From Candidatus Nomurabacteria bacterium (GTDB taxonomy: Bacteria > Patescibacteriota > Patescibacteriia > UBA1558 > GWA2-36-10): a stretch of 64,000 nucleotides of DNA. Positions 1 through 64,000 of the stretch are shown here, piece after piece; within the stretch, counting starts at the first letter, position 1, and every line of letters starts with the position of its first letter. The position numbers and the translations under genes are program-made. A model generated the notes under the pieces. The model was not told the DNA's origin. It worked only from the letters and a program-made list of their open reading frames with translations, and searched no databases. Location of the stretch: NCBI GenBank assembly GCA_020632415.1, contig JACKFO010000002.1, forward strand, positions 228,605 to 292,604, in the 5' to 3' direction.

Positions 1-2
1 CA

Positions 3-80
3 GTAAACAGTTTACCTGAGGGTGAAGATTTACCACAAAACATTCAAACAAACTTAATTGTTGAGTTCTACTCACGTTAA
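3..80 (+). CDS. rpsD: 30S ribosomal protein S4, C-terminal fragment (gene starts upstream of window)
   Basis: Frame-3 translation VNSLPEGEDLPQNIQTNLIVEFYSR* matches the conserved S4 C-terminus (..INEHLIVELYSK in E. coli); lies directly upstream of rpoA as in the alpha operon. Confidence 0.5.
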   Translation, partial: VNSLPEGEDLPQNIQTNLIVEFYSR

Positions 81-130
81 TAAAATTTACCATTTTAAAT
101 TGTGGAAAATAAAAATTTATTATAAAAAAT

Positions 131-904
131 ATGGCCAATCAAATTTCTTTACCAAATAACATTAAGATCACCGATCAAAAAGATAATAACTACCAAGTAG
201 TTATCGAACCTTTTTATCCTGGTTTTGGTGTGACTATTGCCAATTCTTTGCGAAGAGCATTGCTTTCATCACTTCCTGGTGGCGCAGTTACCTCTTTCAA
301 AATTGACGGTGTTCAACACGAATTTGATACTATTGCTGGTGTCAAAGAAGATGTGGTAGAGATTATGCTTAACTTAAAAAAGTTAAGAGTTAGAGTTTAC
401 TCTGATGAGCCAGTAAAAATCACTTTGTCCGCCAAAGGAGAAAAAGTTGTGACTGCAGCAGATATTGCTAAAAATTCTGATGTAGAGGTAGCAAATCCAG
501 AAATGATTATCGCAACTTTGACCGAAAAAAGCAGTCAAATTGAAATGGAAATTACCGTTGAACAAGGTTTGGGCTACGAAACTGTAGAACAAAGAGAAAA
601 ACAAAAGTTAGAAATCGGTACAATCGCCATTGATTCATCTTTTTCACCAATTCTAAATGTTGGTTACAATATTGAAAATGTTCGTGTTGGTAAAATGACC
701 AACTATGAAAAAATAATTCTTGATATTTTGACTGACGGTACAGTTGGCGCCGAAGAAGCAATCAAAGCAGCTGCAACTATTTTGCAAGACCACTTCAATG
801 TTTTGACTGGAGGAGTAGCAGAAGCAGCCGAAGAAGCTGAGGAAGAGGAAGAGGACGAAGAGGAACTTGAAGAAGAATTAGAAGAAGAGGAAGAAGAATC
901 TTAA
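131..904 (+). CDS. rpoA: DNA-directed RNA polymerase subunit alpha, N-terminal (dimerisation/assembly) domain only, with poly-Glu/Asp C-terminal tail
   Basis: 257 aa; alpha-NTD motifs (IEPFYPGFGVTIANSLRRALLSSLPG, VLTGG hinge); no alpha-CTD, ends in EEAEEEEEDEEELEEELEEEEEES. Confidence 0.85.
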   Translation: MANQISLPNNIKITDQKDNNYQVVIEPFYPGFGVTIANSLRRALLSSLPGGAVTSFKIDGVQHEFDTIAGVKEDVVEIMLNLKKLRVRVYSDEPVKITLSAKGEKVVTAADIAKNSDVEVANPEMIIATLTEKSSQIEMEITVEQGLGYETVEQREKQKLEIGTIAIDSSFSPILNVGYNIENVRVGKMTNYEKIILDILTDGTVGAEEAIKAAATILQDHFNVLTGGVAEAAEEAEEEEEDEEELEEELEEEEEES

Positions 905-938
905 GTAAATTTTCCAAGAAAAATAATTTTTAAATACC

Positions 939-1289
939 ATGAGACACAGAAACGTAACCAAGAAATTAGATAGAGAAAAAGCCCCACGTCAAGCGATGTT
1001 GGAGAATTTGGCCACTTCTTTGTTTTTGTATGAAAAAATCCAAACTACTGAAGCTAAAGCTAAGACTGTCAAACCAATAGCTGAAAAAATGATTACTCGT
1101 GCAAAAGTAAAATCAGTTCACAACAAACAACAATTGTCCCGCGTGATTCCTGATAAAAAAGCAGTGCAAAAATTATTAGATGTTTTAGGACCACGTTATA
1201 AAGAAAGAAATGGTGGTTATTGTCGTATTATTAAGATTGGCCCTAGACTTGGCGACGGAGCTCAGATGGTCCAAATTGAATTAGTTTAA
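939..1289 (+). CDS. rplQ: 50S ribosomal protein L17
   Basis: 116 aa; MRHRNVTKKLDR...GDGAQMVQIELV typical L17 N- and C-termini; follows rpoA. Confidence 0.9.
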   Translation: MRHRNVTKKLDREKAPRQAMLENLATSLFLYEKIQTTEAKAKTVKPIAEKMITRAKVKSVHNKQQLSRVIPDKKAVQKLLDVLGPRYKERNGGYCRIIKIGPRLGDGAQMVQIELV

Positions 1290-1303
1290 TTTTTTATCAT
1301 TAT

Positions 1304-1651
1304 ATGGAAAGAAAATTACATAAAATTGATGCCGCAGACAAAATTGCTGGACGCTTAGCTTCCAAAATAGCTTTTTTGTTACAAGGTAAAAACAAAGTCA
1401 CTTATCAAGCTCATACTGATTGTGGTGACTCTGTGGAAATTGAAAATGTCGCTAAAATGAAATTTAGTGGTAAAAAATTAGAAGATAAAGTTTATCATCG
1501 TGTTACTGGTTATCCAGGTGGTCTTCGCACGACAAAATTGAGTGATTTAATGGAAAATGATCCTGCTGAGGCTTTACGTAAAATGGTTTACAATATGTTG
1601 CCAGTCAATAAATTACGTCCTAAGATGATCAAAAGATTAATTATCAAGTAA
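1304..1651 (+). CDS. rplM: 50S ribosomal protein L13
   Basis: 115 aa; L13 family sequence ([34 protein letters not shown]). Confidence 0.85.
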
Positions 1652-1656
1652 AAACC

Positions 1657-2073
1657 ATGGCTACAGAAAATAAAGATAACAAAGATTACATTCCAGCTGT
1701 CGGTCGCAGAAAAACTGCGATTGCTAGAGTTCGTATTTTGAATCAAAATGTCAAAGGTATTGAAATTACTATCAATGGCAAAGATTACAAAGAATACTTA
1801 CCTTACTTTGAATGGCAAGAAGAAGTTTTGCAACCATTAAAATTAGTTGGTCGTGAAAACATTGCTATTTCAATTAGAGTTTTAGGCGGTGGTCAACGTG
1901 GTCAAGCAGAAAGCATTCGCCATGGTATTGCTAGAGCTTTATTGAAGACTGACGAAACATTACGCCCAACTTTAAAAACTCAAGGTTTGCTTACTCGTGA
2001 CTCTCGTCGTAAAGAAAGAAAGAAACCTGGTTTGAAAAAAGCTCGTCGCGCCCCACAATGGAGCAAACGTTAA
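1657..2073 (+). CDS. rpsI: 30S ribosomal protein S9
   Basis: 138 aa; [19 protein letters not shown] and C-terminal [12 protein letters not shown] are S9 signatures. Confidence 0.9.
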
Positions 2074-2098
2074 GCTTCTATTATTTAGAAATTCAAAT

Positions 2099-2130
2099 AA
2101 ACCCCGTAAATTGGGGTTTATTTTTGTTTA
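2099..2130 (+). terminator. Rho-independent terminator after rpsI
   Basis: AAACCCC-gtaaatt-GGGGTTT hairpin followed by ATTTTTGTTT. Confidence 0.7.
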
Positions 2131-2167
2131 AAAATCAAGTTTTTTTACTGGCAATTTTAGCCAACTT

Positions 2168-2176
2168 TGCTATAAT
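2168..2176 (+). promoter_or_regulatory. Extended -10 promoter (TGcTATAAT) 6 nt upstream of ATG, implying a leaderless transcript
   Basis: ttTGcTATAATatcagtATG; no SD; predicted TSS coincides with start codon at 2183. Confidence 0.4.
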
Positions 2177-2182
2177 ATCAGT

Positions 2183-3622
2183 ATGTTGAATGCTCAAAAA
2201 GTAACGGCAAATTCTTCATTTTTTTTAAGCGCTTTAGTGATTCAAAAAGTGCTTTCTTTTGTTTACTTTACGATTTTAGCGCGTGGTTTAGGAGTGGAGT
2301 TAACCGGCCGTTATTTTTTTGCTATTTCTTTTGCTACGATGTTTGCGGTTTTGATGGATCTTGGTTTAGCTCCGGTTTTGACCAGAGAGGTAGCTCGTCA
2401 ATCTGGCAATGAACAAAAATGGTTTCAGCAGATATTTTCTTTGAAATTATTGCTGACTTTTTTGAGTATTTTGATTTTGTTAAGTTTAAATTTTTTCTTA
2501 TTCTCTGGCGATCCGGTCCAAGCTTTGCTTTATTTGACAACTTTGATTGTTGCTATTGATAGTTTTACTTTACTTTTTTATGCCTATATTCGTGGTCAGC
2601 AAAATCTAAAATTTGAAGCCTTAGGCACAATCATCTTTCAATTAATTGTCATGTTACTTGGTTTAACGCTTTTGTTTTTTACCAAAAATTTAGTTTTAAT
2701 TATTAGTGTTTTATTTTTCGCTTCTTTGTTTAATTTGATTTTTTCCGGTATCGTTTTAAATCTAAAATTCAAAACCAAACTAAACTTGTTGTGGCAAAAA
2801 GATTTGTTACAAAAAATATTTTTAATTACCTGGCCTTTTGCTTTGTCGGCTATTTTTGCCAAAATTTATGCTTATCTTGATACTTTTTTATTAAAAATGT
2901 TTTTAGGTGACTCGGCGGTAGGTTTTTACAGCGTAGCTTATAAGATTACTTTTGCTTGGCAATTTATTCCACTTGGTTTGGTAGCTGCTCTTTATCCGGC
3001 TTTTTCACATTTTTTCTTACATGACAAAACAGAATTAAATAAAGTTTTTAATAAGGGGTTTTTATATTTAGCCTTAGTAGCCTTACCAATTTTATCAGGA
3101 ATTATTGTTTTGGCGCCGGAGATTATTTTAAAAGTTTATAAGCCGGAATTTGCAGCTGCAATTTTGCCTTTGCAAATTTTGATTGCCAGTTTAGCCTTTT
3201 TGTTTATGAATTTTGCTTTATCTAGTTTATTAAATTCTGCAAATTTACAAAAAACCAATACTCGTAATTTAGCCTTAACAATGTTTTTTAATTTGTTGGC
3301 TAATTTATTTTTGATTCCATTTTTAGGAGTTTTAGGTGCTGCTTTAGCTTCTAGTTTTAGCACTTTAGTTTTATTTTCTTTAAATCTAAAAGCTGCTTTA
3401 AAAATAGTAAAAATTCATCATCAAGCTTTGAGAAATATTTTCTTAGCTTTAATTGCTTCTATTTTGATGGCAGCTTTGGTTTATTTTAGTAAAATGATTA
3501 TTTGGTGGCCGCTGACAATTTTGCTTGGCGTAGTTTTTTATGCGAGCTTTTTATTGGCAAGTAAAATTTTAACTTGGCAAGAAATAAAATATTGGCGCCG
3601 ATCAATTTTTAAAAAAGATTAA
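2183..3622 (+). CDS. Polysaccharide/oligosaccharide flippase (Wzx-like, MOP superfamily polysaccharide biosynthesis protein)
   Basis: 479 aa, about 12-14 hydrophobic helices, Polysacc_synt-like N-terminal region; heads a glycosyltransferase cluster. Confidence 0.7.
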   Translation: MLNAQKVTANSSFFLSALVIQKVLSFVYFTILARGLGVELTGRYFFAISFATMFAVLMDLGLAPVLTREVARQSGNEQKWFQQIFSLKLLLTFLSILILLSLNFFLFSGDPVQALLYLTTLIVAIDSFTLLFYAYIRGQQNLKFEALGTIIFQLIVMLLGLTLLFFTKNLVLIISVLFFASLFNLIFSGIVLNLKFKTKLNLLWQKDLLQKIFLITWPFALSAIFAKIYAYLDTFLLKMFLGDSAVGFYSVAYKITFAWQFIPLGLVAALYPAFSHFFLHDKTELNKVFNKGFLYLALVALPILSGIIVLAPEIILKVYKPEFAAAILPLQILIASLAFLFMNFALSSLLNSANLQKTNTRNLALTMFFNLLANLFLIPFLGVLGAALASSFSTLVLFSLNLKAALKIVKIHHQALRNIFLALIASILMAALVYFSKMIIWWPLTILLGVVFYASFLLASKILTWQEIKYWRRSIFKKD

Positions 3623-4716
3623 TGAAAAAGACATTATTATTAACAAAAGAATATTTTCCTTTTTTTGGTGGCGTAGCAAATTATTGCCACGGTCTGTTTA
3701 AGTTTTTTAAGACAGAGGATTATTTGATCATTACTGATAATCCAAAGGTTAAAAGCAAAAATAATGTTATTAATTTAAAATTAGAAAATAAATTTTTAAA
3801 ACCAAGTTGGTTTTTTGCTTTTTTCAAAATAAAAAAAATAGTCAAAGAAAATAAGATTGAGCAAATTTTTACGCCAAACATTTTGCCCTTAGGAAGCATT
3901 GCTTATTTATTTAATAAATTTTGGCAAATTCCATATGTGATTTCTCTTCATGGTTTGGATATTAATTTAGCTTTGGAAAATAAATTTAAGTTGACTTATA
4001 AAATTTTAAAAAATTCTCGTCAGATTATTGTCAACAGTCAGGCGACTGCTAATATTGTCAATAAATTTCCAGAATTTAATAATAAAATTACCATTATTTA
4101 TCCTAGTTTAGATTTAGATTTTTCTAAGGTAGAGGAGAAGCATTTACAGTCTTTGAAAGAGTCGCTGAAGATCGAAGAGAAAACAAAAGTGTTTTTGAGC
4201 GTTGGACGTTTGAGTGTCCGCAAAGGACATGCCTGGGCAATTGAGGCCTTGTATAACTTAAATTTGACTGATTGGAAATATTTGATTGTTGGTAATGGTC
4301 CGGAAAAGAAAAATCTAGAACAATTGATTGCTAAGTATAAATTAGAGAAGCAGATTAAGATTTTAGAAAATATTGATTATTCTGATTTGATTTATTACTA
4401 TAAATTAGCTAAGATTTTCCTATTACCACAGAGACAGCTAGGTAATGACCTTGAGGGTTTTGGGATTGTTTTTTTGGAAGCAGCAGCAGCAAGATTAGCA
4501 ATTATTGCCGGTAACAATGGTGGGGTTTTGGAAATCTTAAGTGATCAAAAAAATGCCTTGTTGGTTAATAATATTGAAGAAATAGAACAAGCAATCAAGA
4601 GTTTGTTAAGTGATCAGGATTTAGAAAAGCTGATTAGAGAAAATGCTTATCTGCGCAGTCGAGATTTTGCCAGAGCTTCAGAGCAAAGCAATAAATTGAA
4701 ACTTATTTTATCATAA
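3622..4716 (+). CDS. Glycosyltransferase family 4 (GT-B, retaining)
   Basis: 364 aa; C-terminal E-X7-E motif EGFGIVFLEAAA; start overlaps upstream stop (TAATG). Confidence 0.75.
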   Translation: MKKTLLLTKEYFPFFGGVANYCHGLFKFFKTEDYLIITDNPKVKSKNNVINLKLENKFLKPSWFFAFFKIKKIVKENKIEQIFTPNILPLGSIAYLFNKFWQIPYVISLHGLDINLALENKFKLTYKILKNSRQIIVNSQATANIVNKFPEFNNKITIIYPSLDLDFSKVEEKHLQSLKESLKIEEKTKVFLSVGRLSVRKGHAWAIEALYNLNLTDWKYLIVGNGPEKKNLEQLIAKYKLEKQIKILENIDYSDLIYYYKLAKIFLLPQRQLGNDLEGFGIVFLEAAAARLAIIAGNNGGVLEILSDQKNALLVNNIEEIEQAIKSLLSDQDLEKLIRENAYLRSRDFARASEQSNKLKLILS

Positions 4717-4720
4717 ATTT

Positions 4721-5893
4721 ATGGACAAGAAGTTTGATGTAATAATGTTTAACATGTCTAGTTTTTCCGAATGGGAAGAAGGTGTTTCCAATCGTAATTA
4801 TCATGTTTTACAACAATTATTACAAAATGATCAAATCGGAAAAATTTTAGCTGTTGATTATTTACCGCTTAACTTTAAGCGTGCTTTGAGAAATTACAAA
4901 GAAAATGTTGCTTTGAATTTAAAAAAAGGACAGGTGATTAAAAAAAGACCTACTTACAAAGTGACTAAAATTTCCGAGAAACTTTATGTTTATTCAGATG
5001 TGAATTTCTTCTTGAGTCCAAAATTTACTTTAGCCAACATCAAAAAGACTGCTCTAGAATTAAATTTTGGTGATATTATTACTTGGTCATTTTTTCCGTT
5101 TATTGCTTTGCATCAGCAAGAGTTCGGACAAAAATTAAGCATCTTTGAGGCAGTTGATAATTGGCTCAATCATTCATCCTATCAAAAGTATCAAGATAAA
5201 CTAAAACAGGCTTATAAATTAATAGAGGATCAGGCAGATTTAATTTTTACAGTTTCACCAAATTTGGTTCATTTTTTTGGTGACCAAGCAAATGTCTATT
5301 GGATTCCAAATGGCGTTGACCTCAAGCATTATAGTCAAAAATTTTCTTTGATCAATCGAGATATTGCTGATATTCCTAAGCCAATAATTGGCTACATCGG
5401 CGTTATTCAAGATCGAGTTGATTTAAAGTTGATCGAATATTTGGCTAAAGAAAATCCTAAAAAATCAATTGTTCTAGTTGGTCCGGTTTGGAATGAACAG
5501 GATCAAGCAAAAAAAGCTTTGGATCTTTTAGATAATGTTTATTTTTTGGGTTATAAATCCTATCAAGAAGCACCGATGTATATTCAACAATTTGATCTTG
5601 GAATCATTCCTCATACCAAGCTTGATTTTAGCTCTAGTACCAACCCAATGAAAATGTATGAATATTTAGCTTGTGGCAAACCAGTAGTTGCTAGTCAAGG
5701 AGCTGGCACTGAGAATGTTGAAAACATGATTGCTATTGCCAAAGATCAAGAAGATTTTAATCTACAAGTTAATGATTTGTTAAAAAATGATAATCAAGAA
5801 CTACAAAAACAACGTCAAGAGTATGTCAAAAAACATTCTTGGATTAGCGTAGTCAATAAAATGATGGATTTAGTAAATAAAAAAATAGGTTAA
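4721..5893 (+). CDS. Glycosyltransferase family 4-like (GT-B)
   Basis: 390 aa; C-terminal Glycos_transf_1-like motif KMYEYLACGKPVVAS. Confidence 0.65.
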   Translation: MDKKFDVIMFNMSSFSEWEEGVSNRNYHVLQQLLQNDQIGKILAVDYLPLNFKRALRNYKENVALNLKKGQVIKKRPTYKVTKISEKLYVYSDVNFFLSPKFTLANIKKTALELNFGDIITWSFFPFIALHQQEFGQKLSIFEAVDNWLNHSSYQKYQDKLKQAYKLIEDQADLIFTVSPNLVHFFGDQANVYWIPNGVDLKHYSQKFSLINRDIADIPKPIIGYIGVIQDRVDLKLIEYLAKENPKKSIVLVGPVWNEQDQAKKALDLLDNVYFLGYKSYQEAPMYIQQFDLGIIPHTKLDFSSSTNPMKMYEYLACGKPVVASQGAGTENVENMIAIAKDQEDFNLQVNDLLKNDNQELQKQRQEYVKKHSWISVVNKMMDLVNKKIG

Positions 5894-5895
5894 TT

Positions 5896-6774
5896 ATGAA
5901 AGAAGCAGATATTTCAATTGTTATTGTTAATTGGAAAGTTAGAGCTTTAGTTGAAAAATGTCTGAAGTCTGTGCTTGCTGATACCAAAGATTTTTCGACA
6001 GAAATTTTTTTAGTTGACAATGATTCTCGTGATGGCACACCAGAAATGATTATGGCTGAATATCCAGAGGTGACAATGATTGCCTTGCCTTATAACCGTG
6101 GTTTCGCTTCAGCTAATAATTTAGCACTCAAACAATCAAGTGGTAAATATTTATTTTTATTAAATCCAGACACCGAAGTTCAACCAGGGTTTTTTAAGAC
6201 AATTATTAATTATTTAGAAACTCACCCAGAAGTAGGTATCTTGGGACCAAGGATTTTGAACTCAGACTTTAGTTTACAAGAATCGATCAGACGTTTTCCA
6301 AGTTTATTATCCCAATTAATAATTTTATTAAAATTAAGACATACTTTTTTGGGACAACATTTATTAAAAAAATATTTAGCCAAAGATTTTGATTATAATC
6401 GCGAAGAAGACGTAGAACAAATCATGGGCGCGGCCATGGTGATTAGACGTGAAGCTTTTGAAAAAATTGGTTATCTAGATGAAAAATTTTTTGTTTGGTT
6501 TGAAGAAGTTGATTATTGTCAGCGAGCAATAGACCAAAAAATTGTCATTAGGTATTTACCAACTTGTGCCATTTTGCATCACAATGGAGCGAGTTTTAAA
6601 AAACAAAGAATATTGAGAAAGCAATTAATTTTTAATAAAAGTCTTATACATTATTTTTATAAGCATAAACCATTTTGGCAATTATTAATTATTTTATTAA
6701 TTTTACCAGTTAATATTCTTTTGACAGCGTTTTATTCTTGGTGGTTTAATAATTATCAAGCCAAAGATGAATAA
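5896..6774 (+). CDS. Glycosyltransferase family 2 (GT-A, rhamnosyl/WbbL-like)
   Basis: 292 aa; SIVIVNWKV...VDNDSRDGT...YNRGFASANNLAL...LNPDTEV (DXD-type). Confidence 0.75.
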   Translation: MKEADISIVIVNWKVRALVEKCLKSVLADTKDFSTEIFLVDNDSRDGTPEMIMAEYPEVTMIALPYNRGFASANNLALKQSSGKYLFLLNPDTEVQPGFFKTIINYLETHPEVGILGPRILNSDFSLQESIRRFPSLLSQLIILLKLRHTFLGQHLLKKYLAKDFDYNREEDVEQIMGAAMVIRREAFEKIGYLDEKFFVWFEEVDYCQRAIDQKIVIRYLPTCAILHHNGASFKKQRILRKQLIFNKSLIHYFYKHKPFWQLLIILLILPVNILLTAFYSWWFNNYQAKDE

Positions 6775-7762
6775 AATACCTAAGGTGACAATTTGTTTGT
6801 TGACTTGGAATGGTCAAGATTATTTACCTTTTCAAATCAAGAGTTTAACCGAGCAGACTTTTCAGGATTGGCAGTTATTAGTATTGGATAATGCTTCTAC
6901 TGATAATTCAGTCGCCGTGATCAATGAATATTTTCCACCAGCCAAAGTGATCAGGCAAAAAGTGAATATTGGTTTTGCTAAGGCGAATAATCTTTTGCTC
7001 AAATGGTCTGATTCAAAGTATGTTTTATTTTTAAATCAAGATGTAATTTTAGAGCCTGATTATTTAGAAAAAACCGTAGCTTTTTTGGATCAGAATTTAA
7101 ACGTCGCTACGGTCTCTGGTAAACTTTTGCATTGGGACTTTGCGGCTTTGGCCAAGACAAAAATTATCGATTCTTTTGGTTTAAAGATAGACAGAAAAAG
7201 AGCGGTTAAAGACATTGATCAAGGAAAGCAAGATTATCAGCTCAAAGACATGGAGGTTTTTGGTTTGTCAGGAGCGCTTTTATTGGCTCGACGTGAAGCT
7301 TTGGAAACAATTAAGATTCCAAAAGCAACGGATGATTTTGAATATTTCGATGAGGATTTTTTTGCTTACAAAGAAGATGTTGATTTGGCTTGGCGCTTAC
7401 GACAGTCTGGTTGGGAAAATTGGTTATTAACTAGCACCAAGGCCTATCATCATCGTACAATTGGCGCTAAGAATTCACAAAAAACTGAGCGTCAAAAAAG
7501 AGGCTTTGTAAACAGACTATCTTATCGCAATCACTTGGCAACTCTTTATAAGAACTCTTTTGCTAAAAATATTTGGAAAGATTTTTTTCCGATCATTTGG
7601 TATGAGTTAAAAAAATTTACTTATTTTTTGATTCTAGAAAGAAAAACTCTTTCTGGTTTGTTTGAATTTTTTAAACTAAAAAAACGTTTTAAGAAAAAAA
7701 GGCAATTTATTGTTAGTCATCGTAAAATAAAAGCAGAGGATATTTATCATTGGTTCAATTAA
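6767..7762 (+). CDS. Glycosyltransferase family 2 (GT-A)
   Basis: 331 aa; VTICLLTWNGQDYL...VLDNASTDNS...NIGFAKANN...FLNQDV; 8-nt overlap with upstream gene. Confidence 0.75.
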   Translation: MNKIPKVTICLLTWNGQDYLPFQIKSLTEQTFQDWQLLVLDNASTDNSVAVINEYFPPAKVIRQKVNIGFAKANNLLLKWSDSKYVLFLNQDVILEPDYLEKTVAFLDQNLNVATVSGKLLHWDFAALAKTKIIDSFGLKIDRKRAVKDIDQGKQDYQLKDMEVFGLSGALLLARREALETIKIPKATDDFEYFDEDFFAYKEDVDLAWRLRQSGWENWLLTSTKAYHHRTIGAKNSQKTERQKRGFVNRLSYRNHLATLYKNSFAKNIWKDFFPIIWYELKKFTYFLILERKTLSGLFEFFKLKKRFKKKRQFIVSHRKIKAEDIYHWFN

Positions 7763-7763
7763 A

Positions 7764-8567
7764 ATGGATTTATCGATTATCATTTTAAATTATTTTAATA
7801 AAGACTTAATTAGAGAATTATTAAAAAATATCTCCACTTTAAATTTGCCCTATAATTATGAAATCATTGTTGTAGACAATGCTTCTTATGACGGCATTGC
7901 TGAGCTAGTCAAAAATCAAGATAAAGTAAGGTTTATTCAAAATAGTGTTAATAGCGGTTTTGCTGCTGGAAATAATTTAGGCATCAAACAAGCCAAAGGA
8001 AAATATATTTTGATTTGTAATCCAGACTTAGCATTTTTTTCTCCAGCTATTGAAATTTTATATCAATATCTAGAAGTTCATCCAGAAGTTGCTTTAGCTG
8101 GGCCACGCCTGATCAATCCTGATAAAACTTTGCAATATTCAGCAACTGCTTTTCCAGATTGGCGCTTACCTTTTTTTCGTCGAACTTTTTTAAGTAAAAC
8201 AAAAAATGGTTCAGCTTGGCTGAAAAAATATTTATTAGCTGATCATGATCATCAAAAAAATTTTTATGCTCCAGCTTTGTTTGGTGCTTGTTTGCTAGTT
8301 AGAGCATCTTCTTTATTTAAAGTTGGTTTGTTAGACGAAAGGTATTTTATGTACATGGAAGATTTGGATTGGTCGCGACGTTTTTGGGAAAATGGTTTTA
8401 AAGTTGCTTATGTTGGAGAAGCAGAGGTAATTCACTTACACAAAAGAGATTCTGCTCAAAGTCTATTAAAAATATTTACCAAAAAAACTGCCCGAGCACA
8501 TATCTTTAGTTTTATTAAATATTTATGGAAATTTAGAGGGAAAAGTCAGCCAAAAACGGATTTTTAG
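7764..8567 (+). CDS. Glycosyltransferase family 2 (GT-A)
   Basis: 267 aa; LSIIILNYFN...VVDNASYDG...NSGFAAGNNLGI...CNPDL; paralogous to the two preceding GT2 genes. Confidence 0.75.
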   Translation: MDLSIIILNYFNKDLIRELLKNISTLNLPYNYEIIVVDNASYDGIAELVKNQDKVRFIQNSVNSGFAAGNNLGIKQAKGKYILICNPDLAFFSPAIEILYQYLEVHPEVALAGPRLINPDKTLQYSATAFPDWRLPFFRRTFLSKTKNGSAWLKKYLLADHDHQKNFYAPALFGACLLVRASSLFKVGLLDERYFMYMEDLDWSRRFWENGFKVAYVGEAEVIHLHKRDSAQSLLKIFTKKTARAHIFSFIKYLWKFRGKSQPKTDF

Positions 8568-8604
8568 TTTTCTTGCTTATTTTAGCTATTTTTACTAAAA
8601 TTAT

Positions 8605-8612
8605 TGTATAAT
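8605..8612 (+). promoter_or_regulatory. Extended -10 promoter (TGTATAAT) upstream of lysS
   Basis: ttatTGTATAATttttt 20 nt upstream of the ATG at 8632. Confidence 0.4.
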
Positions 8613-8631
8613 TTTTTGAATTACTATATTT

Positions 8632-10125
8632 ATGAATAATGATCATCAGGCAGAAATCAATATCAATGATGAATATCAACAAAGATTGTTGAAATTGGCT
8701 CGTTTGAGAGAAAATAAGCTTAATCCTTACCCTTCTCAGAGCTCAAAAAAGGCTCAAATTAGCGATTTTTTGACTGACTTCGAGTCTTTGGCTGAAAACA
8801 AGAAAAAAGTGGTTTTAGCCGGCCGTATTCGTAGCTTGCGTTTGCAAGGCGGTTCAGCTTTTTTGCATTTTGAAGATGAGAGTGGCAAGGTTCAAGCTTT
8901 TGTCCGTAAAGACAATCTTGGCGATGAAAATTATCAAGAGTTTAAAGATAATTATGATCTTGGAGATTTTGTTGAAATTACGGGGACAGCTTTTGAAACC
9001 AAAACCAAAGAACCAACAGTTTTAGCCGAAAGCGTCAAAATATTAAGCAAAACTTTATTGCCTTTACCGGACAAACATGCAGGCTTAAAAGACCCTGATT
9101 TAAGATTTAGAAAGAGATATTTAGACTTGCTAGCAAATTCTGAGGTCAAAGATGTTTTTAAATTACGTACAGCAATTATCAAAAATATCAGAGAATATTT
9201 TGATCAAGTTGGTTTTGTGGAAGTAGACACGCCAATTTTACAGACTGTTGCTGGCGGTGCAACGGCTGCCCCATTTATTACTCACCACAAAGCTTTGGAT
9301 ATTGATTTGTATTTACGAGTTGCTCCAGAACTTTATCTCAAAAGATTGATCATCGGTGGCTACGAACAAGTTTATGAAATTGCTCGTTGTTTTAGAAATG
9401 AAGGCATTGATCATCAGCATAATCCTGAGTTTACCCAAATTGAATTTTACTGGGCCTATAAAGATTATTTATTTTTAATGGACTTTATTGAAAAGTTTTT
9501 TGAACAATTAGTCAAAAAAGTAAACGGCGGAAGTTTGAAGGTAAAAAATGGTGATGACGTCATCGATTTTACTACTCCTTATCCACGCGTAGATTTTAAA
9601 GAAGCTTTAGATAAAGCCTTAAAGATTGATATTGATCAGACTTCTGATCAGGAGCTTGGTAAAATTGCTAAAGATGCTAAATTGCCAGTTGATAAGTCTT
9701 GGGGCCGTGGAAAATTATTGGATGAATTGTACAAAAAATTTGTCCGAGCCAAAATGATTCAGCCACATTTTATTATTAATCATCCTTTGGAGCTGTCACC
9801 TTTGGCCAAAAAAATAGTTGACCGACCAAATTACGTTGAGAGATTTCAATTGGTTGTAAAAACAGCAGAGGTTTGTAATGCCTTTTCAGAATTAAATGAC
9901 CCGATTGATCAAGAAGAAAGATTTAAAGAACAACAAAGATTAAAAGATGGCGGTGATGATGAGGCTCAGGGTGCAGATGCTGATTTCGTGGAAGCCTTGA
10001 AACACGGCATGCCTCCAACAGCAGGTTTGGGCATGGGCATTGATCGTTTAGTAATGTTGCTTGGTAATGTAGAAAATATCAAAGAAGTTATTTTCTTTCC
10101 TACGATGCGACCAAAAGAAAAATAA
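8632..10125 (+). CDS. lysS: Lysine--tRNA ligase, class II
   Basis: 497 aa; N-terminal OB-fold anticodon-binding region plus class II core ([20 protein letters not shown]). Confidence 0.9.
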
Positions 10126-10126
10126 A

Positions 10127-10918
10127 ATGAAAAAAATATTTTTAATTTTAGCTTTAGTGATTTTGTTTACAGGTTGTAGCAAAGTAGAGGAGAGCGCAGA
10201 AAAAACAAATCTTGAATGTCAGTCTTTTGACAACATTGATTCTTGTTTGACAAATGATTGTACAGTCTGTCCACCGAGCATGGAAGCGAGTTCGCTTTCT
10301 TGTCAGACAGCAGAATATTGTCAGGAGCAAGGTTTTAACAAAGATTGGTGGCCAAATATGCAACGACAAATCGAGGAAATAAATAGTCAAAATAATAATT
10401 ATCAAGAAAATATATTAACTGAAGGAGAAATTATGTACGGAACTATTCAAACTACAAAAGGAGAGATTAAAATAGAACTTTATGGTGACAAGGTGCCAAA
10501 TACAGTGGCCAACTTTGTAAAGTTAGCCAATGAAGGGTTTTACAATGGCATTTATTTTCATCGTGTTATTCCGGATTTTATGATTCAAACTGGAGATCCG
10601 CAAGCCAAAGGTACTCCTGGTGTTGATTTTGCTTACGAACCAAATGAGCAAAATTTGCCAATCGCCGGCACCGGTGGACCAGGTTATAAATTTGCCGATG
10701 AATTTAGTCCAGATTTAAGACATGACAAAGCAGGTGTGCTTTCTATGGCCAACTCCGGAGCAAATACCAATGGCTCGCAATTTTTTATTACTCACGTCGC
10801 GACTCCTTGGCTAGATGATGTTCATTCTGTTTTTGGTCAAGTGACCGCAGGGCAAGATGTAGTAAATAACATTGTTCAAGGCGATAAAATTATTTCAATT
10901 GTTATTGATCAAAAATAA
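10127..10918 (+). CDS. Peptidyl-prolyl cis-trans isomerase, cyclophilin type, lipoprotein with Cys-rich N-terminal module
   Basis: 263 aa; lipobox LFTGC; 8 Cys in residues 30-70; cyclophilin motifs [22 protein letters not shown]. Confidence 0.8.
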
Positions 10919-10922
10919 TAAT

Positions 10923-12167
10923 ATGTTAGACATTAAATTCATCAAGGAAAATAAAGATCTAGTACAAAAAAATAATCAAAGCAGAGGAGTAAAAGTTGAT
11001 ATTGATCAGCTACTTGATGTTTATGAAGAGCGTAATGTTTTGTTAAAAAAAGTTGAAGAAAAAAGATCTTTACGTAAACAAGAGTCAAAGACCAAACCAA
11101 GTCCGGAGATAATTGCTAAAATGAAAATGCTTGGTGAAGAACTAAAAACAATCGAAGAAGAACTCAAAGACAAAGAGCAAGAGTTAAATTTATTGTTATG
11201 GCAAATACCAAATATTAATATGCCGGATGTGCCGCTTGGCGGAGAAGAAAATACTAAGGTTGAAAAAACAATTGGCAAGATTCCAAGTTTTGATTTTCCA
11301 GTGCAACACCATGCTGATTTGGGGCAAAATTTAGATTTGATTGATTTAGAACAGGGCGCAGTTGTTTCAGGTGCTCGTTTTTGGTATTTAAAAAATGAAT
11401 TGGTAGAATTACAATTTGCTTTGATGCAATTTGTTTGGTCTAAGTTAATTAAAAAAGGATTCAAACCTTTAGCTGTTCCGCATTTGGTTAAAGAAGAGGC
11501 AATGTTTGGTACTGGTTTTTTTCCAGCTGAAAAAAATGAAATTTACAACGTCAACCAGGAAGAAGATAATTTGTATTTGATTGGAACAGCTGAAGTGCCA
11601 CTAATTAGTTTTCATGCTGGCCAAACTTTAGATTTGAAAGAAGCAAAAAAGTATTTTGCTTTTACTCCGGCTTATCGTCGTGAAGCAGGGTCTTATGGTA
11701 AAGATACCAAAGGAATTTTGCGTGGTCACCAATTTGATAAAATTGAAATGGTCATTTTTTGTCGCCCGGAAGAATCACAAAAATATCATCAAGAAATTTT
11801 AAGCATTGAAGAAGAAATTTGGCAGGAATTAAAAATTCCTTATCAAGTGGTCAATATTGCTAGTGGTGATTTGGGTGCGCCGGCGGCTAAAAAATACGAC
11901 ATCGAAGCTTGGCTGCCAGCTCAAAATACTTATCGAGAAGTGACTTCTTGTTCAAATACAACAGATTTTCAGAGTCGTCGTTTGCAGATCAAATATGAGC
12001 AAGATAATAAAAAAGAATTGGTTCACACCTTAAACGGCACTGGCATGGCTTTTGGCCGAGCTTTGATTGCTGTAATGGAAAATTATCAAAATGCCAAAGG
12101 TGAAATTGAAGTACCGAAGGTTTTACAAAAGTATTTGTCATTCAAAAAAATCAAGAAAGAAAAATAA
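10923..12167 (+). CDS. serS: Serine--tRNA ligase
   Basis: Start chosen at MLDIKFIKENKD (ORF-track start 10872 would overlap the cyclophilin gene by 47 nt); coiled-coil N-arm; class II motifs FRREAGSYGKDTKGILRGHQF, GTAEVPL. Confidence 0.85.
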   Translation: MLDIKFIKENKDLVQKNNQSRGVKVDIDQLLDVYEERNVLLKKVEEKRSLRKQESKTKPSPEIIAKMKMLGEELKTIEEELKDKEQELNLLLWQIPNINMPDVPLGGEENTKVEKTIGKIPSFDFPVQHHADLGQNLDLIDLEQGAVVSGARFWYLKNELVELQFALMQFVWSKLIKKGFKPLAVPHLVKEEAMFGTGFFPAEKNEIYNVNQEEDNLYLIGTAEVPLISFHAGQTLDLKEAKKYFAFTPAYRREAGSYGKDTKGILRGHQFDKIEMVIFCRPEESQKYHQEILSIEEEIWQELKIPYQVVNIASGDLGAPAAKKYDIEAWLPAQNTYREVTSCSNTTDFQSRRLQIKYEQDNKKELVHTLNGTGMAFGRALIAVMENYQNAKGEIEVPKVLQKYLSFKKIKKEK

Positions 12168-13285
12168 TGCCTTTAACTTGGTTAGAGATTAATCAAAAAA
12201 ATTTAGTTCACAATATCAGAGAGTTTCAAAAAATTGCTCCAAATAGTCAGATTTGGCCAGTGATCAAAAGTAATGCCTATGGTCACGGCCTAAAAGAAAT
12301 AGCCTCTATTTTAGACAAAGAGGATTTGGTCAAAGGAATGATGGTTGTCAGTCTTGATGAAGCGATCGAACTAAATCAACTAACTCAAAAACAAATTATG
12401 GTTTTGAGTTATTTTGACTACGATGATAACGAGCGACAATTGAAAATAGCAGCTGAACAAAAAATTTCTTTACCGATTTATGATTTAGAAACTGCAGCTT
12501 ATTTAGATCATCTAGCGCAAAAATTAAAACTTAAGTTTTTGATCAACATCAAAATTGACACCGGAACTTCTCGTTTAGGCTTTGTTTTAAGCGAGGCAGA
12601 AGTAGCAATTGAGCGAATTAAAAAATATCAAAATTTAGAAATTAATAGCTTTTATACTCATTTTGCTGAAAGTGAAGCAGAGGAACAGGCTTTTACCACT
12701 TCCCAACTGGAGGCTTTTTCTAAAATAGCCACTAAATATCCAAACGTTTTAAAACACGCTGCTTGTTCTGCTGCTACCTTGAGTCAAAAAGAAGCACAAC
12801 AAGACATTATTCGCCTTGGTTTATCTCTTTATGGTCTACATCCTAGTGAGGCTAGTAAACTGCGCGCTTGGCGCAATCAAATGTGCTTACAGCCGGTATT
12901 AACTTGGAAAACAAAAATTATTCAAATCAAAGAAGTAAAAGCCGGCACAACGGTTGGCTATAATCGGACTTATACTTGTCCTCAAGATTGTAAATTGGCT
13001 ATTTTGCCCATTGGTTATAACGAAGGTTATGATCGTAGTAATTCTAACCAAGCAGAAGTTTTGATTGCTGGCGTAAGATATAAAGTCAGAGGAAATATTT
13101 GTATGAATTTAAGCATCGTTGAATTGCCTCTAGATAGTGAATTCAAGAGAGGAGAGGAAGTAGTTTTATTAGGTAAATCTGGTGGACAATATTTAGCGGC
13201 AGAAGAATTAGCCACTTGGGCTCAGACTATTAATTATGAGATTGTGACCAGGATTAACAGTCAAATACCAAGACTGATTATCTAA
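12167..13285 (+). CDS. alr: Alanine racemase
   Basis: 372 aa; PLP-lysine motif VIKSNAYGHG, typical N-terminal barrel plus C-terminal beta domain. Confidence 0.8.
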   Translation: MPLTWLEINQKNLVHNIREFQKIAPNSQIWPVIKSNAYGHGLKEIASILDKEDLVKGMMVVSLDEAIELNQLTQKQIMVLSYFDYDDNERQLKIAAEQKISLPIYDLETAAYLDHLAQKLKLKFLINIKIDTGTSRLGFVLSEAEVAIERIKKYQNLEINSFYTHFAESEAEEQAFTTSQLEAFSKIATKYPNVLKHAACSAATLSQKEAQQDIIRLGLSLYGLHPSEASKLRAWRNQMCLQPVLTWKTKIIQIKEVKAGTTVGYNRTYTCPQDCKLAILPIGYNEGYDRSNSNQAEVLIAGVRYKVRGNICMNLSIVELPLDSEFKRGEEVVLLGKSGGQYLAAEELATWAQTINYEIVTRINSQIPRLII

Positions 13286-13341
13286 ATAATATTAAACGAC
13301 ACAAAAAAGGACCTTAAGCTCAAAGAGAGGAATCAAGAGAA

Positions 13342-14166
13342 ATGAGAATTCAAAGCAGAAAAACTTGGCAACAGCATCTTCCGAATCGGACACGAAAAGT
13401 GTCTAAGAATTATTATTACAAAAAAGGTATTAATAAAAAAAATTTAATTAAAAAAATTGTTTTGGTTATTTTATTTTTATTATTAGTACAATCATTATTT
13501 CAATTACCATTTTTAAGAATAAATAAATTTGTTTTGTCTAACAATCAAGATTTAAAACAAGAAGATTTACAGAGTTTAGTTAGTCAGTACTTAGAACAAG
13601 ATAAGTATTTGTTATTTAAAAATAATAATTACTTTTTATTTGATCAAAGTGATTTAAAACAAGATTTATTAAATACTTACAATCTAGATAGCGTCAGTAT
13701 CCAAAAAAAGTTTCCGCAGACAATAGAAATCAAGGTCACGGAAAAGATTTCTCAGTTTATTTTACAAAAAGATGATGCATTATACCTCTTAAGTTCCAAA
13801 GGGGCCTTAAATCGCCAAATAAACGCTCTTGATGAAAAATACCTTATTTTACAGGACTTTCGTAGCGATTCTTTGAATCTAGAACAAATTTTGAATGAAG
13901 ATGAGCTAGAATTAATCAACTTTTTTTATAAATCTTGGCAAGAAACATTTGGGCAAAGTCCTAAATTAAAAACAATATTTTTAACAGATAGTTTAGATAC
14001 TTTATTAGAAGCTCAAACTGATATTGGTTATACAGTAAAATTAGATCCAGAGAAAAATATTATTGAACAGTTAAATAATTTAAAAAAAGTATTAGCTGGA
14101 AATATTATTGGAATTGATATTGATTATATTGATTTACGTTTTGGTGAAAGAGTATTCTTTAAGTAG
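13342..14166 (+). CDS. Cell division protein FtsQ/DivIB-like (single TM plus POTRA)
   Basis: 274 aa; basic N-terminus, one TM helix, POTRA-like pattern (FPQTIEIKVTEK...); next to alr. Confidence 0.55.
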   Translation: MRIQSRKTWQQHLPNRTRKVSKNYYYKKGINKKNLIKKIVLVILFLLLVQSLFQLPFLRINKFVLSNNQDLKQEDLQSLVSQYLEQDKYLLFKNNNYFLFDQSDLKQDLLNTYNLDSVSIQKKFPQTIEIKVTEKISQFILQKDDALYLLSSKGALNRQINALDEKYLILQDFRSDSLNLEQILNEDELELINFFYKSWQETFGQSPKLKTIFLTDSLDTLLEAQTDIGYTVKLDPEKNIIEQLNNLKKVLAGNIIGIDIDYIDLRFGERVFFK

Positions 14167-14183
14167 TTAATAGAGTTGATGAG

Positions 14184-14216
14184 AACGGTAATTGTTCAAA
14201 AATACCGTTTTTATTA
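14184..14216 (+). terminator. Rho-independent terminator after ftsQ-like gene
   Basis: AACGGTA-attgttcaaaaa-TACCGTT followed by TTTTTATT. Confidence 0.6.
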
Positions 14217-14226
14217 ATTATAAATG

Positions 14227-14256
14227 AATTGAGTATAATAACCCTTACACTCAATT
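14227..14256. other. Candidate Xer recombination (dif-like) site: 11-8-11 imperfect palindrome
   Basis: AATTGAGTATA-ATAACCCT-TACACTCAATT; arms match 10/11 as inverted repeats; directly upstream of the only tyrosine recombinase in the window. Confidence 0.4.
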
Positions 14257-14284
14257 TGACAATGCTCAAAAATCTGTCTATACT
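14256..14284 (+). promoter_or_regulatory. Sigma-70-type promoter for the Xer recombinase gene (TTGACA-17-TATACT)
   Basis: Consensus -35 TTGACA (14256-14261), 17-nt spacer, -10 TATACT (14279-14284); -35 abuts the right arm of the palindrome. Confidence 0.6.
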
Positions 14285-14310
14285 TAAAGTATTAAAATAA
14301 AGATGCAAAT

Positions 14311-15255
14311 ATGGCAAAATACACCCTTCCTCTCTTGGATGAGTTTTTAGAGAATATTCAGTCCAATAATTACTCCCCGGAGACAGTTTATAATTATGAA
14401 AGAGATTTAAATATTTTTGAAATATTTTTAAACGAGGATCTTCAGATTCCTTTTAAGGATTTAAGTAAAAGGACAATTATTAAATTCAAGGCCTACCTCT
14501 CCTCTACTTCTCGTCTAACACCAGCTCATGAGCTAGGTGAAAAACAATTAGTTAGTTTTAGTATTAATAGAATTTTATCAGCCTTGAGATCTTATTTAAA
14601 ATTTTTAGGAGAAATAGATTATAAAACTCCGGTGACTGCTGACGCTGTCAAACTTTTGAAAACTGAAAAAAAACATGCTCAAGTAGCAGAGATGAATGAA
14701 TTGATTGCAATTATTGAGGCGCCAAATAAGTTTGAAAAAGAAATAAATATTAAGCTACGTAATCGAGCAATGCTGGAAACCCTTTTTGCTACTGGCATGC
14801 GTATTTCAGAATTATTATCTTTGAAGCGCGAGCAATTAGATAACACTGGAAGAATTTATATTATGGGAAAAGGTAAAAAACAACGCTTTGTTTATTTGAC
14901 ACCCCGAGCTATTGAGCATTTACGTCTTTATCTAAAAACTAGAACTGACGAGTCTATGTATATGTTTATTCCTTATCGTGGTCGTAATAATCAAAGCAAA
15001 CACAAGAAAATTTCTAATAATTATCTTCAGTATAAATTAAAAAGATATCGTGAGTTATTAGGAATTAATATTCCTATTTCTCCTCATTCGCTTCGTCATG
15101 GCTTTGCGACCTATTTAGCTGAAAATGGGGCTAATCCGGCGGCAATTCAAATTCTTTTAGGACATGAGTCTTTGGATACTACGACACGCTATGTGCATGC
15201 TTCTGATAAATACGCTGAAAAAATGCATACTCAATTTCATCCTCTAAAAAAATAA
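14311..15255 (+). CDS. Tyrosine site-specific recombinase, XerC/XerD family (single Xer, XerS/XerH-like arrangement)
   Basis: 314 aa; C-terminal catalytic signature HSLRHGFATYLAENGANPAAIQILLGHESLDTTTRYVH (R..HxxR..Y). Confidence 0.85.
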   Translation: MAKYTLPLLDEFLENIQSNNYSPETVYNYERDLNIFEIFLNEDLQIPFKDLSKRTIIKFKAYLSSTSRLTPAHELGEKQLVSFSINRILSALRSYLKFLGEIDYKTPVTADAVKLLKTEKKHAQVAEMNELIAIIEAPNKFEKEINIKLRNRAMLETLFATGMRISELLSLKREQLDNTGRIYIMGKGKKQRFVYLTPRAIEHLRLYLKTRTDESMYMFIPYRGRNNQSKHKKISNNYLQYKLKRYRELLGINIPISPHSLRHGFATYLAENGANPAAIQILLGHESLDTTTRYVHASDKYAEKMHTQFHPLKK

Positions 15256-15278
15256 AGTCCCGAGCAACAGCACGGGAC
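15246..15278 (-). terminator. Rho-independent terminator (minus strand) for the small ORF
   Basis: Minus-strand reading: AGTCCCG-tgctgttgct-CGGGACT then TTTATTTTTTT. Confidence 0.6.
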
Positions 15279-15311
15279 TCGATGGTGTGAATGTCTAGCC
15301 AGACATCTTGC

Positions 15312-15458
15312 TCAGTGTGGCAGGAAACTGGCTACAAAGAGGCCGGCGAAAATGACCAGGATCAGTAGAACCAGTGTAGCTGGCCACTCAAAGCGTCTGA
15401 TTCGTTGGTCTTGATAGCCATTCAAGGCATTTTGCTTTTGTTGTTTGCGACTACTCAT
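15312..15458 (-). CDS. Small membrane protein (48 aa), in a GC-rich islet with own promoter, SD and terminator
   Basis: MSSRKQQKQNALNGYQDQRIRRFEWPATLVLLILVIFAGLFVASFLPH; strong SD AGGAGGAAA 6 nt upstream of ATG; basic N-terminus plus one TM helix; too short for the ORF track. Confidence 0.4.
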   Translation of the reverse strand: MSSRKQQKQNALNGYQDQRIRRFEWPATLVLLILVIFAGLFVASFLPH

Positions 15459-15500
15459 TGTCAGTTTCCTCCTCTAGTGGGTGAAGATCAGAATGGATTT

Positions 15501-15529
15501 ATTTTAAGCTTTTGTTGCTATTTTGTCAA
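15501..15529 (-). promoter_or_regulatory. Sigma-70-type promoter (minus strand) for the small ORF: TTGACA-16-TTAAAAT
   Basis: Minus-strand reading: attTTGACAaaatagcaacaaaagcTTAAAATaaatcc. Confidence 0.4.
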
Positions 15530-15533
15530 AATT

Positions 15534-17405
15534 TTATTTGGTAGTTAATAAAATTTTACCAGCCCTCACTTGCTCACTTATTTCTGAGTCAAGATTTGAC
15601 CAGCTAATTAGATTTTCTAAAAATATTTTTTTCTCATCAGATTTCATTAGTGATAACTGAACTTTTTCAGAGCTAATTGGAAATAAGTATATTTCTAATT
15701 GGCCTTCTCTTAGATGAATGCCTATAGACAGCTCTTGCTGTGTGTCTTGAGAAAAATATTGATCAAAAACAAAATTTCCTAGAGAATAAAATATTGGCTT
15801 ATTATTATAGATTTCTAGACCCTGAACAACGTGAGGATGGTGTCCGATCAGGATGTCCGCGCCAGCGTCAATGACTTGGTGTGCTAGATTTTTTTGTAAG
15901 TTATTTATCTGATGTTGATATTCGGTTCCCCAATGTATTTGAACGATTACTAGATCGTGTTCATTTTTAGCTTTTTCTATTTTTTTCAGAGCCTGTTCAA
16001 GATCAAATTGTCCATAAACCATACTAAATCCAAGTAAAGCAACTTTTTTGTCAGCAATATTTATTGTTGTAAGACTGCATTGATCAACGGCTCTATCAGT
16101 ACAACCAGAAAAATCTAAGTCAAGTTTTTTAAGATTCTGAGTAGTCTCTTCTAGTCCTCTAGCTCCTTGATCTCCGAGATGATTATTGGCTAGATTAAAA
16201 AAATTGAAAAAATATTTATTTTTTAATTCTGATAAATATTTTGGGTCAGCAGCAAAATCAATTGTAAGTTCCGGTGGATAATGATCGCCGTTGTTAGTCA
16301 AGGCGCTTTCTAGGTTAGCACTCACTAAGTCATTACCCATAAAAAACCGGTTTTCTCCACCAGCTAAATCATCAAAAACATAGCCAAGCCCATTGTTTTC
16401 AAGTTTATTTTTTACATCTCGATCTAGCATCAAGTCACCAAAAAAAAGCAAATTCATCCCATTTTTTTGAAGATTTTCTCCTTTGGAAAAATAATAAAAT
16501 AAATGACTAGTCCCCGCTTCTTCAGGCGTGTCTAATAAATCGCTAGAATTTGTATGAAAAACTAAGTCAGATTTTTTTGCTTCTATTTTTTCTAAGTAAC
16601 TTAAAATAGTATAAATTGAAGCTGGAGAATCTATTTCTAGCTTGTTTACTCGCTCTAGATCAAAATCTTCTATGACACTTTGGCTTAGCTGATCATGAAA
16701 ATCTGCAACGGATAAGGGTTGATAATGTGAAAAATCAACGCTAGCTAAAATCAAAGTTTTTTCCGGGTCAGTATTGTTTTTTAGATAGTCTACCAAGAGA
16801 TCCAAATCTTTTTTTGGTGTATTAGTTTTTAAGATAATTGGTAAGATTTTAGCTTCTGTTAAGCTGTTTTTAATGAAAGGTACCAAACCAGAAATAGAAT
16901 GTTCATTTAAAAATGGCCCTTCTTCAATGCTGATCTCTTTGTTTTGAGCAAGTTGTTTTCCAAGTTCTAAGTCAGGCAATAATTCTCCGTAAGGAGTTTG
17001 CCATTTATTTTGCGAAATAATGATGTTATTTGTCCCCGTCTGATAATGATTTGGTCCGATCAAAATTACTGTCTGATAATCTTTTTTGGCTAAACCCATA
17101 AACCAAGCGGCCACTTTGTCTTTGACGATTAAATGATGCGGAATAATTCCGCCATAAATTTTTTCATTTGCTATTTTTATGCTACTAGTGCCCGCAGTGT
17201 AAGCTTCATCATAAAATGATCTGTTCATATAATAAGAATCGTGACTCTTGAGTATTAATTCTTCGTTTTTTTTCTGCGGATTGGATATTTTTAGCGAGCC
17301 TAAAAGACTATTATTATTGTAATTTAAATAAACATAAATTAGTCCCACTTGTAAGATAAGCAGGACTAAAGTTAGAGTTATTATTTTATGATATTTTTTA
17401 AGCAT
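15534..17405 (-). CDS. Fusion protein: N-terminal MEMO1/AmmeMemoRadiSam-protein-B-like domain plus C-terminal CapA/PGA_cap metallophosphatase-like domain; N-terminal TM anchor
   Basis: 623 aa; Memo motifs GGIIPHHLI, IGPNHY, NEHSISG, SVDFSHY; CapA motifs LVIVQIHWGTEYQHQ, GADILIGHHPHVVQGLEIY, FYSLGNFVFDQ. Confidence 0.7.
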   Translation of the reverse strand: MLKKYHKIITLTLVLLILQVGLIYVYLNYNNNSLLGSLKISNPQKKNEELILKSHDSYYMNRSFYDEAYTAGTSSIKIANEKIYGGIIPHHLIVKDKVAAWFMGLAKKDYQTVILIGPNHYQTGTNNIIISQNKWQTPYGELLPDLELGKQLAQNKEISIEEGPFLNEHSISGLVPFIKNSLTEAKILPIILKTNTPKKDLDLLVDYLKNNTDPEKTLILASVDFSHYQPLSVADFHDQLSQSVIEDFDLERVNKLEIDSPASIYTILSYLEKIEAKKSDLVFHTNSSDLLDTPEEAGTSHLFYYFSKGENLQKNGMNLLFFGDLMLDRDVKNKLENNGLGYVFDDLAGGENRFFMGNDLVSANLESALTNNGDHYPPELTIDFAADPKYLSELKNKYFFNFFNLANNHLGDQGARGLEETTQNLKKLDLDFSGCTDRAVDQCSLTTINIADKKVALLGFSMVYGQFDLEQALKKIEKAKNEHDLVIVQIHWGTEYQHQINNLQKNLAHQVIDAGADILIGHHPHVVQGLEIYNNKPIFYSLGNFVFDQYFSQDTQQELSIGIHLREGQLEIYLFPISSEKVQLSLMKSDEKKIFLENLISWSNLDSEISEQVRAGKILLTTK

Positions 17406-17406
17406 T

Positions 17407-19215
17407 TTAGTGTAAAGCGCCGCCCCACTCTGTCAGGACAAATCCTTCTCGGATTGGAGTTTTAAATGTTTGAGCTTGGACATTTATTTTCTGATCCAAA
17501 GCTCTGTAGTCCATGAAGACGCGAATAATTGTATCTGGCTTTGGACTGACTTCTAGCGGAGCTAGTTGATCAAACTGTTCTTGAGGAACAAAAGTAATAA
17601 AGTAGTAAGGTTTTTCTTGCATTTTTGGTGCCCAGAAATCAATAAATTCATTGTACTCTTGAGCTATTAAACCTTGTTGAGCTAATTTTTCAGTTAAAAA
17701 TTCAATAATATTTTCTCTAGCCACAACAAAACCTTTGTCTGGCATTTGATAATTTAATCCTAAGCCTTCCCAAAATAAATAAGGATAGTTTTTCTGATCA
17801 TCATAGTTATACAAATTTCCTTCAGGATCAGCTTTGACTAGCCAGCCATTTTTGTATTCCGGCTCAGTAATTGTCAGACCATTATTTGGAAAAACTTTGA
17901 CTAAAATGTCAGTAGTTTTTTCAGGATAAAGGTAGATAACCGGCTTGCCCATTTCAACTGGTGGTACATATTTGGCGTTTTTAAACATGATATACTTTCC
18001 AAAAGGATCTTGCCAAAATAAAACTGGATGATCAGCCAAAAACTCTGAAAAACTTGGCTTATCTTGTCCTTCTGGCGAGTAAATAGTGTCGTACATTGAT
18101 TGAAGTAGAGATTTTTGATCGTTAGCTTGTTCTTTTAAATTAATATCAGCTAATTCATAAATAGCATCGCCAGCAAAAGTTTCCCCGGTCTTTTTTATTT
18201 GAGAGTTATTGCTAATAAAATTAGCATAGTCATAACAGCCGACGTCTGGTGAAAAATAAAATGTTTTATTAAACAGATATTCGTTGTTATTATCAGAGTT
18301 GTCGTCAAATGAAATGTTTAGTTTGTATGGTTTTAAGCCAAAATAAGAACTAGGATCTTGGCTTTCTTCGCCGACGAAGTTTAAGTCTAGGATGTAGTTG
18401 ATCGCTGAGTGGTCATTTTGTTCAGCAATATAGCAGTTGTTAACGTTGTCTTTGTAAATAGTAACTTCATCGTTGCTTAAAATTTCTTGAGCGTTATAAT
18501 CACTTAGTATTTTTTTTGGATCGGTTTCGGCTTTGGTAAATTTATTGTTTGTATTTGGGATATTAACAATCTCTGGATTATCTTCTAGATTCTTAATTGT
18601 TATTAAATTATTAAATTTAAATAAACTTCCATAGCTAAAATAAACAAGACTATTTTCATCATTGAGACTCGATTCGTTTTTGATGATTATCAGCTCTCCA
18701 TCATTATTAATAATTCTGCTGATACCATTTGATAAACAAGGGCCTTCACAAGGTAAAGTGGCCAAATACAAATCTTTTCCTTGGTAAGGGCCTTCGGCTA
18801 TTGTTCCGGCGTTATAAAATGAAACACGATTATAGACAAACTCATATAAAGAGCCGTAGTTATCAATAAAATTTTGATTATTGAGTAAGGACTCATTTAA
18901 ATTACTAGTTTTTTCACCAAAAATTTCATTAGCGTTGCTAATTTTGGCCAACCAATTTTTCCAATCAACTCTAATTTCATTTGTTGCTAATTCTTCTTCC
19001 TCTTCTGAACTATTTGTGCCATTAATAATGTTTTGATTTATAATATTTATGTTTTGTTGATTTTCTAAATTAATTTCTGAATTTTTTTTATTAAATAAAA
19101 AATAGACAGTAAGTAAATTACTGATTATTAATAAAATTACTAAAAGCGAGAGTGTGAGTTTAAAGTGATTTTTTTCTGTCTTTATTTCCACACTCTTTTC
19201 TTCTTGAAAATCCAT
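17407..19215 (-). CDS. Hypothetical membrane-anchored secreted protein, Asn/Ser-rich
   Basis: 602 aa; one N-terminal TM helix then low-complexity N-rich region; 1-nt spacing to the downstream Memo-CapA gene (operon). Confidence 0.5.
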   Translation of the reverse strand: MDFQEEKSVEIKTEKNHFKLTLSLLVILLIISNLLTVYFLFNKKNSEINLENQQNINIINQNIINGTNSSEEEEELATNEIRVDWKNWLAKISNANEIFGEKTSNLNESLLNNQNFIDNYGSLYEFVYNRVSFYNAGTIAEGPYQGKDLYLATLPCEGPCLSNGISRIINNDGELIIIKNESSLNDENSLVYFSYGSLFKFNNLITIKNLEDNPEIVNIPNTNNKFTKAETDPKKILSDYNAQEILSNDEVTIYKDNVNNCYIAEQNDHSAINYILDLNFVGEESQDPSSYFGLKPYKLNISFDDNSDNNNEYLFNKTFYFSPDVGCYDYANFISNNSQIKKTGETFAGDAIYELADINLKEQANDQKSLLQSMYDTIYSPEGQDKPSFSEFLADHPVLFWQDPFGKYIMFKNAKYVPPVEMGKPVIYLYPEKTTDILVKVFPNNGLTITEPEYKNGWLVKADPEGNLYNYDDQKNYPYLFWEGLGLNYQMPDKGFVVARENIIEFLTEKLAQQGLIAQEYNEFIDFWAPKMQEKPYYFITFVPQEQFDQLAPLEVSPKPDTIIRVFMDYRALDQKINVQAQTFKTPIREGFVLTEWGGALH

Positions 19216-19235
19216 ATTTTTTTGTAAGTTTATAT

Positions 19236-20480
19236 TTAAGGTAAATAATTCAAAGGATTAACGGGTATGCCATTTAAACGGACTTCTAGATGCAAATGAG
19301 GCCCAGTAGTGAACGGTCCAGCGCCACGAGTGCCCGGCATACCGCCAGAATAGCCAATAATTTGGCCTTTACTGATGAATTGGTCTTCTTCTACGGAAAT
19401 AACATTAACATGGCCATAAACTGATGATAAGCCGTCAGCGTGAACTAGCATGATGTAGCTGTAACCAGTTTGTCCGCCATCTTTAGCCTTAGCAACATAG
19501 CCAGAATCGATAGCTCTAATTGCTGTTCCTTGAGCTGCTTTAATGTCAATTGCTGGATGTTCAAAAATATAACGATAAGGATAATCAGGGTCATGAAAAG
19601 TAGCAGTAACAATTTGAGATGGCACTGGCCACATAAAACCGTCAGAGTTAAGTTCTTGCTGTTCTAATTGACGATTTAGTCTTTCACGGGCAGTTTGTTC
19701 TAAATAGACAATGTCGCTATTAAGCTGCTGTTGTTCTTGTCTGGCTTGTTCAAGTAAAGCTTGATAGCTCGCTTCTTGGCCATGAGTTTGTTCCAAAAGA
19801 TTGGCTTTGACGATTTTTTGACCACTTAAACTTTCTTTTTTACTAGCTAGTCTTTCAGCTAAAACTAATAATTCATCTTGATTTGCTTCTAGCTCTTTTT
19901 TTTCATCAGTCAAAGATAATTTGATTTTTTGCAAGTCCTCTACTCTAGACAGTAAAGTGTCTTGTAGATCTTCCATTCTTTTTATTTCACCGATAAAGTC
20001 ACTAAAATTGTTATTCATCAGCAAAACTTCTAACAAACTAGTATTTTGTTGTTCACGGTGAACGGTTCTTAAAATTTCAGCGATCACTGCTTTTTGTTCG
20101 GAAATTTCTTTTTCTTTAGCTTGAATTTTGATATTTGTATTTTCAATTTGCAAAGCAGCGGTTTCTTTTTCCAGCTCAATAGTTGCCACTTCTAAATTTA
20201 TTTTGGCAATACTTTCGTTAATCGTTGCAACTTGATTTGATAGAGAGTTTAGTTCTCGTTGTTTTGCGGTGATATTTTTTTTGTAGACATCGATTTGTTT
20301 GTTTAGTTCAGTAATTGTCGAACGTTTTTCGTTGATGTCTTGATTGAGTTGCCATAATTCTTGATTGACCTCACTGCCGAAGTTGTATTCAACAGCTTTA
20401 CTAATCGTTGGAAATAAAAAGCTAGCCAAAAAACTAGCTAAGATAAGTCGAGCGATTATTTTGATTTTTATTTTATTCAT
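19236..20480 (-). CDS. M23 family metallopeptidase with N-terminal coiled-coil (EnvC/LytM-like murein hydrolase or activator)
   Basis: 414 aa; signal/TM, about 250 aa coiled coil, C-terminal M23 motifs HADGLSSVYGHV and HLHLEVR. Confidence 0.8.
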   Translation of the reverse strand: MNKIKIKIIARLILASFLASFLFPTISKAVEYNFGSEVNQELWQLNQDINEKRSTITELNKQIDVYKKNITAKQRELNSLSNQVATINESIAKINLEVATIELEKETAALQIENTNIKIQAKEKEISEQKAVIAEILRTVHREQQNTSLLEVLLMNNNFSDFIGEIKRMEDLQDTLLSRVEDLQKIKLSLTDEKKELEANQDELLVLAERLASKKESLSGQKIVKANLLEQTHGQEASYQALLEQARQEQQQLNSDIVYLEQTARERLNRQLEQQELNSDGFMWPVPSQIVTATFHDPDYPYRYIFEHPAIDIKAAQGTAIRAIDSGYVAKAKDGGQTGYSYIMLVHADGLSSVYGHVNVISVEEDQFISKGQIIGYSGGMPGTRGAGPFTTGPHLHLEVRLNGIPVNPLNYLP

Positions 20481-20500
20481 GATCTTTTTAACTATTCTAT

Positions 20501-20511
20501 ATTATAACACA
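20501..20511 (-). promoter_or_regulatory. Extended -10 promoter (TGTGTTATAAT, minus strand) for the M23 peptidase gene
   Basis: Minus-strand reading: ttttGTGTTATAATATAg; the same 17-nt box recurs at 23341-23358 on the plus strand. Confidence 0.4.
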
Positions 20512-20536
20512 AAATAGTTATTTTCTCCAAAATTTT

Positions 20537-21970
20537 TTAAGAGAGTTTATCCACAGCCTGTTTTAGGCGTTTTAAACTTTCCTCTTTTTCCAAAACCCAC
20601 AAGATTTCTGCTGGAGAAGGACTTTTTTCTTGTCCTGACAAAGCAACGCGCACTGGCCAAAATAGATCACCAGGATTTAAGTTATGATCTTGAATTAATT
20701 TATCTAATAGCTCAAATAATTCTTTTTCTTGCCATTGATCTTCTGTTATTTTTGCTAAATTCTCTAGAGCTAGATTTAGACCAAGCTTAGTTTTTTCTAA
20801 ATCACTTTTTTTGAAAATCAACATTTCTGCCGGATAATCAGCTAAATTATAATAAAATGCAGCCGCTTCTTTTAGTTCTGATAAATTGTTTAACCTACTA
20901 CCAGAAACTTTTAAAACTTTTTCTAAATCGTAAGTAGTTGCTAATATCTTTTTTGATTCGTTTAAAATATTTTGGTAAGTAGCGTCTTGGTTATTGATTG
21001 CTTGGCGAATATATTCAGCATTAAACCAGTTTAATTTCTGTAAATCAAAAATTGCCCCAGCTTTATTAATTTTTTCTAGTGAAAATTCTTTTTCTAGGTC
21101 TTTGAGGCTAAAAAATTCTTGATCAGTACCTGGATTCCAGCCCAAAAGTGCTACGTAGTTTAACAAAGCCTCTTTTAGATATCCTTTGGCTAAAAAATCT
21201 TCCACCGCAACATCTCCTTGGCGCTTAGAAAGTTTAGAACGATCGGGGTTTAATAATAATGGCAAGTGGACGAATTCCGGGATTGCATTTTCCCAGCCAA
21301 ATGCTTGGTATAACAAATAGTGTTTTGGCAGCGAAGGAAGCCATTCCTCTCCTCTGATCGCATGACTAATTTGCATTTCATGGTCATCGATGATATTCGC
21401 TAAATGGTAAGTAGGAAAACCATCTGATTTTAAGATAATAAAATCATCTAAATCAAGGTTATTAACGGTGATTTTGCCATAAACCAAATCATTGACTTCC
21501 GTCTTTTTTTCACTTGGGACATAAAAACGAATGACATGTTTTTCTCCTTTAGCCAATTTTTCTTCAATTTCTTCAGGGCTTAAATTTAAGCAATGACGAT
21601 CATAACGAGGCATTTGTTTCTTAGCTTGTTGTGATTCTCTTAAGTTTTCTAAGCGTTCAGCAGAACAAAAACAATAATAAGCCTTTTTTTCGGCAACTAA
21701 GTTTTTTGCGGCTTCTTGGTAAATTTTAATCCTTTTTGATTGAATCATTGGCTCTTGATTGTCGAAATCTAAGCCCATTTCTCGTAAAATTTTGATTAAA
21801 TTTTCAGCTGCTCCTTCGACTAAACGATTTTGATCAGTATCTTCTATTCTTAATAAAAATTGACCATTGTTTTTTTTGGCCCAAAGATAATTAAACAAAG
21901 CCGTGCGTAATCCGCCAATATGTAGGTAGCCAGTTGGACTTGGAGCAAATCTGCTAATAATTTTTTTCAT
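20537..21970 (-). CDS. gltX: Glutamate--tRNA ligase
   Basis: 477 aa; HIGH motif HIGGLRTALFN, KMSKS-type motif KLSKR. Confidence 0.9.
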   Translation of the reverse strand: MKKIISRFAPSPTGYLHIGGLRTALFNYLWAKKNNGQFLLRIEDTDQNRLVEGAAENLIKILREMGLDFDNQEPMIQSKRIKIYQEAAKNLVAEKKAYYCFCSAERLENLRESQQAKKQMPRYDRHCLNLSPEEIEEKLAKGEKHVIRFYVPSEKKTEVNDLVYGKITVNNLDLDDFIILKSDGFPTYHLANIIDDHEMQISHAIRGEEWLPSLPKHYLLYQAFGWENAIPEFVHLPLLLNPDRSKLSKRQGDVAVEDFLAKGYLKEALLNYVALLGWNPGTDQEFFSLKDLEKEFSLEKINKAGAIFDLQKLNWFNAEYIRQAINNQDATYQNILNESKKILATTYDLEKVLKVSGSRLNNLSELKEAAAFYYNLADYPAEMLIFKKSDLEKTKLGLNLALENLAKITEDQWQEKELFELLDKLIQDHNLNPGDLFWPVRVALSGQEKSPSPAEILWVLEKEESLKRLKQAVDKLS

Positions 21971-21975
21971 ATGAA

Positions 21976-22713
21976 TTAATTTTTTTCTAATTTATTTTTT
22001 ATCACCAGAAAAGGAAAAATAATTGTTGCTCGAAAAATTCTTTTTAAACGATTTGGTTGCTTGATTAAGCGCCAGAACCATTCTAATCCGAAGCTGGAAA
22101 ATATTTTTGGTGCTCTTTTTTGTGCTTCGGATAAAAAATCTACAGCACCACCAATTCCAGCAGCAATTTTGACACTGGATAAACGAGTTAAATTTTCAGC
22201 AATCCATTCTTCTTGTTTCGGCGCACCTAAGCCAACTAAAAGTATTTCTGGTTGTAAAATTTGTCCTTTTAAGATAGCTTCTTTTTCGATGGCAACTTGA
22301 AATTCTAGGTTTGGGTATTTTTCTTTTAGTTTAAAGTATAGTTTTTCTGGTTTAGTGAAACCATCTTCTCTTAAGCAAAATAACACCTTGTAGCCCTTGA
22401 TGCTAGCAATTTGTAGCAACATTTCAGTCAAACGGACGCCGGTTAGACGATGATTAAGCGAGACTTTGTGTCCATTAAGCTGCAAAGCCCAGATTATTCC
22501 CGTGCCATCAATAGTAGCTAGACTTGTTTCTTTTAAGATAGTTTTAAATTTTTTATTTTTTTGTGCTTCTAAAATAAATTCTGGATTGACAGTAGCTATT
22601 TGATGTTGTTGGTCAGAAGTTAAAAAATCAAACAAAAGCTCTTTGGCTAAATGTTCAGGAAGATAGTTTACCTTGACTCCTAAAATTTCAAACTCTTGCA
22701 TATTATAAATCAA
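21976..22713 (-). CDS. WecG/TagA/CpsF family glycosyltransferase (GT26)
   Basis: 245 aa; LVGLGAPKQEEWIAEN...GIGGAVDFLSE..KRAP..GLEWFWRL closely matches TagA/WecG C-terminal signature. Confidence 0.85.
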   Translation of the reverse strand: MIYNMQEFEILGVKVNYLPEHLAKELLFDFLTSDQQHQIATVNPEFILEAQKNKKFKTILKETSLATIDGTGIIWALQLNGHKVSLNHRLTGVRLTEMLLQIASIKGYKVLFCLREDGFTKPEKLYFKLKEKYPNLEFQVAIEKEAILKGQILQPEILLVGLGAPKQEEWIAENLTRLSSVKIAAGIGGAVDFLSEAQKRAPKIFSSFGLEWFWRLIKQPNRLKRIFRATIIFPFLVIKNKLEKN

Positions 22714-23266
22714 AAGTATTTAAAACTGTGTATTGCGGGCCGCCTTTTTGTAAAACACTTTCTTGCAATTCAAAGTGATCAACATAAGATAAGCCGTGAA
22801 CTTGCCAATCCAAAAAACTTTGCAAGTCTTTTCTTTTTACACCAGGATAAACTTTAGCAAGCGTTAAGTGTGGAGTAAAGTTACGTACTTCTTTATGAGC
22901 TAAACCGACTTGCCATAGTTGTTCTTCGATTGAGTTATAAAGTTTTTGAAGTTGTTCATTTTTTTTGAAGCCTAAAGACAAAACTCGCGGTGTTTGATCT
23001 GGCTCGTTTTCAGGAAAAATTTGAGTTTTTTCTATTTCTAATTCAAAAGCCTCGACATTTTGATGAGCAAGGTCTAAATTTTTGATAATTTCATCTAAAT
23101 TGTCAATCGGTGTGTCACCTAAAAATTTAATCGTTAAATGAAAATTTTCAAGTTTTGTGAATTTTAATCTGCTCTTAGGTAAATCTAAAAGAGCTAAATC
23201 TTTATTTATTTTTTTAGCTAAGAGCTGGTCAATTGGAATACTAATAAATAGTCTTTGATGTTCCAT
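22703..23266 (-). CDS. thpR: RNA 2',3'-cyclic phosphodiesterase (2H family, ThpR/LigT)
   Basis: 187 aa; two H-x-T-x motifs (FHLTIKFLG and PHLTLAK). Confidence 0.8.
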   Translation of the reverse strand: MEHQRLFISIPIDQLLAKKINKDLALLDLPKSRLKFTKLENFHLTIKFLGDTPIDNLDEIIKNLDLAHQNVEAFELEIEKTQIFPENEPDQTPRVLSLGFKKNEQLQKLYNSIEEQLWQVGLAHKEVRNFTPHLTLAKVYPGVKRKDLQSFLDWQVHGLSYVDHFELQESVLQKGGPQYTVLNTFDL

Positions 23267-23347
23267 AATTATCTAATTTGTAGCTTGATTTTAGCCTAAA
23301 ATTAGACTTTTAGCAAATTTGTCTTATTTTTGGTTTCTATTTTTTTG

Positions 23348-23356
23348 TGTTATAAT
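23348..23356 (+). promoter_or_regulatory. Extended -10 promoter (TGTTATAAT) for the 23400 gene
   Basis: tttTGTGTTATAATATAagtc; 44-nt leader to ATG. Confidence 0.4.
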
Positions 23357-23399
23357 ATAAGTCATAGGAAAAAGATTTTATTTACCTTATTTTTGATTT

Positions 23400-24839
23400 A
23401 TGAATAAAAAAATACAACGTATTTTAAGTTTTACAGTTTTGATTTTTAGTTTGCCAAATTTGGTTTTGGCAGCCAACATTGATTATTCAAATATCATTTC
23501 TGACGCAGAAGCAGAAAACTATCAATCAATGAACCAGGTTCAAATTAGAAATTTTTTACAAAGTAAAAATAGCACTTTGGCTAATTATTGGTATACTGGC
23601 TATAATCCTAGCCCTTTTGAAGAAATTATTCCCGAAGATCAAAGAACAACCGCTGATTATAAACAACGATCAGCAGTTGAAATTATTTATAATGCCGCTT
23701 GGGAAGCTCAGATTAACCCTCAGTTTTTGTTGACTATGTTGCAAAAAGAAATGAGTCTAATTGAAGATCCGGAGCCTACAGAAAGGCAATATGCTTTTGC
23801 TATGGGCTATTATTGTTTTGATGGTCAATCTTGTAATCCTCGTTGGCGTGGTTTTGGCAAACAAGTACGAGCAACCGCCTTGCAGTTTAGAGATTATCTA
23901 GACAACATTGAATCACGTGCTTATCAGACAGGAAAAACTTTTGTCATTGAAGGACAGTCAATTACTCCAGCAAACAATGTCACCGCTGGTCTTTATAACT
24001 ACACACCACATTTACACGGAAATTCTTTATTTAAAACTATTTGGGATCGTTATGAGTTTGGCGGTGAAACAACAGAAGAAATTATTTTAAATGGCGGCAT
24101 TATTCCAGAAGGTTCTTTGGTTCGAGCTCGTGACGGTGAAGATCTAGAAACAATTTTCTTGATCCATAACAATCAAAAGCAACCTTTTGCTTCTAATGCA
24201 GCTTTAGTTTCTCGTTATCATTTAGATCAAGTTTTAAATGTTCCTAGCGCAGAATTAGAAAAATTTCCTTTAGGCGCTAGTATTAATTATCCAGCCTACT
24301 CTATTTTGATGGCACCAAATGGTAATAAATATCTTTTGGATGGCCTAGAAAAAAGACTAATTGCCAACGATGAAGTTTTTAGAAATTTAGGTTTTAATCC
24401 AGCAGAAGTAGAAGAAGTAAGCTCTGAAGAATTGGCAAGTATTGAAGATGGTCAAATCATCGAGGATCCTAGTTTGAGTCCAGTAGCTCAGTTGCTAAGA
24501 GATACCTCTACTGGCGGAGTTTATTATGCAAAAGATGGTAAAAAATATCCGATAGTTGACCCAGAAATCATTAGTATTAACTATCCTGATCTAAAAATAG
24601 TTAATGCCACGACAATTCAGCTTGATCAATTACAAAAAGTAAGTTCCGCTAAAATAAGCGATGGCACTCTTTTAATCAGCGATGAAAGTAATCAGGTTTA
24701 TGTTATTGCTAACGGCAAAAGACGTTGGATCGTTGATCAAGAAACTTTTGAAGGCTTAGGCTATTCTTGGTCAAATATCAAAAAAGTTAGTGATCGAGTT
24801 TTAAAATTACACCAAGTTGGTGAACCAATAAGTTTATAA
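23400..24839 (+). CDS. Hypothetical secreted protein (signal peptide)
   Basis: 479 aa; N-terminal signal peptide LIFSLPNLVLAANI; no recognisable catalytic motifs. Confidence 0.5.
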   Translation: MNKKIQRILSFTVLIFSLPNLVLAANIDYSNIISDAEAENYQSMNQVQIRNFLQSKNSTLANYWYTGYNPSPFEEIIPEDQRTTADYKQRSAVEIIYNAAWEAQINPQFLLTMLQKEMSLIEDPEPTERQYAFAMGYYCFDGQSCNPRWRGFGKQVRATALQFRDYLDNIESRAYQTGKTFVIEGQSITPANNVTAGLYNYTPHLHGNSLFKTIWDRYEFGGETTEEIILNGGIIPEGSLVRARDGEDLETIFLIHNNQKQPFASNAALVSRYHLDQVLNVPSAELEKFPLGASINYPAYSILMAPNGNKYLLDGLEKRLIANDEVFRNLGFNPAEVEEVSSEELASIEDGQIIEDPSLSPVAQLLRDTSTGGVYYAKDGKKYPIVDPEIISINYPDLKIVNATTIQLDQLQKVSSAKISDGTLLISDESNQVYVIANGKRRWIVDQETFEGLGYSWSNIKKVSDRVLKLHQVGEPISL

Positions 24840-24840
24840 T

Positions 24841-25632
24841 ATGATTGTTTTTGCAAGTTTTGTTCCCCACTCTCCCCTTTTGATTCCAGAAGTGGGTAAA
24901 AATAATCTAGCTCAACTACAAAATACGGTTGATGCTTATCAAAAATTAGAGCAAGATATTTATGCTGCTAAGCCAGATGTTATTTTTTTGATTGCTCGTC
25001 ATGCTGATATTTTGCCAGCCTCTTTTTCGATCAATCAACGTCCAGAAATTAACATTGATTTTAAAAAATTTGGCGATTTGGTGACTAAAATTAAAATAGA
25101 CAATGATATTGCCCTTGGTTATCAAATTAAAGAAGCAGTCGAAACCTCTATGCCGATTACCCTCACTTCACAGGAGTTATTGGACTACAGCGCCGGCGTA
25201 CCTTTGTATTACCTGACTAGACATTTGCCAAAAATCAAAGTTGTTCCGATTAGCTATAGTTCTTTGGACAACCAAAAACATTTTGATTTTGGTAAACACC
25301 TTAAAGAAATGGCTAATCGTTCTGGAAAACGCGTAGCAATAATTGCTGCCGGAGATTTGTCTCATAAATTACATCAAGACTCTCCTGCTGGCTATTCTCC
25401 TCGCGCTCAAGAATTTGATCAACAATTGATGAAAGATTTAAATGAAAATAAAATTGACGATCTTTTGAACTTAGAAAGATCTTTTGTTGAAGAAGTGTCA
25501 GCGATTGATGGTTTTTATTCCTTGCTGATTTTATTAGGAGCAATAAAAAATCTTAATTACCGTTCTGATCGTTTGAGTTATCAAGCGCCATTTGGCATCG
25601 GCTATTTAGTGCAAAATTTTAAACTAAGATAA
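24841..25632 (+). CDS. LigB/MEMO1-superfamily protein (class III extradiol dioxygenase-like)
   Basis: 263 aa; N-terminal FVPHSPLL and AIIAAGDLSHKLH resemble DODA/LigB-Memo metal-binding motifs; assignment tentative. Confidence 0.45.
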   Translation: MIVFASFVPHSPLLIPEVGKNNLAQLQNTVDAYQKLEQDIYAAKPDVIFLIARHADILPASFSINQRPEINIDFKKFGDLVTKIKIDNDIALGYQIKEAVETSMPITLTSQELLDYSAGVPLYYLTRHLPKIKVVPISYSSLDNQKHFDFGKHLKEMANRSGKRVAIIAAGDLSHKLHQDSPAGYSPRAQEFDQQLMKDLNENKIDDLLNLERSFVEEVSAIDGFYSLLILLGAIKNLNYRSDRLSYQAPFGIGYLVQNFKLR

Positions 25633-25665
25633 ATAAAAAAATCTGCTTAAGCAGATTTTTTTTTA
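25631..25665. terminator. Bidirectional rho-independent terminator between convergent genes
   Basis: AAAAAAATCTGCTTAAGCAGATTTTTTTTT: perfect palindrome flanked by A-run and T-run. Confidence 0.75.
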
Positions 25666-25934
25666 GCTTTGTCAGCAACAACTTTAAAAAAATATTTCCA
25701 GGGCTCTCCATTTTTGCAGAGCTCTTTTGTGTCAGCAACACAACCCTCAATAAAGGCTCGTGGATAATCTTTGCAGATTTTAAAAACAGAGTTTCGTTTA
25801 AAACCAGGGATGCTTAAATCTTTGATTATTTGCAAAGCAAAATCTTGCCATTGATAGGCTGGTGGTTTTGGTTTATTTTCTTCTATTCTATTTTTGAAAA
25901 TATCCCCTAAAGTTTGAAAACTAGAGTCTGGCAT
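25647..25934 (-). CDS. Hypothetical small protein (95 aa)
   Basis: ORF flanked by terminator and intergenic region; no motifs recognised. Confidence 0.4.
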   Translation of the reverse strand: MPDSSFQTLGDIFKNRIEENKPKPPAYQWQDFALQIIKDLSIPGFKRNSVFKICKDYPRAFIEGCVADTKELCKNGEPWKYFFKVVADKAKKKSA

Positions 25935-26003
25935 TGTTTGGATTTTTGGCTAATTTATAATTTATGCTAGAATTATAACAGAAAAATCCTTAAAGTCTAA
26001 ATA

Positions 26004-26032
26004 TTGACAAAAAGTCAAAAAAATATTATACT
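26004..26032 (+). promoter_or_regulatory. Sigma-70-type promoter TTGACA-17-TATACT for def-fmt; predicts a leaderless mRNA
   Basis: -10 ends 8 nt before the ATG at 26041; -35 embedded in palindrome TTGACAAAAAGTCAA. Confidence 0.6.
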
Positions 26033-26040
26033 ATCAAATT

Positions 26041-26538
26041 ATGTTAAATATTGCCAAATATCCAGATCAGATCTTACGTCAAACAGCCAAAAAAGTGGTT
26101 GATTTTGATGCTGATTTAAAAAAACTCACTGAGGAAATGGCTCAAAGTATGTATGAGGATGATGGTGTTGGTTTAGCTGCACCGCAAGTTTCAGTCTCTA
26201 AGCGAGTAATCGTTATTGGTCAGCCAGATAAAAAAAGTTTTTTAACTTATATCAATCCAGAGATTAGCTTTTTTTCTAAAGACCAAGCAATCGGAGAAGA
26301 AGGTTGTTTATCTTTGCCAAAAATATTTGGCTTAGTCAAAAGAGCAAAAAAAATTCATATCAAATACCAAGACTTAAGTGGTCAGATACAAAAAGAGAAA
26401 ATCAAAGGTTTTTTAGCCGTTGTGCTCCAACATGAAATTGATCACTTAAATGGAATTTTGTTTATTGATCGCGCAGAAAAAATTACCGAAGGTCAAGAGA
26501 TTTTAGATCAGTTAAAACAAAAATTAGAAAAAAAATAA
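26041..26538 (+). CDS. def: Peptide deformylase
   Basis: 165 aa; motifs GVGLAAPQV, EGCLS, HEIDHLNG. Confidence 0.9.
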   Translation: MLNIAKYPDQILRQTAKKVVDFDADLKKLTEEMAQSMYEDDGVGLAAPQVSVSKRVIVIGQPDKKSFLTYINPEISFFSKDQAIGEEGCLSLPKIFGLVKRAKKIHIKYQDLSGQIQKEKIKGFLAVVLQHEIDHLNGILFIDRAEKITEGQEILDQLKQKLEKK

Positions 26539-27443
26539 TGTCAAAAATAATATTTTGGGGAACGCCAGATTTTTCTTTAGCAAGTCTAAAGGCTCTAGAT
26601 CAATTAAAGCTAGTTAGTGCAGTTGTCACTCAAGCTGACAAGCCGGCTGGTCGTGGTAAAAAAATACAAATTTCACCAGTCAAACAATATGCTCTTGAGC
26701 ATGATCTTTTTATTTTTCAGCCAGAAGAATTTGATGAAAGATTTATCAATGAGTTGAAACAATTTTTGCCAGCAACTTTTGTTGTTGTGGCTTATGGTAA
26801 AATTATCCCCCAAAACATTTTAGATTTATCTGAAAAACCAGCCTTAAATATTCATCCTTCTCGCTTACCAATTTTAAGAGGTCCATCCCCAATTCAAACA
26901 GCTCTTTTAGAGGGGTTTTCTTCGACAGCGGTATCTTTAATGCAAATTGATCAAAAAATGGATCATGGGCCAATTTTGGGTCAAATTGAGGCTAAAATTG
27001 AGGCTGAAGACGACTATTTAAGCCTTAGTCAAAAACTCGCTGGACTTGGTGCTGAACTTTTGGCTAAAAATATCCTTGACTACTTAGCCGGAAATTCAGA
27101 GCCTCAAATACAAGATGATGATTCAGCCACAATTTGTAAATTAATCAAGAAAGAAGACGGAAAAATTTCTTGGCAAAAACCAGCAGAAGATATTTTGAAT
27201 CAAATCAGAGCTTTTGTTGCTTGGCCAGGTAGTTTTACTAAGTTAAAGGGTCTTGAATTTAAAATTCAAAAAGCAAAGATTAGCGATCAAAAACTTGCAC
27301 CCGAAGAAATAAAAATAGAAAAAGAAAAATTGTTTATTGGCACTCAAACTGAAGCTTTGCAAATTTTAGAATTACAGTTAGCTGGTAAAAAAACAATGTT
27401 GGCCGCTGATTTTATTCGTGGTTATCAAAATAAATTAAAATAA
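26538..27443 (+). CDS. fmt: Methionyl-tRNA formyltransferase
   Basis: 301 aa; IIFWGTPDF N-terminus, LNIHPSRLPILRGPSPIQ catalytic region; start overlaps def stop (TAATG). Confidence 0.85.
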   Translation: MSKIIFWGTPDFSLASLKALDQLKLVSAVVTQADKPAGRGKKIQISPVKQYALEHDLFIFQPEEFDERFINELKQFLPATFVVVAYGKIIPQNILDLSEKPALNIHPSRLPILRGPSPIQTALLEGFSSTAVSLMQIDQKMDHGPILGQIEAKIEAEDDYLSLSQKLAGLGAELLAKNILDYLAGNSEPQIQDDDSATICKLIKKEDGKISWQKPAEDILNQIRAFVAWPGSFTKLKGLEFKIQKAKISDQKLAPEEIKIEKEKLFIGTQTEALQILELQLAGKKTMLAADFIRGYQNKLK

Positions 27444-27479
27444 AAAACTCTCTAATTTTTAGAGAGTTTTTTATTTTTT
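27440..27479. terminator. Bidirectional rho-independent terminator
   Basis: AAAAAACTCTCTAAtttttTAGAGAGTTTTTTATTTTTT. Confidence 0.75.
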
Positions 27480-27846
27480 AGATTTCTTCGTATTTAATTC
27501 CAGATAATTCTGCTAAACGATCGGCTCTGCCCTGTTTGCTGTCAGATTTAACAGAATTTTCAACAATTCTTTTTGCATCAACCCATCTTTGTTCCCCGTA
27601 ATAGGCTCTAAATAATTCTCTTTCTCGATGATCAATCCAACGTTCATCATAATTTTCTGGTCTTTCAGTTTTAATCTTATTTAACCAAGTTTCAGCAAGT
27701 TCTAAATTTCCAGACTCTATTGCTTTTTGAAAAGAATTTGTGTCACGAATTTCTCCAAGTTCCTTTTGTTCATCTACTGGCATTTCTCCATCATATTTTT
27801 GACCGCTTTCTCCTTGTGGTGTTTTAAATCTCTCAAAAAAATTCAT
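27478..27846 (-). CDS. Hypothetical small acidic protein (122 aa)
   Basis: ORF only; no recognisable domains. Confidence 0.4.
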   Translation of the reverse strand: MNFFERFKTPQGESGQKYDGEMPVDEQKELGEIRDTNSFQKAIESGNLELAETWLNKIKTERPENYDERWIDHRERELFRAYYGEQRWVDAKRIVENSVKSDSKQGRADRLAELSGIKYEEI

Positions 27847-27864
27847 AAATTTATTGTTAAATAA

Positions 27865-29400
27865 TTATCTTAATAATTCCTGAGCTTTTTTTAGTTGCAA
27901 GTCATTAGATTTGTTATTTTTTATTTCATAATCTGGGCTAATTCCAGAGCCTTGAATCGAATTTCCTTGAGCATCCAGCCATTCAAAGACGGTATATTTC
28001 AAAGCTGAACCATCGCTAAATTGATAAATTCCCTGGCCAGTTCCTTTACCGAAGCTTTGCTTGCCAACTGTTTTGATATTTTTATTTATCTTTAAAGCTG
28101 AAGTGACGATTTCTGAAGCCGAAGCTGTTCCAGAATTAGTCAAAACAACAGTCGGTAAATTGAGATCAGCCTGAGCATGATCATGATAAAGTTGACTATA
28201 GCTTGGATATTTTTCTTCTAAAATCAAATCCCCTTCATCAAGCCAATGTCCAGCTAAATTAATAGCTTCACTAGTGTAGCCTCCGGGGTTGTTTCTTAAA
28301 TCCAGAATTATTCCTCTAGTTTGATTGTTAACTAACTGGTCTTTTAATTTTATAAAATCTTGGTTTAGTCCCAAAGCAAAAATATTTATTTTAAAATAAA
28401 CAAGATTATTATCTAATATTTTTCCTGTAATATTTGGCAAAACAACTTTTTCTCGAATAATCTTGACTTCAAAAGTTCTGTTTTCTTCTGGGCGATAAAT
28501 CAATAATTTTACTTCGCTACCAGCTTTTCCTTTGATGTAGCTGATGGCTTGGTCTAAAGTCAAACCATTTAAGTCTTTGTTATTTGCTTTTAAAATTTGA
28601 TCTTCCGGTTCAAGGCCAGCTCTTTCTGCTGGTGAATCAGCTAAAGGTGAAATTACCACTACTTTAGAATCAATCAAATCGACCATGGCGCCAATTCCTT
28701 CAACTGCTCCTTCCAAGCGATTATCAAAATCTTCTTTGTTTTGAGGGCTAAAAAATTCTGTATAAGGATCATCTAAGCTTTGCGCCAAACCTTTTAGTGA
28801 GCCATAAAACAAAGTTTTATTGTCAGCTTGTTCAGTTTTATAGTATTGATTTTGTAGAATATCCCAAACTTTCCAATAATTAGCAAAATCTATTTCTGTT
28901 TCGATGTTAGCTAAAAATTTTGGATTTTTGGTTTCGGGAATATCTTTTAATTTGTCACTAGAAATATCTAAGGCTAATGTTTTAGCTGTTTCAAAGCCAA
29001 TTTGGCCATTGTCTATTTTATAACGAAAATCATCAAGCGGATTGATGTACCAAGCCTCGCCATTTTCTTCAATTTGCAAAACTATCTGTCCGCTTAATTG
29101 GTGACTTAAATTATAATCAGCATTCAAACTTTCGCTACTAGTAGCGAGTTTTTTTAATTCTTGGTTACTAATTCCTTGACCAAAAGTGTTTAAAAGTCTA
29201 GTAATACTAACCCCGTCTTTTAAAAGATATTTTTCTGAAGCATCACGGTTGATGTACCATAATCTTTGTTCAAAATTTAGATCTTCAAAAACAAAATTAC
29301 CAGCATAACGTTTTTGAATTTGATCATTAGTGCTGGCATGGATATTTTGTCCGATTGAAAAGCTGATTAATAAAATGGTAAAAATAAAGAGTTTCTTCAT
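27865..29400 (-). CDS. Carboxyl-terminal processing peptidase, S41 family (PDZ plus S41 catalytic domain), long N-terminal extension
   Basis: 511 aa; signal peptide; S41 motifs LVLTNSGTASASEIV and GKQSFGKGTGQ. Confidence 0.75.
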   Translation of the reverse strand: MKKLFIFTILLISFSIGQNIHASTNDQIQKRYAGNFVFEDLNFEQRLWYINRDASEKYLLKDGVSITRLLNTFGQGISNQELKKLATSSESLNADYNLSHQLSGQIVLQIEENGEAWYINPLDDFRYKIDNGQIGFETAKTLALDISSDKLKDIPETKNPKFLANIETEIDFANYWKVWDILQNQYYKTEQADNKTLFYGSLKGLAQSLDDPYTEFFSPQNKEDFDNRLEGAVEGIGAMVDLIDSKVVVISPLADSPAERAGLEPEDQILKANNKDLNGLTLDQAISYIKGKAGSEVKLLIYRPEENRTFEVKIIREKVVLPNITGKILDNNLVYFKINIFALGLNQDFIKLKDQLVNNQTRGIILDLRNNPGGYTSEAINLAGHWLDEGDLILEEKYPSYSQLYHDHAQADLNLPTVVLTNSGTASASEIVTSALKINKNIKTVGKQSFGKGTGQGIYQFSDGSALKYTVFEWLDAQGNSIQGSGISPDYEIKNNKSNDLQLKKAQELLR

Positions 29401-29410
29401 ATTTTAAAAA

Positions 29411-30913
29411 TTAATTTTTTTTCGTAACATTAAAGCCCATGTACTTACCAAGCATCAAGCGAGTTTGAGCATCTACGGCTGGAATTGAACCAAAAATAAT
29501 CATGGTCAAGGGAAAAACTACCCATTGCAATAATACTAAAGTATAACGAGCAAGTTTAAATTTTTTGTACTCTTTTTTATCTGGCATTGGCGGCAAGATA
29601 ACAATGCTCATGATGGCAATGATTAACAGACCAAACATTCCAGAAGTCATTAAGGTTTGTAAAACCAACGGCGCATTTTGAGTTAAAGCGTTAGTTGTTC
29701 CTTTAAGCTCAGCTACGTATAAAGGTAATTGACCCATGATTAAGATGATAATCGGCGCCGTAGCCCAAGAATAGACTCCTTCGGTTTGATTCCAGATGTA
29801 AATAATCTTTTTCTTTAAAGGTATTTTTTTCTTTTTTGAAAAACGCCAAACCATATAAGGAAAATGTTCAACTCCCCAGGCCCAACGACGCATTTGTTTG
29901 TATTGGTTGACCATGCTTTTCCAAAAAGGACCAATATACGGAGAATTCATTGATACTGGAATATGCATTGGTTCAGTTTGGTAATTCCCATCGTATTTGA
30001 TAAAGCATTGTAAAAATATTCGAGAATCTTCAGTGACGATATTATTTTGCCAAAAACCAACATCAACCAAGGCTTGCCAACTCATGCTGTGTGAAGAAAA
30101 GGTAAAAAGTCGATCTGGTCTAGCCAGGTCGGTTAATAACCAAAAAGTTGTAGAATTAGCCACTACCTTGGTAAAAGGATCTGATCCCCAGACATTGTTA
30201 TGGTAAAAAGCCATTGGCTGGAAACTGGTTTGATAAGGATTTTTGTGAGATAAAAATTTATGAGTTAAATAAGCAAAATATTCCGGATGAGTGATGGTGT
30301 CAACATCAAAAGCAGAAACGATTAATTTTTTGTAATCAAAATCATTTTGATCAACATATTTTTTGATCTGACGACCCATGTGATAAAGATTAGCCCCCTT
30401 ACCTCTTAGTTCTCCTGGTAAATCCTTTGGATGTAGAGTGACTAAAATTTTATAAAACACGCTAGAATATTTTTCTTCTATTTTTCTTCTGATTGGTTCA
30501 AAATGATCTTTAAGGCCCTCTTCTCCACCTAAAATAATAATCATTTTTTTATGATCGTATTTTGATTTTGCTAGGTTGCTAAAAGTTCGGTCAACCACTT
30601 CAAATGGTTCGCCGGCAGTTGGTAAAAATATCAAATGATAATATTCTTGCCATTTTAGCTGGTTGTGTTGTAAAAAATTCCACCAATCAGTTTTGATTGT
30701 TTTGCGGTATTTAAACCAAGAGATCAAAAGAAAAATTGATAAATAAGCGATCCTTAAAATCCAATAAACATCAAAAGCAATGATGACGTAAATTCCCAAC
30801 AAAGGATTAATAATCGAAACTGTAATTGCAAAAATAAAAGTAGCCCAAACCAAAAATCCAGGGATAATTTCTAAGCCTCTATATAAATAGTAATCTCTTT
30901 GTTTCTTAGTCAT
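29411..30913 (-). CDS. Membrane-embedded processive GT2 glycosyltransferase (cellulose/chitin/hyaluronan-synthase-like, QxxRW)
   Basis: 500 aa; N- and C-terminal TM helices, DxD-type FDVDT, QxxRW motif QYKQMRRWAWG. Confidence 0.7.
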   Translation of the reverse strand: MTKKQRDYYLYRGLEIIPGFLVWATFIFAITVSIINPLLGIYVIIAFDVYWILRIAYLSIFLLISWFKYRKTIKTDWWNFLQHNQLKWQEYYHLIFLPTAGEPFEVVDRTFSNLAKSKYDHKKMIIILGGEEGLKDHFEPIRRKIEEKYSSVFYKILVTLHPKDLPGELRGKGANLYHMGRQIKKYVDQNDFDYKKLIVSAFDVDTITHPEYFAYLTHKFLSHKNPYQTSFQPMAFYHNNVWGSDPFTKVVANSTTFWLLTDLARPDRLFTFSSHSMSWQALVDVGFWQNNIVTEDSRIFLQCFIKYDGNYQTEPMHIPVSMNSPYIGPFWKSMVNQYKQMRRWAWGVEHFPYMVWRFSKKKKIPLKKKIIYIWNQTEGVYSWATAPIIILIMGQLPLYVAELKGTTNALTQNAPLVLQTLMTSGMFGLLIIAIMSIVILPPMPDKKEYKKFKLARYTLVLLQWVVFPLTMIIFGSIPAVDAQTRLMLGKYMGFNVTKKN

Positions 30914-32009
30914 TTAGCTGGTATTTTTCTGCTTCAAGGCCAACGGCTTGATTTAAATGTTTAAAATTATTTTTGATCAATAACTGATCTAGTTCACGGT
31001 TAATTTTTTTGACGGACAAAGGGCCGCCGTAGATAAAGCCAGTGCCAATTTGGACTAAATTTGCTCCAGCCTTGATTTTATCATAAGCATCTTGACCTGA
31101 AAAGACTCCGCCAACACCAATGATTTTATACTTATTTTCACTATTTTTGTAAAGATAGGCAATGATTTTATTAGCTTGTTCAGCGATTGGCTGGCCAGAT
31201 ACACCGCCAGGTTTATTTTTGTGCTCAGATAAAAGCGTTAATCTTTCCCGGTTTTTTGCTAAGTTGGTGGCAACGATGGCATCTATTTTATATTTTTTGA
31301 CTAAATAAATAAGATCATCTAATTCTTTTTGGTTTAAGTCATTGCCAATTTTTAGCCATAGCGGCTTATGATTTTTATTAATTTCTGTAATTTTTGCTAA
31401 AATTGGTTCTAGTAAACTAGCTTCTTGTAGACCACAAAAATTAGCTACATTGGGACAACTTAGATTAATGGTGATTATTTCAGCGTATGGTTCTAAAATT
31501 TGGAAACTTTTTTCATAATCAGCGGCAGCATTTTCTAGGGCCGCTTCATTTGATTTGGCAATACTGATCGACCAAAGCCCTTTTTTCTTGAATTTAGCTT
31601 GATCTTTTTTTATTTTTTCAGCTACCGCATTTGCGCCAATATTTGATAAACCATAGTAAACCAAAAGTCCTTTATCTTTTACTAGTCTCCATAAACGAGG
31701 CTTGGCATTTCCAGTTTGCGCTTGATAGGTCACGGATCCTAATTGGGCCCAGCCAAAATTAAAAGCTCCCCAGACCAAAGATAACTTAGCATTTTTATCT
31801 AAGCCAGCAGTTAGACCAATGGGGTTTCTAAAGTATAAGCCAAACAGTTTTTGTTTTAAGCGTGGTGAAGTATAATTACAAAACTTAAAAACTAAATGAT
31901 TTAAGCTTTTTGATTTGTTAAAAATAGTTAATAAAGAAAAAGTAAGATTATGGATGGTTTCGGGATTAAATAAAAATAGAATCGGCCTAATGATTTTTTC
32001 GTAAAACAT
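30906..32009 (-). CDS. pyrD: Dihydroorotate dehydrogenase (quinone), class 2
   Basis: 367 aa; aligns end-to-end with E. coli PyrD (GLTAGLDKN, NAKPRLWRLV, INLSCPN, GGVSGQP, IGVGGV, VQIGTGFIYGGP); N-terminal membrane-association helix. Confidence 0.85.
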   Translation of the reverse strand: MFYEKIIRPILFLFNPETIHNLTFSLLTIFNKSKSLNHLVFKFCNYTSPRLKQKLFGLYFRNPIGLTAGLDKNAKLSLVWGAFNFGWAQLGSVTYQAQTGNAKPRLWRLVKDKGLLVYYGLSNIGANAVAEKIKKDQAKFKKKGLWSISIAKSNEAALENAAADYEKSFQILEPYAEIITINLSCPNVANFCGLQEASLLEPILAKITEINKNHKPLWLKIGNDLNQKELDDLIYLVKKYKIDAIVATNLAKNRERLTLLSEHKNKPGGVSGQPIAEQANKIIAYLYKNSENKYKIIGVGGVFSGQDAYDKIKAGANLVQIGTGFIYGGPLSVKKINRELDQLLIKNNFKHLNQAVGLEAEKYQLND

Positions 32010-32070
32010 GGTTTTTGTTAGTTAGTATTAGCCAGCATAGCTGTTTTTTTTAATCTAGGCAAGCCTTGTT

Positions 32071-33030
32071 TTAAGGAATTAATTCACTCCAAAAACAATT
32101 GGCAATGTCATTATTACAGGTATATCTGACTTTGCGCGTTGCTTTGCTGCTACTAGCCGTTGTTTCAATGTTTGAGTTGCATTCTAAGTCTTCGCCACAA
32201 CCTTCCGGCAAAGGCGTAATTATTAAGTTTGAATCATCAAAACTAAACATAAAACCAGAATCAACTGTGTGTCTTTCAGCGAAATACAGCTCCACTACAT
32301 TATCTCCAGCACTTAAAAATATATCACCGGTTTTAGTAAATGAAGCGTGAGTTCCGCTATTATTAACGACTACTATGCCATCAACCAAAACCCAAGAATC
32401 ATCGTCAGAAGCAAGCGCATACGCGTAGTCACCATCGCTTGGAGCACTTACTCTGGCTCGCCAATGGTTTCCAAAAAAATAATCATTAGCATAACCCTCT
32501 TTATCTTCCCAGATTGTTCCATCATAAGGAAACCAAGTATGTAGATCAAAAATTACGTTAGCGTCTATTTGCTCGTGAGTTTTATAAATATCATCATACC
32601 AATCATGTTGCGTTGGGGTGGCTGTCGGACCCGGATAAGGATCGACTTGCATGTCAGGGTGACTCGAAGAATAGTTAAAATATTCCCCCCACCAACCACT
32701 ATCTGGTACAAATTGACATTCCACTGGCGGTGTACAAGCGCCACTTTCTGATTCAACAAATTCGCTGTCAATATTAGAATTATTAATTATAAGGTTATCA
32801 AAAGTCAGATTATTTGGATCATGACGAATTTGTAGCAAAGCTTCTTGAGCGCCAACTTCAGCGTTGTAAAAATTTTCTATTGTTTGAGAAAAAGATTTTA
32901 AAGAAGCCTTATTATTTAGAGCAATAATTGTCGTTGACAAAACAATGGACATTAAACCAGTAGCCACAATCATTGCCGCTATTAAGGCCGCGGCTCCTTG
33001 TTTATTTTTTGTGATTTTTTTTAGCTGCAT
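32071..33030 (-). CDS. PA14-domain protein with N-terminal hydrophobic anchor (putative pilus-associated adhesin)
   Basis: 319 aa; N-terminal TM ALIAAMIVATGLMSIVL; C-terminal PA14-like segment GDYAYALASDDDSWVLVDGIVVV..GDIFLSAGDNVVELYFAERH. Confidence 0.55.
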   Translation of the reverse strand: MQLKKITKNKQGAAALIAAMIVATGLMSIVLSTTIIALNNKASLKSFSQTIENFYNAEVGAQEALLQIRHDPNNLTFDNLIINNSNIDSEFVESESGACTPPVECQFVPDSGWWGEYFNYSSSHPDMQVDPYPGPTATPTQHDWYDDIYKTHEQIDANVIFDLHTWFPYDGTIWEDKEGYANDYFFGNHWRARVSAPSDGDYAYALASDDDSWVLVDGIVVVNNSGTHASFTKTGDIFLSAGDNVVELYFAERHTVDSGFMFSFDDSNLIITPLPEGCGEDLECNSNIETTASSSKATRKVRYTCNNDIANCFWSELIP

Positions 33031-33036
33031 TATTTT

Positions 33037-33561
33037 TTAACGAATGCTGATAAAAGTTTCGAAATCCTGGTTTAAATAGTTATAAACATCTTCTGGTGCT
33101 CCGATGCTTAGATTAAAATTAATCAGAATTCCTTTGTTAAGATTTCCTTGCCAATCGGATACTGGAGTCAAAATAAAATTATTTACCTCCACTCTTTCAG
33201 AATTAAGAACATTTTCAAGTGCTTGGCCACCGCCAACATTAGGAATTTCTCTATAAATTAAGTTATTATCTTCTACAACAAAAACAAAATCTTCTCCTGC
33301 TTCGGAATAAAAAATTATTTGTTCTGAGTCGGGTCTAACATCATCAAAAACATTTACGCTGTGAATTTTATTACTAACTTGATTCATAATAAAACGAGCG
33401 TCATTGTAAACCAAATCAGAAGTTTTTAGTTTTTTACGAATATTAAAATTAGCCATGATTAAGCTACTGATTGTAGTCAAAAGCATTGCTGTAATAAAAA
33501 TATAGACCAATGTTTCAATTAGACTAAAAGCTTTTTGGTTGTTTTTTCTTTTTAAAATCAT
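33037..33561 (-). CDS. Type IV pilin-like protein / pseudopilin (prepilin-type N-terminal cleavage/methylation domain)
   Basis: 174 aa; class III signal KAFSLIETLVYIFI. Confidence 0.7.
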   Translation of the reverse strand: MILKRKNNQKAFSLIETLVYIFITAMLLTTISSLIMANFNIRKKLKTSDLVYNDARFIMNQVSNKIHSVNVFDDVRPDSEQIIFYSEAGEDFVFVVEDNNLIYREIPNVGGGQALENVLNSERVEVNNFILTPVSDWQGNLNKGILINFNLSIGAPEDVYNYLNQDFETFISIR

Positions 33562-35456
33562 GGATAAGTAGAATAACTAATCGTCACTTCTTCTAGCGTT
33601 GGTGCTTGTAAATTTGCTTGACTATCTAAAAATAACTTATAACGAAAATATCTTTGATTTAAATGAGCATTATAATTTATTAGCTCTCCAGCAGCGTCAG
33701 AATAATAAGAACTACTACTGCCATCTGGACCTAAATAATTCCAAGGTCCATTAACATTGTTACTGGTGGCAATTTGAAATTTAATATCTGTGTTTCCTGG
33801 TTCTGAACCAGACCAAGAAATCCAATTATAAGTTACTTCGTTGGATCCAGTATCAAAAGTAGAAGATTCAAGTTCACCGTTAGAAGCATAACCACAATCT
33901 GAAACCTCGGTGGAAATAATAAAAAATTCACTACTATTACTACTAGTTGCGGCATAGATTACAGCGCAGTTAGCTGACATACCTAAAACATTTCCACTTA
34001 AATCAAAGCTAGAAACTTCACTGATGCTGCTAGGAAAACTAACGTCAATTACATTTAATTCAGAATTTAAAAAATTTGTTCCCAATAAAGCGTAAGGACC
34101 AACAATGGCGAAAGAATGAATTTTTTCACCAGCCTCATAAGATCCGATGAATACTGGATCTGTTGGATCAGAAATTTCAAAAATAAAGAATTCTGCTCCA
34201 GAGCCATTATTTTCTGTAGAGATGTAAGCTCTGGTTCCCCTGACAAAAACATCAGTGCCTTTTAATGACCCAGGTAGATTATAGCCACCGATAATTTGTA
34301 AATTAGCTGGATTTGTCACATCAACAATTTGTAATTCTTGGCTACTATCTTCAGTTGCTACATAAACATTGTTTCCTGATAGATACAATTCTTTGGTCTG
34401 ACTATTTAAACTAATTTTATCCAACATTTGCGGATCAGTAGGATCAGAAATATTAAAAGAATGCAAATCATCTTCTTGTAAAATATATAATTCTGTTTCA
34501 TTCACTACTAAATCAGAAGCATTTTCATTGCCAGATAAATCAATGCTAGCAACAATATATGGGCTATGAGGATTAGAAATATCAATTACTCTTAACTCAG
34601 CATCATTTTTTTTGGTTGAAAGATAAGCGTAATCACCTTGGGCAACGACCGAGGTCACTGAGCTTCCTATATTTAAAGAGGCTATTTGGTAGGGATTATG
34701 AATATCGCTAACATCTAAGATGTAAAATTCAGAACCAGAAGAATTATTTTCAGTGACTAAATAAGCCAAGTTATTTAATTCATAAACATCGTTTTCATCA
34801 AAATTTCCCGGTAAGTCAAAATTAGCCGTCGTCGTTGCTTGATTCCAGTCTAAAAATCCAGAAAGCAAGGTAATAATTCCTGGAACAGTGGTATCTAAAC
34901 CACCGCTTTGGTTAAAAAATCTAGTTTCATCAGACCATTCACTTTGTCCAGAGCCGCCAATCCAGTCACTTTGACTGAAGCGATCTGCTTGCCAACGACT
35001 AAGATAAGTTTCTAAAGTAACATTTTTTTCATCAGCTCCGCTTAACCAGGAAATGGTAATTGTTATTTTTTTACTATCAGGATCGACAAAACCACTTTCG
35101 ACAATCTCGCCAAAAACATGCCCATTTTCACTACTTGCTCTTTCTACGGGAGCAATATTAATTGTTCTGGTATATTTTTCTTCTAATAATTCGCTGTTTG
35201 CAACTAAATTCCAAGCATTAGAAGCTAATTCTAAATGCCAGTCTCCATTATTTAATTCTGTCCAATCAACTAATTTGATCGCTTCTAAACTTTCGGCAGC
35301 ATAAAAGTAAGCTTTTGTTTTGTTTTCGTTTAATTTCCAGATCTCGGAATTAAAAACGTTCATCGTCAAAATAACTGAAATAATCACGGCGATAAAAGAA
35401 ATTGCTACTAGCAATTCAATTAATGAAAAACCATTTTTTTCTTTTTGAAGAATCAT
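33558..35456 (-). CDS. Large pilin-like protein: prepilin-type N-terminus fused to LVIVD-repeat beta-propeller
   Basis: 632 aa; NGFSLIELLVAISF prepilin signal; repeated motifs ELRVIDISNP, ELQIVDVTNP, EFFIFEISDP, ELNVIDVSFP, EFYILDVSDIHNP. Confidence 0.65.
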   Translation of the reverse strand: MILQKEKNGFSLIELLVAISFIAVIISVILTMNVFNSEIWKLNENKTKAYFYAAESLEAIKLVDWTELNNGDWHLELASNAWNLVANSELLEEKYTRTINIAPVERASSENGHVFGEIVESGFVDPDSKKITITISWLSGADEKNVTLETYLSRWQADRFSQSDWIGGSGQSEWSDETRFFNQSGGLDTTVPGIITLLSGFLDWNQATTTANFDLPGNFDENDVYELNNLAYLVTENNSSGSEFYILDVSDIHNPYQIASLNIGSSVTSVVAQGDYAYLSTKKNDAELRVIDISNPHSPYIVASIDLSGNENASDLVVNETELYILQEDDLHSFNISDPTDPQMLDKISLNSQTKELYLSGNNVYVATEDSSQELQIVDVTNPANLQIIGGYNLPGSLKGTDVFVRGTRAYISTENNGSGAEFFIFEISDPTDPVFIGSYEAGEKIHSFAIVGPYALLGTNFLNSELNVIDVSFPSSISEVSSFDLSGNVLGMSANCAVIYAATSSNSSEFFIISTEVSDCGYASNGELESSTFDTGSNEVTYNWISWSGSEPGNTDIKFQIATSNNVNGPWNYLGPDGSSSSYYSDAAGELINYNAHLNQRYFRYKLFLDSQANLQAPTLEEVTISYSTYP

Positions 35457-35935
35457 TAATTTATTTTCCCCCCATTTTCGATATTGATAAATCTTTTTAC
35501 TTCTGGATTATTTTTATAGATTAGCTCTACTGTTCCGGTATTCGCTGTTTCTCCGCTAAATTTTGTAAAAATTAAATCTGGACTAAAACCACCAATACCG
35601 TCTGATAAACTATTTTCTGGATTTGAAATTAAAGCATTTTTTAGCTCGATTAGTTCATTTTCTTCTGCTAATTCATTGTAGCTATTGCCGCTAAAAATTA
35701 TGTAAGCATTTTCTTCTAAGTGTATGCCCCAATTTTTTTCGTTTTCAGCCGAAATAGCTGCCTGTCTAACTTCGATAATTTTACTTTTAAACTCATCAAC
35801 TTGATTAATTAACAAGACACTACTTTTCCACTGAAAAAAAATAGAATAAGCCATTCCAGTGATAATTCCAGCGATGGCCATGGTTACGATAATTTCAATA
35901 AAAGTTATGCCTTTGTTATTCATTTTATTCACCAA
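35456..35935 (-). CDS. Type IV pilin-like protein / pseudopilin
   Basis: 159 aa; prepilin signal KGITFIEIIVTMAIAGI. Confidence 0.7.
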   Translation of the reverse strand: MVNKMNNKGITFIEIIVTMAIAGIITGMAYSIFFQWKSSVLLINQVDEFKSKIIEVRQAAISAENEKNWGIHLEENAYIIFSGNSYNELAEENELIELKNALISNPENSLSDGIGGFSPDLIFTKFSGETANTGTVELIYKNNPEVKRFINIENGGKIN

Positions 35936-37133
35936 AGCTTAAAGTAAGCTCATACATTGGTCCGATGACCGAGATTGCGATAAAGCCAACCGCTAGACCA
36001 ACCAAAATTAATAAAACCGGCTCAATAATACTCGATAAATTAGCCAAGACATTATCAACTCTTTCTTGATAATAGTCGGCAATTTTTTTTAAAATATCGT
36101 CTAATTCTCCAGTTTTTTCGCCAATCTGGCACAACTGAACGGTCAAGGAAGGAAATAATTTTGGCCTTTGAGTCATTGCTTCAGCTAAAGAAACGCCCTT
36201 TGCCAGCTCAGTGGATATTTCTTGTACTACTTTACGATAGTAAAGATTATTTAAAGTCTTGGCAACAATCTCAAAAGCTTTGACAATTGATAGTCCCGAA
36301 ACTAACAAGGCATTTAGATTTCCAGCAAATCTGGTCAAAGACAATTCTTTGATTAGATTCCCAACAAAAGGAATTTTTAGCAAAAATTTATGCAAAGACA
36401 ATTTTGGTTTTTTTAATTTAAAAATAAAAAATAAACATATTAAAAAAATAAAAAAAGCAATCAAGACAAAGCCGCCATAGTTTTCCATGATATCAATGAC
36501 CGCTCGAATAGCTCGCAAAACAAAAGGCAATTCTATTCCTCCGTCTTCAAAAATACTTACTAGTTGTGGAAAAACAAATAAGGCCAAAAAAATGCTGACG
36601 CCCAATAAAGCAATTAAGACGATTACTGGATACATCATCGCACCAATTACCTTGCTACGTAGTTTTTTTTGAGCCTTTAAGATACTTGCTAAATTACCAA
36701 GGGCATCAGCAAGCATTCCGGTGTTTTCTCCGACCTCTACTGTAGCAATGATCATCTCTGGAAAGACGTCTGGGTATTCTTTCATGCTAACTGATAACAA
36801 CTGTCCGTTTTCAACGCGATCTCTTAGATGAGTGATTACTTTTTGTAAATATTTATTTTTAGTTTCTTTAGCTAAAGTTTCTAAAGCCGGTGTTAGGGCA
36901 AGCCCCGCTTTAAGCATAGTCGATAAGTTATCTAAAAAAAACATTTTTCCAGTAAGATTGACTTTGCCCGTGCGGAATTTAAAAAAATTTTTCTTTTTCG
37001 CCTTTTTTTCTTTAGTAACAAAACTTTCTTTGATTGATTGCGTTTCTTTTTTGACAGGAACCTCTTCTTTAGAAAGAATTTCTTCGCTCGGTTTTGGGGT
37101 ATTATTTAATTGGTTATTTCCCAAATATTTCAT
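35925..37133 (-). CDS. pilC: Type IV pilus assembly / type II secretion platform protein PilC/GspF
   Basis: 402 aa; two GspF-type repeats and three TM segments; Lys-rich N-terminal extension. Confidence 0.8.
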   Translation of the reverse strand: MKYLGNNQLNNTPKPSEEILSKEEVPVKKETQSIKESFVTKEKKAKKKNFFKFRTGKVNLTGKMFFLDNLSTMLKAGLALTPALETLAKETKNKYLQKVITHLRDRVENGQLLSVSMKEYPDVFPEMIIATVEVGENTGMLADALGNLASILKAQKKLRSKVIGAMMYPVIVLIALLGVSIFLALFVFPQLVSIFEDGGIELPFVLRAIRAVIDIMENYGGFVLIAFFIFLICLFFIFKLKKPKLSLHKFLLKIPFVGNLIKELSLTRFAGNLNALLVSGLSIVKAFEIVAKTLNNLYYRKVVQEISTELAKGVSLAEAMTQRPKLFPSLTVQLCQIGEKTGELDDILKKIADYYQERVDNVLANLSSIIEPVLLILVGLAVGFIAISVIGPMYELTLSFGE

Positions 37134-37140
37134 ATTTATT

Positions 37141-38874
37141 TTATTCGTGTCTAATGCTTAAGACTTCGGCAATTGTTGTGATGCCGATCAAAGCTTTTTG
37201 TAGGCCGTCTTCAAAAATGGTAATCATGCCATTGGCGATTGCTGTTTCTTGAATATCAGCAGAAGAAGAATTTTTAATAATTAATTTTTGAACAGCGGGA
37301 ATGTTTTCTAAAATTTCTAAAACACTGATTCTTCCTGAATAACCAGATTGATGACAAGACTTGCATCCTTTTCCTCGATAAAAAGTTAGCTCTGAAAAAT
37401 TCTGATATTTATCCTCTACCCATTTCAAGGCTTTAAATCTTTGCAATAATTCTTCTAGATTTAATTCTTTTCTTAAACTTTCGATTTCTTCCGGACTCAA
37501 ATGGTAACTTTCGATACATTTTAAACAAATTTTTCTCACCAAACGTTGAGCAATTACCACGTTAAGTGTAGAAGCTACCAAAAAGGGCTCCACTTCCATA
37601 TCCAGTAGTCTTGGTGGAGCTCCAGCGGCATTATTGGTGTGCAAAGTAGATAAGACCAAATGTCCGGTTAATCCAGCACGCACGGCAATTTGAGCGGTTT
37701 TATTATCCCTGATTTCCCCGATCATAATCACATCAGGATCTTGTCTTAATAAGGCTCTTAAGCCATTAGCAAAGTCGTAGCCAGCAACTGGATTGACTTG
37801 AGTTTGATTGATTCGATGTACTCCGTATTCTATCGGGTCTTCGATGGTGCAGATGTTTACTTCTTCGGTATTTAAAGTATTCAAAACCGAGTACAAAGTT
37901 GTAGTTTTTCCCGAACCAGTTGGCCCAACAACCAAAATCATCCCAAATGGTTTTTTGATCTGCTGAGTCATGATTTCAATATTTTTTTCAGAAAAACCTA
38001 GGCTTTCTAGACTAAAGTTTTGTGCTTCATCGGTCATCAAACGCAAGACCATTTTTTCTCCATAAAAAGCTGGAATTACTGAAACTCTGACTGATTCTTC
38101 TTGTCCTTCCAAAGAAAAAGAAAAACGGCCATCTTGAGGAACTCGATGTTCGTCTATTTTTAAGTTTGCTAAAATTTTTATTCTCGCGACAATTGCATCA
38201 TGAACCTCAGAAGGAAGTTCTACTTTGTCATGTAATTCTCCATCAATTCTAAAACGAACAACTACGGCGTCAGGCAAAGCCTCGATGTGAATATCAGAAG
38301 CTTGATCAAACAAAGCGTATTCTAAAATAGCATCAACAATTTGGATGATCGGTAAATCTAATTGACTTGGCGTTCCTTGGACTTCTTTAAATTTTTTGTT
38401 GATTATTTCGTGTAATTCTTCATTGATGTTTTTTTGATAAAGTCGAGAAGCAAAATAAAAGTTTTTTTGACTAGTTAAATAAGGAATTATTTCTTTTTTA
38501 AGTTGCTCTTTAACAAAAGTTAAATTTTCTTGATTTAAAGGATTGACAAAGGCCACTTTAATTTTATTTTCTTCTACAGCAAAAGGAATAGCTTGAGATT
38601 TATTAGCGGCGTCTTCACTAAATAAGTTAATTATTTCTTGCTCTAGTTTAATTTTCCTTAAATTAATATAAGGTATTTTTAAAAAATCACTAATTATTTC
38701 ATACAAAAATTGCTCATTAAAAAATCCTCTTTCAATCAAAACTTCTTCCACTCCTCGACGTCGACGAGAGGCATTTTTTTGGGCATTTTCCCAATCAGTT
38801 TCAGTAATTACTTTTTGGTTTAAAAGCAGCTCTTTTATTTTTTCGATTGCAATTGGTAAATTTGAAGAAGCCAT
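37141..38874 (-). CDS. pilB: Type IV pilus assembly ATPase PilB/GspE
   Basis: 577 aa; N-terminal T2SE_Nter-like region; Walker A GPTGSGKTT; GspE motifs; C-terminal Cys tetrad CLKC...CKSC. Confidence 0.85.
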   Translation of the reverse strand: MASSNLPIAIEKIKELLLNQKVITETDWENAQKNASRRRRGVEEVLIERGFFNEQFLYEIISDFLKIPYINLRKIKLEQEIINLFSEDAANKSQAIPFAVEENKIKVAFVNPLNQENLTFVKEQLKKEIIPYLTSQKNFYFASRLYQKNINEELHEIINKKFKEVQGTPSQLDLPIIQIVDAILEYALFDQASDIHIEALPDAVVVRFRIDGELHDKVELPSEVHDAIVARIKILANLKIDEHRVPQDGRFSFSLEGQEESVRVSVIPAFYGEKMVLRLMTDEAQNFSLESLGFSEKNIEIMTQQIKKPFGMILVVGPTGSGKTTTLYSVLNTLNTEEVNICTIEDPIEYGVHRINQTQVNPVAGYDFANGLRALLRQDPDVIMIGEIRDNKTAQIAVRAGLTGHLVLSTLHTNNAAGAPPRLLDMEVEPFLVASTLNVVIAQRLVRKICLKCIESYHLSPEEIESLRKELNLEELLQRFKALKWVEDKYQNFSELTFYRGKGCKSCHQSGYSGRISVLEILENIPAVQKLIIKNSSSADIQETAIANGMITIFEDGLQKALIGITTIAEVLSIRHE

Positions 38875-38953
38875 AAAAATACGCTATTAATTGTTTATAT
38901 TATAACATATTTTGTTTGAATAAAAAAACTTTTATGTCTCCACAAAAGTTTTT

Positions 38954-39439
38954 TTATTCAAGTTCATTCATTAACTCTATTTTTTGCTCTTTTACTTTTT
39001 GCCTTTGATCAAAAATGAAGCTCGCTTTTAGCTTTTTGTTGTCTAAAAAAAGCGGTAGCCAGTATTGATCATCATCCCACATTTGCTGATAAGGGATGTC
39101 TTGTAAGTCAAACCACTGCGGTTTCATTTCTTCTGTTTCAACTAACTCTCCAGACCAAGCTATTACTTTAAAAACATGAATAACCAAAGTTTTAATTAAG
39201 CTGGTATCGGGAAAATTAAAATGAATAATTGCTCTTTTTTCTAATTTCTCAGCTTTCAAGCCACTTTCTTCGTTTAATTCTCTGCCTGCTGCTTGCTCGA
39301 TTGTTTCCTCTGGCTCAAGCTTTCCACCAAAGCCATTGTAAAAACCTTGACCAAAGCCTCTTTTTTTAAAAGCAAGTAGTATTTTATCATCTTTAATCAA
39401 AAAAGCTAAAGTACGAAAATCCTCTCTCTTAGGCTCCAT
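38954..39439 (-). CDS. NUDIX hydrolase
   Basis: Nudix box GGKLEPEETIEQAAGRELNEESGL; start placed at MEPKRED (ORF-track start 39484 lies inside secA); still 11-nt overlap with secA stop. Confidence 0.7.
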   Translation of the reverse strand: MEPKREDFRTLAFLIKDDKILLAFKKRGFGQGFYNGFGGKLEPEETIEQAAGRELNEESGLKAEKLEKRAIIHFNFPDTSLIKTLVIHVFKVIAWSGELVETEEMKPQWFDLQDIPYQQMWDDDQYWLPLFLDNKKLKASFIFDQRQKVKEQKIELMNELE

Positions 39440-42182
39440 GGCATTTTTTATATTTTTTACCACTGCCGCAAGGACAAAGATCATTACGCCCCACCTTTTC
39501 TCCTTCTTCGTTTTTTGGTTTAGAAGCTAAGATTTGAGAATTTTGTTCACGTTCCTCTACTTGTTTTTGAAATGGAGAAAATCCGGCTTTTTGTTCGCTA
39601 AAATTTCTTTGAGCTTGTTGGGCTGGGTTGCTAGCTAATTTTTTGGCAACGCCAACTTTAAAAATCGAATAGACTATTTGTTTACGAATTGAGGCCAATA
39701 GATTATTAAACAAAGTAAAAGCTTCTCGTTTATATTCAACCAAAGGATCTCTTTGCCCATAGCCCTGTAGACCAATTCCTGTTCTTAATTTGTCCATGGC
39801 TGTCAAATGTTCAACCCAAAGAGTGTCAATGCTTCGTAAAACAATTCCTTTTTCGATTAATTGCATTGGTTTAAAACCACTTTCCGGCATTTCAATCGAC
39901 TGATTGATATTTTCAGTTTGAGCTAAATATTTTTCTTTAGCCAAAACAATAATATGTTGGATTAGTTCTGAACGAGTTTCATGAGAACTATCTTTTTTGA
40001 GTTTATCTAATAATTCCTTAATTTTTTCAATTTCAGTATTGTCTAAAGGAAAAATAGATTTTATAGTTTCGATAATTTCTTTGGGATCAAAATCTCCAAG
40101 TTCAGATTTTGCTAAAGTATGAAAAGAAACCACTTCTTCTATTTCTTTGTTAATTTGTTCTAAAACAAAATCTTGAGAACTACTTTCTTTTGTACTTTGA
40201 GCATTTTCAAATAACTTCAAAAAGTTTTGACGCATCTTATAAACAACTTGACGATGTTTGTTGATAATATCATCGTATTCGACCAAGTGTTTTCTGATGT
40301 CAAAATTATGACCCTCTACTTTTCTTTGGGCAGATTCAATTGAACGAGAAATTATTTTATTTTCAATCGCCGTTTCTTCATCAAGCCCTAAAGTATTCAT
40401 CACCGACTTGATTCTCTCCGAACCAAAAATACGCATCAAATCATCGTCTAAAGAAATGAAGAATTGTGAAGATCCGACGTCTCCTTGACGTCCGGCTCGA
40501 CCTCTGAGCTGATTATCAATACGACGAGATTCATGTCTTTCACTACCCAAAACATGTAAACCACCCAAAGACTTTACTTCTTCATGTTTAGCTTTATCAA
40601 ATGGTACACCGCCCAAAATAATATCCACACCACGACCAGCCATGTTGGTTGCAACAGTAATTGCTGATTTTTTACCGGCTTGAGCTAAAATTTCCGCTTC
40701 TTTGGCGTGATTTTTAGCATTTAATAAATTAAAAGGTAAACCTTCTTTTTCTAAAAATTGAGCTAACAATTCATTTTTTTCAATTGAAGCAGTACCAATC
40801 AAAACCGGCTGACCAATCTGGTGACGATAAGCTACTTCTTTGGCAATGGCCTTGAATTTGCCGCGTTCAGATTTAAAAATTTGATCTTTCAAATCTTGAC
40901 GAGAAAATGGTTTGTTAGTTGGAATGACTGTGACATCTAAACTGTAAATCTGAGCCATTTCTTCGGCCTCGGTAGCCGCTGTTCCGGTCATACCAGAAAG
41001 CTTTTCATACATTCTGAAATAATTTTGAAAAGTAATTGTGGCCAAAGTCATACTTTCTCTTTGTACTTGTACACCTTCTTTAGCTTCAATTGCTTGATGT
41101 AAACCTTCGGAATATCTGCGACCCTCCATCATTCTTCCGGTAAATTCATCGATAATCACAATTTCTCCATCACGGACAATATAGTCCTTGTCTTTGTGAT
41201 ACATTGCTTTAGCTCGAAGAGCTTGCTCTAGATGATGAATTGTTACTAAGCCGTGAGTTTCATAAATATTATCTACGCCTAATAATTTTTCTACTTTACG
41301 CACACCATCTTCAGTCAATGTTGCAGTACGCATTTTTTCATCAATATTGTAGTCAGTGTTTTCGACTAATTGGTTTACTAATTGAGAAAACTGTTGATAC
41401 TGTGAGGCTGATTCTTCGGCTGGTGCAGAAATAATCAAGGGAGTTCTTGCTTCATCAATCAAAATGCTATCCACCTCATCAACGATGGCAAAAGTTAGAT
41501 CGCGTTGAACCTGATCTTTTTTATCTTGCGCCATATTATCACGCAAATAGTCAAAACCAAATTCATTGTTAGTTCCGTAAGTAATGTCCGCCTGATAAGC
41601 TTCACTACGACTTACTGGTTTTAGATAGTCCATGACCACTTTGACTGCTTGATCTCTCACTTGGTCATCGTCTTCGGAAATATGATTTGAGTCATAAATA
41701 AAAGAAGTATTATGTTGAATAATTCCAATACTCAAACCCAAAAAATCATAAATTTGCCCCATCCAAGTCGCGTCACGTTTGGCCAAATAATCATTAACCG
41801 TTACCACGTGGACACCTTTGCCGCTTAAAGCGTTTAAGTAAATCGCCAAAGTTGAAGTTAAGGTTTTACCTTCACCGGTTTTCATTTCGGCAATTTGGCC
41901 CTGATGCAAAACAATTCCTCCTAGTAACTGCACGTCATAATGATTTTGATTTAAAGTTCTTTGCGCGGCAAGTTTAACCAAAGCAAAAGCAGGAACCAAT
42001 AAATCATTTAGATCAGTTCCGTTTTGTGCTTGCTGTTTTAATTCTAAGGATTTATTTTTTAGTTCCTGATCAGAAAGCTTTTCCCATTCAGCTTCTTGTT
42101 TTTTTATTGCTTCTATTTGAGGCTTTAAACTATCTAAGAAACGTTGATTGGCATCTCCGAATATTTTTTGTAACCAAGACAT
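39429..42182 (-). CDS. secA: Preprotein translocase subunit SecA
   Basis: 917 aa; DEAD-like motor motifs; C-terminal Zn finger CPCGSGKKYKKCHG. Confidence 0.95.
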   Translation of the reverse strand: MSWLQKIFGDANQRFLDSLKPQIEAIKKQEAEWEKLSDQELKNKSLELKQQAQNGTDLNDLLVPAFALVKLAAQRTLNQNHYDVQLLGGIVLHQGQIAEMKTGEGKTLTSTLAIYLNALSGKGVHVVTVNDYLAKRDATWMGQIYDFLGLSIGIIQHNTSFIYDSNHISEDDDQVRDQAVKVVMDYLKPVSRSEAYQADITYGTNNEFGFDYLRDNMAQDKKDQVQRDLTFAIVDEVDSILIDEARTPLIISAPAEESASQYQQFSQLVNQLVENTDYNIDEKMRTATLTEDGVRKVEKLLGVDNIYETHGLVTIHHLEQALRAKAMYHKDKDYIVRDGEIVIIDEFTGRMMEGRRYSEGLHQAIEAKEGVQVQRESMTLATITFQNYFRMYEKLSGMTGTAATEAEEMAQIYSLDVTVIPTNKPFSRQDLKDQIFKSERGKFKAIAKEVAYRHQIGQPVLIGTASIEKNELLAQFLEKEGLPFNLLNAKNHAKEAEILAQAGKKSAITVATNMAGRGVDIILGGVPFDKAKHEEVKSLGGLHVLGSERHESRRIDNQLRGRAGRQGDVGSSQFFISLDDDLMRIFGSERIKSVMNTLGLDEETAIENKIISRSIESAQRKVEGHNFDIRKHLVEYDDIINKHRQVVYKMRQNFLKLFENAQSTKESSSQDFVLEQINKEIEEVVSFHTLAKSELGDFDPKEIIETIKSIFPLDNTEIEKIKELLDKLKKDSSHETRSELIQHIIVLAKEKYLAQTENINQSIEMPESGFKPMQLIEKGIVLRSIDTLWVEHLTAMDKLRTGIGLQGYGQRDPLVEYKREAFTLFNNLLASIRKQIVYSIFKVGVAKKLASNPAQQAQRNFSEQKAGFSPFQKQVEEREQNSQILASKPKNEEGEKVGRNDLCPCGSGKKYKKCHGA

Positions 42183-42252
42183 ACAGTTTTATGAAATTAA
42201 ACCATGCACCTAAAATTTAGGTCCATGGAATTGTTATTTAATTTATCTTTAA

Positions 42253-42609
42253 TTAATTTTTATTCCAAAATTTAAGTGATTTGAAAAATTTGCTATTTTT
42301 TCTTAATTTGCTATTAAGCTTACCTTTTTGTTTGACTAATTGCCTAGCTAGTTTATCTTGAATAATATCAATAGCTGCTCGAGCATCTTGATGACTTTCT
42401 TTGATGATAATTTCTTGTTTATTAGGCATGGTCAATCTAGCTTCTAAATCAAAGATCTCTCCTTTGTGGTGATGCGGGTCACGACTCATGTTTAAAGAAA
42501 AAGAAATGATGTTTTCCTGATATTTTTCCAAAGAGTCCAATTTTTCGTGAATATAAGTCTCAAAGGCTTCGCTTAAGTCAAAATTTTTGTTATAAATTTT
42601 AATGTCCAT
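42253..42609 (-). CDS. hpf: Ribosome hibernation promoting factor (HPF/RaiA/YfiA family), short form
   Basis: 118 aa; MDIKIYNKNFDLSEAFETYIHEKLDSLEKY...DARAAIDIIQDKLARQLVKQKGK. Confidence 0.85.
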   Translation of the reverse strand: MDIKIYNKNFDLSEAFETYIHEKLDSLEKYQENIISFSLNMSRDPHHHKGEIFDLEARLTMPNKQEIIIKESHQDARAAIDIIQDKLARQLVKQKGKLNSKLRKNSKFFKSLKFWNKN

Positions 42610-42657
42610 GGCTTTTCTTTTTTATTTAATTACACCTTAAATATACTAAAAATCAAC

Positions 42658-42702
42658 AAAAAAATCAACCCAGAGCAATTTAAGTCATTTGGTTGATTTT
42701 TT
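42658..42702. terminator. Rho-independent terminator downstream of alaS (A-run/hairpin/T-run, works on both strands)
   Basis: AAAAAAATCAACC-(20 nt)-GGTTGATTTTTT. Confidence 0.55.
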
Positions 42703-42721
42703 ATCTAATCTTAGCTAATTT

Positions 42722-44488
42722 TTACTCTAAAATGGCCTTGATTCTTCTGATTCCAGCAGAAGAAGATTCCTCTTTTTGAATCTTAAAATGACCCAAAACT
42801 CCAATATTTTCAACATGTGGGCCGCCGCAAATTTCTCGACTAAAGAAATTATCATCCTCCCCTACGGTATAAACTTTGATTTTTTCTCCATATTTATGAC
42901 CAAAAAGCCCAATTGCTCCTCTTTCTTTGGCCTCTTCAACAGTCATTTCTTGATAAGAGACTGGTAAATTTTTAGCAATTTGCTGATTGACTAAATCCTC
43001 TACTTCTTTAATTTGTTCAGAAGTCATTTTTTCAGGATGAGTAAAGTCAAAACGCATTCGTTCTTGATTAATATTACTGCCACGTTGTTCGACGTGTTCT
43101 CCTAAAACTGTTCGTAAAGCTTGGTGCAAAAGATGAGTGGCAGTGTGATATTTGGTACTCATTTCACTATCATCAGCTAATCCGCCTTTGAACATCCCGG
43201 CTGAAGCAGTGCGAGATAATTCTTGATGTTTTTCAAATTCTTTTTGATAATCGCTTTCTGATAATTCAAGTCCTTGTTCTTTGGCAAGCTCTAAGGTCAT
43301 TTCCAAGGGAAAACCAAAAGTGGCAAATAAATTAAAAGCTGCTTTTTCATTTAGAGATTTTTCAGCTAATAATTTTTCAAATTGTTTCAAGCCTTTCTGG
43401 ATTGTACTTTCAAATTTTTCTTCTTCTTTTTGTAATTCATCTAAAATAAATTTTTCTCGAGTTTTTAATTCAGGATATTCTTCTTGAAACATTTCAATCA
43501 CTACAACGGCAATTTGTGCGCAGAAATTGTCTTGAATTTCTAAATTTTTTCCAAAACGAATAGCTCGACGAATAACACGTCTCAAAACATATCCTTGGCC
43601 AGTATTTGATGGAGCCATGCCCTGTGGATCACCCAAAAGAAAAGTAGCGCTACGTAGATGATCAGCGATCACTCGAAAAGCCTTGAGGTTGTTTTGATAT
43701 TTTTTGCCAGATAATTCCTCTATTTTTTGAATAATTGGCAAAAATAAATCAGTTAGATAATTATCGTCCAAATTATTCAAAACAGCCAAAGTTCTTTCTA
43801 GACCCATGCCAGTATCAATGTTTTTTTGCTCTAAAGGTAAATATTTGCCTTCAGGAGTCTTATTGTATTCCATGAAAACATTATTCCAAATTTCTACCCA
43901 AGTATCATCTGCTGGATCAAAAGTTTCTGGCACAGCATTTTTGTCACCAGTCCAATAAAAGATTTCGGTATCTGGACCACAAGGACCGCTAGTTCCGGCT
44001 GGGCCCCACCAATTATCTGTTAATTTGGCAATCTTATTCTTTGCAAGGCCTAATTTTAACCAATGCTCTTCTGCTTCTTGATCAAAATCTTTAATATCTT
44101 GATTGCCACCAAAAATAGTAACTGCTAAAAATTTAGAGTCGATTTTTAATTCAGAAGTTAAAAATTTCCAAGCTAAATCAATTGCTTCGATTTTACCGTA
44201 GTCTCCTAAGGACCAATTACCGAGCATCTCAAAAAAGGTATGATGCGTTTTATCACCAACTTCTTCAATATCTCCGGTACGCCAACATTTTTGTACGTCA
44301 GCAAGACGAGTCCCTGAGGGGTGTTTTTCCCCCATCAAATAAGGCACCAAAGGATGCATGCCGGCAGTGGTAAATAAAACTGTCGGGTCATTTTCTGGAA
44401 TCAAAGAAGCCGAAGACAAAATGGCATGGTTATTATTTTCAAAATATTTTAAGAATTTTTCTCGTAATTCTTTTCCACTAATTATCAT
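42722..44488 (-). CDS. alaS: Alanine--tRNA ligase, short form (catalytic plus tRNA-recognition plus editing-core, lacking C-Ala domain)
   Basis: 588 aa; N-terminal AlaRS signature FTTAGMHPLVPY; editing HxxxH motif HTATHLLHQALR; ends soon after. Confidence 0.8.
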   Translation of the reverse strand: MIISGKELREKFLKYFENNNHAILSSASLIPENDPTVLFTTAGMHPLVPYLMGEKHPSGTRLADVQKCWRTGDIEEVGDKTHHTFFEMLGNWSLGDYGKIEAIDLAWKFLTSELKIDSKFLAVTIFGGNQDIKDFDQEAEEHWLKLGLAKNKIAKLTDNWWGPAGTSGPCGPDTEIFYWTGDKNAVPETFDPADDTWVEIWNNVFMEYNKTPEGKYLPLEQKNIDTGMGLERTLAVLNNLDDNYLTDLFLPIIQKIEELSGKKYQNNLKAFRVIADHLRSATFLLGDPQGMAPSNTGQGYVLRRVIRRAIRFGKNLEIQDNFCAQIAVVVIEMFQEEYPELKTREKFILDELQKEEEKFESTIQKGLKQFEKLLAEKSLNEKAAFNLFATFGFPLEMTLELAKEQGLELSESDYQKEFEKHQELSRTASAGMFKGGLADDSEMSTKYHTATHLLHQALRTVLGEHVEQRGSNINQERMRFDFTHPEKMTSEQIKEVEDLVNQQIAKNLPVSYQEMTVEEAKERGAIGLFGHKYGEKIKVYTVGEDDNFFSREICGGPHVENIGVLGHFKIQKEESSSAGIRRIKAILE

Positions 44489-44491
44489 AAA

Positions 44492-45103
44492 CTATTTCTT
44501 TTTAAACAAGTCGAAAATAAAATCATTATATTTATAGACCAAAACTGCACCAACCGGTAAACTCATAAAACCAGCCACAACGTCATAAAGAGTATCATTT
44601 GGTTGAGTACTGATAAAAAACATGTTTTTACCAAGCTTAATCGTAATAAAATATTCAAATAATTCCCAAAGTAAGATCAAAGACATGGCCACTACTAGTG
44701 ACGCTAAGACAACGTCTGATTTGTTTGTTTTGATTTTAAAATGAATAGTAGCAGCTTTAAACAAAACAGCAAAAATAACAAATAAAAATAAAGGTGTAAA
44801 AAAATGAACATAAGTATCATAATTATAGAGATAATCAAAAAGCCACATGTAGCCAGCAACCGATAACAAAACAATGACCGAAAAAGAAATTTCAATCCAA
44901 TCTAACATTTCATTGGAAAAATTTTCATGTAAACCCAAACGACGATAAATAACCCTTGGGAGCATCAAAACCGCAGCAAAAGCTAAATAACCTAAGAAAA
45001 TAAAAATGCTATGGCCAGTCAGCAAAAAATAAAAGGCCATCAAAAAAATAGCAATTCCTATTAAATTTACAATTTTTCTAACGTGTATTTTCATATTACG
45101 CAT
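44492..45103 (-). CDS. Hypothetical polytopic membrane protein
   Basis: 203 aa; 5-6 hydrophobic helices; no motif recognised. Confidence 0.45.
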   Translation of the reverse strand: MRNMKIHVRKIVNLIGIAIFLMAFYFLLTGHSIFIFLGYLAFAAVLMLPRVIYRRLGLHENFSNEMLDWIEISFSVIVLLSVAGYMWLFDYLYNYDTYVHFFTPLFLFVIFAVLFKAATIHFKIKTNKSDVVLASLVVAMSLILLWELFEYFITIKLGKNMFFISTQPNDTLYDVVAGFMSLPVGAVLVYKYNDFIFDLFKKK

Positions 45104-45131
45104 TTAATAAAGTATAGTAATTTCAAACTTT

Positions 45132-46205
45132 TTAGTCAATTATTATTCCTGAAGCGATTAGCTCTTTTTTTTGATAAATAGCTAAAGTTTGTCCAGCGGC
45201 AACGGCAAATTGAGCTTGTTTAAAATCAGCTTCCCAGGTATTTTGCTCTGTTTGTTTAAAGATTAATTTTTGATCTTCTTGACGATAACGAATTTTAGCG
45301 CGGGCTTTGAGTGGTAATTTGTATTTTTCTCCGAGCCAATGTAGATTTGATACTTTGATTTTTTTTGTATAAAGCTCAAGTGATTCTTTTGGTCCGACAG
45401 TCAAAGTGTTTGTCTTTAAATCTTTTTTGATCACATACAAAGCTGGTCCACCACCAATATCAATTCCCTTACGTTGTCCAATAGTGTAATAAAAAACTCC
45501 ATCATGTTCACCAATTTTTTCTCCCTCAGCATTCAAAATATCTCCTTTCTGAGGGGTAATTTTTTGACTTAAAAAATCTTTTAAGTTCACTTTGCCAACA
45601 AAACAAATTCCTTGGCTGTCTTTGCGATCAGCGTTTGGTAGGCCAGCTGCTGTGGCAATTTGTCTAACTTTTGGTTTTTTGAGATGACCAATAGGAAATA
45701 AACTTCTGGATAATTGTTCTTGATTTAAACCAGCTAGAAAATAAGACTGATCTTTATTTGGGTCTACTCCTTTTAATAGATGAAAGCCATTTTTATCTTC
45801 TTTGATTTGCGCATAATGTCCAGTGGCAATTTTATCATAGCCAGCCAAAATTGCTTTAGCTAAAAATAATTTGAATTTAATTTCCGAGTTACACAAAATA
45901 TCTGGATTTGGAGTCAAGCCCGCTTGGTAAGTATCAAAAAGATAATTCACTACTTTTTCACGATATTGGTCTTCAAAATCCCAAGTTTCTAATTTAATCC
46001 CCAAAAAATCAGCAACTTTTTGCGCTTCTTTTTGATCTTGACGCCACGGACATTCTCGATCAACATTGTCGCGACTAGAAAAGTTTTTCATAAAAACAGC
46101 CGAAACATCATGGCCTTGTTTTTTTAACAACAAAGCCGCTACCGCCGAATCAACACCACCGGATAAACCCACTAAAACCTTCAATTTTTTGCTGTTTTTA
46201 ATCAT
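45132..46205 (-). CDS. mnmA: tRNA-specific 2-thiouridylase MnmA
   Basis: 357 aa; PP-loop LVGLSGGVDSAV; catalytic Cys region. Confidence 0.85.
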   Translation of the reverse strand: MIKNSKKLKVLVGLSGGVDSAVAALLLKKQGHDVSAVFMKNFSSRDNVDRECPWRQDQKEAQKVADFLGIKLETWDFEDQYREKVVNYLFDTYQAGLTPNPDILCNSEIKFKLFLAKAILAGYDKIATGHYAQIKEDKNGFHLLKGVDPNKDQSYFLAGLNQEQLSRSLFPIGHLKKPKVRQIATAAGLPNADRKDSQGICFVGKVNLKDFLSQKITPQKGDILNAEGEKIGEHDGVFYYTIGQRKGIDIGGGPALYVIKKDLKTNTLTVGPKESLELYTKKIKVSNLHWLGEKYKLPLKARAKIRYRQEDQKLIFKQTEQNTWEADFKQAQFAVAAGQTLAIYQKKELIASGIIID

Positions 46206-46253
46206 ATAGCAGAGCTAAAATACCATATTTTGTGCCTTTTTTCAAGGTTTTTA

Positions 46254-46811
46254 TTAGCCCTTTTTTTCTTGATAAAGCTCTTGATTATAAAATTTAGCCA
46301 TAGCCATCAAAATACCGTTTTCAAAAGCTTCTTTCCTAGTAATAAAATCATTAGTTAATTCTCCGACTGTACCGTTGGTGCCCCGAACATTCAACTTAGA
46401 GAACATTTCTTCAGCTACAGGCGCTAACTCCCTACCTTTGTCCATGATCTCCACTTTGGCATATTTTGGTAATTCAATCGCTTCGCCATAAGCTAAGCTA
46501 TCTATTTGACCGTTAGTAACATAAATAGCGCCAATTAAAAAAAATTTTTCTTGGCCCAAAATATTATTTAGCCAAACTCCACCTTCAATTCCTAAATAAA
46601 AATCCGCCTCAATCCCCATTTTAATTAAATTCTGAGCACGATTATAAGCACCTTGAGTAGTTTCCTCTATGCCACGTGGTTGATCATCAACATCAGAATT
46701 GACTTTTTGACTAATGACTTTGATTTCTATTTGCGGATAAATTTTTGCAAAAGCATGTTTTACCGCTTCTACTTTTGGCTCTTGCATGGAAGCAATTGCA
46801 ACAGTAATCAT
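46254..46811 (-). CDS. Non-canonical purine NTP phosphatase, YjjX family (inosine/xanthosine triphosphatase)
   Basis: 185 aa; aligns with E. coli YjjX (..PRGIEETTQGAYNRAQN..ADFYLGIEGGV..). Confidence 0.65.
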   Translation of the reverse strand: MITVAIASMQEPKVEAVKHAFAKIYPQIEIKVISQKVNSDVDDQPRGIEETTQGAYNRAQNLIKMGIEADFYLGIEGGVWLNNILGQEKFFLIGAIYVTNGQIDSLAYGEAIELPKYAKVEIMDKGRELAPVAEEMFSKLNVRGTNGTVGELTNDFITRKEAFENGILMAMAKFYNQELYQEKKG

Positions 46812-46814
46812 ATC

Positions 46815-46845
46815 TTGACAATAAATAATTAATAATGTTTAATAT
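46815..46845 (+). promoter_or_regulatory. Strong sigma-70-type promoter TTGACA-17-TTTAAT(AT) driving the GC-rich islet
   Basis: tcTTGACAataaataattaataaTGtTTAATATaaaatc. Confidence 0.5.
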
Positions 46846-46890
46846 AAAATCTCGTTCTTTTCGGTCACTTCAAATAAGGAACAAAAGGCC

Positions 46891-47082
46891 ATGTGTCACC
46901 CCAACTATGCGGAAATCACTGAGGTCAAAAGAATTTTTGACCCCGTGGTTCGTGAAACCAGTCGCGTCAACGAAGCGCCGCAGGAGGTCAACAATCTTCT
47001 TCGAGATCCCAACTGGCATCTCTTGGACTTTCTGGCCTGCGGTGATCATCTGATTTGGATCTTGGGTAAAACCAAAGACTAG
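46891..47082 (+). CDS. Candidate small protein (63 aa) in GC-rich islet; alternatively a structured ncRNA of about 280 nt
   Basis: MCHPNYAEITEVKRIFDPVVRETSRVNEAPQEVNNLLRDPNWHLLDFLACGDHLIWILGKTKD; SD-like AAGGA 12 nt upstream; G+C about 50% against 30% flanks; bracketed by promoter and terminator. Confidence 0.3.
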   Translation: MCHPNYAEITEVKRIFDPVVRETSRVNEAPQEVNNLLRDPNWHLLDFLACGDHLIWILGKTKD

Positions 47083-47104
47083 GCGAAGCTCATGATTTTC
47101 AAAT

Positions 47105-47137
47105 CAAAGACCAACCCGACGAGGTTGGTTTTTTATT
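47105..47137. terminator. Rho-independent terminator (serves islet transcript; also fits the minus-strand NUDIX gene)
   Basis: AAAGACCAACC-cgacgag-GGTTGGTTTTTTATTT. Confidence 0.7.
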
Positions 47138-47528
47138 TAATAAACCCAAAGTGTTTGAGTGTCGGAATAATATTTAGTGCCAAATTATCTGGCAAATCAT
47201 CTATGTCAAACCATTGCCATTCTCTAATATCTTCACCGGGTTTTATCTCTCCAATTTTTTCTGCTAGCCAATGAACTAAAATCACATCGATCTTAACATC
47301 GGCCATTTCTTTAGTCGTGTAAGTAATAAATGGTCTAGGATTAGTGATTTTTATTTCAATCCCCATTTCTTCTTTGACTTCTCGAGCGGCAGCTTCTTGC
47401 AAATTTTGGTCATAATCCTCTACTTTCCCACCACAAAATTTCCAAAATTCAGTGTCGCCATGTTGGTTAAGTAATACTTTATTATCTTCGACAATAACGG
47501 GTCCAGAAGCAATGATTATTTTTTGCAT
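47133..47528 (-). CDS. NUDIX hydrolase
   Basis: 131 aa; Nudix box GGKVEDYDQNLQEAAAREVKEEMGI. Confidence 0.8.
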   Translation of the reverse strand: MQKIIIASGPVIVEDNKVLLNQHGDTEFWKFCGGKVEDYDQNLQEAAAREVKEEMGIEIKITNPRPFITYTTKEMADVKIDVILVHWLAEKIGEIKPGEDIREWQWFDIDDLPDNLALNIIPTLKHFGFIK

Positions 47529-47530
47529 AA

Positions 47531-49027
47531 TTATCTACCAATTTTAAATATCTCTGCTTTTTCCAAAGCCTTACTAGCTAGTTTGATTCTTTCAGGGGTT
47601 CTGGCATACAAAGTAAATAGACGTTCACCTTTTTTGACGTGATCTCCATATTCTTTGTTTAAATACACACCACCAAGTTTATCTGCTGGCGCGCCCAAAA
47701 TACGAGCCACGGTATTGATCATTTTATTGTCAGTAAAAGTAATGTGGCCAGATTTATTTGAATTAAAATATTTTTTATGGGCTGCTAACACTATGTCATC
47801 TGGCTCAATTTCCGGATTACCACCTTGAGCTTTGATAATTTCCTGCATCTTTTTCCAAGCCTGGCCGCTTTCTAGGGTTTTCCACGCCAAAGTCGCTCCG
47901 TGGCCTTTTTTGGCACGACCTGCAAGCTCTAGCAGCTCTCCAGCCAAATGAATCGCCTTATTGGCTAAATCTGCTGGATAATTTGCTTTTTGCTGTAAGA
48001 CTCTTAAAACATCTCTGGCTTCTAAGGCTGGGCCAACACCCTTACCAACTGGATCTTCGGTCTGGATCATAATCACTTTAATTTTGATACCAAACTTTTT
48101 AGCAATATATTTAAATTTTGTTTCCAAATCTTTGGCAGTTTTCATGTCAGGAATTTTAGTTGTCTTCCCAACCGGCATATCAATGATCAAATGAGTCACG
48201 CCAGTAGCTACTTTTTTAGCCATAATACTGACTAACATTTTGCTATAAGGTTCCAAAGAAAGTGGATAAGAAACTTTCAAAATTTTATCGTCAGCTGGTG
48301 CTAAATTTAAACCACCGCCCCAAACCAAACAGCCTTTGTGTTTTTTGACAATCTCTTTGATCTTGGCAGCTGGAAAAGATACCGGCGCTAAAACTTCCAT
48401 GGTGTCTGAAGTGCCGGCCGGCGAAGTGATTGCTCGCGAAGAAGTTTTGGGAATAGTTAATCCCAAAGAAGCAATAATTGGAATCACAACCATTGTTGTT
48501 CTATTTCCAGCTAATCCGCCAACAGAATGTTTGTCCACCACCATTCCTGGAAATTTGAAAGTTTCGCCAGTTTCCGCCATGGCCTTAGTCATGAAATATA
48601 ATTCTTCATTAGAATATTCACGCATAAAGCCAGAAGCAACGAAATAAGTTGTTTCCGTACGAGTCAAAACACCAGAAGAAATGTCAGCGAAAATTTGATA
48701 AAACTCTTGATAAGTTAATTTTTTACCCAAAAGCCTTTTCTTAATCGCCTGAACTGATGGCGCTCTCTCTAAAAAATGAATTTCCACAATAGTATTTGCC
48801 GAAATTTTGCTTTTTTCCCAAATATCTTTGTACAAGCCAATTTGTCCGGGCTTGATAGTTTTGGCAGAAGTATTTGCTTCGGCAATAATATTTTTGTCTT
48901 GCCAACAAATTTTTATTTTATCACCAGCGCGAATACCATAACGCATGGCCTCATCAACGTTTAATAAAGCAATGTTTGATTGTCCGGTTTTAATATCAAG
49001 TTTTTTTATTTTTAAATAGTAGGCCAT
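47531..49027 (-). CDS. AMP phosphorylase-like enzyme (thymidine/pyrimidine-nucleoside phosphorylase family with N-terminal extension)
   Basis: 498 aa; family motifs VDKHSVGGLAGNRTTMVV and TSSRAITSPAGTSDTMEVL; length and N-terminal extension favour AMP phosphorylase over thymidine phosphorylase. Confidence 0.6.
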   Translation of the reverse strand: MAYYLKIKKLDIKTGQSNIALLNVDEAMRYGIRAGDKIKICWQDKNIIAEANTSAKTIKPGQIGLYKDIWEKSKISANTIVEIHFLERAPSVQAIKKRLLGKKLTYQEFYQIFADISSGVLTRTETTYFVASGFMREYSNEELYFMTKAMAETGETFKFPGMVVDKHSVGGLAGNRTTMVVIPIIASLGLTIPKTSSRAITSPAGTSDTMEVLAPVSFPAAKIKEIVKKHKGCLVWGGGLNLAPADDKILKVSYPLSLEPYSKMLVSIMAKKVATGVTHLIIDMPVGKTTKIPDMKTAKDLETKFKYIAKKFGIKIKVIMIQTEDPVGKGVGPALEARDVLRVLQQKANYPADLANKAIHLAGELLELAGRAKKGHGATLAWKTLESGQAWKKMQEIIKAQGGNPEIEPDDIVLAAHKKYFNSNKSGHITFTDNKMINTVARILGAPADKLGGVYLNKEYGDHVKKGERLFTLYARTPERIKLASKALEKAEIFKIGR

Positions 49028-49029
49028 AA

Positions 49030-50778
49030 TTAAAATTTTATTACTTCTCCTGGTTTTAAAGTTTTTTCTTGACTGTTGTTTTGAGCACTAGTATTTACTG
49101 GTGGAATTTTATTTAAGTTGGGATTCATTTTTAAAGCTTCTGACAAAGAAATAAAACCATCTTCTTTGTCTTCAATCTCTTCTTTTTTGTCTGCATTTTC
49201 AGAAACAATTTTAATATTTTTTGGTGAAGGTATCTTTCCTTGTTTGGATAAATTTAAACATTCTTTACAATAAATTGGTTTGTTCGGATCTGGATCAAAG
49301 TTGATTTCCGTCTCTTTGCCACAAAAAGAACAAATCACGTCTTTTTTAAAACCTTTATTTTTAGATTTCGATCTTTTGTTATCTTTATTCTCTTTTGATT
49401 TATTTGTGGTTTCTGCAGTCTTTTCTTTTGGTTTTGAATTTAAAGTAGAGTTAGCATTTGTTTTTGCTTTAGCTTTTACTTCTTCATCAATTTCTGACTT
49501 ATTTTCACTCCAACGAGTAATTTTTTCTTCAATTAATTCCCTTGGTTTAGCATAACGCTCTCGTGAAACAGAAATTACCTTACTTCTCACCTCAGGATTG
49601 CTATAAGAAACATCTATTGGTGGCAAAGTTTTCGCAGAAAAAGCCTCAGAGGCTACGCCATCGATCATTAGCTTCAAATAAACTTCATATTTAGTCAAAT
49701 TGACGAGATCAGTTTGCGTAAAATGTGGAAAAAATTCTTTTTCTAAAAATTCAGCATCAGTAGCGCCTACCCGAAAAGAAACTAGAGTCCCGACATTACC
49801 AAAAACCGCAGCTTGCACAGCTTCTTCCACTTGTTCAATGTATTGGTGGGCTAAAATTAAATTTAAACGATATTTTCTAGCTTCTGACAAAATGCCAGCA
49901 AAAGATTCAGTAGCAAAATTTTGAAACTCATCGACATAAAGATAAAAATCTTTACGTTCATTTTCAGGAATATTTACACGACTCATTGCCGCTAGTTGCA
50001 ATTTGGTAATCATCATTGCTCCTAACAAAGCTGAATTGTCCTCGCCAACTCTACCTTTGGCTAAATTTAAAAGTAAAATCTTTTGACCATCCATAATTTC
50101 TCGCATCGCAAAAGAAGATTTTACTTGACCCAAAATATTTCGAACTAAAGCAGAAGATAAAAATCTGCCAACCTTATTTTGAATCGGGGCAATTGCTTCA
50201 CTTTGAAAACGATCAGGATATTTAGAATATTCATCCACCCAAAATGATCTAACTACTGGGTCAGTGACTTTTTCTAAAACTCGATTACGAAAGGATTTGT
50301 CTACCAAAATTCTCATGATCCCCAACAAAGTTGAACCAGGATATTCAAGCAAAGCCGAAATCGCATGATGCAAAACATACTCTAAACGAGGTCCCCAGGA
50401 ATCAGCCCAAATTTTCTTGAAAACACCGATCAAACCAGAAACCACCAAATGTCTTTCAGCTTCATTGACGTTTTCCAAAACATTGAAAGCAATCGGAAAA
50501 TCCAAATCAGAAGGATTAAAATAAACAACGTCATTGATTCGAGATGCTGGAATAAAATCAATCACCTTTTCTACCAAATCACCATGAGGATCAATCACAC
50601 AAACACCATGACCGGCTTGAATATCCTGAATAATCATGTTCTCTAGAGCCGTTGATTTGCCCATGCCAGTTTTTCCAATAAAATACATATGACGACGTCG
50701 ATCGTCAGTTTTGATTCCAAATTTAACTTTGGAATTACGGAAATTAGTTTGAGCAAAAAAATTAATATCTTGACTCAT
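49030..50778 (-). CDS. FtsK-HerA superfamily P-loop ATPase, TraD/VirD4(T4CP)/HerA-like, with C-terminal Lys-rich linker and zinc ribbon
   Basis: 582 aa; Walker A GKTGMGKS, DPHGD motif, Walker B YLYVDEFQNF, ARKYRLNLILAHQ; C-terminal CSFCGKE...CKEC; paralogous to the C-terminal half of 60490-62931. Confidence 0.6.
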   Translation of the reverse strand: MSQDINFFAQTNFRNSKVKFGIKTDDRRRHMYFIGKTGMGKSTALENMIIQDIQAGHGVCVIDPHGDLVEKVIDFIPASRINDVVYFNPSDLDFPIAFNVLENVNEAERHLVVSGLIGVFKKIWADSWGPRLEYVLHHAISALLEYPGSTLLGIMRILVDKSFRNRVLEKVTDPVVRSFWVDEYSKYPDRFQSEAIAPIQNKVGRFLSSALVRNILGQVKSSFAMREIMDGQKILLLNLAKGRVGEDNSALLGAMMITKLQLAAMSRVNIPENERKDFYLYVDEFQNFATESFAGILSEARKYRLNLILAHQYIEQVEEAVQAAVFGNVGTLVSFRVGATDAEFLEKEFFPHFTQTDLVNLTKYEVYLKLMIDGVASEAFSAKTLPPIDVSYSNPEVRSKVISVSRERYAKPRELIEEKITRWSENKSEIDEEVKAKAKTNANSTLNSKPKEKTAETTNKSKENKDNKRSKSKNKGFKKDVICSFCGKETEINFDPDPNKPIYCKECLNLSKQGKIPSPKNIKIVSENADKKEEIEDKEDGFISLSEALKMNPNLNKIPPVNTSAQNNSQEKTLKPGEVIKF

Positions 50779-50783
50779 ATTTT

Positions 50784-52295
50784 TTAACCAGTAGGCAAAT
50801 TAGTTGGCGGCTCACCTTTTTTATCAGCCAACTGCTTTGTAATTTGTTTTTGTTTAAATTCTTCTTTATTTTTAGCAAATTTTTCTTCAAAATAATCATT
50901 ATCTAAATTGACATTAAAATCGGGCTTTTTATTTAGCTGAATTTTTAAATCCTGACTAACCCGATCGTTATCATTGCCACTCATAGAAATTGGCAAACCA
51001 GAAGGAGCTTCGCCTTTTTTGGTATCAGTACGCTTTAGAAGCGGTGTTCTGACTTCAATTCCTGGGAAGTGCCAAAGACTCGCAAGCTCTTCTGTATTTA
51101 AAATAAAGGTTTTATACCCAGCTACTGTACTTCTGCCTTTATAAGCTTTGATAATTTTGGCTTTTCGTTTTTTATTGCGATATTTAGTAAACCAATAATT
51201 TGTCGAAGTCTTAGTTTTTGCGTCAGGCTTAAAACTATTTAAATCAAGGGTAGAAAATTGTTTAATTGCTCCAAAAACCGAAGAAACTACTCGATTAGGA
51301 TTATAGTCTTCATTTGGCGACAAATAAACTAAACGAATTTTACAGTCAAAGCCTATTTTACCAGCTTTATTTTCAATTGCTTCTAAGGTTCCCTTTTCTC
51401 CTGGAGTCAAGTGAAGCATCAAGCTTGGCATGTCGTCTTTTTTCTTTTCCGCTTCCTTCCAAAGTGGAAAAATAAATTCGCCAATATTATCCATGGCATT
51501 GGTAATAAAATCAACAGACTGCGTAGCTTTATTTCCACCGCTGTCAGGCATTTTTTTACCAGCAATTTTATAAGCTGCTTCCTCGCTTTTTTTGATCCAA
51601 TCCACTCCGGTTGGGCGGACAATAATTTGAAGCCAAACTTGTTCACCAATGTGAATTTTACTCATCGTCTCCAGCAAAGCTGCTAGCGGATCTTTGTATT
51701 CTCCAGAAACCTTATCCTCAAAAGCTGGGTAAGTACGAATCGGCAAAGCATCTTCTTTAACCAAGACAACTTCTGTGCCCCAAATATTATAATCTTCGTC
51801 AGGATATTCTTCTGGCGCCCAATTAACATAATCATCAACTTCAGTAATTTCAGCATCCGGATACTGAGAATAAATCGAACTTTCGATCACATCGCGGTAT
51901 TGCACTGGAGTACGAATCAAAAACTGCACATAGCCATCGATACTAACGATTTCAAAAGAAAAAGCTAATTGAAAAATACCTTTAACATATTGGTCAACTT
52001 TATTAATATTAGCATGCGCTCCAGAAACGGTAGAAAATAAACCCTCAACTGCCTTTGGTGTTTGTTCATGTTCTTTAGGGATATCAACGGCCAACAAAAC
52101 AAATTTATTTGTGTCAAACCATTTATTCTGTTTTTCCATGATCCAAACCTCATAACCTTGAGTGATCAAGATCCAAGCCAAAGGAATCCAACCGCCATGA
52201 GCGATAATATACCACAAAGCAAAAATAGGCCCCTTGTCAGCAGCAATAAATAATGGTGATAAATCAATCACTAAATTTAAAAATTCTATCTGCAT
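50784..52295 (-). CDS. Membrane-anchored partner protein; homologous to the N-terminal half of the 813-aa fused ATPase
   Basis: 503 aa; two N-terminal TM helices; segments align with residues about 60-400 of the 60490-62931 protein. Confidence 0.5.
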   Translation of the reverse strand: MQIEFLNLVIDLSPLFIAADKGPIFALWYIIAHGGWIPLAWILITQGYEVWIMEKQNKWFDTNKFVLLAVDIPKEHEQTPKAVEGLFSTVSGAHANINKVDQYVKGIFQLAFSFEIVSIDGYVQFLIRTPVQYRDVIESSIYSQYPDAEITEVDDYVNWAPEEYPDEDYNIWGTEVVLVKEDALPIRTYPAFEDKVSGEYKDPLAALLETMSKIHIGEQVWLQIIVRPTGVDWIKKSEEAAYKIAGKKMPDSGGNKATQSVDFITNAMDNIGEFIFPLWKEAEKKKDDMPSLMLHLTPGEKGTLEAIENKAGKIGFDCKIRLVYLSPNEDYNPNRVVSSVFGAIKQFSTLDLNSFKPDAKTKTSTNYWFTKYRNKKRKAKIIKAYKGRSTVAGYKTFILNTEELASLWHFPGIEVRTPLLKRTDTKKGEAPSGLPISMSGNDNDRVSQDLKIQLNKKPDFNVNLDNDYFEEKFAKNKEEFKQKQITKQLADKKGEPPTNLPTG

Positions 52296-52398
52296 TAGAT
52301 TATCTTATCTTTATTATACATTATTATTGCAAGTTTTTAAAGAATAAGGCAATACAAAAACATCCTCTTAAAATAAAAGGATGTTTTTAAAATTTAAT

Positions 52399-53502
52399 TT
52401 AAGCATTTTTGAGGAAATATCTACCTTTACTATCTCTTTCAAAGCGGTCTTTATTCATCAGAGCCAAAGTAATCGTCGTTTCTTTAATCATTCTTTTCTT
52501 TAAAACTTCAGCGATAATTTCTTTTTTACTCAATGGTCTATCTTGTTCGATTAAAATTTCAGCAATTACATCTGCAACGACGCCTGGTTTATAACCCCAT
52601 TCTTTTAAGGCATAAATACCACGACCAACCAAGACATATTTATCATCCAAAATTAATTCATTATGAATAGTTGCAGGATAAGCCTTTCTTTTATCAAAGG
52701 ATTTTGAGTTAATAATTTCAGCGATCTCTGTAAAATGTAATGGTTTATTTTCTTTTTTCAAGACAATGTAGATTTTGTCATTCATTCTCTTCGGGGTAAT
52801 ACTTGGCCATTCAGTTAAACCCCATTCTTGATAAGGATTGTCTTTAATTTTCTTGGTAATATCCAAAAAGTTGACTACCATTTTTTCAGTCAGATCATCG
52901 TTAGAGGTAAAAAAATCAGCTTCTGAAACATTTTTAACTAATTTTTCAAGCTCTAATGCTTCTTTGTATTCTAAAATTAATTGGCGTAAATTTTCAATAA
53001 CCTCTTCAAAAAAATCAAGAGAAGCTTCTGGGGTTTTCCAAAAACTATGATTATGTTTGTTTTCTTTGACAAAATGAAAACGATGATTTAAAAGTTGACT
53101 CAAGACAAAATTAATCGCAGCTTTGTTTTCATCAGTTACACCAGGAACCATCAATAATTCTTTAATCAAACTTTCTTCAGACATCATGCCGCCATGCTCA
53201 GCTAAAATAGCGTTGGCAATATCTTCAATTTGTTTGATAAAATTTTCATCAAAACTTTTACTGATTTTTTTCAAAGCACTATTTTCAATTTGACGCACTC
53301 TTTCACGAGTGATTTTGTATTGACCACCGATGTCTTCTAGGGTTTTTTTATCAGCTCCAGCCAAACCATGTCGCATTTTCAAAATCTCTTGCTCACGTTC
53401 GGAAAGCAGGCCTAAAATACGCTCGACAGTAGCGCTGGGATTAAATTCGGCTAAATGAGATAACTGTTGTGCAGTCATTACTTGATCTAAAATTGAACTC
53501 AT
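52399..53502 (-). CDS. Protein with N-terminal sigma-70 region 4 (HTH) domain and about 280-aa uncharacterised C-terminal domain
   Basis: 367 aa; residues about 30-80 LSEREQEILKMRHGLAGADKKTLEDIGGQYKITRERVRQIENSALKKI match region 4.2; no regions 2 or 3 detectable. Confidence 0.55.
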   Translation of the reverse strand: MSSILDQVMTAQQLSHLAEFNPSATVERILGLLSEREQEILKMRHGLAGADKKTLEDIGGQYKITRERVRQIENSALKKISKSFDENFIKQIEDIANAILAEHGGMMSEESLIKELLMVPGVTDENKAAINFVLSQLLNHRFHFVKENKHNHSFWKTPEASLDFFEEVIENLRQLILEYKEALELEKLVKNVSEADFFTSNDDLTEKMVVNFLDITKKIKDNPYQEWGLTEWPSITPKRMNDKIYIVLKKENKPLHFTEIAEIINSKSFDKRKAYPATIHNELILDDKYVLVGRGIYALKEWGYKPGVVADVIAEILIEQDRPLSKKEIIAEVLKKRMIKETTITLALMNKDRFERDSKGRYFLKNA

Positions 53503-53532
53503 AATTTTATCTTGAATTTTTAATTCCTCACC

Positions 53533-53561
53533 ATAATAACATATTTATAAAAAAAAGTCAA
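53533..53561 (-). promoter_or_regulatory. Sigma-70-type promoter (minus strand) TTGACT-17-TATTAT for the region-4 protein gene
   Basis: Minus-strand reading: gggTTGACTtttttttataaatatgtTATTATggtg. Confidence 0.45.
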
Positions 53562-53615
53562 CCCCATTTTTACAAATAGGGCGACTTGACAAAATATAGC
53601 TAAAATTAGCCTAAA

Positions 53616-54509
53616 TTATGAATTTTTGTTCCACCAAACCAAAAGTGGTGAGGCAATGAAAATCGAAGAATAAGTACCAACAATCACGCCTAAAATCAAA
53701 GCCAAAACGAAATATTGAATGCTCTGACCACCAAAAATATAGATTGCTAGCAAGACCAAAAGCGTAGTTAAGGAAGTATTAATCGAGCGAATAATAGTTT
53801 GATTAACACTAATATTTACAATTTCTGTAAAGCTTTGGTTATGAATTTTAAATAGATTTTCTCGAACTCGATCAAAAGTAACGATCGTATCATGAACAGA
53901 AAAGCCCAAAATCGTCAACAAAGCAGTTACAAATAAAGTGTCAATTTCCACTCCTAAGAAATAACCCAGGATGGCAAACACGCCGGTAACGATTAAAATG
54001 TCATGCACTAAAGCAGCGATTGCAGCCAAACCATATTTCCAAGAAGCAACTGGTTTAGAGACCTTTCTAAAGGCATAAGCAATATAAGCAACAATGAAAA
54101 TCAAAACAATAATAATTGCCTCAATGGCTTTACTCTTTAATTCTTGACCAATAGTTGGACCAACAGATTCAAATCTTTGTTCTTCCACTAAACCAGAGTC
54201 GGGAGCGCTAGATTTTAGCTGATTAAGAACGACTTGATGTTTATCTTCATCGACATTTTCAAAACGTAAGATAAAAATGTTATCACCACTTGGTTGAACT
54301 TTGACATTGTTTAAATCTATCTGCGCCAAACTCTCCTCTATTTGAGTAATTTCTGGACGATTGTTTTCATAAGATATCTCTAACAAACTACCACCGGTAA
54401 AATCAATTCCTAACTTCAAACCCCAAATTACTAGAGCAAGAATACTGATGGCCATTAGGAATCCAGAAATTGAAAACCAAATTTTTTTTGAATCAATAAT
54501 ATTATACAT
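53616..54509 (-). CDS. secF: Protein-export membrane protein SecF
   Basis: 297 aa; SecF N-terminus KKIWFSISGFLMAISI..GIDFTGG; six TM segments. Confidence 0.85.
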   Translation of the reverse strand: MYNIIDSKKIWFSISGFLMAISILALVIWGLKLGIDFTGGSLLEISYENNRPEITQIEESLAQIDLNNVKVQPSGDNIFILRFENVDEDKHQVVLNQLKSSAPDSGLVEEQRFESVGPTIGQELKSKAIEAIIIVLIFIVAYIAYAFRKVSKPVASWKYGLAAIAALVHDILIVTGVFAILGYFLGVEIDTLFVTALLTILGFSVHDTIVTFDRVRENLFKIHNQSFTEIVNISVNQTIIRSINTSLTTLLVLLAIYIFGGQSIQYFVLALILGVIVGTYSSIFIASPLLVWWNKNS

Positions 54510-54513
54510 AATT

Positions 54514-56181
54514 TTATTCTCCTTTTTTCTTTAAACCAAACAACCACAATTTATCTTCTATTTTCTTATTAACCATAATTCTTAAAAATGTTCTGGTTAC
54601 GGTAATTGCTGAGAACATGGAAATCAAAATACCAATCGCCAAGGTAATTGCAAAACCTTTGACAATAGAAGTTCCAAACCAGGCTAAAATCAAACAAGTA
54701 ATGATCGAAGAAATATTTGAGTCACGAATTGAGCTCCAGGCTCTAACAAAGCCATTTTCAATAGCTGAAGTCAAACTTCTGCCATCTCTTAATTCTTCTT
54801 TGGTTCTTTCAAAAATCAAAACATTAGCGTCCACTGCCATACCAACCGAAAGAATAAAACCGGCAACACCAGCCAAAGTCATTGTCACTGGAATAATTTC
54901 AAATAAAGCTAAAGTAAGCAATGAATAAACTCCTAAAGCCAAGACAGCAACTAAGCCTGGTAAACGATAATAAAATAGCATGAATAAAGCAGCGGCAATC
55001 AAACCAATAATACCGGCCATCAAGCTTTTTTGTACTGAACTAGCGCCCAAAGAAGCGCCTACGGTCTGCTGACTAACTAAAGTAATTGGCACTGGTAAAG
55101 CACCGGAATTCAAACGACGAACCATATCTTTGGCCTCTGAAGCATTGAAATTTCCAGAAATTACTGCATTTCCATCTTTAATCGCCTCTTGAACAGTTGG
55201 AGCAGAAACTAAAAATCCATCCAAAAAGATAGCGACCGGCTTTCCGACATTAGCGCCGGTAATTTCAGCAAACATATCTTTACCATCAGAATCAAACTCT
55301 AAACCAACTAAGGGTTGATTTGTATTTTGATCAAACTCTAAATAAGCTCTTTTTAGATTTTTACCGCCAAGTTCAGTGTTTTCCCAAATGGTATTGCCCA
55401 AATCAGCGTTTTCATTTTTGATCAAAATATGAGCAGCATGCACTTCTACTTCGCCACTTTCATTTACTCTCTCTTCAATTTTTTTGATAATATGATAACC
55501 AAATTGAGAGGTAACTAATTCTTTGGAGATTTCCCCACTCTTTAGTTGATCAAAAATAGCTTGATCAAATTCAGGAACAAACTCACCACGAGTAACCCAT
55601 GGTAAATCACCACCGTTTTGAGCTGAACCCAAGTCTTCGCTGTATTCTTGAGCAAGTTGAGCAAAGTCAGCGCCAGCTAAAGCCTTGGCTAAAATTTCTT
55701 CAGCTAATGCCCGAGGCTCATTTACAGCCTCCTCATCAGTATTAACTTCAACTATTGGCGCAACACCCTGGGTTTTAAACTCTAACAAAGGAGTCTCACC
55801 GATCATCTTAATTGCCTCATTGACATCTTTGACACCGGCAAGCTCAACAATAATGCGATAATTATCGCCGCTATAATTAGTTTGAATCGTTGGTTCAGAA
55901 ACACCATAAGCGTTTACTCGACGCTCAATCACATCTCTGACGCCTTCGACTGATTCTTTCTTATCAGAATCAGCAAAAGCAGTTACATCGGCCTCATAAA
56001 CTAAATGAGTTCCGCCTTGTAAATCTAAGCCCAAATGAACTTTAAATCTACTAAACCAACCAAAGCCTTGTGGCCAAACTACCAAAGCAGTAAAAATTGT
56101 TAAAAGCACAATTCCTAAAAAAGTAGCACGTACTTGATTTTGACTCACCTGTTTTACACGAAAAATAGTCTTTTTTTGCAT
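54514..56181 (-). CDS. secD: Protein-export membrane protein SecD with inserted parvulin-type PPIase domain in the periplasmic P1 region
   Basis: 555 aa; SecD signature LGLDLQGGTHLVY; residues about 150-240 form a complete PpiC/parvulin domain; C-terminal six TM segments. Confidence 0.8.
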   Translation of the reverse strand: MQKKTIFRVKQVSQNQVRATFLGIVLLTIFTALVVWPQGFGWFSRFKVHLGLDLQGGTHLVYEADVTAFADSDKKESVEGVRDVIERRVNAYGVSEPTIQTNYSGDNYRIIVELAGVKDVNEAIKMIGETPLLEFKTQGVAPIVEVNTDEEAVNEPRALAEEILAKALAGADFAQLAQEYSEDLGSAQNGGDLPWVTRGEFVPEFDQAIFDQLKSGEISKELVTSQFGYHIIKKIEERVNESGEVEVHAAHILIKNENADLGNTIWENTELGGKNLKRAYLEFDQNTNQPLVGLEFDSDGKDMFAEITGANVGKPVAIFLDGFLVSAPTVQEAIKDGNAVISGNFNASEAKDMVRRLNSGALPVPITLVSQQTVGASLGASSVQKSLMAGIIGLIAAALFMLFYYRLPGLVAVLALGVYSLLTLALFEIIPVTMTLAGVAGFILSVGMAVDANVLIFERTKEELRDGRSLTSAIENGFVRAWSSIRDSNISSIITCLILAWFGTSIVKGFAITLAIGILISMFSAITVTRTFLRIMVNKKIEDKLWLFGLKKKGE

Positions 56182-56221
56182 AGAAATTTATTTTTAAATA
56201 TGCGGATATTTTAGCACAAAT

Positions 56222-57037
56222 CTATTTTTTTTCAAGCTTTGACTGCTTGACTGCCAAAAATTGAATTGCTGCCCCTAAATCCGGTAAAATTGGGCTCAAG
56301 AATTTTCTTTCCCAATTTAAGTAAACTTTGTAAATTTTTAAAAACCACTTTGCTTCTAGACGTGGAAAATAATCATAAGTATAAAATTCTTTTATTTTAA
56401 AACCAACATTTTTTAAGCTTTGACGCATTTTTTTTGGAAAAAAAACTTCAGCATCAGGTTCAATCATTTCTTGATGAACAGTTGCCTGGGGAACAAAAAT
56501 ATTTAAAGCACGAATTAATAAACGCACAGCAAGCCAAGAATAAAAAAATGGATTGTGCCATTTATGATAATTAGCATTTGGTTCACCTAAAATTACAAAA
56601 TGTCCTTCTGGTTTTAAGACTCTAAAAACTTCTCGAAAAGTTTGTTCCATAGCGAAAAAATGATGTAAGGAACCATTGATCACTACTAGGTCAAAAAAAT
56701 TGTCCTGATAAGGCAAAGCAACAGATTCTCCTTGAGTAAAATTGATGTTTGGGTATTTATTTTTGGCAATTTTTAAAACCTCTTCTGACAAATCTACGCC
56801 GTAAACATTTTCTGCAATAGTCAAAAGTTTAGCACTCAAGCGACCAGTGCCACAGGCAATATCTAAACACTTCTCTGCTTTTTTGGAGCCAATGAATTTT
56901 TGTAAATTAGAAAAATTCCAAGTATCAACAATTTTCGCTGACTCGGTCTCTGTATGCCAAGAATCATACTTTTCAGCGGTCGAATTATAATATTCTAACT
57001 GAACTTTCTTTTTTTCTTCGTAAATTTGTTCATTCAT
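56222..57037 (-). CDS. Class I SAM-dependent methyltransferase
   Basis: 271 aa; motif I LDIACGTGRLSAKL, motif II/III region; substrate unknown. Confidence 0.7.
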   Translation of the reverse strand: MNEQIYEEKKKVQLEYYNSTAEKYDSWHTETESAKIVDTWNFSNLQKFIGSKKAEKCLDIACGTGRLSAKLLTIAENVYGVDLSEEVLKIAKNKYPNINFTQGESVALPYQDNFFDLVVINGSLHHFFAMEQTFREVFRVLKPEGHFVILGEPNANYHKWHNPFFYSWLAVRLLIRALNIFVPQATVHQEMIEPDAEVFFPKKMRQSLKNVGFKIKEFYTYDYFPRLEAKWFLKIYKVYLNWERKFLSPILPDLGAAIQFLAVKQSKLEKK

Positions 57038-57125
57038 AACAGCAAAATTGTCTCATTTTTTAAGCTTTGTGTCAAAAATATTATTGACAAAAAAAGCCAC
57101 GAAAAATTTCCGTGACCTTCTTTTA

Positions 57126-57698
57126 TTATTCAAAATAAATTGGAATTTCTAAAGCATCGTCATGCTCCGGTAATCCTGAAGGATTATCTTTTTGAAAAAT
57201 CAAAGCTCCGTTGTTTTTGTAATCTGGTTTGCTAAATTCTAAGTTTACAGTAAAAGGCACAAAATCTTCGGTCATCCAATCCCCCTTAGCCTGAGCAATT
57301 CCTTGAGCAATGATCAGACCGTCCCAATTAACTAAACTTACCGGAAAAGAGCTTTCAAAAAACCAAGTTCCTCTGGCTTGACCAGAAATAGTAAGCGGAC
57401 TTGTAATATAATCATCAGCATGAACAGAGTCTAAACGAATTAAATTAAATTTTTCTTGCTCTGCTTTATTTAAAATTTGATCCTTTAAAATTTCCACAAA
57501 AGTTTCATTGTTTGCTCGACACTGACGTGGATGAGATTCCATTATCGGAAAACCCGCTGCTTCACATTCAATAAAATTAGCAATCTTTTTTTCTTCTGTT
57601 TCAGATTTTTTTAACAATAAACCACCAACAATCAATAATAAAACTGCTATTTCTAAAGCGTAATAAATATATTTTTGATTCCCTGATCTAAACATCAT
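57126..57698 (-). CDS. Hypothetical membrane-anchored/secreted protein
   Basis: 190 aa; N-terminal TM anchor; followed by minus-strand terminator hairpin at about 57075-57100. Confidence 0.45.
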   Translation of the reverse strand: MMFRSGNQKYIYYALEIAVLLLIVGGLLLKKSETEEKKIANFIECEAAGFPIMESHPRQCRANNETFVEILKDQILNKAEQEKFNLIRLDSVHADDYITSPLTISGQARGTWFFESSFPVSLVNWDGLIIAQGIAQAKGDWMTEDFVPFTVNLEFSKPDYKNNGALIFQKDNPSGLPEHDDALEIPIYFE

Positions 57699-57773
57699 AA
57701 AATTACAAGTTCAATGATTATTGACTAAATTAATCGCTTATCTTATACTATCTTCATCATTTTACAATAATAT

Positions 57774-57848
57774 TCGGGGATCGTCTAATTGGTAGGACGA
57801 CTGGTTCTGGTCCAGTTAATCGGGGTTCAAATCCCTGTCCCCGAGCCA
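57774..57848 (+). tRNA. tRNA-Gln (anticodon CUG)
   Basis: 75 nt cloverleaf folded by hand: acceptor TCGGGGA/TCCCCGA (U1:A72), D-arm GTCT/GGAC, anticodon arm ACTGG-TTCTGGT-CCAGT, T-arm CGGGG-TTCAAAT-CCCTG, G73, encoded CCA. Confidence 0.8.
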
Positions 57849-57913
57849 AGCGAATGAAGTGAGCGTAGGTTCGGGATTGATAAAATTGAGTCGGAGACGA
57901 AAATCCTAAGATG

Positions 57914-57956
57914 CTGGACAATGGTCCAGCGCCCCGAGCCAAGCGAATGAAGTGAG
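57914..57956 (+). repeat. Degenerate duplicate of the tRNA-Gln 3' half (anticodon-arm-like hairpin plus 25-nt exact repeat of tRNA 3' end and trailer)
   Basis: CCCCGAGCCAAGCGAATGAAGTGAG at 57839-57863 and 57932-57956; preceded by CTGGACAATGGTCCAG, which resembles the anticodon arm. Confidence 0.6.
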
Positions 57957-57958
57957 TG

Positions 57959-57979
57959 CAGCTGAAAAGCTGTTTTTTT
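57959..57979 (+). terminator. Rho-independent terminator after tRNA region
   Basis: CAGCTG-aaaa-GCTG followed by TTTTTTT. Confidence 0.55.
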
Positions 57980-57980
57980 A

Positions 57981-58007
57981 AATAAAAAAGCCCGACCGAA
58001 GTCAGGC
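57981..58007 (-). terminator. Rho-independent terminator (minus strand) for the 58002-58238 gene
   Basis: Minus-strand reading: GCCTGAC-ttcg-GTCGGGC followed by TTTTTTATTT. Confidence 0.6.
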
Positions 58008-58238
58008 TGTTGGTGAAACTGGATCTTTTTCTACTTCAGAAAGCGTAATCATATAGCTTTCGCTTCCAACGATCTTGTGCCACTGACCAAGAAAATGAAT
58101 GATCCGCACGCCTTTGTTTTCTGCGATACTAATGATGATCATCTCAGAGGTAATGCTGTAAGAGAACACGTGAACGTTCTCTGTGTGGCCAGCTCGATCA
58201 GTCAGAAGAAGCTCTGTGCCCTTAGAAAAAATCTTCAT
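58002..58238 (-). CDS. Hypothetical small protein (78 aa)
   Basis: ORF with good downstream terminator; no motifs recognised. Confidence 0.4.
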   Translation of the reverse strand: MKIFSKGTELLLTDRAGHTENVHVFSYSITSEMIIISIAENKGVRIIHFLGQWHKIVGSESYMITLSEVEKDPVSPTA

Positions 58239-58277
58239 CGTTCAATCCTCCAGATTGAATGTTCTTAATTTAAGTTG

Positions 58278-59780
58278 TTATAGCACTTCTCCCCCAAAGA
58301 CGTCAACAGCTTCATTAACACCTTTTTCTGAGCCACCACGAAATTCCTGATGATGAGCCTGATAATCATCATCTATTTCAAAAGTTATTTTAATTTTTTT
58401 ATTTAAAATCCGAGCTATTTTTTCTTCAATCTCTTGTTTCATTTCTGGCTTACTGAGCTGTTCAATGTGAAAAGAAAATTCACAACCAATCACAATCTCT
58501 TGTTCGCCAGCGTTCAGAGGATGCGCATTTTTGATCAAACCAGAGATAGAATGATTTAGTGGTTTTAATAAATCAACCAAATGATCCCAATTATTTTGTA
58601 ATGATTTCCAAAGATCATTCTTCTCTATTTCTATTTTATTATTTGAAATATTTGCTGGCGTTTGATGTTCTATTTTTAATTCCGAAGTAGATGCTAATAA
58701 AAATTCTACACAGGCTAGCTCCAATGGCAATTGATCAATAATGCTTTGTTGCTTGTTACTAGTTTTATTTAATAAAATATTTAGCAAGCGAGATAAGTCA
58801 GCAAGTTGAAAACCATCGGCTTGTTTTTTTATTTCTTCTTTTAAATGATCGTCTAGATTCAAAGAAAAATCAGAACCGATAATTTTATAAAGCATTGTTT
58901 GACGAACATAGTCTAATAAATCATTAAGTAAAGTATCAACATCCACACCTTCGTCAATTAATTTAGCGATTTGATTTAATGCCGCAGCTAGATTGTTTAA
59001 ACGTAAAGCTTCTAACAAAATATCTATTTCCTGCCAATTATTACGTGGCAAAACCAAAGAAACTAAATCATCAGTCACTTTGCCACTGGATAAAGAAATA
59101 ATCTGTCCCAAAAGTGACTCTGCATCACGCAAACAACCTTCTGAGCGACGAGCAATTTGCGCTAAAACACTATCCTCTATTTGAATTTTTTCCCATTCAA
59201 TGATCTCTGTTAATCTTTTGATCACTTCGGCTTGAGGGATTTTTTTGAAATCAAAACGCTGACAGCGAGAAATAATTGTTTCAGGAACTTTGTGAATTTC
59301 TGTTGTTGCTAAAATAAAAATAACTTGTTTTGGTGGTTCTTCCAAAGTTTTGAGCAAAGCATTAAAAGCTGACTTAGAAAGCATGTGCACTTCATCAATC
59401 ACGAAAACTTTATAACCTTTTTGATTAAAAGGCGGAGTTTGAGCGTTAGCAATAATGTTTTCCCTGACATTATCTACGCCGGTATGTGAAGCGGCATCAA
59501 TTTCAATCACATCCAAAGACTGATTGTTCAAATTACTTTGGCAAGCCTGACAAGCATTACAAGGCTCAGCTTCATTTTCTTTGCGATTTAGACAGTTTAA
59601 AGAGCGCGCAAAAAGACGGGCCAATGTTGTTTTGCCCGTTCCTCTTGGTCCTACAAATAGGTAAGCATGCGCAAGCATGCCAGAAATTATTTCATTTTCC
59701 AGAGTAACTTTGATTGGTCTTTGACCAACAACTTCTTTGAAAACTTTTGGTCGATATTTTCTGTACAATACCTCTGACAT
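58278..59780 (-). CDS. dnaX: DNA polymerase III subunit gamma/tau
   Basis: 500 aa; Walker A GPRGTGKTT, Zn module CLNRKENEAEPCNACQAC, DEVHML box, SRC motif. Confidence 0.9.
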   Translation of the reverse strand: MSEVLYRKYRPKVFKEVVGQRPIKVTLENEIISGMLAHAYLFVGPRGTGKTTLARLFARSLNCLNRKENEAEPCNACQACQSNLNNQSLDVIEIDAASHTGVDNVRENIIANAQTPPFNQKGYKVFVIDEVHMLSKSAFNALLKTLEEPPKQVIFILATTEIHKVPETIISRCQRFDFKKIPQAEVIKRLTEIIEWEKIQIEDSVLAQIARRSEGCLRDAESLLGQIISLSSGKVTDDLVSLVLPRNNWQEIDILLEALRLNNLAAALNQIAKLIDEGVDVDTLLNDLLDYVRQTMLYKIIGSDFSLNLDDHLKEEIKKQADGFQLADLSRLLNILLNKTSNKQQSIIDQLPLELACVEFLLASTSELKIEHQTPANISNNKIEIEKNDLWKSLQNNWDHLVDLLKPLNHSISGLIKNAHPLNAGEQEIVIGCEFSFHIEQLSKPEMKQEIEEKIARILNKKIKITFEIDDDYQAHHQEFRGGSEKGVNEAVDVFGGEVL

Positions 59781-59798
59781 GAAAAATTGTTATTTTTA

Positions 59799-60428
59799 TT
59801 ATAAGTTAATTTCTAAATCTTCTTCTTGATAATTTTTATTTTTTTTATTTTTGATCACATTTTCAACGGCTGCCCATTCACTATCTTCATCTTTTGGCAC
59901 CAAGATCACAACTTCATCACCTTCTTCGCCTTTGAAATAAGTAATACTGGCTAATAATACTTTAAATATTTTTTCCCCAGCCAAAACAACAAAATTTCCA
60001 CTTTCTTTATCTCTCACCAAATGTCCGATCAAACGCTGTCTCTCTACTGGTGAAATTTGTTTGAAAACAAAAGCCCCGTTATTATCAATCGTTAGTTTTA
60101 AAATATCTCCTTCAACTAATTTTGATTTTGAAGCATAGTTCGCTGGCACTGAATATTGTTTGCCGTCAGGACCAATCATGATTTGACCATTAAAAACCCC
60201 TTCAATCACCAAACCTTCCTCTTCAGTATCTTCTCGGCCATATTCGGCTGCTTTCAAACTATAATTTACAGCATCTTTTGGCTTTTTGCCCTGCAACTCT
60301 CCTAAAACTATTTTAGTTTTTTTGAGCTCTAATTCTAAATTGTAAACCAAAGATTCTAAATCTTTAATTTTTTTTGCATCTGCCATTTTTATTTTTTGTT
60401 TTTGTAAATTTTTTGCTCTTTTCTTCAT
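59799..60428 (-). CDS. Hypothetical protein (209 aa) with N-terminal coiled-coil
   Basis: ORF only; true start may be the internal MADAKK; sits between the fused ATPase gene and dnaX. Confidence 0.4.
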   Translation of the reverse strand: MKKRAKNLQKQKIKMADAKKIKDLESLVYNLELELKKTKIVLGELQGKKPKDAVNYSLKAAEYGREDTEEEGLVIEGVFNGQIMIGPDGKQYSVPANYASKSKLVEGDILKLTIDNNGAFVFKQISPVERQRLIGHLVRDKESGNFVVLAGEKIFKVLLASITYFKGEEGDEVVILVPKDEDSEWAAVENVIKNKKNKNYQEEDLEINL

Positions 60429-60489
60429 TTAGAATAACATAAAAATACCCGGATTTCAATAGGTATTTTTAGGCTAAATTTACTTATTT

Positions 60490-62931
60490 TTAGACTTTTA
60501 AACGCCTTACCACTTCTTCTTCGATTAACTTCCTATCTCGTCCATATTTTAAGGCTGACAATTCTTTGATTGCCTGGGCTAATTCAAAATGACCTTTTTC
60601 TGGTTTGATTGGTTGAAAATTAAAAGCTGGAGTGACTGTATTGTCAATCAATAATTTTACATAACAAGTATATTTTGGCATATTGATCAAATCATATTCT
60701 GAGACTACTGGAGCCATTTGTTTGGCAATAATCTCTGAATCTTCTACGCCAATTCGGAAAGAAACCAAAGTTCCAACATTACCAAAAATAGCATCTCTGG
60801 TTCTAGTATCTCCGCTTTTAACTAACTGAGCAATAAACTGATGAGCTAAAATTAAATTTAATTTATATTTTCTGGCTTCTGACAAAATAACCGAAACTGT
60901 ATCAGTAATAAAATTTTGAAACTCATCAATGTATAGATAAAAGTCCTTTCTGTCTTCTTCGGCAGTGTCTACCCGACTCATGGCAGCAAATAATAATTTT
61001 CCAATCACCACCATTCCTAGTAAACTACTATTTGTTTCACCGATCTTACCTTTGGATAGATTCAATAAAACAATTTTATTTGAATCCATCGCCTCTCGGA
61101 AATTAAAAGCACTTTTACTTTGAGCGATAATCGGTCGAATCAAATCATTGGAAATAAACGGAGTTAATTTACTAGTAATATAAGGAACCATGTTAGCTAA
61201 GGCTGCATCGCCGCCAGCTTTTTGCGCCTCTTTTTCCCAAAAATCTTTGACAAAAACATTTTTAACAGTCTCTAATTTTTTCTTTCGATACTCAGCGTCT
61301 GCTAAAATTTTTGGAATTTCTAATAGCGTCGCTCCGCTTTCTTTATCATCCATAACCAGCAACATGGCATTGCGCATGTATTGTTCAAACATCGGACCAC
61401 CGGTAGCTTTTAAGTCGTATAGTTTATCAAAAATTGCAATCATTTCGTTGATCACAAAAGTTTTTTGCTCTTCCGTTTCATATTCCAACATGTTCATTCC
61501 TAATGGTCGTTGGGAATTTGCCGGATCAAACAAAATCACATCTTCTGCTCTTTCTTTTGGAATTTGAGTCAAAATAACCTCTACCAAATCACCATGTGGA
61601 TCAACTACGCAGACTCCCTTGCCAGCTTTAATGTCCTGAATAATTAAACTTTCCTGAAAAACAGATTTTCCGGTTCCAGTCTGACCAATGACATACATAT
61701 GGCGGCGGCGATCCTCTGACTTGATCCTAACTAGGGTCTCTCGACCACGATAAGAGCTTTTGCCGAGTATTAAGCCATCTTGGGGCATATTGCTTGGTGG
61801 TGGGGCCTTAACAGCCTCCAACCAAGCAATGTTTGGAGTTTCGGTGGTCGGTAAAGGCAAATGAATGACCGAAACCATTTCTTCTGAATTCAAAAGAAAA
61901 CTATTTTTATCAATAAATTGTCGGAAAATAAACTGATCAATCAATTTGTCAGATTTTTTAGGAAGCAAAGCTTCGAAGCTATTACCAAATTCATAAATAT
62001 TGTATTGCGCATAACTATTCAAAATATCTTCCAAAACTGCCTCTGATCTTTCTTTGCTATTGCTAGAAACAACCACTCTTAGATTGACATCTAAGGCTGG
62101 TTTAGAGTTTTTATCTTCTAAAAGCTTACTAATTTCCTGTTCTTTAGCAGAACTTTGATGTTTATTTTCTAATGGAAATTGTTGATGATCTTTATTTTTG
62201 TCTGGACTAGCAAAATTAAAAAAACTTCCTAAAAATGAGAAAAACCCAAAAATTGATTTTCCACTACCCGCTTTTGAAACCGCAGTTTGCAAACTCTCAC
62301 CATCTTGCATGTTTCTAACAATTTTCCTTGCTCTGCTATGCCAAGCCTTTGGCGCGGATTTAAAAACATACTGAATGGAAGCTGACTCATGTTCGTTCAG
62401 CTTACTCAAAGCATTGGTAATACTCTCCAAAGGATCATTTTCAAAAACATGGTAAGTTTTGATCGGTAAAGTAGAATCTTTTTTTAATTTCAAAGCACCT
62501 GCTTTAATCACACTGTTAGCTTCAAAAATATTGTAATCAGAAATTTCTTCAAAATAAACTTTTGGATAAACTGATTGAAATTGTTGTAAAAAAAATTCTT
62601 TTAATTTTTTAGGGACGGCCACGTAAAAATAAATAATCCCCTTAAAGGCTACCATTTCTAAAGAAAAAATTCTTTCTTTTTTCAAAGATTTTTCAGATTT
62701 CAAACCAGCTAGAGCAGTAAAAAGATTTTCAATTCGACCCAAAGCGCCATTAATATAATCTTTATTTAATTCATCCTGATCTTTTTTGGTATATCTAGGA
62801 ACTTTGAGCAAAAGCATTTCTAGTTCAGGATTTTTATTAATATTTTTTTTATACCAAAAAAATAAAATTACTAAGGCAATGGCCAGTAATAAAAAAATGC
62901 TGATTAAAATAATAGCTTCTAGCGAAATCAT
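60490..62931 (-). CDS. Fused membrane-anchored FtsK-HerA superfamily ATPase (TraD/VirD4/HerA-like); single-gene equivalent of the 50784-52295 plus 49030-50778 pair
   Basis: 813 aa; N-terminal TM; middle region homologous to the 503-aa protein; C-terminal ATPase with GQTGTGKS, DPHGD, YLYIDEFQNF, ARKYKLNLILAHQ. Confidence 0.6.
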   Translation of the reverse strand: MISLEAIILISIFLLLAIALVILFFWYKKNINKNPELEMLLLKVPRYTKKDQDELNKDYINGALGRIENLFTALAGLKSEKSLKKERIFSLEMVAFKGIIYFYVAVPKKLKEFFLQQFQSVYPKVYFEEISDYNIFEANSVIKAGALKLKKDSTLPIKTYHVFENDPLESITNALSKLNEHESASIQYVFKSAPKAWHSRARKIVRNMQDGESLQTAVSKAGSGKSIFGFFSFLGSFFNFASPDKNKDHQQFPLENKHQSSAKEQEISKLLEDKNSKPALDVNLRVVVSSNSKERSEAVLEDILNSYAQYNIYEFGNSFEALLPKKSDKLIDQFIFRQFIDKNSFLLNSEEMVSVIHLPLPTTETPNIAWLEAVKAPPPSNMPQDGLILGKSSYRGRETLVRIKSEDRRRHMYVIGQTGTGKSVFQESLIIQDIKAGKGVCVVDPHGDLVEVILTQIPKERAEDVILFDPANSQRPLGMNMLEYETEEQKTFVINEMIAIFDKLYDLKATGGPMFEQYMRNAMLLVMDDKESGATLLEIPKILADAEYRKKKLETVKNVFVKDFWEKEAQKAGGDAALANMVPYITSKLTPFISNDLIRPIIAQSKSAFNFREAMDSNKIVLLNLSKGKIGETNSSLLGMVVIGKLLFAAMSRVDTAEEDRKDFYLYIDEFQNFITDTVSVILSEARKYKLNLILAHQFIAQLVKSGDTRTRDAIFGNVGTLVSFRIGVEDSEIIAKQMAPVVSEYDLINMPKYTCYVKLLIDNTVTPAFNFQPIKPEKGHFELAQAIKELSALKYGRDRKLIEEEVVRRLKV

Positions 62932-63404
62932 TGTTTGTTTTCTTGTTTATACATGTTTAAAATCGCGTCGGCTTTAATTTTTGCTTCCTGCTGCAAAAAA
63001 TGTTTATTAACTTTTGGTATAATTCTAAGCCACTGAAAAATTAAATCAATGATTTTTTTCATTTTAGCTTTTCCAGATTTAAGCAAAACAAATATTTTTT
63101 TGGCAGTTTCTTCACCTTTTTGTTTAAAAACTAATTGCGTAGCACTATCCATCGATAAAAAAGCACTTTCCATATTTTCAGATAAAATACTTTCTACTTT
63201 TTTTAGTTCCAAATCAGCGTCAAAATTAGCGTTTTGCGAAACACTTTTTACTTGAGGCAAGTCAATATTTATCGGTTCTCTTTCTTGTTTTTCTTGACTT
63301 GACTGCTCTGGAGTTGTTTCTTTGGATTCTAATTTTTGACCAGAATCTTTTTCCAAAGAAACAGGCTCTTGTTTTAGATCTAATTCAAATTTATTTTCTG
63401 GCAT
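62928..63404 (-). CDS. Hypothetical acidic protein (158 aa)
   Basis: 4-nt start/stop overlap with downstream ATPase gene (operon); no motifs. Confidence 0.4.
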   Translation of the reverse strand: MPENKFELDLKQEPVSLEKDSGQKLESKETTPEQSSQEKQEREPINIDLPQVKSVSQNANFDADLELKKVESILSENMESAFLSMDSATQLVFKQKGEETAKKIFVLLKSGKAKMKKIIDLIFQWLRIIPKVNKHFLQQEAKIKADAILNMYKQENKQ

Positions 63405-63459
63405 AGTTATTAATCCGAGATAGCTATATTATACCAAATTTTGACTCAAATACCAAAGT

Positions 63460-63906
63460 CTAAGTTTTTTTCAACTTAATTATTTTTTGATAAATCAAAT
63501 CCCGATCGTCTAATTTTGATAAATCAAAACGTTTATGGTTTAACCAAAGAGATATTCCGTGATAACCAGTTTTTTTTATTTTTTTTATTTTTTTCAAAGA
63601 AATGCTTCCCGATAAATTATATTTTAGCTTGTTTTTTTCTAAAAATAACAAACGCTTGTTGGTCAGTAAATACAGGTTGTCTGCTTTTTCAAAAATCTTC
63701 ACGACAAATAGTAAGGCTAAAAAAATTAAACTGAGCCAAAGAAAAAATCCTCGCCTACCTTGCACGCTCATTGGGTATAACAAAAAGAAAATTATCGGAA
63801 AAACTATAAAAAAAACAAAATAAAAAGACCAACTAGTCTTTTTGATTGCCGAGACGCAAATCAAAGACTCGTATTGATCTAAAAATTCCTCAAAATGATT
63901 CATCAT
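63460..63906 (-). CDS. Small membrane protein, possibly bacterial PH-domain (bPH_2/YdbS-like)
   Basis: 148 aa; two TM helices then a segment LYLLTNKRLLFLEKNK reminiscent of bPH_2. Confidence 0.35.
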   Translation of the reverse strand: MMNHFEEFLDQYESLICVSAIKKTSWSFYFVFFIVFPIIFFLLYPMSVQGRRGFFLWLSLIFLALLFVVKIFEKADNLYLLTNKRLLFLEKNKLKYNLSGSISLKKIKKIKKTGYHGISLWLNHKRFDLSKLDDRDLIYQKIIKLKKT

Positions 63907-64000
63907 ACATTTGTCTTAGGTCAGACAAATGTATTATAATACAGGAGTAAATTAATTTAAAGTATGCGTAAAAAAATTCAAAAAAGAATCATGTTTGTTT

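Follow-up and report, generated by a model that had tools for sequence, protein, structure and literature searches.

The rpoA gene at the beginning of the window (by which we mean the whole 64-kb stretch of DNA that was analysed) encodes an RNA polymerase alpha subunit that ends after its N-terminal domain (alpha-NTD) and a strongly acidic tail, and lacks the C-terminal domain (alpha-CTD). With a probability of roughly 70%, we consider it a genuine, lineage-typical alpha subunit of the Patescibacteria (CPR) from which the CTD was deleted long ago, which would serve as a scaffold only and whose tail would be a disordered remnant of the interdomain linker. The truncation is no artefact; it is ancient and usual for the lineage, and the tail is one extreme of a variable linker remnant. 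The coordinates of all features are listed in Table 1.

Table 1. Position of the features discussed in the text, with the relatives of the alpha subunit that end in an AT-hook
Feature	Position	Strand	Remarks
rpsD (ribosomal protein S4), 3' end	1..80	+	frame stops with TAA at 78-80
rpoA, alpha subunit without CTD	131..904	+	ATG start, TAA at 902-904, 257 aa
Alpha N-terminal domain, residues 1-228	131..814	+	PF01193 dimerisation and PF01000 insert; beta/beta' scaffold
Polyanionic tail, residues 229-257	815..901	+	21 D/E, no K/R; mainly GAA/GAG codons
rpoA-rplQ spacer	905..938		34 nt; no space for a CTD coding sequence
rplQ (L17)	939..1289	+	PF01196, E=1.2e-35
rplM (L13)	1304..1651	+	PF00572; directly 3' of the alpha operon
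rpsI (S9)	1657..2073	+	PF00380; follows rplM
Sigma-region-4 and winged-helix/HARE-HTH protein	52399..53502	-	367 aa
AT-hook-tailed relatives			P0116, L034, L038, L041, L063, P0243, P0247, P0272, P0325

The protein was compared with the Pfam and NCBIfam profiles and with the PDB. Pfam assigned PF01193 to residues 26-222 (E=1.9e-20) and PF01000 to residues 57-172 (E=1.7e-34), and there was no Pfam match to the alpha-CTD family PF03118 even at E<=1. Two NCBIfam equivalog models for rpoA scored above their cut-offs (TIGR02027 with 271.4 bits vs. 227.8, NF003519 with 282.4 bits vs. 277), with only profile positions ~4-252 of ~300-340 covered. Six other sub-models of PRK05182 stayed under their cut-offs because their CTD part finds no counterpart in the protein. 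A phmmer search of the PDB aligned residues 8-227 with residues 11-233 of E. coli alpha, which is the whole crystallised NTD. The initial annotation had described a CTD-less RpoA of 257 aa with the alpha-NTD and proposed an alignment to RpoA profiles as a check; this alignment, in which the alpha-NTD families were matched and the alpha-CTD family was not, confirms the description.

Further features of the NTD fit a regular alpha subunit. Across 20 homologues, 64 alignment columns are invariant, including R41 and R42 (R44/R45 of E. coli, motif LRR), and an AF2 model shows the expected fold with a core pLDDT of 76-90. An identical protein is held at NCBI under the name [quoted passage not shown]. 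Judged by its sequence, the protein is a bacterial RpoA in which one of the defining features, the CTD, is missing. An identity as archaeal subunit D or Rpb3 was rejected, with 40 bits for NF001988 (cut-off 153) and 20 bits for NF011548 (cut-off 194).

A short rpoA could also be produced artificially, either by a frameshift in the GAA/GAG repeats that was introduced during sequencing or assembly or by a truncated gene call. A repeat-rich tract is the type of sequence that is prone to indels, and the +1 frame of this tract is open for 16 codons. However, the identical 257-aa protein is found, together with the same gene order, in two independent Logan assemblies of different runs (SRR12358676 and SRR12358675), and the same alpha is encoded by the 842,326-bp NCBI contig of Candidatus Nomurabacteria bacterium. 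In addition, the same architecture is found in more than 160 homologues that come from many projects. Across positions 780-960, the two other frames contain only stops and K/R-rich peptides and no CTD, and read-through past the TAA of rpoA does not yield CTD-like sequence either. The start of rplQ is so close that no room is left for a separate CTD, as the initial annotation had stated, although it gave the gap as 35 nt, one more than the actual value. Its concern that the acidic tract might be an assembly artefact is dispelled by the agreement of the two independent assemblies, and the frameshifted reading frame with HhH motifs that it had named as a refutation was not found in the frame check across the tract. 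Errors of assembly and frameshifts are excluded as the cause, and for an artefact of any of these kinds the chance is practically nil.

To extend the search beyond Pfam, a custom HMM, made from the CTD of E. coli (100% identical to PDB 1LB2_B) and 18 Patescibacteria CTDs, was run unfiltered (--max) on the six-frame ORFs of the window and of 80 loci. The best hit in the window had an E-value of 2.7, compared with 1e-17 to 1e-33 for the 18 true Patescibacteria CTDs. Over the window and the 80 loci, the HMM matched solely in true CTD-bearing rpoA genes, and no CTD-like ORF was present within 3 kb on either side of rpoA in 61 CTD-less species. For the genome under study, the CTD search comprised the 64-kb window and 10 kb upstream of it, out of 842 kb.

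The genomic context is that of a regular alpha operon. At a locus of the same organism, infA-rpsM-rpsK-rpsD lie immediately 5' of rpoA, and the stop codon of S4 precedes rpoA by 50 nt. The complete order infA-rpsM-rpsK-rpsD-rpoA-rplQ-rplM-rpsI at this locus (L081) places rpoA in the canonical alpha operon position. Between the stop of rpoA and rplQ lie -1 to 186 nt (median 8.5) in 60 CTD-less species. Rfam and tRNA scans of the 64-kb window returned nothing relevant.

The distribution of the truncated form was determined in three sets of sequences. The best 120 homologues from a collection of 5.8 billion proteins (62-85% identity) all contained PF01000 and PF01193 only (120/120); they have 235-282 aa, save for one truncated entry of 194 aa, and the names of their sources include Parcubacteria, Patescibacteria, Pacebacteria and similar ones. 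For a survey by species, one genome per species was used, which gave 80 Patescibacteria loci with 79 complete rpoA genes and one that was cut by a contig end. A CTD-less alpha is encoded by 61 of the 79 complete genes (206-289 aa, or 233-289 aa if one call with an incomplete NTD is set aside), while the other 18 encode a normal CTD-bearing alpha of 299-341 aa. Every relative in this survey that is at least 60% identical to the window RpoA is without a CTD. The CTD-bearing records carry the names Doudnabacteria, Berkelbacteria and Moranbacteria/Paceibacterota, and the names Komeili-, Magasanik- and Uhrbacteria are among the CTD-less ones. Going by the record names, the CTD-less clade might correspond to groups of the ABY1 type. 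Finally, 1.84 billion cluster representatives were searched exhaustively with HMMER, which yielded 8,934 matches. The best 150 of these divide into 88 with and 62 without a CTD; among the latter, about 40 end in clean charged tails, and the remainder resemble frameshifted or truncated calls.

To trace the CTD state through the lineage, it was mapped by Fitch parsimony onto two neighbour-joining trees. A concatenate of S13, S11, S4 and L17 (69 loci) requires a minimum of 2 changes and the alpha-NTD tree a minimum of 3; as both trees are built by neighbour joining from few genes and have short, weakly resolved deep branches, the number of losses is uncertain. A small additional CTD-less group (L043, L046 and L048) falls outside the main clade. 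From these trees, the CTD-less state appears to be essentially that of one very large clade plus this small extra group. The initial annotation treated the truncation as special to a single gene, but it characterises a very large clade and has been mentioned in print.

The tail of the window RpoA has the sequence VAEAAEEAEEEEEDEEELEEELEEEEEES. Its densest stretch of 25 residues contains 20 D/E, whereas none of the window's 57 other proteins exceeds 10, and D+E account for 12.8% of the residues of the window proteins overall. AF2 models the tail as a low-confidence helix (pLDDT 51-62), and in the phmmer search against the PDB it is matched to the acidic linker between the domains of B. subtilis alpha. 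For a comparison within the lineage, the segment following the invariant F222 was extracted from 164 distinct CTD-less alphas. These tails are 11-67 residues long (median 35) and consist to 56% (median) of charged residues, with net charges from -22 to +12 around a median of 0. Counted in this way from F222, the tail in the window is the most negative of the 164, with a net charge of -22. Purely acidic tails with 0-1 basic residue are confined to the window protein and about 10 close relatives (P0002-P0010). A basic C-terminal patch such as KKKTTKKKSK is found in 59 of the 164 tails, and nine tails end in an AT-hook core (KKRGRPKK or GPGRPKK). The window RpoA has no AT-hook (R-G-R-P core with basic flanks), its tail being devoid of K/R. 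Tails of the Uhrbacteria type are short and close to neutral, mixed K/E tails occur among the other CTD-less alphas, and the interdomain linkers of CTD-bearing relatives are K/E-rich too. Due to the alignment with the B. subtilis linker, the K/E-rich linkers of the relatives and the spread in charge, we interpret the tail as a linker remnant that probably evolves freely as a polyampholyte.

Alternatively, the acidic tail might have taken over part of the role of the CTD, by mimicking nucleic acid or by offering a basic partner a place to dock. This is favoured by the 10 closest homologues (80-85% identical over the aligned part), whose tails differ in sequence and are nevertheless all strongly acidic, again with 0-1 basic residue. 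Such preserved acidity looks like selection on composition and would argue against a purely neutral remnant. No other of the 58 window proteins has such an acidic tract, the two tails of an enzyme would together bring a net charge of about -44 to the upstream face, and the window encodes, in addition, a conserved protein with a sigma region 4 and a delta-like HARE-HTH domain that is without the acidic tail of delta. However, the acidity is lost beyond a narrow sub-clade, as is evident from the median charge and from the 59 basic-ended tails, and GAA/GAG repeats can expand through slippage without selection. The tail of the Firmicute delta subunit is much longer than the 29 residues found here, and in the known RNA polymerase structures the alpha-NTD, on which the tail is anchored, is located far from the main DNA channel. 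Because the tail is short and the alpha-NTD distant from the channel, a mimic acting in the channel in the manner of delta or sigma region 1.1 is unlikely. Acidity conserved throughout the family, as in delta or sigma 1.1, was not observed for this 29-residue tail, which is acidic in about 10 close relatives, and a conserved acidic module is ruled out by the median net charge of 0 among the 164 CTD-less tails. The proposal of the initial annotation that a poly-Glu/Asp tail stands in for the CTD and might serve as a DNA mimic or contact module was therefore not upheld, since the tail lies at the position of the linker and is all-acidic only in a narrow sub-clade. A dedicated function of the tail is rather unlikely in our estimate.

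The function of the CTD might also be supplied in trans, by a separate alpha-CTD gene or by a non-homologous protein that is tethered to the polymerase and binds upstream DNA. The 367-aa protein of Table 1 would be an example of the latter. Its residues 30-81 form a region 4 of the primary-sigma type (PF04545), which compares with region 4 of Thermus aquaticus sigmaA at a TM score of 0.86 and 48% identity, and its residues 239-302 form a HARE-HTH domain that reaches 43.3 bits and passes the NCBIfam delta-subunit cut-off of 42. Both domains sit inside a winged-helix array. Among the matches listed, there are 240 homologues of this protein, which have 329-405 aa and nearly all show the same architecture; the few truncated exceptions include two that consist of the HARE-HTH domain only. 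The identity of the homologues to the window protein tracks that of the RpoA proteins, i.e. the protein is as conserved as RpoA across the same lineage. In 11 cases, a homologue was found on a contig of the same length as a contig with CTD-less rpoA, and all 11 are paired with a CTD-less rpoA, the CTD-bearing contigs that were available for this comparison being short. By the homology of its domains, the protein is a candidate polymerase-associated factor.

For a supply in trans, the scope of the CTD search is also relevant, which was the window and 10 kb upstream of it, out of 842 kb. Against it stand the lack of CTD-like sequence in the window and in the surroundings of rpoA in the 61 CTD-less species, the AF2 model of the 367-aa protein, which does not contain an alpha-CTD fold, and the fact that domain homology is the sole ground for an association of this protein with RNA polymerase. 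We consider it improbable that the CTD function is provided in this way. Equally improbable is a more far-reaching scenario, in which a major branch of the Patescibacteria would have replaced the alpha-CTD/UP-element system by charged or AT-hook alpha tails and the sigma4-HARE protein as an extra subunit. If it were true, the Lys-rich ends and AT-hooks would represent minimal DNA-contact modules, and the sigma4-HARE protein would provide contacts to upstream DNA or contacts similar to those of sigma. In the organism studied here, the acidic alpha tail might then pair with, or regulate, this basic DNA-binding partner.

We thus return to the reading of the protein as an alpha scaffold with a linker remnant and consider its consequences for transcription. 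Two copies of the subunit would dimerise and nucleate the assembly of beta and beta' as in other bacteria, judging from the conservation of the NTD and of the LRR motif. In E. coli, the NTD alone provides for alpha dimerisation, core assembly and basal transcription, and the CTD is required for the binding of UP elements and for activators that contact alpha (PMC8321222). From this established work it follows that, in a polymerase without alpha-CTD, alpha would contact neither UP elements nor class I activators nor sigma region 4. We infer that UP-element recognition and class I activation mediated by the alpha-CTD do not take place in this organism, and promoter use would rest on sigma and other factors. 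The tail would be a disordered, low-complexity and fast-evolving segment, the sequence and charge sign of which are free to change among relatives, and in the sub-clade of the window protein this remnant of the linker would have become a pure polyanion. It would most likely act only electrostatically, by limiting the non-specific sticking of nucleic acids at the upstream face and by adding solubility. As a part of the overall explanation, such an unspecific electrostatic role of a disordered linker remnant is probable.

[quoted passage not shown] The textbook models, both for promoter strength (UP elements) and for class I/II activation, presuppose an alpha-CTD. Promoter recognition and regulation in this clade must do without contacts of alpha to DNA or to activators, which limits the modes in which transcription factors can act. 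The result is also relevant where rpoA/PF03118 serves as a universal marker. For these reasons, the clade-wide absence of the alpha-CTD merits more attention than it has been given so far.

A loss of the alpha-CTD as such is not new and has been remarked on briefly for Parcubacteria, but it is uncharacterised there. Natural losses have been described for Candidatus Hodgkinia, Candidatus Tremblaya and the rpoA of the Euglena chloroplast (Rangel-Chavez et al. 2021, PMC8321222). One sentence of the same paper extends the loss to Parcubacteria, citing Nelson & Stegen 2015. This claim does not appear in the main text or the available supplements of that reference; the main text does not deal with RNA polymerase, and rpoA is merely a core gene in Table S1. 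Our literature search found no dedicated study of alpha-CTD loss in CPR, Patescibacteria or Parcubacteria, and a comparative study of 2025 calls the alpha-CTD ubiquitous in Bacteria (PMC12531629). The charged variants of the tail in CTD-less alphas (polyanion, Lys-rich and AT-hook) are previously undescribed.

When compared with these natural cases, the window RpoA resembles the alphas of Hodgkinia, Tremblaya and the Euglena plastid in that the NTD is kept and the CTD is lost. It differs from those of Hodgkinia and Tremblaya in that it has an intact, highly conserved NTD in place of an eroded one, and in that the trait marks a huge and diverse environmental clade instead of a few insect endosymbionts. 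In E. coli, the laboratory truncation alpha(1-235) is not known to support growth when it is the only alpha. The E. coli truncation alpha(1-235) has the same domain boundary as the window RpoA (see the alignment of residues 8-227 above). According to the summary in PMC8321222 of the original work (Igarashi & Ishihama 1991; Hayward et al. 1991), it supports core assembly and basal transcription and does not respond to UP elements or class I activators. Unlike this construct, the form in the window is natural, is fixed in its lineage and carries an extra acidic tail of 29 residues.

With respect to the tail, the delta subunit (RpoE) of Firmicutes and region 1.1 of sigma-70 are comparable, as they likewise place a polyanionic, disordered segment on a subunit of the polymerase. 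The acidic tail of delta and sigma-70 region 1.1 have an established role as nucleic-acid mimics. The window tail differs from both in that it is attached to an alpha-NTD, and not to a HARE-HTH domain or to sigma, and in that its acidity is limited to close relatives. In terms of overall architecture, the closest parallels are archaeal RpoD and eukaryotic Rpb3-AC40, which combine the same dimerisation and insert domains and have no tethered DNA-binding domain. Compared with archaeal RpoD, however, the window RpoA is clearly bacterial by sequence and is encoded in a bacterial rpsD-rpoA-rplQ operon.

Among the relatives whose alpha subunit, like the RpoA encoded in the window, lacks the alpha C-terminal domain (CTD), several have an AT-hook core (KKRGRPKK or GPGRPKK) as the C-terminal end of this protein; in many other CTD-less alphas of relatives this position is occupied by Lys-rich patches. 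The tail of the window RpoA contains neither an AT-hook core nor a Lys-rich patch. AT-hooks bind A/T-rich DNA in its minor groove. The alpha-CTD does the same at UP elements, and such tails of the relatives could thus be minimal functional substitutes for the CTD.

The polyanionic tail of the window RpoA is encoded mainly by GAA and GAG codons, and the +1 frame of this tract (831..881) reads KKLRKRKRTKRNLKKN, followed by a stop. A single indel in the tract would thus be enough to make the tail polycationic instead of polyanionic, and such indels could be a simple route to the acid/base variation among the tails of the relatives. Translation of the frames gave no sign of programmed frameshifting at the tract.

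Features of the window and AT-hook-bearing alpha subunits of relatives (L, Patescibacteria rpoA loci, one genome per species; P, homologous RpoA proteins)
Feature	Size (aa)	Position or handle	Strand	Domains
Memo-like domain fused to PGA_cap capsule-synthesis domain	623	15534..17405	-	
Separate LigB/Memo-like protein, near the fusion		24841..25632	+	
Type IV pilus cluster		33037..38874	-	
Alanyl-tRNA synthetase	588	42722..44488	-	catalytic domain, tRNA_SAD
TrwB/VirD4-like coupling-protein ATPases (two)		49030..50778; 60490..62931	-	PF10412
Sigma-region-4 + HARE-HTH protein	367	52399..53502	-	PF04545, PF05066
SecD with PpiC-type peptidyl-prolyl isomerase (rotamase) domain		54514..56181	-	PF13616/PF00639
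rpoA ending in AT-hook core		C-terminal codons of L034, L038, L041, L063		
Alpha proteins ending in AT-hook core		P0116, P0243, P0247, P0272, P0325		

A candidate for an extra RNA polymerase-associated factor in genomes whose alpha has no CTD is the sigma-region-4 + HARE-HTH protein. Its residues 30-81 form a region 4 of the primary-sigma type, which is combined with a delta-subunit-like HARE-HTH domain that scores just above the TIGR04567 threshold (43.3 versus 42 bits), and in the AF2 model (pLDDT 87) both are set in a winged-helix array. The protein has at least 240 homologues, and among the matches listed almost all share its architecture; its conservation equals that of RpoA over the same lineage of Patescibacteria. 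It is named "sigma factor-like helix-turn-helix DNA-binding protein" by NCBI and "RNA polymerase delta subunit" by JGI.

In SecD, the rotamase domain (residues 148-237) is inserted between the P1 subdomains; this fusion of a foldase into a translocon accessory subunit is unusual. One of the two coupling ATPases carries a treble-clef zinc finger and the other TraG-D_C, and the proteins near them (50784..52295, 59799..60428 and 62928..63404) gave no family match. Together they may be parts of a conjugation-like type IV secretion apparatus, as has lately been under discussion for Patescibacteria. The large proteins near the Memo-like genes (17407..19215 and 23400..24839) likewise matched no family.

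The pilus cluster encodes a PilB-like ATPase (T2SSE), PilC (T2SSF) and two prepilin-type N-methylation proteins, together with large proteins of the LVIVD beta-propeller and PA14-domain types; such clusters are typical of CPR episymbionts. Because the alanyl-tRNA synthetase is much shorter than the usual bacterial enzyme of ~870 aa, it suggests another C-terminal domain loss in the same genome as the CTD-less rpoA.

Follow-up and report, generated by a model that had tools for sequence, protein, structure and literature searches.

A conserved dif-like element beside an Xer recombinase gene in Patescibacteria

What is the purpose of a palindrome that stands just ahead of a tyrosine recombinase gene? 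The case considered here comes from a Candidatus Nomurabacteria bacterium, in a stretch of 64,000 nucleotides of contig JACKFO010000002.1 (referred to as the window; all positions are counted from its first letter). An initial annotation took the palindrome for a possible dif, the site of chromosome dimer resolution. Our own reading is that a 30-bp element at this place is quite probably the dif of the adjacent Xer protein, with site and gene forming a single module at the replication terminus. This verdict depends on comparative evidence and not on the palindrome alone. In a full-text literature search, no paper was found linking dif, or the resolution of chromosome dimers, to Patescibacteria or CPR.

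The palindrome, its gene, and its promoter

The element occupies positions 14227 to 14256, has the sequence AATTGAGTATAATAACCCTTACACTCAATT, and consists of two 12-bp arms around a 6-bp center, AATTGAGTATAA-TAACCC-TTACACTCAATT; neither the whole nor its parts are assigned to a strand. The arms are complementary at 11 of 12 positions. The left arm, AATTGAGTATAA (14227 to 14238), would be the site for one Xer monomer, and it contains the hexamer TATAAT (14234 to 14239), which reaches one base into the center. The center, TAACCC (14239 to 14244), is the putative region of strand exchange; it is not palindromic and would thereby give the site a polarity. The right arm, TTACACTCAATT (14245 to 14256), has kept a C where a T would make the arms symmetric. 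The initial annotation had coordinates and sequence exactly right, placing 11-bp arms at 14227 to 14237 and 14246 to 14256 with a match of 10 in 11. Its 11-8-11 reading describes the repeat correctly, but the repeat extends one base further inward on each side, and 12-6-12 is preferred because this is the canonical spacing of tyrosine recombinase core sites.

An ftsQ-like gene and xer are separated by 144 bp, and the element is found there, with 54 nt between it and the xer ATG (14311). A sigma-70-type promoter for xer, TTGACA-17-TATACT, follows on the plus strand (14256 to 14284) and scores 11/12 against the consensus, with TTGACA at 14256 to 14261 and TATACT at 14279 to 14284. That a consensus promoter adjoins the right arm had been pointed out before; the contact is in fact an overlap, as base 14256 belongs to both the −35 box and the arm. 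The ftsQ-like gene (POTRA_1; 13342 to 14166, plus strand) is the conserved upstream neighbor of the module, with the same synteny in relatives. At its end, folding predicts a terminator-like hairpin with a T-run (14184 to 14214, plus strand), which places the element outside the ftsQ-like transcript. Another hairpin (15256 to 15279, plus strand; fold z = −3.7) comes right after the xer stop codon and is probably a terminator.

The xer gene (14311 to 15255, plus strand) encodes a 314-aa tyrosine recombinase with intact catalytic residues, found in the motifs ATGMRISEL, GKGKK, SPHSLRH, and LLGHESLDTTTRYVH. The catalytic set (R, K, HxxR, H, and Y) is complete, and the protein matches XerC, XerD, and XerA models and structures. 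It had been called a lone recombinase, and within the window this is so: tblastn finds no other tyrosine recombinase encoded there. Nor was FtsK seen among the large open reading frames (ORFs) checked in the partly annotated window. In many species xer sits in a conserved core gene order of lysS, PPIase, serS, alr, ftsQ, and xer. Elsewhere in the window are two VirD4/TraG/TrwB-like coupling proteins and a T2SSE-type secretion ATPase (49030 to 50778, 60490 to 62931, and 37141 to 38874, all on the minus strand), which resemble the type IV secretion and pilus content reported for Patescibacteria.

How unusual is such a palindrome? The window contains five 12-6-12 palindromes with at least 11 of 12 positions matched, versus a mean of 0.6 expected from Markov-1 simulations, and the other four are A/T-run hairpins of the terminator type. 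The palindrome by itself is just mildly unusual, and its significance comes from conservation. Likeness to known dif sequences is of no more help. The element shares 15 to 17 of 28 positions with Escherichia coli dif (sequence from PMC3025954) and, at 14228 to 14255, 18 of 28 with the Pyrococcus abyssi dif ATTGGATATAATCGGCCTTATATCTAAA (sequence from PMC2958812), and other positions in the window do equally well or better. Raw identity to dif was therefore not counted as evidence, being no better than background in AT-rich DNA. The best match to P. abyssi dif in the window (20 of 28; 12953 to 12980, GTTGGCTATAATCGGACTTATACTTGTC) falls within alr, which encodes alanine racemase, and is nonpalindromic (6/11); this makes plain how uninformative raw dif identity is in this DNA. 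Architecture is another matter. The element has the two inverted arms of about 11 bp and the center of 6 to 8 bp expected of such a site, whether it is read as 12-6-12 at 11/12 or as 11-6-11 at 10/11, and its inner ATAA...TTA is as in dif. It is the sole intergenic candidate with dif architecture in all 64 kb and the best one, with none nearer to the skew maximum described below, and no second copy of the 30-mer occurs in the window at up to three mismatches.

Conservation of the site and its linkage to xer

If the significance of the element comes from conservation, how well is it conserved? With one genome taken per species, a scan by protein gave 39 loci. Of these, 31 have an Xer that is 65 to 88% identical, and 30 of the 31 carry the 30-mer upstream of xer at 26 to 30 identities in 30; these loci span genomes labeled Parcubacteria, Komeilibacteria, and Magasanikbacteria. 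When 29 loci (the window and 28 relatives found by protein alone, with Xer 65 to 100% identical) are aligned at the site, their 30-mers share a mean pairwise identity of 0.92, versus 0.29 to 0.40 in the 30-nt blocks that flank it, two on each side. A DNA-pattern scan of metagenome contigs added at least 120 loci. With metagenome and genome loci combined, the site is upstream of an xer homologue in at least 119 loci. The gap between site and gene is −6 to 107 bp in at least 97 of these, and the rest have one or more genes in between. Loci with no detected xer are mostly short or truncated contigs or contigs of RNA viruses. In related DNA, 521 kb in all, each locus has a single site; a second match in one relative (L028, at 16200) is weak, nonpalindromic, and inside a coding region, and was set aside as chance.

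Which parts of the site are conserved? Among the matches listed, there are 68 distinct sites. Positions 4 to 12 are invariant in 68 of 68, a result partly forced by the search pattern, and position 22 is C in 59. The center, with the consensus TAWYYC, is the most variable part. The outer bases of the arms were free in the search pattern at positions 1/30 and 3/28, and these are complementary in 44 and 38 of the 68 sites, respectively, while shuffle controls give 27.2 ± 3.2 and 20.2 ± 3.5, and 0 of 5,000 shuffles reach the observed values. The pairs of outer arms include AATT/AATT, AACT/AGTT, GACT/AGTC, and GAGT/ACTC. The outer bases of the arms thus co-vary in a manner that preserves the dyad symmetry. 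Additionally, two conserved features, the single A/G difference between left and right arm and the nonpalindromic center, would fit a protein-bound, polar recombination site better than a hairpin.

The arrangement of site and promoter is less constant. In at least nine loci the site is flipped relative to xer. In the clade of the window, the −35 box directly adjoins the site, and TGACA and a downstream TATAAT are conserved; in flipped loci a −10-like box is found just upstream. TGACA directly follows the site in 25 of 87 direct sites among the matches listed. Conservation of the site is therefore not due to any one promoter geometry.

Some loci carry additional genes, and these come in several kinds. 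In three of them (L214, 8511 to 10933; L215, 8523 to 10933; and L216, 3882 to 6292), the operon consists of ftsQ, an intact second recombinase (323 to 327 aa), DUF8371 (166 aa), and xer. These operons have no GAGTATAA-type site and are headed instead by the palindrome AAGTTCGCATAA-TATAGG-TTAAGCGAAGTA, which is located downstream of a TTGACA-17-TATACT promoter. In these comparisons, the site changes along with the set of recombinase genes. About 12 loci among the matches listed (including L096, L113, L135, L140, L155, L117, and L078) have, ahead of xer and after the site, an ORF of about 460 aa in which the second recombinase (40% identity) is fused to DUF8371 (43% identity). The fused ORF is degenerate, with TGLK for TGLR, PEILRW for PHxLRH, and loss of the C-terminal tyrosine region. 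The fusion protein could bind the site as a noncatalytic partner. In loci with the fusion gene, the right outer arm is often CTCATAA, though this is not a strict correlate of fusion or paralogue, as several loci in which xer directly follows the site (L106 and L110, for example) have CTCATAA too. In at least eight loci (L024 to L026, L057, L061, L086, L090, and L131), an ORF of about 160 aa for an HNH endonuclease (Pfam HNH/HNH_5) lies between site and xer; L090 has further ORFs of 92 and 276 aa there as well.

What of more distant relatives? Dojkabacteria and Saccharibacteria have 11-6-11 sites 240 to 510 bp upstream of xer, with arms that approach those of canonical dif. For example, the right arm of the Dojkabacteria site ATTGAGTATAA-TCAACC-TTATGTTGAAT, namely, TTATGTTGAAT, matches the XerD arm of E. 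coli dif, TTATGTTAAAT (PMC3025954), at 10 of 11 positions. By their sequences, the sites of the more distant CPR lineages seem to form a bridge to canonical dif arms.

The replication terminus and known Xer systems

A dif site is expected to mark the terminus, and the initial annotation said as much of this one, should it be a dif. Does it? The genes from 131 to 15255 are all on the plus strand, and from 15534 they are nearly all on the minus strand. The interval between (15256 to 15533, no strand assigned) thus holds the convergence of gene orientation and also the first break in GC skew. To the left of about 15 kb the skew is about +0.13; from 15.5 to 32 to 34 kb it stays near 0, and farther right it is about −0.12. 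When the cumulative skew is fitted with three segments, the breaks fall at 15.0 and 34.0 kb; the cumulative curve reaches its maximum at 27.4 kb. A change from positive to negative skew together with converging genes indicates a terminus rather than an origin. The cumulative maximum is 13.2 kb from the site, or 1.6% of the 842-kb contig on record for this protein, which is inside the 5% used as a criterion of terminus proximity (Kono et al.). The skew switch and gene convergence near the site bear out the expectation, but with the cumulative maximum 13 kb away, what the site marks is a terminus region and not a sharp point.

The site is at the left edge of a zone of 17 to 19 kb with near-zero skew. 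Within this zone (15500 to 34000) there is hardly any skew whichever way the genes point, and a plus-strand block (23400 to 27443) is found among minus-strand genes. The zone could be a broad one in which replication forks meet, being replicated from either side, or it could be a region that was rearranged, perhaps recently. The first gene on the converging side (15534 to 17405, minus strand) encodes a 623-aa fusion of a Memo/AmmeMemoRadiSam-B-like protein and a CapA-type PGA_cap domain, and the next (17407 to 19215) encodes a 602-aa protein without a family match. Related loci have the same convergence of genes and fall in skew. Since the gene order around xer is conserved among them, these terminus-like contexts are not independent of one another. 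The contig coordinates of the relatives were also considered as a way to place xer opposite the origin, but contig starts are arbitrary, and the coordinates are uninformative. Taken as a whole, the dif-like reading of the initial annotation has fared well, as each prediction that could be tested was borne out: the element is unique in the window, it lies at a gene convergence and a skew break, and it is conserved beside xer.

Which of the known Xer systems does this one resemble? It is established that a single recombinase can form a module with a dif beside its gene, as XerS/difSL, XerH/difH, and the XerA of the Sulfolobales do. The initial annotation had put this forward as characteristic of single-recombinase systems in general; it holds for these three and fails for the XerA of the Thermococcales (PMC2958812). 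In XerS/difSL, a single recombinase gene adjoins dif, and the module is located at the terminus (PMC5357621; PMC2958812). The likeness is that site and gene are neighbors in one module. However, difSL is 31 bp long, with an 11-bp center and unequal arms, and XerS has 356 aa, in contrast to the 12-6-12 geometry and 314 aa found here. The score against the XerS model (NF003462) is 94.3, with a cutoff of 267, and this score and the 6-bp center place the protein and its site outside XerS/difSL. The XerH/difH system of Helicobacter and Campylobacter also relies on one recombinase, whose gene has dif nearby (PMC5357621). XerH has 354 to 362 aa and arms of the AGTTATGAAAA/AAAAGTTTGA type, whereas the present protein is shorter and its arms are unrelated to AGTTATGAAAA; with 51 bits against the XerH structure sequence (5jjv), it does not belong there either.

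Archaeal XerA/dif shares the single recombinase and the near-perfect palindrome with a 6-bp center, though the 18 of 28 positions shared with P. abyssi dif are, as mentioned, not above the background of the window. The score against the XerA model (NF040815), 172.3 with a cutoff of 220, is the nearest approach to any cutoff and still falls under it; in addition, dif is apart from xerA in the Thermococcales, and the host here is bacterial. The highest model scores of all are those for XerC (TIGR02224; 197 bits, cutoff of 335) and XerD (TIGR02225; 183 bits, cutoff of 330), both far under their cutoffs. The XerC/XerD pair differs in other ways as well: canonical dif has distinct arms and the genes are not beside it, whereas here there is one recombinase gene at the locus, and in the window, and the arms are nearly identical. 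Among solved structures, those of XerD and XerA are closest. The protein is below the curated thresholds of every named Xer family and, to judge by its sequence, belongs to a distinct Patescibacteria Xer subfamily.

One described group may include it. In the relevant passages of PMC8138268, Smyshlyaev et al. (2021) set apart, among simple tyrosine recombinases, a “Cand” subgroup that is related to Xer and found in candidate phyla. The same passages suggest that, where a taxon has no Xer protein, other simple recombinases specific to its class may make up for the missing Xer function. The 314-aa protein is probably a member of the “Cand” subgroup, a placement made by taxonomy alone. No cognate DNA site for this subgroup is described in those passages of PMC8138268.

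What the element may do, and for whom

Is the element really a recombination site? The alternative that stands up best is that it is an operator only, through which Xer or some unrelated dimeric regulator controls xer, the true dif being elsewhere. All the layouts seen bring the site into contact or overlap with the xer promoter, and the co-variation of the dyad would suit any homodimeric DNA-binding protein. An operator, however, has no need of a position at a gene convergence and skew break, nor of a 12-6-12 geometry with inner ATAA/TTA, which is that of a recombinase core site. The 64-kb window, with the skew maximum inside it, offers no better dif candidate, the gene-adjacent site in XerS and XerH modules is the real dif (PMC5357621), and related sites occur in phage genomes that have no xer to regulate (described below). 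We consider an operator without a recombination function to be unlikely.

Could the element instead act through transcription or RNA, with TGAGTATAAT serving as an extended −10-type promoter and the palindrome as a hairpin in a transcript or the terminator of the upstream gene? The TATAAT in the left arm is perfect, two loci (L021 and L022) have TTGACA 16 nt upstream of it, and the element folds as single-stranded DNA (z = −3.5). But it is the whole 30 bp that is conserved and not one hexamer, and the site stays constant while the promoter geometry varies by clade. The A-C mismatch in the stem is retained rather than repaired, the site falls between the ftsQ-like terminator and the xer promoter and is not clearly in either transcript, and no Rfam family overlaps it. 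The motif is, moreover, specific to xer loci, since most of the at least 120 pattern matches are beside xer. This explanation is very improbable. No more probable is an attachment site or scar left by a mobile element that brought the recombinase, for although integrative elements typically have a recombinase beside its own site and tailed phage contigs carry sites with the same arms, xer is part of a core gene order shared by many species, each locus has one copy, which is not repeated in direct orientation in the 10 kb to its left or right, and the TAWYYC-type center of the chromosomal sites was not found in the viral contigs scanned.

How would the element work as a dif? As we infer it by analogy to XerS, XerH, and XerA, one Xer monomer would bind each 12-bp arm, and the two sister sites of a chromosome dimer would synapse as a tetramer. 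Cutting and strand exchange would take place at the edges of TAACCC by way of a Holliday junction, with whatever dependence on FtsK this may entail, and the dimer would be converted to monomers before division. The A/G difference between the arms, along with the nonpalindromic center, would impart polarity and probably determine which strands are exchanged first. Because the right arm overlaps the −35 box, occupancy by Xer probably represses xer as well, an autoregulation that the initial annotation had also suggested.

The site may not be used by the chromosome alone. A family of tailed double-stranded DNA (dsDNA) phages, recognized by TerL, portal, and primase, carries copies with perfect arms. 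In one phage (L163, 8416 to 8445; the same phage is represented by L161, L162, L170, L184, and L189 to L192), the copy is AACTGAGTATAA-TGACCA-TTATACTCAGTT, 266 bp upstream of terL. A subgroup with 68% identical TerL (L197, 7624 to 7653; also L199 and L200) has AACTGGGTATAA-TGCTTA-TTATACTCAGTT, 2.37 kb upstream of terL. In four other groups of phage-like contigs (L047, 3080 to 3109; L139, about 3602 to 3631; L169, 6099 to 6128; and L186, 13302 to 13331), a palindrome of this type, such as AAGTGAGTATAA-TAGTCA-TTATACTCAGTT, heads an apparent terS/terL/portal block, judged as such by the size and order of ORFs alone. No recombinase gene was found in the parts of the site-bearing phage contigs that were inspected.

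Not every viral match is of this kind. In a scan of viral contigs with the site pattern, most matches were on contigs of about 4.5 kb that proved to be single-stranded RNA (ssRNA) leviviruses, identified by the RNA replicase beta chain and unrelated to Xer. In L160 (3279 to 3308), L167 (1767 to 1796), and about 12 similar contigs of 4.3 to 4.9 kb, the match is ATTGAGTATAA-TTAAAA/TTATAA-TTATACTCAAT within the maturation protein gene. Two more contigs (L165 and L180) are dicistrovirus-like RNA viruses with a similar hairpin, again unrelated to Xer. These RNA virus matches fall within coding regions and are hairpins in RNA or chance; by a rough estimate, a few chance matches are expected for an AT-rich pattern of 19 bases.

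Why would a phage carry such a site? One speculation, on balance doubtful, is that the site is a target at which Xer acts in trans and which other genetic elements and accessory proteins also make use of. The phages would then borrow the host Xer, either to integrate at dif in the manner of an IMEX or to turn dimers of their circular genomes back into monomers. Integration at dif finds no support in the TerL homologues: none of them is on a large CPR contig, and the contigs that carry them are all 45 kb or shorter. The second recombinase with DUF8371, or the degenerate fusion, positioned between site and xer, likewise suggests a new form of accessory control over Xer recombination. If the speculation is true, this would be the first such phage case and would provide a phage-host link for Patescibacteria.

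What would a dif at this locus mean for these bacteria? If the preferred reading is true and the element is the dif of its neighboring Xer, the Patescibacteria (CPR), a large and mostly uncultured group, would gain a defined dimer resolution site with the consensus RAYTGAGTATAA-TAWYYC-TTACACTCARTT, or RAYTGAGTATAA-N6-TTAYACTCARTT in pattern form. They would become the fourth bacterial or archaeal lineage in which recombinase and site make up a single module, and the site would be a likely target for recombinases of candidate phyla that are related to Xer, perhaps those of the “Cand” subgroup as outlined in the passages of PMC8138268 mentioned above. The variant operons, with their second recombinase, DUF8371, or HNH insertion, and the phage copies would offer material on how Xer gains and loses partners. 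Finally, the consensus would mark the replication terminus in metagenome-assembled genomes, a marker that could aid in checks of assembly and closure and in the placement of origin and terminus for estimates of replication rate.

What the first reader, a model, noticed from the sequence alone, without database searches (positions are those of the whole stretch)
15246..15533. GC-rich islet carrying a complete small-gene unit (promoter, strong SD, 48-aa membrane ORF, terminator) convergent with the Xer gene
The 280-nt intergenic block is conspicuously G+C-rich, about 50% by eye against about 30% in the flanks. On the minus strand it contains TTGACA-16-TTAAAAT, then AGGAGGAAA-N6-ATG. An ORF follows encoding MSSRKQQKQNALNGYQDQRIRRFEWPATLVLLILVIFAGLFVASFLPH, with a basic N-terminus and a single TM helix. 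A clean hairpin plus T-run terminator ends the unit. This is one of very few strong SDs in the window. The architecture resembles type I toxin or other small membrane-protein modules, or a recently acquired insert. It may alternatively be a structured RNA.
Basis: seen in the sequence. Interest (0 to 1): 0.55.

Follow-up and report, generated by a model that had tools for sequence, protein, structure and literature searches.

The report
Orphan GC-rich small membrane-protein gene
The GC-rich patch is most likely a real, self-contained gene for a 48-residue single-pass membrane protein; it belongs to a fast-changing set of tiny membrane-protein genes that sit at this one spot, next to the chromosome-resolving recombinase gene, in a small group of ultra-small (Patescibacteria) bacteria, and its function is unknown.

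Summary
On the minus strand, 15246-15533 carries TTGACA-17-TAAAAT, AGGAGG 9 nt before an ATG, a 48-codon ORF and a hairpin plus T-run. GC is 0.44 over the stated span and 0.49 in the transcribed core, against 0.33 for the window.

It is not a known RNA. Rfam has no match, and the fold is no better than shuffles.

The best reading is a genuine small-protein gene. The sister species (L002) has a 63-aa homologue in the same slot. Five further relatives carry promoter, SD, single-pass membrane ORF(s) and terminator there. All of these ORFs are GC3-rich (0.48-0.65, against 0.25-0.36 for xer).

The peptides match no family in four libraries. Gene callers skipped most of them.

A recent insert is not supported, because the unit predates a species split and has no flanking repeats.

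A type I toxin is not supported. No opposite-strand promoter was found in four lineages, the N-terminal tail is a long basic 27 residues, and the SD is not sequestered.

More distant relatives hold structured non-coding RNAs in the same slot.

The window also spans the replication terminus, with a dif-like site directly upstream of xer.

The biochemical function is still only inferred.

The parts
15524..15529 (-). -35 hexamer TTGACA of the unit's promoter. It starts 5 nt after the stop codon of the upstream Memo-PGA_cap gene.
   Evidence: 11/12 with the -10. A TTGAC(A/T/G) hexamer occurs at the equivalent position in L002, L175, L176, L178, L179 and L183.
15501..15506 (-). -10 hexamer TAAAAT, 17-nt spacer. 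The transcription start is inferred at about 15494.
   Evidence: Alignment of promoters and 5' UTRs.
15459..15494 (-). 5' UTR (inferred) with the SD core AGGAGG at 15473-15468 and a GATCTT motif also seen in the L002 and L175 units (GATCAT in L178).
15312..15458 (-). 48-codon ORF plus stop: MSSRKQQKQNALNGYQDQRIRRFEWPATLVLLILVIFAGLFVASFLPH. The N-terminal 27 residues are polar and basic (net +4). The predicted membrane helix is 28-46 (Kyte-Doolittle 2.87). Only two residues follow the helix.
   Evidence: Homologue in L002. The identical ORF occurs in a second sample (L173).
15289..15307 (-). Small hairpin in the 3' UTR (AUGUCU-GGCU-AGACAU).
   Evidence: Present in both the MFE and centroid structures.
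15246..15279 (-). Intrinsic terminator: the 10-bp hairpin at 15279-15256, then TTTATTTTTTT. The T-run overlaps the last two Lys codons and the stop codon of xer on the other strand.
   Evidence: I21. Units in the relatives end the same way against the xer stop.
14311..15255 (+). Convergent neighbour: Xer-type tyrosine recombinase, 314 aa.
15534..17405 (-). Upstream neighbour on the same strand: Memo plus PGA_cap (CapA-like) fusion protein, 623 aa. No terminator separates it from the small gene, so read-through is possible.
14228..14255 (+). Context rather than part of the unit: the dif-like site ATTGAGTATAA-TAACCC-TTACACTCAAT. It abuts the -35 of the xer promoter and marks the replication terminus.
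   Evidence: GC skew and gene orientation.

Best explanation
The islet is a real monocistronic gene for a 48-residue small membrane protein.

How it most likely works:
- It is transcribed from its own sigma-70-type promoter. Read-through from the Memo-CapA gene probably adds to this, because no terminator separates the two.
- It is translated from one of the very few Shine-Dalgarno sites in this genome.
- Transcription stops at a hairpin and T-run that abut the xer stop codon, which shields xer from convergent transcription.
- The product is predicted to be tail-anchored. About 27 basic, polar residues face the cytoplasm (positive-inside rule), one helix (28-46) spans the membrane, and two residues lie outside.
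- A helix this close to the C-terminus leaves the ribosome only at termination, so insertion must be post-translational. SRP-dependent insertion of the E. coli small protein YohP is a precedent (abstract of PMC7549839, listed).
- I infer that it acts inside or at the inner face of the membrane as an abundant accessory or modulatory subunit, not as a poison.

Family context: it belongs to a lineage-restricted, very fast-evolving set of small single-pass membrane-protein genes. These occupy one fixed slot downstream of xer, beside the replication terminus, in a Nomurabacteria-like clade of Patescibacteria. Their GC-rich, SD-led make-up persists across species, which points to selection rather than recent import.

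Shown: the anatomy, the conservation of the unit, the composition, and the absence of known RNA or protein family matches. Inferred: expression, topology, insertion route and role.
For: - Anatomy.
- Sister species: L002 (Xer 87% and Memo-CapA 67% identical) has, in the same slot, a promoter, an SD, a 63-aa ORF with a basic N-terminus and a C-terminal helix, and a terminator. Similarity of the two peptides is z 5.7, with 0 of 500 segment-preserving shuffles reaching it.
- Codon pattern between the two: differences by codon position are 27/19/31, and 5 of 13 identical residues use different codons. This is the pattern expected for coding sequence.
- Further relatives: L175, L176, L178, L179 and L183 (Xer 84-86%) have, at the same place, TTGAC(A/T)-type promoters (two reach the scan's 9/12 cut-off or lie near it; L178's -10 is weak), an SD 6-9 nt before the ATG, one or two small ORFs and a terminator. 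Every ORF but L176's has a strong hydrophobic helix (KD 2.3-3.1). GC3 of the intact ORFs is 0.48-0.65 against 0.25-0.36 in xer (L176's truncated ORF: 0.37).
- Shared unit: the distance from -35 to ATG is 71 nt in the window, L175 and L178, and the 5' UTR shares a GATC(T/A)T motif with L002, L175 and L178. This argues for one orthologous transcription unit.
- The identical ORF occurs in a second sequencing run (L173).
- Not RNA-like: Rfam gives nothing. Fold z is -1.3 to -1.4 for the window and +0.9 to +1.2 for L002.
- No opposite-strand promoter-like site in four lineages.
- Gene callers missed the ORFs in L175, L176, L179 and L183. This explains the empty protein searches.
Against: - There are no expression or translation data.
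- Only one sequence-level homologue was found among about 15 billion predicted proteins.
- Similarity to the other slot ORFs is at most marginal (p 0.04-0.06 to L175A, L179A and L183; none to L175B or L178B). 'One family' therefore rests largely on position, promoter, UTR and architecture.
- L176/L177 keep the promoter, SD and terminator but have a 34-aa ORF with no membrane helix. So the protein can be lost while the unit persists.
- The other ORF-bearing units fold better than shuffles (z -2.8 to -4.3), which leaves room for an RNA-level role.
- The reason for the persistent GC-richness is unexplained.
- The promoter match alone is not beyond chance.
Confidence: 0.6

Rival explanations
1. 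Type I toxin-like module. The peptide is a membrane-damaging toxin, held in check by an antisense RNA such as xer read-through transcripts or an undetected sRNA, or by mRNA folding.
For: - It is a small hydrophobic single-helix peptide under 60 aa, with a narrow, patchy distribution and fast turnover.
- On the xer strand the hairpin has no following T-run. xer transcripts could therefore read through antisense to the ORF.
- Related units are moderately structured (z -2.8 to -4.3).
Against: - No promoter-like site was found on the opposite strand within the unit in the window, L002, L175 or L178.
- A near-consensus promoter and a strong, essentially free SD would give constitutive toxin synthesis.
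- The window mRNA is not significantly folded.
- The topology is atypical: a 27-residue basic N-terminal tail and a helix at the C-terminal end. Type I toxins usually have only a few residues either side of the helix (PMC12648545).
- PADLOC and Pfam give no match.
Confidence: 0.13
2. The functional product is the RNA, either a small regulatory RNA or a dual-function RNA. The ORF is then incidental, or only one of two functions. More distant relatives hold non-coding RNAs in the same slot.
For: - The whole transcript, UTRs included, is GC-enriched, as RNA genes are in AT-rich genomes.
- L004/L185 and L039/L045 carry promoter-plus-terminator units at the same slot that are strongly structured (z -3.9 to -8.1). 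At least the L004 unit has no ATG.
- L176/L177 keep the unit with a truncated ORF that lacks a helix.
Against: - The window and L002 transcripts fold no better than shuffles.
- No Rfam hit.
- No nucleotide similarity to the RNA units.
- An SD plus ATG plus membrane helix recurs in six of seven lineages of the subclade. In a genome that almost never uses an SD, this is hard to explain without translation.
Confidence: 0.15
3. A recently acquired foreign insert from a GC-richer donor that has not yet drifted to the host composition.
For: Codon usage is strongly atypical: CAI-like index 0.42 against 0.68 +/- 0.03, and GC3 0.49 against 0.25. The SD is also unlike host genes. In L045 the same slot has taken up an extra GC-rich segment of about 800 bp.
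Against: - The unit is present and homologous at the same position in a sister species with substantial divergence, so it predates that split.
- Comparable GC-rich units exist in five further relatives.
- The window and L002 DNA have diverged almost beyond detection (p 0.02), yet both remain GC-rich. That is the opposite of what drift towards host composition would give.
- There are no flanking direct repeats or mobility genes.
- No donor homologue was found in any database.
Confidence: 0.05

Closest known systems
Bacterial small membrane proteins (for example YohP, AcrZ, MgtS, KdpF, CydX; review PMC12648545; YohP insertion PMC7549839)
   Same: About 50 codons or fewer, one membrane helix, an own ribosome-binding site, often missed by annotation, narrow phylogenetic range. 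The helix is too close to the C-terminus for co-translational targeting.
   Different: No sequence relationship to any of them. It has a long basic cytoplasmic N-tail with the helix at the extreme C-terminus. Its GC3-rich codon usage is anomalous in a 33% GC genome. It sits at a fixed position next to xer and the terminus, and the coding sequence turns over quickly. No target complex is known.
Type I toxin-antitoxin toxins (Hok, TisB, Fst, BsrG, AapA1 and others)
   Same: Small hydrophobic single-helix peptide, a stand-alone unit with its own promoter and terminator, poor conservation.
   Different: No antisense RNA promoter was found. The SD is not sequestered. The N-terminal extension is long and the topology reversed. 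The promoter and SD are strong and apparently unregulated (criteria from PMC12648545).
Eukaryotic-style tail-anchored regulators such as phospholamban, sarcolipin and RAMP4 (resemblance from my own knowledge, by architecture only)
   Same: A basic cytoplasmic N-terminal segment followed by a C-terminal membrane helix with almost nothing beyond it. The size is about 50 residues.
   Different: No homology. The RAMP4 Pfam match was to the L178 95-aa ORF only, at E 0.069 and below the cut-off. This is a bacterial protein with no known partner.
SecE, single-helix type (resemblance from my own knowledge)
   Same: About 50-60 aa, a cytoplasmic N-terminus, a W-P dipeptide before a C-terminal membrane helix.
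   Different: No Pfam or NCBIfam SecE hit even at E <= 1. It is not next to nusG or rplK. Here the WP runs directly into the helix. It is far too poorly conserved for an essential translocon subunit.

Membership tests
Type I toxin-antitoxin system (toxin gene) | Small (<60 aa) hydrophobic peptide with one transmembrane helix | tested here: met
   48 aa. The best 19-residue Kyte-Doolittle window scores 2.87, at residues 28-46.
Type I toxin-antitoxin system (toxin gene) | An antisense (or nearby divergent) RNA antitoxin with its own promoter, overlapping the toxin mRNA | tested here: not met
   No promoter-like site at 9/12 or better on the opposite strand inside the unit in the window, L002, L175 or L178. 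This is a consensus scan only. xer read-through could still supply antisense RNA.
Type I toxin-antitoxin system (toxin gene) | Toxin mRNA folded so that the SD is sequestered or translation is repressed | tested here: not met
   Window transcript z is -1.3 to -1.4. The SD takes part only in a weak 5-bp helix in the MFE structure.
Type I toxin-antitoxin system (toxin gene) | Only short extensions either side of the helix (the usual case; the Hok family is an exception) | tested here: not met
   The N-terminal extension is 27 polar, basic residues. Criterion from PMC12648545.
Type I toxin-antitoxin system (toxin gene) | Growth arrest or membrane depolarisation on expression | not testable with these tools
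   Needs an experiment.
Bacterial small membrane proteins (a functional class, not a homology family) | Short ORF with a ribosome-binding site and a predicted single membrane helix | tested here: met
   AGGAGG lies 9 nt before the ATG. Membrane helix.
Bacterial small membrane proteins (a functional class, not a homology family) | The ORF is kept open in related genomes while the nucleotides diverge | tested here: met
   L002 homologue (z 5.7), with a coding-type substitution pattern. Positional counterparts occur in L175, L178, L179 and L183. The exception is L176/L177, where the ORF is truncated.
Bacterial small membrane proteins (a functional class, not a homology family) | Evidence of translation and membrane localisation | not testable with these tools
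   No Ribo-seq, proteome or localisation data were available.
Any curated protein family (Pfam, NCBIfam, PHROGs, PADLOC) | Score at or above the family cut-off | tested here: not met
   The window peptide's best hit is Ribosomal_L37e at E 0.037 and 14.5 bits, against a cut-off of 27.6. The eight related peptides also gave only sub-threshold hits.
Known non-coding RNA families (Rfam 15), including tmRNA and tRNA | Covariance-model match at the gathering score | tested here: not met
   The only window hit is tRNA-Gln at 57774. The best hit in the islet is the Leu leader at 23.9 bits against 50, and it matches only the terminator hairpin.
Recently acquired genomic islet or mobile insert | Atypical composition | tested here: met
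Recently acquired genomic islet or mobile insert | Absent from the same site in close relatives; flanked by repeats or mobility functions acting on it | tested here: not met
   Present in the same slot in L002 and, as related units, in five more lineages. No flanking direct repeats. The dif-like site lies on the far side of xer.
SecE (single-helix form) | Match to the SecE profile, and the secE-nusG gene neighbourhood | tested here: not met
   No SecE hit at E <= 1. The neighbours are xer and the Memo-CapA gene.

The most novel reading that the evidence does not exclude
The slot between the 3' end of xer and the next gene, about 1 kb from a dif-like site at the replication terminus, may work as a cradle for small genes. 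The proposal is as follows. An ancestral, strongly promoted and terminated GC-rich transcription unit was a structured non-coding RNA; more distant relatives (L004/L185, L039/L045) still hold such RNAs in the slot. In the window's subclade that unit was converted into, or replaced by, mRNAs for hypervariable single-pass micro-proteins. The window's 48-aa protein would then be a young, possibly de novo gene, or its transcript a dual-function RNA. On this reading, the GC-rich, stop-poor sequence is a legacy of the RNA gene.
Probability: 0.15. Interest if true: 0.7.

Novelty: new member of a known kind. Interest (0 to 1): 0.4.

Why it matters
Patescibacteria have tiny genomes (the longest contig with this xer is 842 kb), and much of their membrane biology is unknown. 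This looks like a strongly signalled small membrane protein that is invisible to annotation: gene callers skipped it in most relatives, and no database family matches it. It is kept at a fixed chromosomal position while its sequence turns over quickly.

It gives a concrete case for two open questions. One is how many real micro-proteins are missed in metagenome-assembled genomes. The other is how small genes arise and are replaced. The persistent GC3-rich, SD-led make-up, in a genome that otherwise uses neither, is an unexplained signal. It could be used to find more such genes.

As a by-product, the terminus and a dif-like site directly upstream of a single xer gene were located. This mirrors the streptococcal XerS/difSL module.

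Tried and rejected
- Rfam at the gathering and E-value thresholds on the window, the islet and 14 related loci: nothing relevant. ARAGORN found only tRNA-Gln.
- Protein searches with the peptide alone, with the exhaustive representative library and with the two-sequence profile returned only the peptide itself, the L002 protein and a spurious leucine-rich-repeat protein, P0002, whose repeats contain 'FEWPSTVDVI'.
- An HMM of the two peptides against all small ORFs of 171 loci found no further members.
- Pfam, NCBIfam, PADLOC and PHROGs with nine slot peptides gave only sub-threshold hits to hydrophobic stretches.
- Descent of the islet from the structured RNAs in the same slot of L004, L039 and L045: MAFFT, nhmmer and shuffled Smith-Waterman comparisons show no similarity beyond the promoter and the T-run. 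This remains speculation.
- Xer-mediated insertion at dif (an IMEX- or pdif-like module): rejected. The dif-like site is upstream of xer, about 1 kb away, and no dif-like half-sites or repeats flank the islet.
- A uniform 'B-type' family covering the window, L002, L175B, L178B and L176: not supported statistically. Only window-L002 and L175B-L176 are significant.
- Other SD-led, GC-rich small membrane ORFs elsewhere in the window: none.
- The metagenome scan with the Memo-CapA protein added almost no close relatives. The productive route was Xer homologues followed by look-ups of the contigs that encode them.
Full report
**1. What is there**

The window is a contig of a Patescibacteria bacterium. 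An identical Xer protein is named 'Candidatus Nomurabacteria bacterium' by NCBI. The contig is Logan SRR12358676_36145. Mean GC of the window is 0.336.

The gap between the xer gene (14311-15255, +) and a Memo/PGA_cap fusion gene (15534-17405, -) is 278 nt. At GC 0.45 it is the most GC-rich intergenic gap in the 64 kb.

On the minus strand it contains:
- TTGACA (15529-15524), a 17-nt spacer and TAAAAT (15506-15501);
- GAGGAGGAAA, with the AGGAGG core at 15473-15468;
- ATG at 15458 and a 48-codon ORF ending at 15312;
- a small hairpin at about 15306-15291;
- a 10-bp hairpin (15279-15256) followed by TTTATTTTTTT.

That T-run lies over the last two Lys codons and the stop codon of xer. Over its exact coordinates GC is 0.438, and in the transcribed core it is 0.486.

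**2. Is it more than chance?**

The promoter match alone is not. Only three sites at 11/12 or better occur in the window, and block shuffles give 4.9.

The SD is exceptional. Of 48 ORFs examined, 43 have at most a 3-nt match to the anti-SD complement, and only three have 5 nt or more.

The codon usage is far outside the genome's range:
- GC3 is 0.49 against 0.252 +/- 0.029 for 50 long ORFs, and only 0.1% of 1712 in-frame 49-codon windows reach it.
- A CAI-like index is 0.42 against 0.68 +/- 0.03.
- CTG and CTC together make up 5% of the window's Leu codons but 5 of the 7 Leu codons here.

**3. RNA or protein?**

Rfam gives nothing at the gathering threshold. In a relaxed search of the islet, the only hit was a Leu-leader match that is just the terminator hairpin. 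ARAGORN finds no tmRNA. The region folds no better than dinucleotide shuffles on either strand (z -1.27 and -1.36; transcript only, -1.39).

The peptide has a polar, basic N-terminal 27 residues (net +4). It has a strong hydrophobic helix at 28-46 (Kyte-Doolittle 2.87) and two residues after it. By the positive-inside rule it is N-in and tail-anchored.

**4. Relatives**

Protein-database searches found only the peptide itself and one 63-aa protein. That protein lies in the same slot of the sister species. There, L002 and 11 other contigs show Xer 87% and Memo-CapA 67% identical to the window's, and the ORF has its own promoter-like site, SD and terminator.

The two peptides are significantly similar (score 53 against 24 +/- 5 in segment-preserving shuffles). 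Their codon alignment shows differences of 27/19/31 at positions 1/2/3. Five of 13 conserved residues use different codons. L002's transcript also lacks significant structure (z +0.9 to +1.2).

Small ORFs are often not called, so I fetched contigs through Xer homologues. In five further lineages (Xer 84-86%) the slot just past the xer stop holds the same kind of unit:
- a terminator for the upstream gene;
- a TTGAC(A/T)-type promoter (L178's -10 is weak);
- an SD 6-9 nt before an ATG;
- one or two small ORFs;
- a hairpin plus T-run abutting xer.

The ORFs are L175 (53 and 45 aa), L178 (90 and 95 aa), L179 (45 aa), L183 (93 aa) and L176/L177 (34 aa). All but the last have a strong single helix and a net-positive N-side. 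GC3 of those with a helix is 0.48-0.65, while xer in the same loci has 0.25-0.36.

The distance from -35 to ATG is 71 nt in the window, L175 and L178. The 5' UTR shares a GATC(T/A)T motif with L002, L175 and L178, which argues for one orthologous transcription unit.

At the sequence level only subsets are demonstrably homologous:
- window with L002;
- L175A, L178A and L179A with one another (z 9-12);
- L175B with L176.

The window peptide is only marginally similar to the 'A' group (p about 0.05). Gene callers had skipped the ORFs in four of these lineages. An identical copy of the window ORF occurs in another run (L173).

**5. What this excludes**

*Recent insert.* The unit predates the split between the window and L002 lineages. 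The GC-rich make-up persists although the DNA has diverged almost beyond recognition (p 0.02). There are no flanking repeats.

*Type I toxin.* No promoter-like site lies on the opposite strand within the unit in four lineages. The SD is essentially free. The promoter and SD look constitutive and strong. The architecture, a long basic N-tail with the helix at the very C-terminus, is unlike the usual type I toxin (PMC12648545). One caveat remains: on the xer strand the hairpin lacks a T-run, so xer read-through could give antisense RNA. This reading therefore keeps some probability.

*Known families.* None of nine slot peptides reaches any cut-off in Pfam, NCBIfam, PADLOC or PHROGs.

**6. What remains odd**

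More distant relatives (Xer 78-81%) have structured non-coding RNAs at the same slot instead, again with a consensus-like promoter and a terminator:
- One family is in L004 and L185. It has z -6.3 to -8.1 and -4.8, there is no ATG in the L004 transcript, and the 3' hairpins are conserved.
- Another family is in L039 and L045, with z about -4.

Neither matches Rfam. I found no sequence similarity between these RNAs and the ORF-bearing units.

L176/L177 keep the unit but have lost the helix. The other ORF-bearing units are moderately structured (z -2.8 to -4.3).

The slot is thus a place where small, GC-rich, strongly signalled genes turn over. The idea that the micro-protein genes descend from an RNA gene, or also act as RNAs, is not excluded. 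It is only weakly supported.

**7. Context**

GC skew changes from about +0.13 to about -0.13 across the window, and gene orientation converges at 15.3 kb. Directly upstream of xer lies an imperfect palindrome, ATTGAGTATAA-TAACCC-TTACACTCAAT (14228-14255). It abuts the -35 of the xer promoter at 14256. It is conserved in all five relatives examined, with one or two variable positions, and occurs once in the window. This looks like a dif site in a dif-xer module, as described for XerS/difSL (PMC1914069). The islet therefore sits about 1 kb from the likely terminus, but on the other side of xer from the dif-like site.

**8. Verdict**

The finding is a real and correctly described unit. Its most likely nature is a genuine gene for a tail-anchored 48-aa membrane protein. 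It belongs to a new, lineage-restricted, fast-evolving group with no homologues elsewhere. The function is inferred to be an accessory or modulatory membrane role.

It is a new member of a known kind (bacterial small membrane proteins). Two features are unexplained: the persistent GC3-rich, SD-led composition, and the turnover of the locus between RNA and protein genes. Interest is moderate.

Noticed in passing
window 14228-14255 (+), with the xer promoter -35 at 14256: A dif-like imperfect palindrome, ATTGAGTATAA-TAACCC-TTACACTCAAT, lies immediately upstream of the single xer gene. It is conserved in L002, L004, L039 and L045 (with one or two base changes in the last three) and matches exactly in L173 and L174. 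This resembles the streptococcal difSL-xerS module (PMC1914069). The literature search returned no paper linking Xer/dif to Patescibacteria among those listed.
   Followed up: partly
window 1-64000, switch around 14-32 kb: GC skew goes from about +0.13 to about -0.13, and gene orientation converges at 15.3 kb. The window therefore appears to span the replication terminus.
   Followed up: partly
L004:5905-6140 (+) and L185:3222-3452 (-): An unidentified, strongly structured RNA of about 230 nt, with a consensus-like promoter and a terminator, sits in the same xer-adjacent slot. MFE is -104 kcal/mol with z -6 to -8 in L004. The L004 transcript has no ATG, the two copies are homologous, and there is no Rfam match.
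   Followed up: partly
L039:4958-5190 (+) and L045:4975-5217 (+): A second, different structured RNA family of about 230 nt (z about -4) lies in the same slot in two other relatives. It has no Rfam match.
   Followed up: partly
L045:5228-6018: An extra GC-rich segment of about 800 bp lies between the slot RNA and xer. It is absent from L039 and appears to carry a minus-strand ORF of roughly 140 codons that looks hydrophobic (read by eye, not run through an ORF or hydropathy tool). It is bounded by GCCAAAATTTA and GCCAATTA.
   Followed up: no
L176:3446-3565 and L177 (same sequence, two samples): The slot unit keeps its promoter, SD, ATG and terminator, but the ORF is only 34 aa and has no membrane helix. 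Its C-terminal 'AWQRCLFF' resembles 'PWLQRCSKLL' of L175B. It may be a decaying gene or an RNA-level function.
   Followed up: partly
window, all ORF starts: The genome almost never uses Shine-Dalgarno sequences. 43 of 48 ORFs have a match of 3 nt or less. The exceptions are the small ORF, 53616-54509 (-) and 38954-39484 (-).
   Followed up: partly
window 15534-19215 (-): The Memo-PGA_cap fusion gene and the adjacent 602-aa gene with no family match are present next to the slot in the window, and L002 has the same arrangement (L004 at least has the Memo-PGA_cap gene there). They are absent in L175, L176, L178, L179, L183, L185 and L187, where the slot adjoins the M23 peptidase gene directly. 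This is an indel of about 3.7 kb beside the terminus.
   Followed up: no
L187:2940-3680: In this relative (Xer 81%) the slot holds a promoter-terminator unit and also, by eye, what looks like a tRNA gene (possibly tRNA-Trp) on the xer strand. I did not check this with ARAGORN.
   Followed up: no

What the first reader, a model, noticed from the sequence alone, without database searches (positions are those of the whole stretch)
15534..19215. MEMO1-like domain fused to a CapA-type metallophosphatase, co-transcribed with a 602-aa N-rich secreted protein
The N-terminal half of the 623-aa protein has the diagnostic Memo/AmmeMemoRadiSam-protein-B motifs (GGIIPHHLI, IGPNHY, NEHSISG, SVDFSHY). The C-terminal half is an unmistakable CapA/PGA_cap calcineurin-like phosphoesterase (LVIVQIHWGTEYQHQ, GHHPHVVQGLEIY, FYSLGNFVFDQ). 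The protein is anchored by an N-terminal TM helix. In poly-gamma-glutamate producers CapA is a membrane component of the capsule synthesis machinery, and Memo proteins are metal-dependent with unclear substrates. Their fusion, plus an operonic 602-aa extracytoplasmic protein, suggests an uncharacterised envelope-polymer processing module. A second LigB/Memo-superfamily gene lies 7 kb away at 24841.
Basis: partly seen in the sequence, partly recalled or inferred. Interest (0 to 1): 0.55.

Follow-up and report, generated by a model that had tools for sequence, protein, structure and literature searches.

The report
Cell-surface Memo–CapA enzyme with unknown partner
A tiny symbiotic-type bacterium carries a membrane-anchored, outward-facing protein that fuses two poorly understood metal-enzyme domains (Memo-like and CapA/MslH-like), always paired with a neighbouring surface protein whose conserved end domain has no known relative; the pair is widespread but unstudied, and it is not a poly-glutamate capsule machine.

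Summary
ORF 15534-17405(-) encodes a 623-aa protein with an N-terminal TM helix, a Memo domain (PF01875, 5e-28) and a PGA_cap domain (PF09587, 1e-61). It lies 1 nt downstream of a 602-aa, Asn-rich, TM-anchored protein that has no Pfam or NCBIfam match.

- **Distribution.** At least 120 full-length relatives carry the fusion, mainly in Patescibacteria, with some in Atribacteria and Caldisericum.
- **Partner.** The 602-aa family is adjacent in 12 of 24 fusion loci, in either gene order. Its C-terminal ~185-aa domain defines a large unannotated family: 6563 representatives at 50% identity, and no significant PDB fold match. In 5 of 5 diverse members examined, including Treponema zioleckii, it sits directly beside a Memo-domain gene.
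- **Which half is the core.** In four of those distant members (three lineages) the Memo residues are all kept, while the PGA_cap catalytic residues are lost. Memo plus the new domain is therefore the core, and an active PGA_cap is an add-on kept in the CPR-type fusion. PGA_cap has its own recurrent partner, DUF3160.
- **PGA_cap half.** It is closest to the peptide epimerase MslH and keeps 7 of 8 of its catalytic or metal residues.
- **What it is not.** No PgsB/PgsC, AMMECR1 or radical-SAM neighbours were found.

Best reading: an extracytoplasmic envelope-modifying two-protein module, with the substrate unknown.

The parts
15534..17405 (-). Gene for the 623-aa membrane-anchored Memo-PGA_cap fusion protein.
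   Evidence: ORF. Pfam and NCBIfam hits. At least 120 full-length homologues with the same two domains. AF2 model with pLDDT 91.4 and pTM 0.86.
17319..17393 (-). N-terminal signal-anchor TM helix (about residues 5-29). Lys and His residues precede it, so the bulk of the protein is predicted to lie outside the cell.
   Evidence: Hydropathy maximum at residues 8-27. Model helix at 2-29. L15 and G21 are nearly invariant in alignment A1. Distant relatives carry lipoprotein-type signal peptides instead.
16533..17183 (-). Memo-like domain (residues ~75-291). Invariant residues are P89-H90-H91, P118-N-H120, E168-H169, D224-F-S-H227, D259-S260 and T299-S-H301.
   Evidence: PF01875, 5e-28. TIGR04336, 9e-32. 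Foldseek match to MEMO1 7kq8/7l5c/3bcz, E about 1e-13, TM 0.75. Profile alignment to MEMO1. Residue conservation.
15759..16451 (-). PGA_cap (CapA/PgsA/MslH-type, calcineurin-like fold) domain (residues 319-549). Invariant residues are G323-D324, N364-L-E366, N408-H409..D412, H491-W-G..E495, G521-H-H523-P-H525 and S541-L-G-N544.
   Evidence: PF09587, 1.2e-61. Sequence match to MslH, PDB 8gq9. Foldseek match to MslH, E 5e-18. Residue mapping to MslH Asp11, Glu44, Asn87, His88, Asp91, His259 and His295 uses.
15537..15758 (-). C-terminal beta-rich extension of the fusion (residues 550-623). It is conserved within the fusion family.
   Evidence: Model strands at 557-586 plus helices at 589-614, with pLDDT above 85. 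Aligned in all full-length homologues.
17407..19215 (-). Gene for the 602-aa partner protein. It is translationally coupled to the fusion gene, with a 1-nt gap.
   Evidence: 178 homologues, none with a function name. Adjacent to the fusion in 12 of 24 loci.
19081..19170 (-). TM anchor of the partner (residues ~16-45). It is followed by an Asn/Glu-rich low-confidence linker (residues 46-78, nt 18982-19080).
   Evidence: Model helix at 16-45 and pLDDT below 50 for residues 46-70. Hydropathy. Relatives have signal peptides or lipoboxes at this position.
17971..18978 (-). Variable beta-rich N-terminal ectodomain of the partner (residues ~80-415). It is Asn-rich and has no detectable homology to known families.
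   Evidence: AF2 model. No Pfam hit even at E 10. In other lineages it is replaced by SLH, TSP3 or TIG modules, or by shorter regions.
17410..17964 (-). Conserved C-terminal domain of the partner (residues 418-602). Its motifs are AECGKPVIYLYPE, YPYLFWEG, APL..P.PDT.IRVFMDY and GFTVVEWGG. This is the part that always accompanies Memo-domain genes.
19236..20480 (-). Upstream gene for a coiled-coil M23 peptidoglycan metallopeptidase (PcsB/EnvC/DipM-like), 20 nt from the partner gene. It is probably in the same transcript, but the link is conserved only in the closest relative.
   Evidence: PF01551, 6e-23, plus the PcsB coiled coil. NCBIfam M23 peptidoglycan-hydrolase families. Synteny only in L001.

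Best explanation
The two genes encode a conserved two-protein module that works outside the cytoplasmic membrane, on the cell envelope.

**Protein 1 (623 aa)** is held in the membrane by one N-terminal helix and displays two metal-enzyme domains packed into one rigid body.
- The first is a Memo-type centre built from invariant His, Asp and Glu residues: PHH, PNH, EH, DFSH, DS and TSH.
- The second is a CapA/MslH-type centre. Like the lasso-peptide epimerase MslH, it lacks parts of the two-metal phosphatase site. It keeps the single-metal ligands and both His/Asp acid-base pairs.

**Protein 2 (602 aa)** is also anchored. It presents a lineage-variable beta-rich ectodomain and a strongly conserved C-terminal domain of apparently new fold, rich in invariant Glu, Arg, Tyr and Trp residues.

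**Shown**
- The domain identities and the outward topology.
- Conservation of the catalytic-type residues.
- Tight and widespread gene pairing of the Memo domain with the new C-terminal domain.
- A second, independent pairing of PGA_cap with DUF3160.
- Absence of PGA-synthetase and AmmeMemoRadiSam partners.

**Inferred**
- The partner's C-terminal domain docks on or feeds substrate to the Memo centre.
- The PGA_cap half performs metal-assisted proton abstraction (epimerisation or a related reaction). Its target would be an amino-acid unit that carries a free alpha-carboxylate in a wall-bound peptide. The most plausible targets are peptidoglycan stem peptides or gamma-glutamyl-type links.
- The module therefore edits or matures the envelope rather than synthesising a capsule.
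For: - **Domains and fold:**
- **Outward topology:** TM helix. Relatives have lipoboxes or signal peptides. Partner relatives carry SLH, TSP3 and TIG surface modules. SLH proteins flank the fusion in L020.
- **Fusion conserved:** at least 120 full-length proteins at 42-67% identity, and 23 genome loci including Atribacteria and Caldisericum.
- **Partner adjacency:** 12 of 24 loci, in both gene orders.
- **C-domain always beside a Memo gene:** 5 of 5 look-ups, including Treponema zioleckii.
- **Residue pattern:** the Memo residues are kept but the PGA_cap residues are lost in four distant members (three lineages). All 37 CPR-type fusions keep every PGA_cap residue.
- **MslH equivalence:** 7 of 8 residues map onto the protein, using the MslH mechanism described in PMC10406935. 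The CapA-as-epimerase proposal is in PMC8179263.
- **Peptidoglycan hints:** a PGA_cap-M23 peptidase fusion in L077, and an M23 gene directly upstream in the window.
- **Missing partners:** no PgsB/PgsC outside Bacillaceae, and no other recurrent neighbour.
Against: - No substrate evidence of any kind exists. The peptidoglycan link rests on one domain fusion and one poorly conserved neighbour.
- The MslH His261 ligand is Gly493 here, so the metal site may differ.
- The MEMO1 Cys244 ligand has no Cys equivalent, so Memo-type chemistry may differ.
- 7 of 24 fusion loci have neither partner adjacent.
- A physical interaction between the two proteins was not modelled.
- The rest of the genome could not be searched for PgsB/PgsC.
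Confidence: 0.4

Rival explanations
1. It is a genuine CapA/PgsA, the membrane subunit of a poly-gamma-glutamate synthetase, with an extra Memo domain.
For: The PGA_cap score is strong. The N-terminal anchor with an external domain matches PgsA topology. JGI names some homologues as PGA synthesis proteins.
Against: PgsB and PgsC were found next to PGA_cap only in the four Bacillaceae loci. None was found in the other 76 loci or in the 64-kb window. Distant module members have lost the PGA_cap catalytic residues yet keep the module. Small Patescibacteria genomes are not known to make PGA (own knowledge).
Confidence: 0.05
2. It is the B component of an AmmeMemoRadiSam system, as NCBI annotates it, working with AMMECR1 and a radical-SAM enzyme.
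For: TIGR04336 scores 110 bits against a cut-off of 26. NCBI uses this name for many homologues.
Against: No AMMECR1 or radical-SAM gene lies within about 8 kb in the window. None appears in the Pfam-annotated neighbourhoods of five relatives. None forms a recurrent neighbour cluster in 24 loci. The protein is extracytoplasmic, whereas radical-SAM partners are cytoplasmic. The MEMO1 equivalog NF001987 scores 90 bits against a cut-off of 295.
Confidence: 0.03
3. The PGA_cap half is a surface phosphoesterase of the calcineurin-like superfamily. It would scavenge or remodel phosphate esters such as nucleotides, teichoic acids or host lipids for a nutritionally dependent cell.
For: The fold belongs to the metallophosphoesterase superfamily. 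Foldseek also matches YmdB-type phosphodiesterases, 5'-nucleotidases and purple acid phosphatases. The GD, NNH..D and GHHPH motifs are intact. Patescibacteria depend on scavenging (own knowledge).
Against: The best structural and sequence relative is the epimerase MslH, not a phosphatase. As in MslH, the Asn next to the NLE glutamate (YmdB Asn40) is absent. The His of motif I is also absent, so a two-metal site is unlikely. Gly493 further replaces a metal-ligand His.
Confidence: 0.15
4. The fusion enzyme post-translationally modifies its partner protein, for example at the conserved C-terminus. This would parallel MslH epimerising the C-terminal residue of its precursor peptide.
For: The gene pairing is strict. 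The conserved domain sits at the extreme C-terminus in nearly all of the 150 best relatives, ending a few residues after the invariant EWGG. MslH acts on a C-terminal residue.
Against: The last 2-5 residues after EWGG are not conserved (ALH, ARR, VLR, RLY, TSSDGWQIK). The C-terminal strand is part of a confidently folded domain. The pairing persists where PGA_cap is catalytically dead.
Confidence: 0.07
5. The module has no enzymatic role. It is a structural or adhesive surface complex whose enzyme-like folds serve only as scaffolds.
For: Human MEMO1 was first described as a non-enzymatic phosphopeptide-binding scaffold (own knowledge). The PGA_cap half has decayed in some lineages.
Against: Every metal-binding or catalytic-type residue of the Memo half is invariant across very distant lineages. 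Those of PGA_cap are invariant in all 37 CPR-type sequences. That pattern is what selection on an active site produces.
Confidence: 0.05

Closest known systems
MslH, lasso-peptide C-terminal Trp epimerase (PDB 8GQ9; PMC10406935)
   Same: It is the best sequence and structure match for the C-terminal half. It shares the PGA_cap family and calcineurin-like fold. Equivalents of Asp11, Glu44, Asn87, His88, Asp91, His259 and His295 are invariant here.
   Different: Identity is only about 18% over the fold. The NCBIfam equivalog scores 72 bits against a cut-off of 700. MslH His261 corresponds to Gly493. MslH is a soluble cytoplasmic RiPP enzyme with a precursor peptide and RRE partner. This protein is membrane-anchored, faces outward, is fused to Memo, and has no RiPP genes nearby.
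CapA/PgsA of the PgsBCA(E) poly-gamma-glutamate synthetase
   Same: Same Pfam family (PF09587). Same topology, with an N-terminal anchor and an external catalytic-type domain.
   Different: There are no PgsB/PgsC neighbours. This protein has an extra Memo domain and different conserved partners: the 602-aa family or DUF3160.
MEMO1 (human; PDB 3BCZ, 7KQ8, 7L5C)
   Same: Same fold, TM 0.75. Equivalents of His49, His81, Asp189 and His192 are conserved.
   Different: There is no equivalent of the Cys244 ligand. This protein has additional invariant residues: a second His (PHH), D259-S260 and T299-S-H301. It is extracytoplasmic and fused to PGA_cap. MEMO1 is a cytosolic eukaryotic protein.
AmmeMemoRadiSam system protein B (TIGR04336)
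   Same: The HMM score passes the model's low cut-off.
   Different: The defining three-gene context is absent and the cellular compartment differs.
LigAB-type class III extradiol dioxygenases
   Same: Same superfamily fold for the N-terminal half. Both are two-protein arrangements in which a second polypeptide accompanies the catalytic LigB-like domain.
   Different: The partner here is unrelated to LigA, being a beta-rich plus alpha/beta domain with no PDB match. Many hosts are anaerobes, for example the rumen Treponema, so oxygen-dependent ring cleavage is unlikely (inference).

Membership tests
Pfam Memo (PF01875) | HMM score above the gathering threshold. | tested here: met
   98.5 bits against 27, residues 88-290. 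The fold matches MEMO1, E about 1e-13.
MEMO1 family (metal site) | Metal-site residues His49, His81 and Cys244, plus Asp189 and His192. | tested here: inconclusive
   H90, H120, D224 and H227 align and are invariant. Cys244 falls in a segment missing here, and no Cys is conserved. The MEMO1 sequence beyond residue 241 was recalled from memory. NF001987 scores 90 bits against a cut-off of 295.
AmmeMemoRadiSam system protein B (TIGR04336) | HMM score above the cut-off. | tested here: met
   110.4 bits against 26.
AmmeMemoRadiSam system protein B (TIGR04336) | Genomic association with AMMECR1 (protein A) and a radical-SAM enzyme. | tested here: not met
   None was found among Pfam-scanned neighbours in the window, in five Pfam-annotated loci, or as a recurrent cluster in 24 loci. 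Whole genomes were not searched.
Pfam PGA_cap (PF09587) | HMM score above the gathering threshold. | tested here: met
   208.9 bits against 27, covering profile positions 2-255 of 255.
CapA/PgsA of the PGA synthetase | Operon with PgsB (amide ligase) and PgsC. | tested here: not met
   blastp with Bacillus PgsB and PgsC hits only L063, L074, L076 and L079. None was found in the other 76 loci or in the window. The rest of the genome was not searchable.
CapA/PgsA of the PGA synthetase | N-terminal membrane anchor with an external domain. | tested here: met
MslH-type peptide epimerase | Metal ligands Glu44, Asn87, His259 and His261, plus the His88/Asp91 and His295/Asp11 dyads. | tested here: inconclusive
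   E366, N408, H491, H409, D412, H525 and D324 are invariant. His261 corresponds to Gly493, and the invariant E495 lies nearby. The equivalog score of 72 bits against 700 is not met.
MslH-type peptide epimerase | Epimerase activity on a peptide with a free alpha-carboxylate. | not testable with these tools
   This requires biochemistry.
Dinuclear calcineurin-like phosphoesterase | The full motif set: DxH, GDxxDR, GNH(D/E), H and GHxH, with ligands for both metals. | tested here: not met
   The first motif is GD-L-M-L-DR, with no His. The Asn that follows the Glu in YmdB (E39-N40) is Ser or Gly here. One ligand His is Gly493.
DUF3160 (PF11369), as the identity of the partner | Homology of the 602-aa protein to DUF3160. 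| tested here: not met
   hhalign probability is below 3% for both A3 and A2 against A4. There is no Pfam hit.

The most novel reading that the evidence does not exclude
The Memo-type domain and the unannotated KPVIYLYPE/LFWEG/EWGG domain form a widespread, previously undescribed extracytoplasmic enzyme system of bacteria. It is present from Patescibacteria to Spirochaetes. Its partner has a new fold, and its chemistry differs from any characterised LigB/Memo enzyme. In Patescibacteria it is joined to an active MslH-like epimerase domain that edits D/L stereochemistry of wall peptides outside the cell. This would give the first tractable bacterial handle on what Memo proteins do.
Probability: 0.3. 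Interest if true: 0.75.

Novelty: new variant of a known kind. Interest (0 to 1): 0.5.

Why it matters
**Two families without a settled function.** Memo proteins are conserved from bacteria to humans, where MEMO1 is involved in cell migration and metal homeostasis, yet they lack an agreed biochemical function. CapA/PgsA has been a "function-unknown" subunit for decades.

**What this module adds.** A membrane-anchored, outward-facing fusion of both domains is strictly paired with a large unannotated domain family (about 6500 representatives at 50% identity). This points to a common but unstudied envelope-modification system. It is frequent in Patescibacteria, whose surface biology underlies their episymbiotic lifestyle. 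Its presence in a cultured Treponema offers an experimental entry point.

**Annotation errors.** Current database names for these proteins, "AmmeMemoRadiSam system protein B" and "poly-gamma-glutamate synthesis protein", are probably misleading. NCBI's start site also removes the membrane anchor.

Tried and rejected
- **Family scans of the partner.** Pfam at E up to 10 on both halves, NCBIfam and PADLOC gave no real hit.
- **Memo half against the PDB.** A single-sequence search found nothing. Only the profile reached MEMO1.
- **DUF3160 as a relative of the 602-aa family.** Rejected by hhalign.
- **CapB/CapC neighbours.** Rejected.
- **AMMECR1 or radical-SAM neighbours.** Not found.
- **Literature.** Searches for PGA_cap with Memo, DUF3160, AmmeMemoRadiSam, PGA_cap alone, and Memo-like protein with Patescibacteria returned no functional study.
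- **The partner's C-terminus as an MslH-like substrate.** Considered, and down-weighted because the terminal residues vary.
- **The nearby LigB gene as part of the module.** Considered, and rejected because it is syntenic only in the closest relative.
- **Relative orientation of the two active sites.** Could not be examined, because model coordinates are not exposed.

Full report
**1. Checking the observation**

The two ORFs are exactly where the finding places them: 15534-17405(-), 623 aa, and 17407-19215(-), 602 aa. The stop codon of the upstream gene is separated from the ATG of the downstream gene by a single base, so the two are very likely translated from one transcript.

The window has about 33% G+C throughout. 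It is identical to an 842-kb contig labelled Candidatus Nomurabacteria bacterium, a Patescibacteria/CPR genome.

Pfam finds Memo (PF01875, 98.5 bits, residues 88-290) and PGA_cap (PF09587, 208.9 bits, residues 319-549) in the 623-aa protein. It finds nothing in the 602-aa protein. NCBIfam gives TIGR04336 (110 bits) and a partial match to the MslH epimerase model.

The N-terminal TM helix is supported by hydropathy, by the predicted structure (helix 2-29), and by conservation of the hydrophobic N-terminus in 36 homologues. NCBI's deposited protein starts at Met60 and lacks this anchor.

The 602-aa protein has one TM segment and 11.3% Asn, against 5.9% for the window's ORFs. The gene at 24841 is a LigB-family protein.

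**2. The fusion protein**

An AlphaFold2 model built on 37 homologues is confident (pLDDT 91.4, pTM 0.86). This implies that the two domains pack as one body.

Foldseek against the PDB gives the lasso-peptide epimerase MslH as best hit for the C-terminal half (E 5e-18). It gives human MEMO1 for the N-terminal half (E about 1e-13, TM 0.75). LigB-type dioxygenases and YmdB-type phosphoesterases follow. By sequence, MslH is the only solved relative for a single-sequence search. A profile also reaches MEMO1.

*PGA_cap half.* The MslH paper (PMC10406935) defines the metal ligands Glu44, Asn87, His259 and His261. It also defines two catalytic dyads, His88/Asp91 and His295/Asp11. Mapping through the HMMER alignment, and for Asp11 by motif inference (the N-terminal GD), gives E366, N408, H491, H409/D412 and H525/D324. 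All are invariant in the 37-sequence alignment. His261 corresponds to the invariant Gly493, with the invariant Glu495 two residues later.

As in MslH, ligands needed for a second metal are missing. There is no His in the first motif, and Ser or Gly stands where YmdB has Asn40. The domain therefore looks like a one-metal acid/base enzyme rather than a classical dinuclear phosphoesterase. The authors of the first MslH paper proposed that CapA itself is a peptide epimerase in PGA synthesis (PMC8179263).

*Memo half.* Equivalents of MEMO1 His49, His81, Asp189 and His192 are invariant (H90, H120, D224, H227). The Cys244 ligand has no counterpart. The MEMO1 C-terminal sequence used was recalled from memory. 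This subfamily also has an invariant second His (H91), E168-H169, D259-S260 and T299-S-H301.

**3. Distribution and neighbours**

A protein search returned at least 120 full-length relatives (42-67% identity, 580-650 aa), nearly all carrying both Pfam domains. Almost all are from Patescibacteria.

A scan of one genome per species gave 80 loci. I called ORFs in these and searched them with HMMs built from each half of each protein. Twenty-two loci have the fusion, and one (L007) has the two halves as adjacent ORFs. Hosts include Patescibacteria, Atribacteria (L017, L021), Caldisericum (L022) and Peribacteria (L020).

Clustering of neighbouring ORFs found only two recurrent neighbours.
- The 602-aa family is directly adjacent in 12 of 24 loci. 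It lies upstream in nine and downstream in three.
- A second family is adjacent in five loci that lack the first. Pfam identifies it as DUF3160 (E 1e-113 to 1e-200).

DUF3160 is unrelated to the 602-aa family by profile-profile comparison. It also sits next to stand-alone PGA_cap genes in Clostridia, Bacillota, Falkowbacteria and Paludibacter loci.

PgsB and PgsC, taken from a Bacillus locus as positive control, were found only in the four Bacillaceae loci. No AMMECR1 or radical-SAM neighbour was seen.

**4. The partner protein**

The 602-aa family has 178 detectable relatives, none with a functional name. The alignment shows a variable N-terminal part and a very conserved C-terminal domain of about 185 aa. 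Its motifs are AECGKPVIYLYPE, YPYLFWEG and GFTVVEWGG.

A profile of the C-domain finds 5844 proteins in the 90%-identity clusters. An exhaustive phmmer search finds 6563 representatives at 50% identity, 2483 of them below 1e-30. The domain sits at the extreme C-terminus in nearly all of the 150 best hits. Some relatives carry SLH, TSP3 or TIG modules, or lipoprotein signals, all typical of surface proteins.

I looked up the genomic context of five diverse members. These were two short CPR-like proteins, one stand-alone domain, Treponema zioleckii, and a further lineage. In all five the gene directly abuts a Memo-domain gene of 477-596 aa.

In four of these Memo proteins (three lineages) the C-terminal half is a degenerate PGA_cap or is unrecognisable. 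Every invariant residue of the Memo half is retained, including DS and TSH. The PGA_cap catalytic residues are all replaced.

The evolutionarily stable unit is therefore the Memo domain plus the new C-terminal domain. An active PGA_cap domain is an addition maintained in the CPR-type fusion.

**5. Interpretation**

*What the evidence shows.* This is an extracytoplasmic, membrane-anchored two-protein module with two apparently functional metal centres. It is conserved across phyla, and it is unlinked to PGA synthesis and to the AmmeMemoRadiSam system.

*What is inferred.*
- The partner's C-domain probably works with the Memo centre, given the strict gene pairing and its invariant Glu, Arg, Tyr and Trp residues.
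- The PGA_cap half probably works like MslH. It would abstract the alpha-proton of an amino-acid unit whose free alpha-carboxylate binds the metal.
- Such units exist at peptide C-termini, in gamma-linked glutamate, and in peptidoglycan stem peptides.

Hints toward peptidoglycan are weak. One PGA_cap-M23 peptidase fusion exists (L077). An M23 peptidoglycan metallopeptidase gene lies directly upstream in the window, but that neighbour is conserved only in the closest relative.

*Rivals.* A surface phosphoesterase role for PGA_cap remains possible. The other rivals are modification of the partner itself, a genuine CapA role, an AmmeMemoRadiSam role, and a purely structural complex. Each is less well supported, for the reasons given under the rival explanations.

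**6. Novelty**

No paper in the searchable library discusses the fusion, DUF3160 function, or the partner family. The proteins are in public databases under automatic names. Both enzyme domains belong to known superfamilies.

I therefore rate this as a new variant of known kinds, accompanied by an undescribed partner domain. Interest is moderate. It would rise if the Memo-partner complex and its chemistry were confirmed.

Noticed in passing
window 17228-17405 (-): NCBI's deposited protein for this gene (P0001, 564 aa) starts at Met60 and omits the conserved TM anchor. Homologues support the upstream ATG at 17405.
   Followed up: yes
L006, L017, L021, L022, L032, L064, L071, L072, L078: DUF3160 (PF11369) genes of about 740-880 aa are a recurrent direct neighbour of PGA_cap genes, whether or not PGA_cap is fused to Memo. 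Hosts include Atribacteria, Caldisericum, Clostridia, Bacillota, Paludibacter and some Patescibacteria. This gene link appears to be undescribed.
   Followed up: partly
L077:1506-3353: A single ORF fuses PGA_cap to a C-terminal Peptidase_M23 domain (PF01551, 2e-28). L059 has PGA_cap plus DUF192. L043 has an EncFtn/rubrerythrin-like N-terminus plus PGA_cap. L066, L071 and L073 have a C-terminal FG-GAP-like region.
   Followed up: partly
L007:4326-9944 and L029:415-5940: Bacterial alpha-2-macroglobulin-like proteins of about 1850 aa, each with a HINT/intein-type domain inserted near the bait and thioester region, lie immediately upstream of the Memo-PGA_cap gene.
   Followed up: no
L007:9941-11959: Memo (296 aa) and PGA_cap (374 aa) are separate adjacent ORFs here, 3 nt apart. 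This is either a natural split of the fusion or a frameshift or assembly error.
   Followed up: no
window 23400-24839 (+) and 24841-25632 (+): A 479-aa signal-peptide protein with no Pfam or NCBIfam match is immediately followed by a cytoplasmic LigB-family protein (PF02900, 1e-38). The pair is syntenic in L001.
   Followed up: partly
window 19236-23266 (-): The module lies at the end of a tightly spaced minus-strand gene string: LigT-like 2'-5' RNA ligase, WecG/TagA glycosyltransferase, GltX, a coiled-coil M23 peptidase, the partner, then the fusion. Across the convergent intergenic region, on the plus strand, lie XerC/D-like, FtsQ-like (POTRA), alanine racemase-like and SerRS genes. Some of these assignments are by eye.
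   Followed up: partly
L007, L010, L012, L014-L016, L024, L025, L028, L029, L035, L042, L054, L070: Several MAG records titled 'uncultured Gammaproteobacteria bacterium' (binchicken and SRP co-assemblies) carry genes most similar to Patescibacteria homologues. The taxonomic labels look unreliable.
   Followed up: no
window 32071-38874 (-): This cluster holds several short proteins with prepilin-like N-termini (FSLIE/FTFIE motifs), plus PilC-like and PilB-like genes. It looks like a type IV pilus locus, as is common in Patescibacteria. The assignment was made by eye only.
   Followed up: no
P0362 (1120 aa): One relative contains three copies of the partner's C-terminal domain in a single polypeptide, unlike the usual single C-terminal copy.
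   Followed up: no
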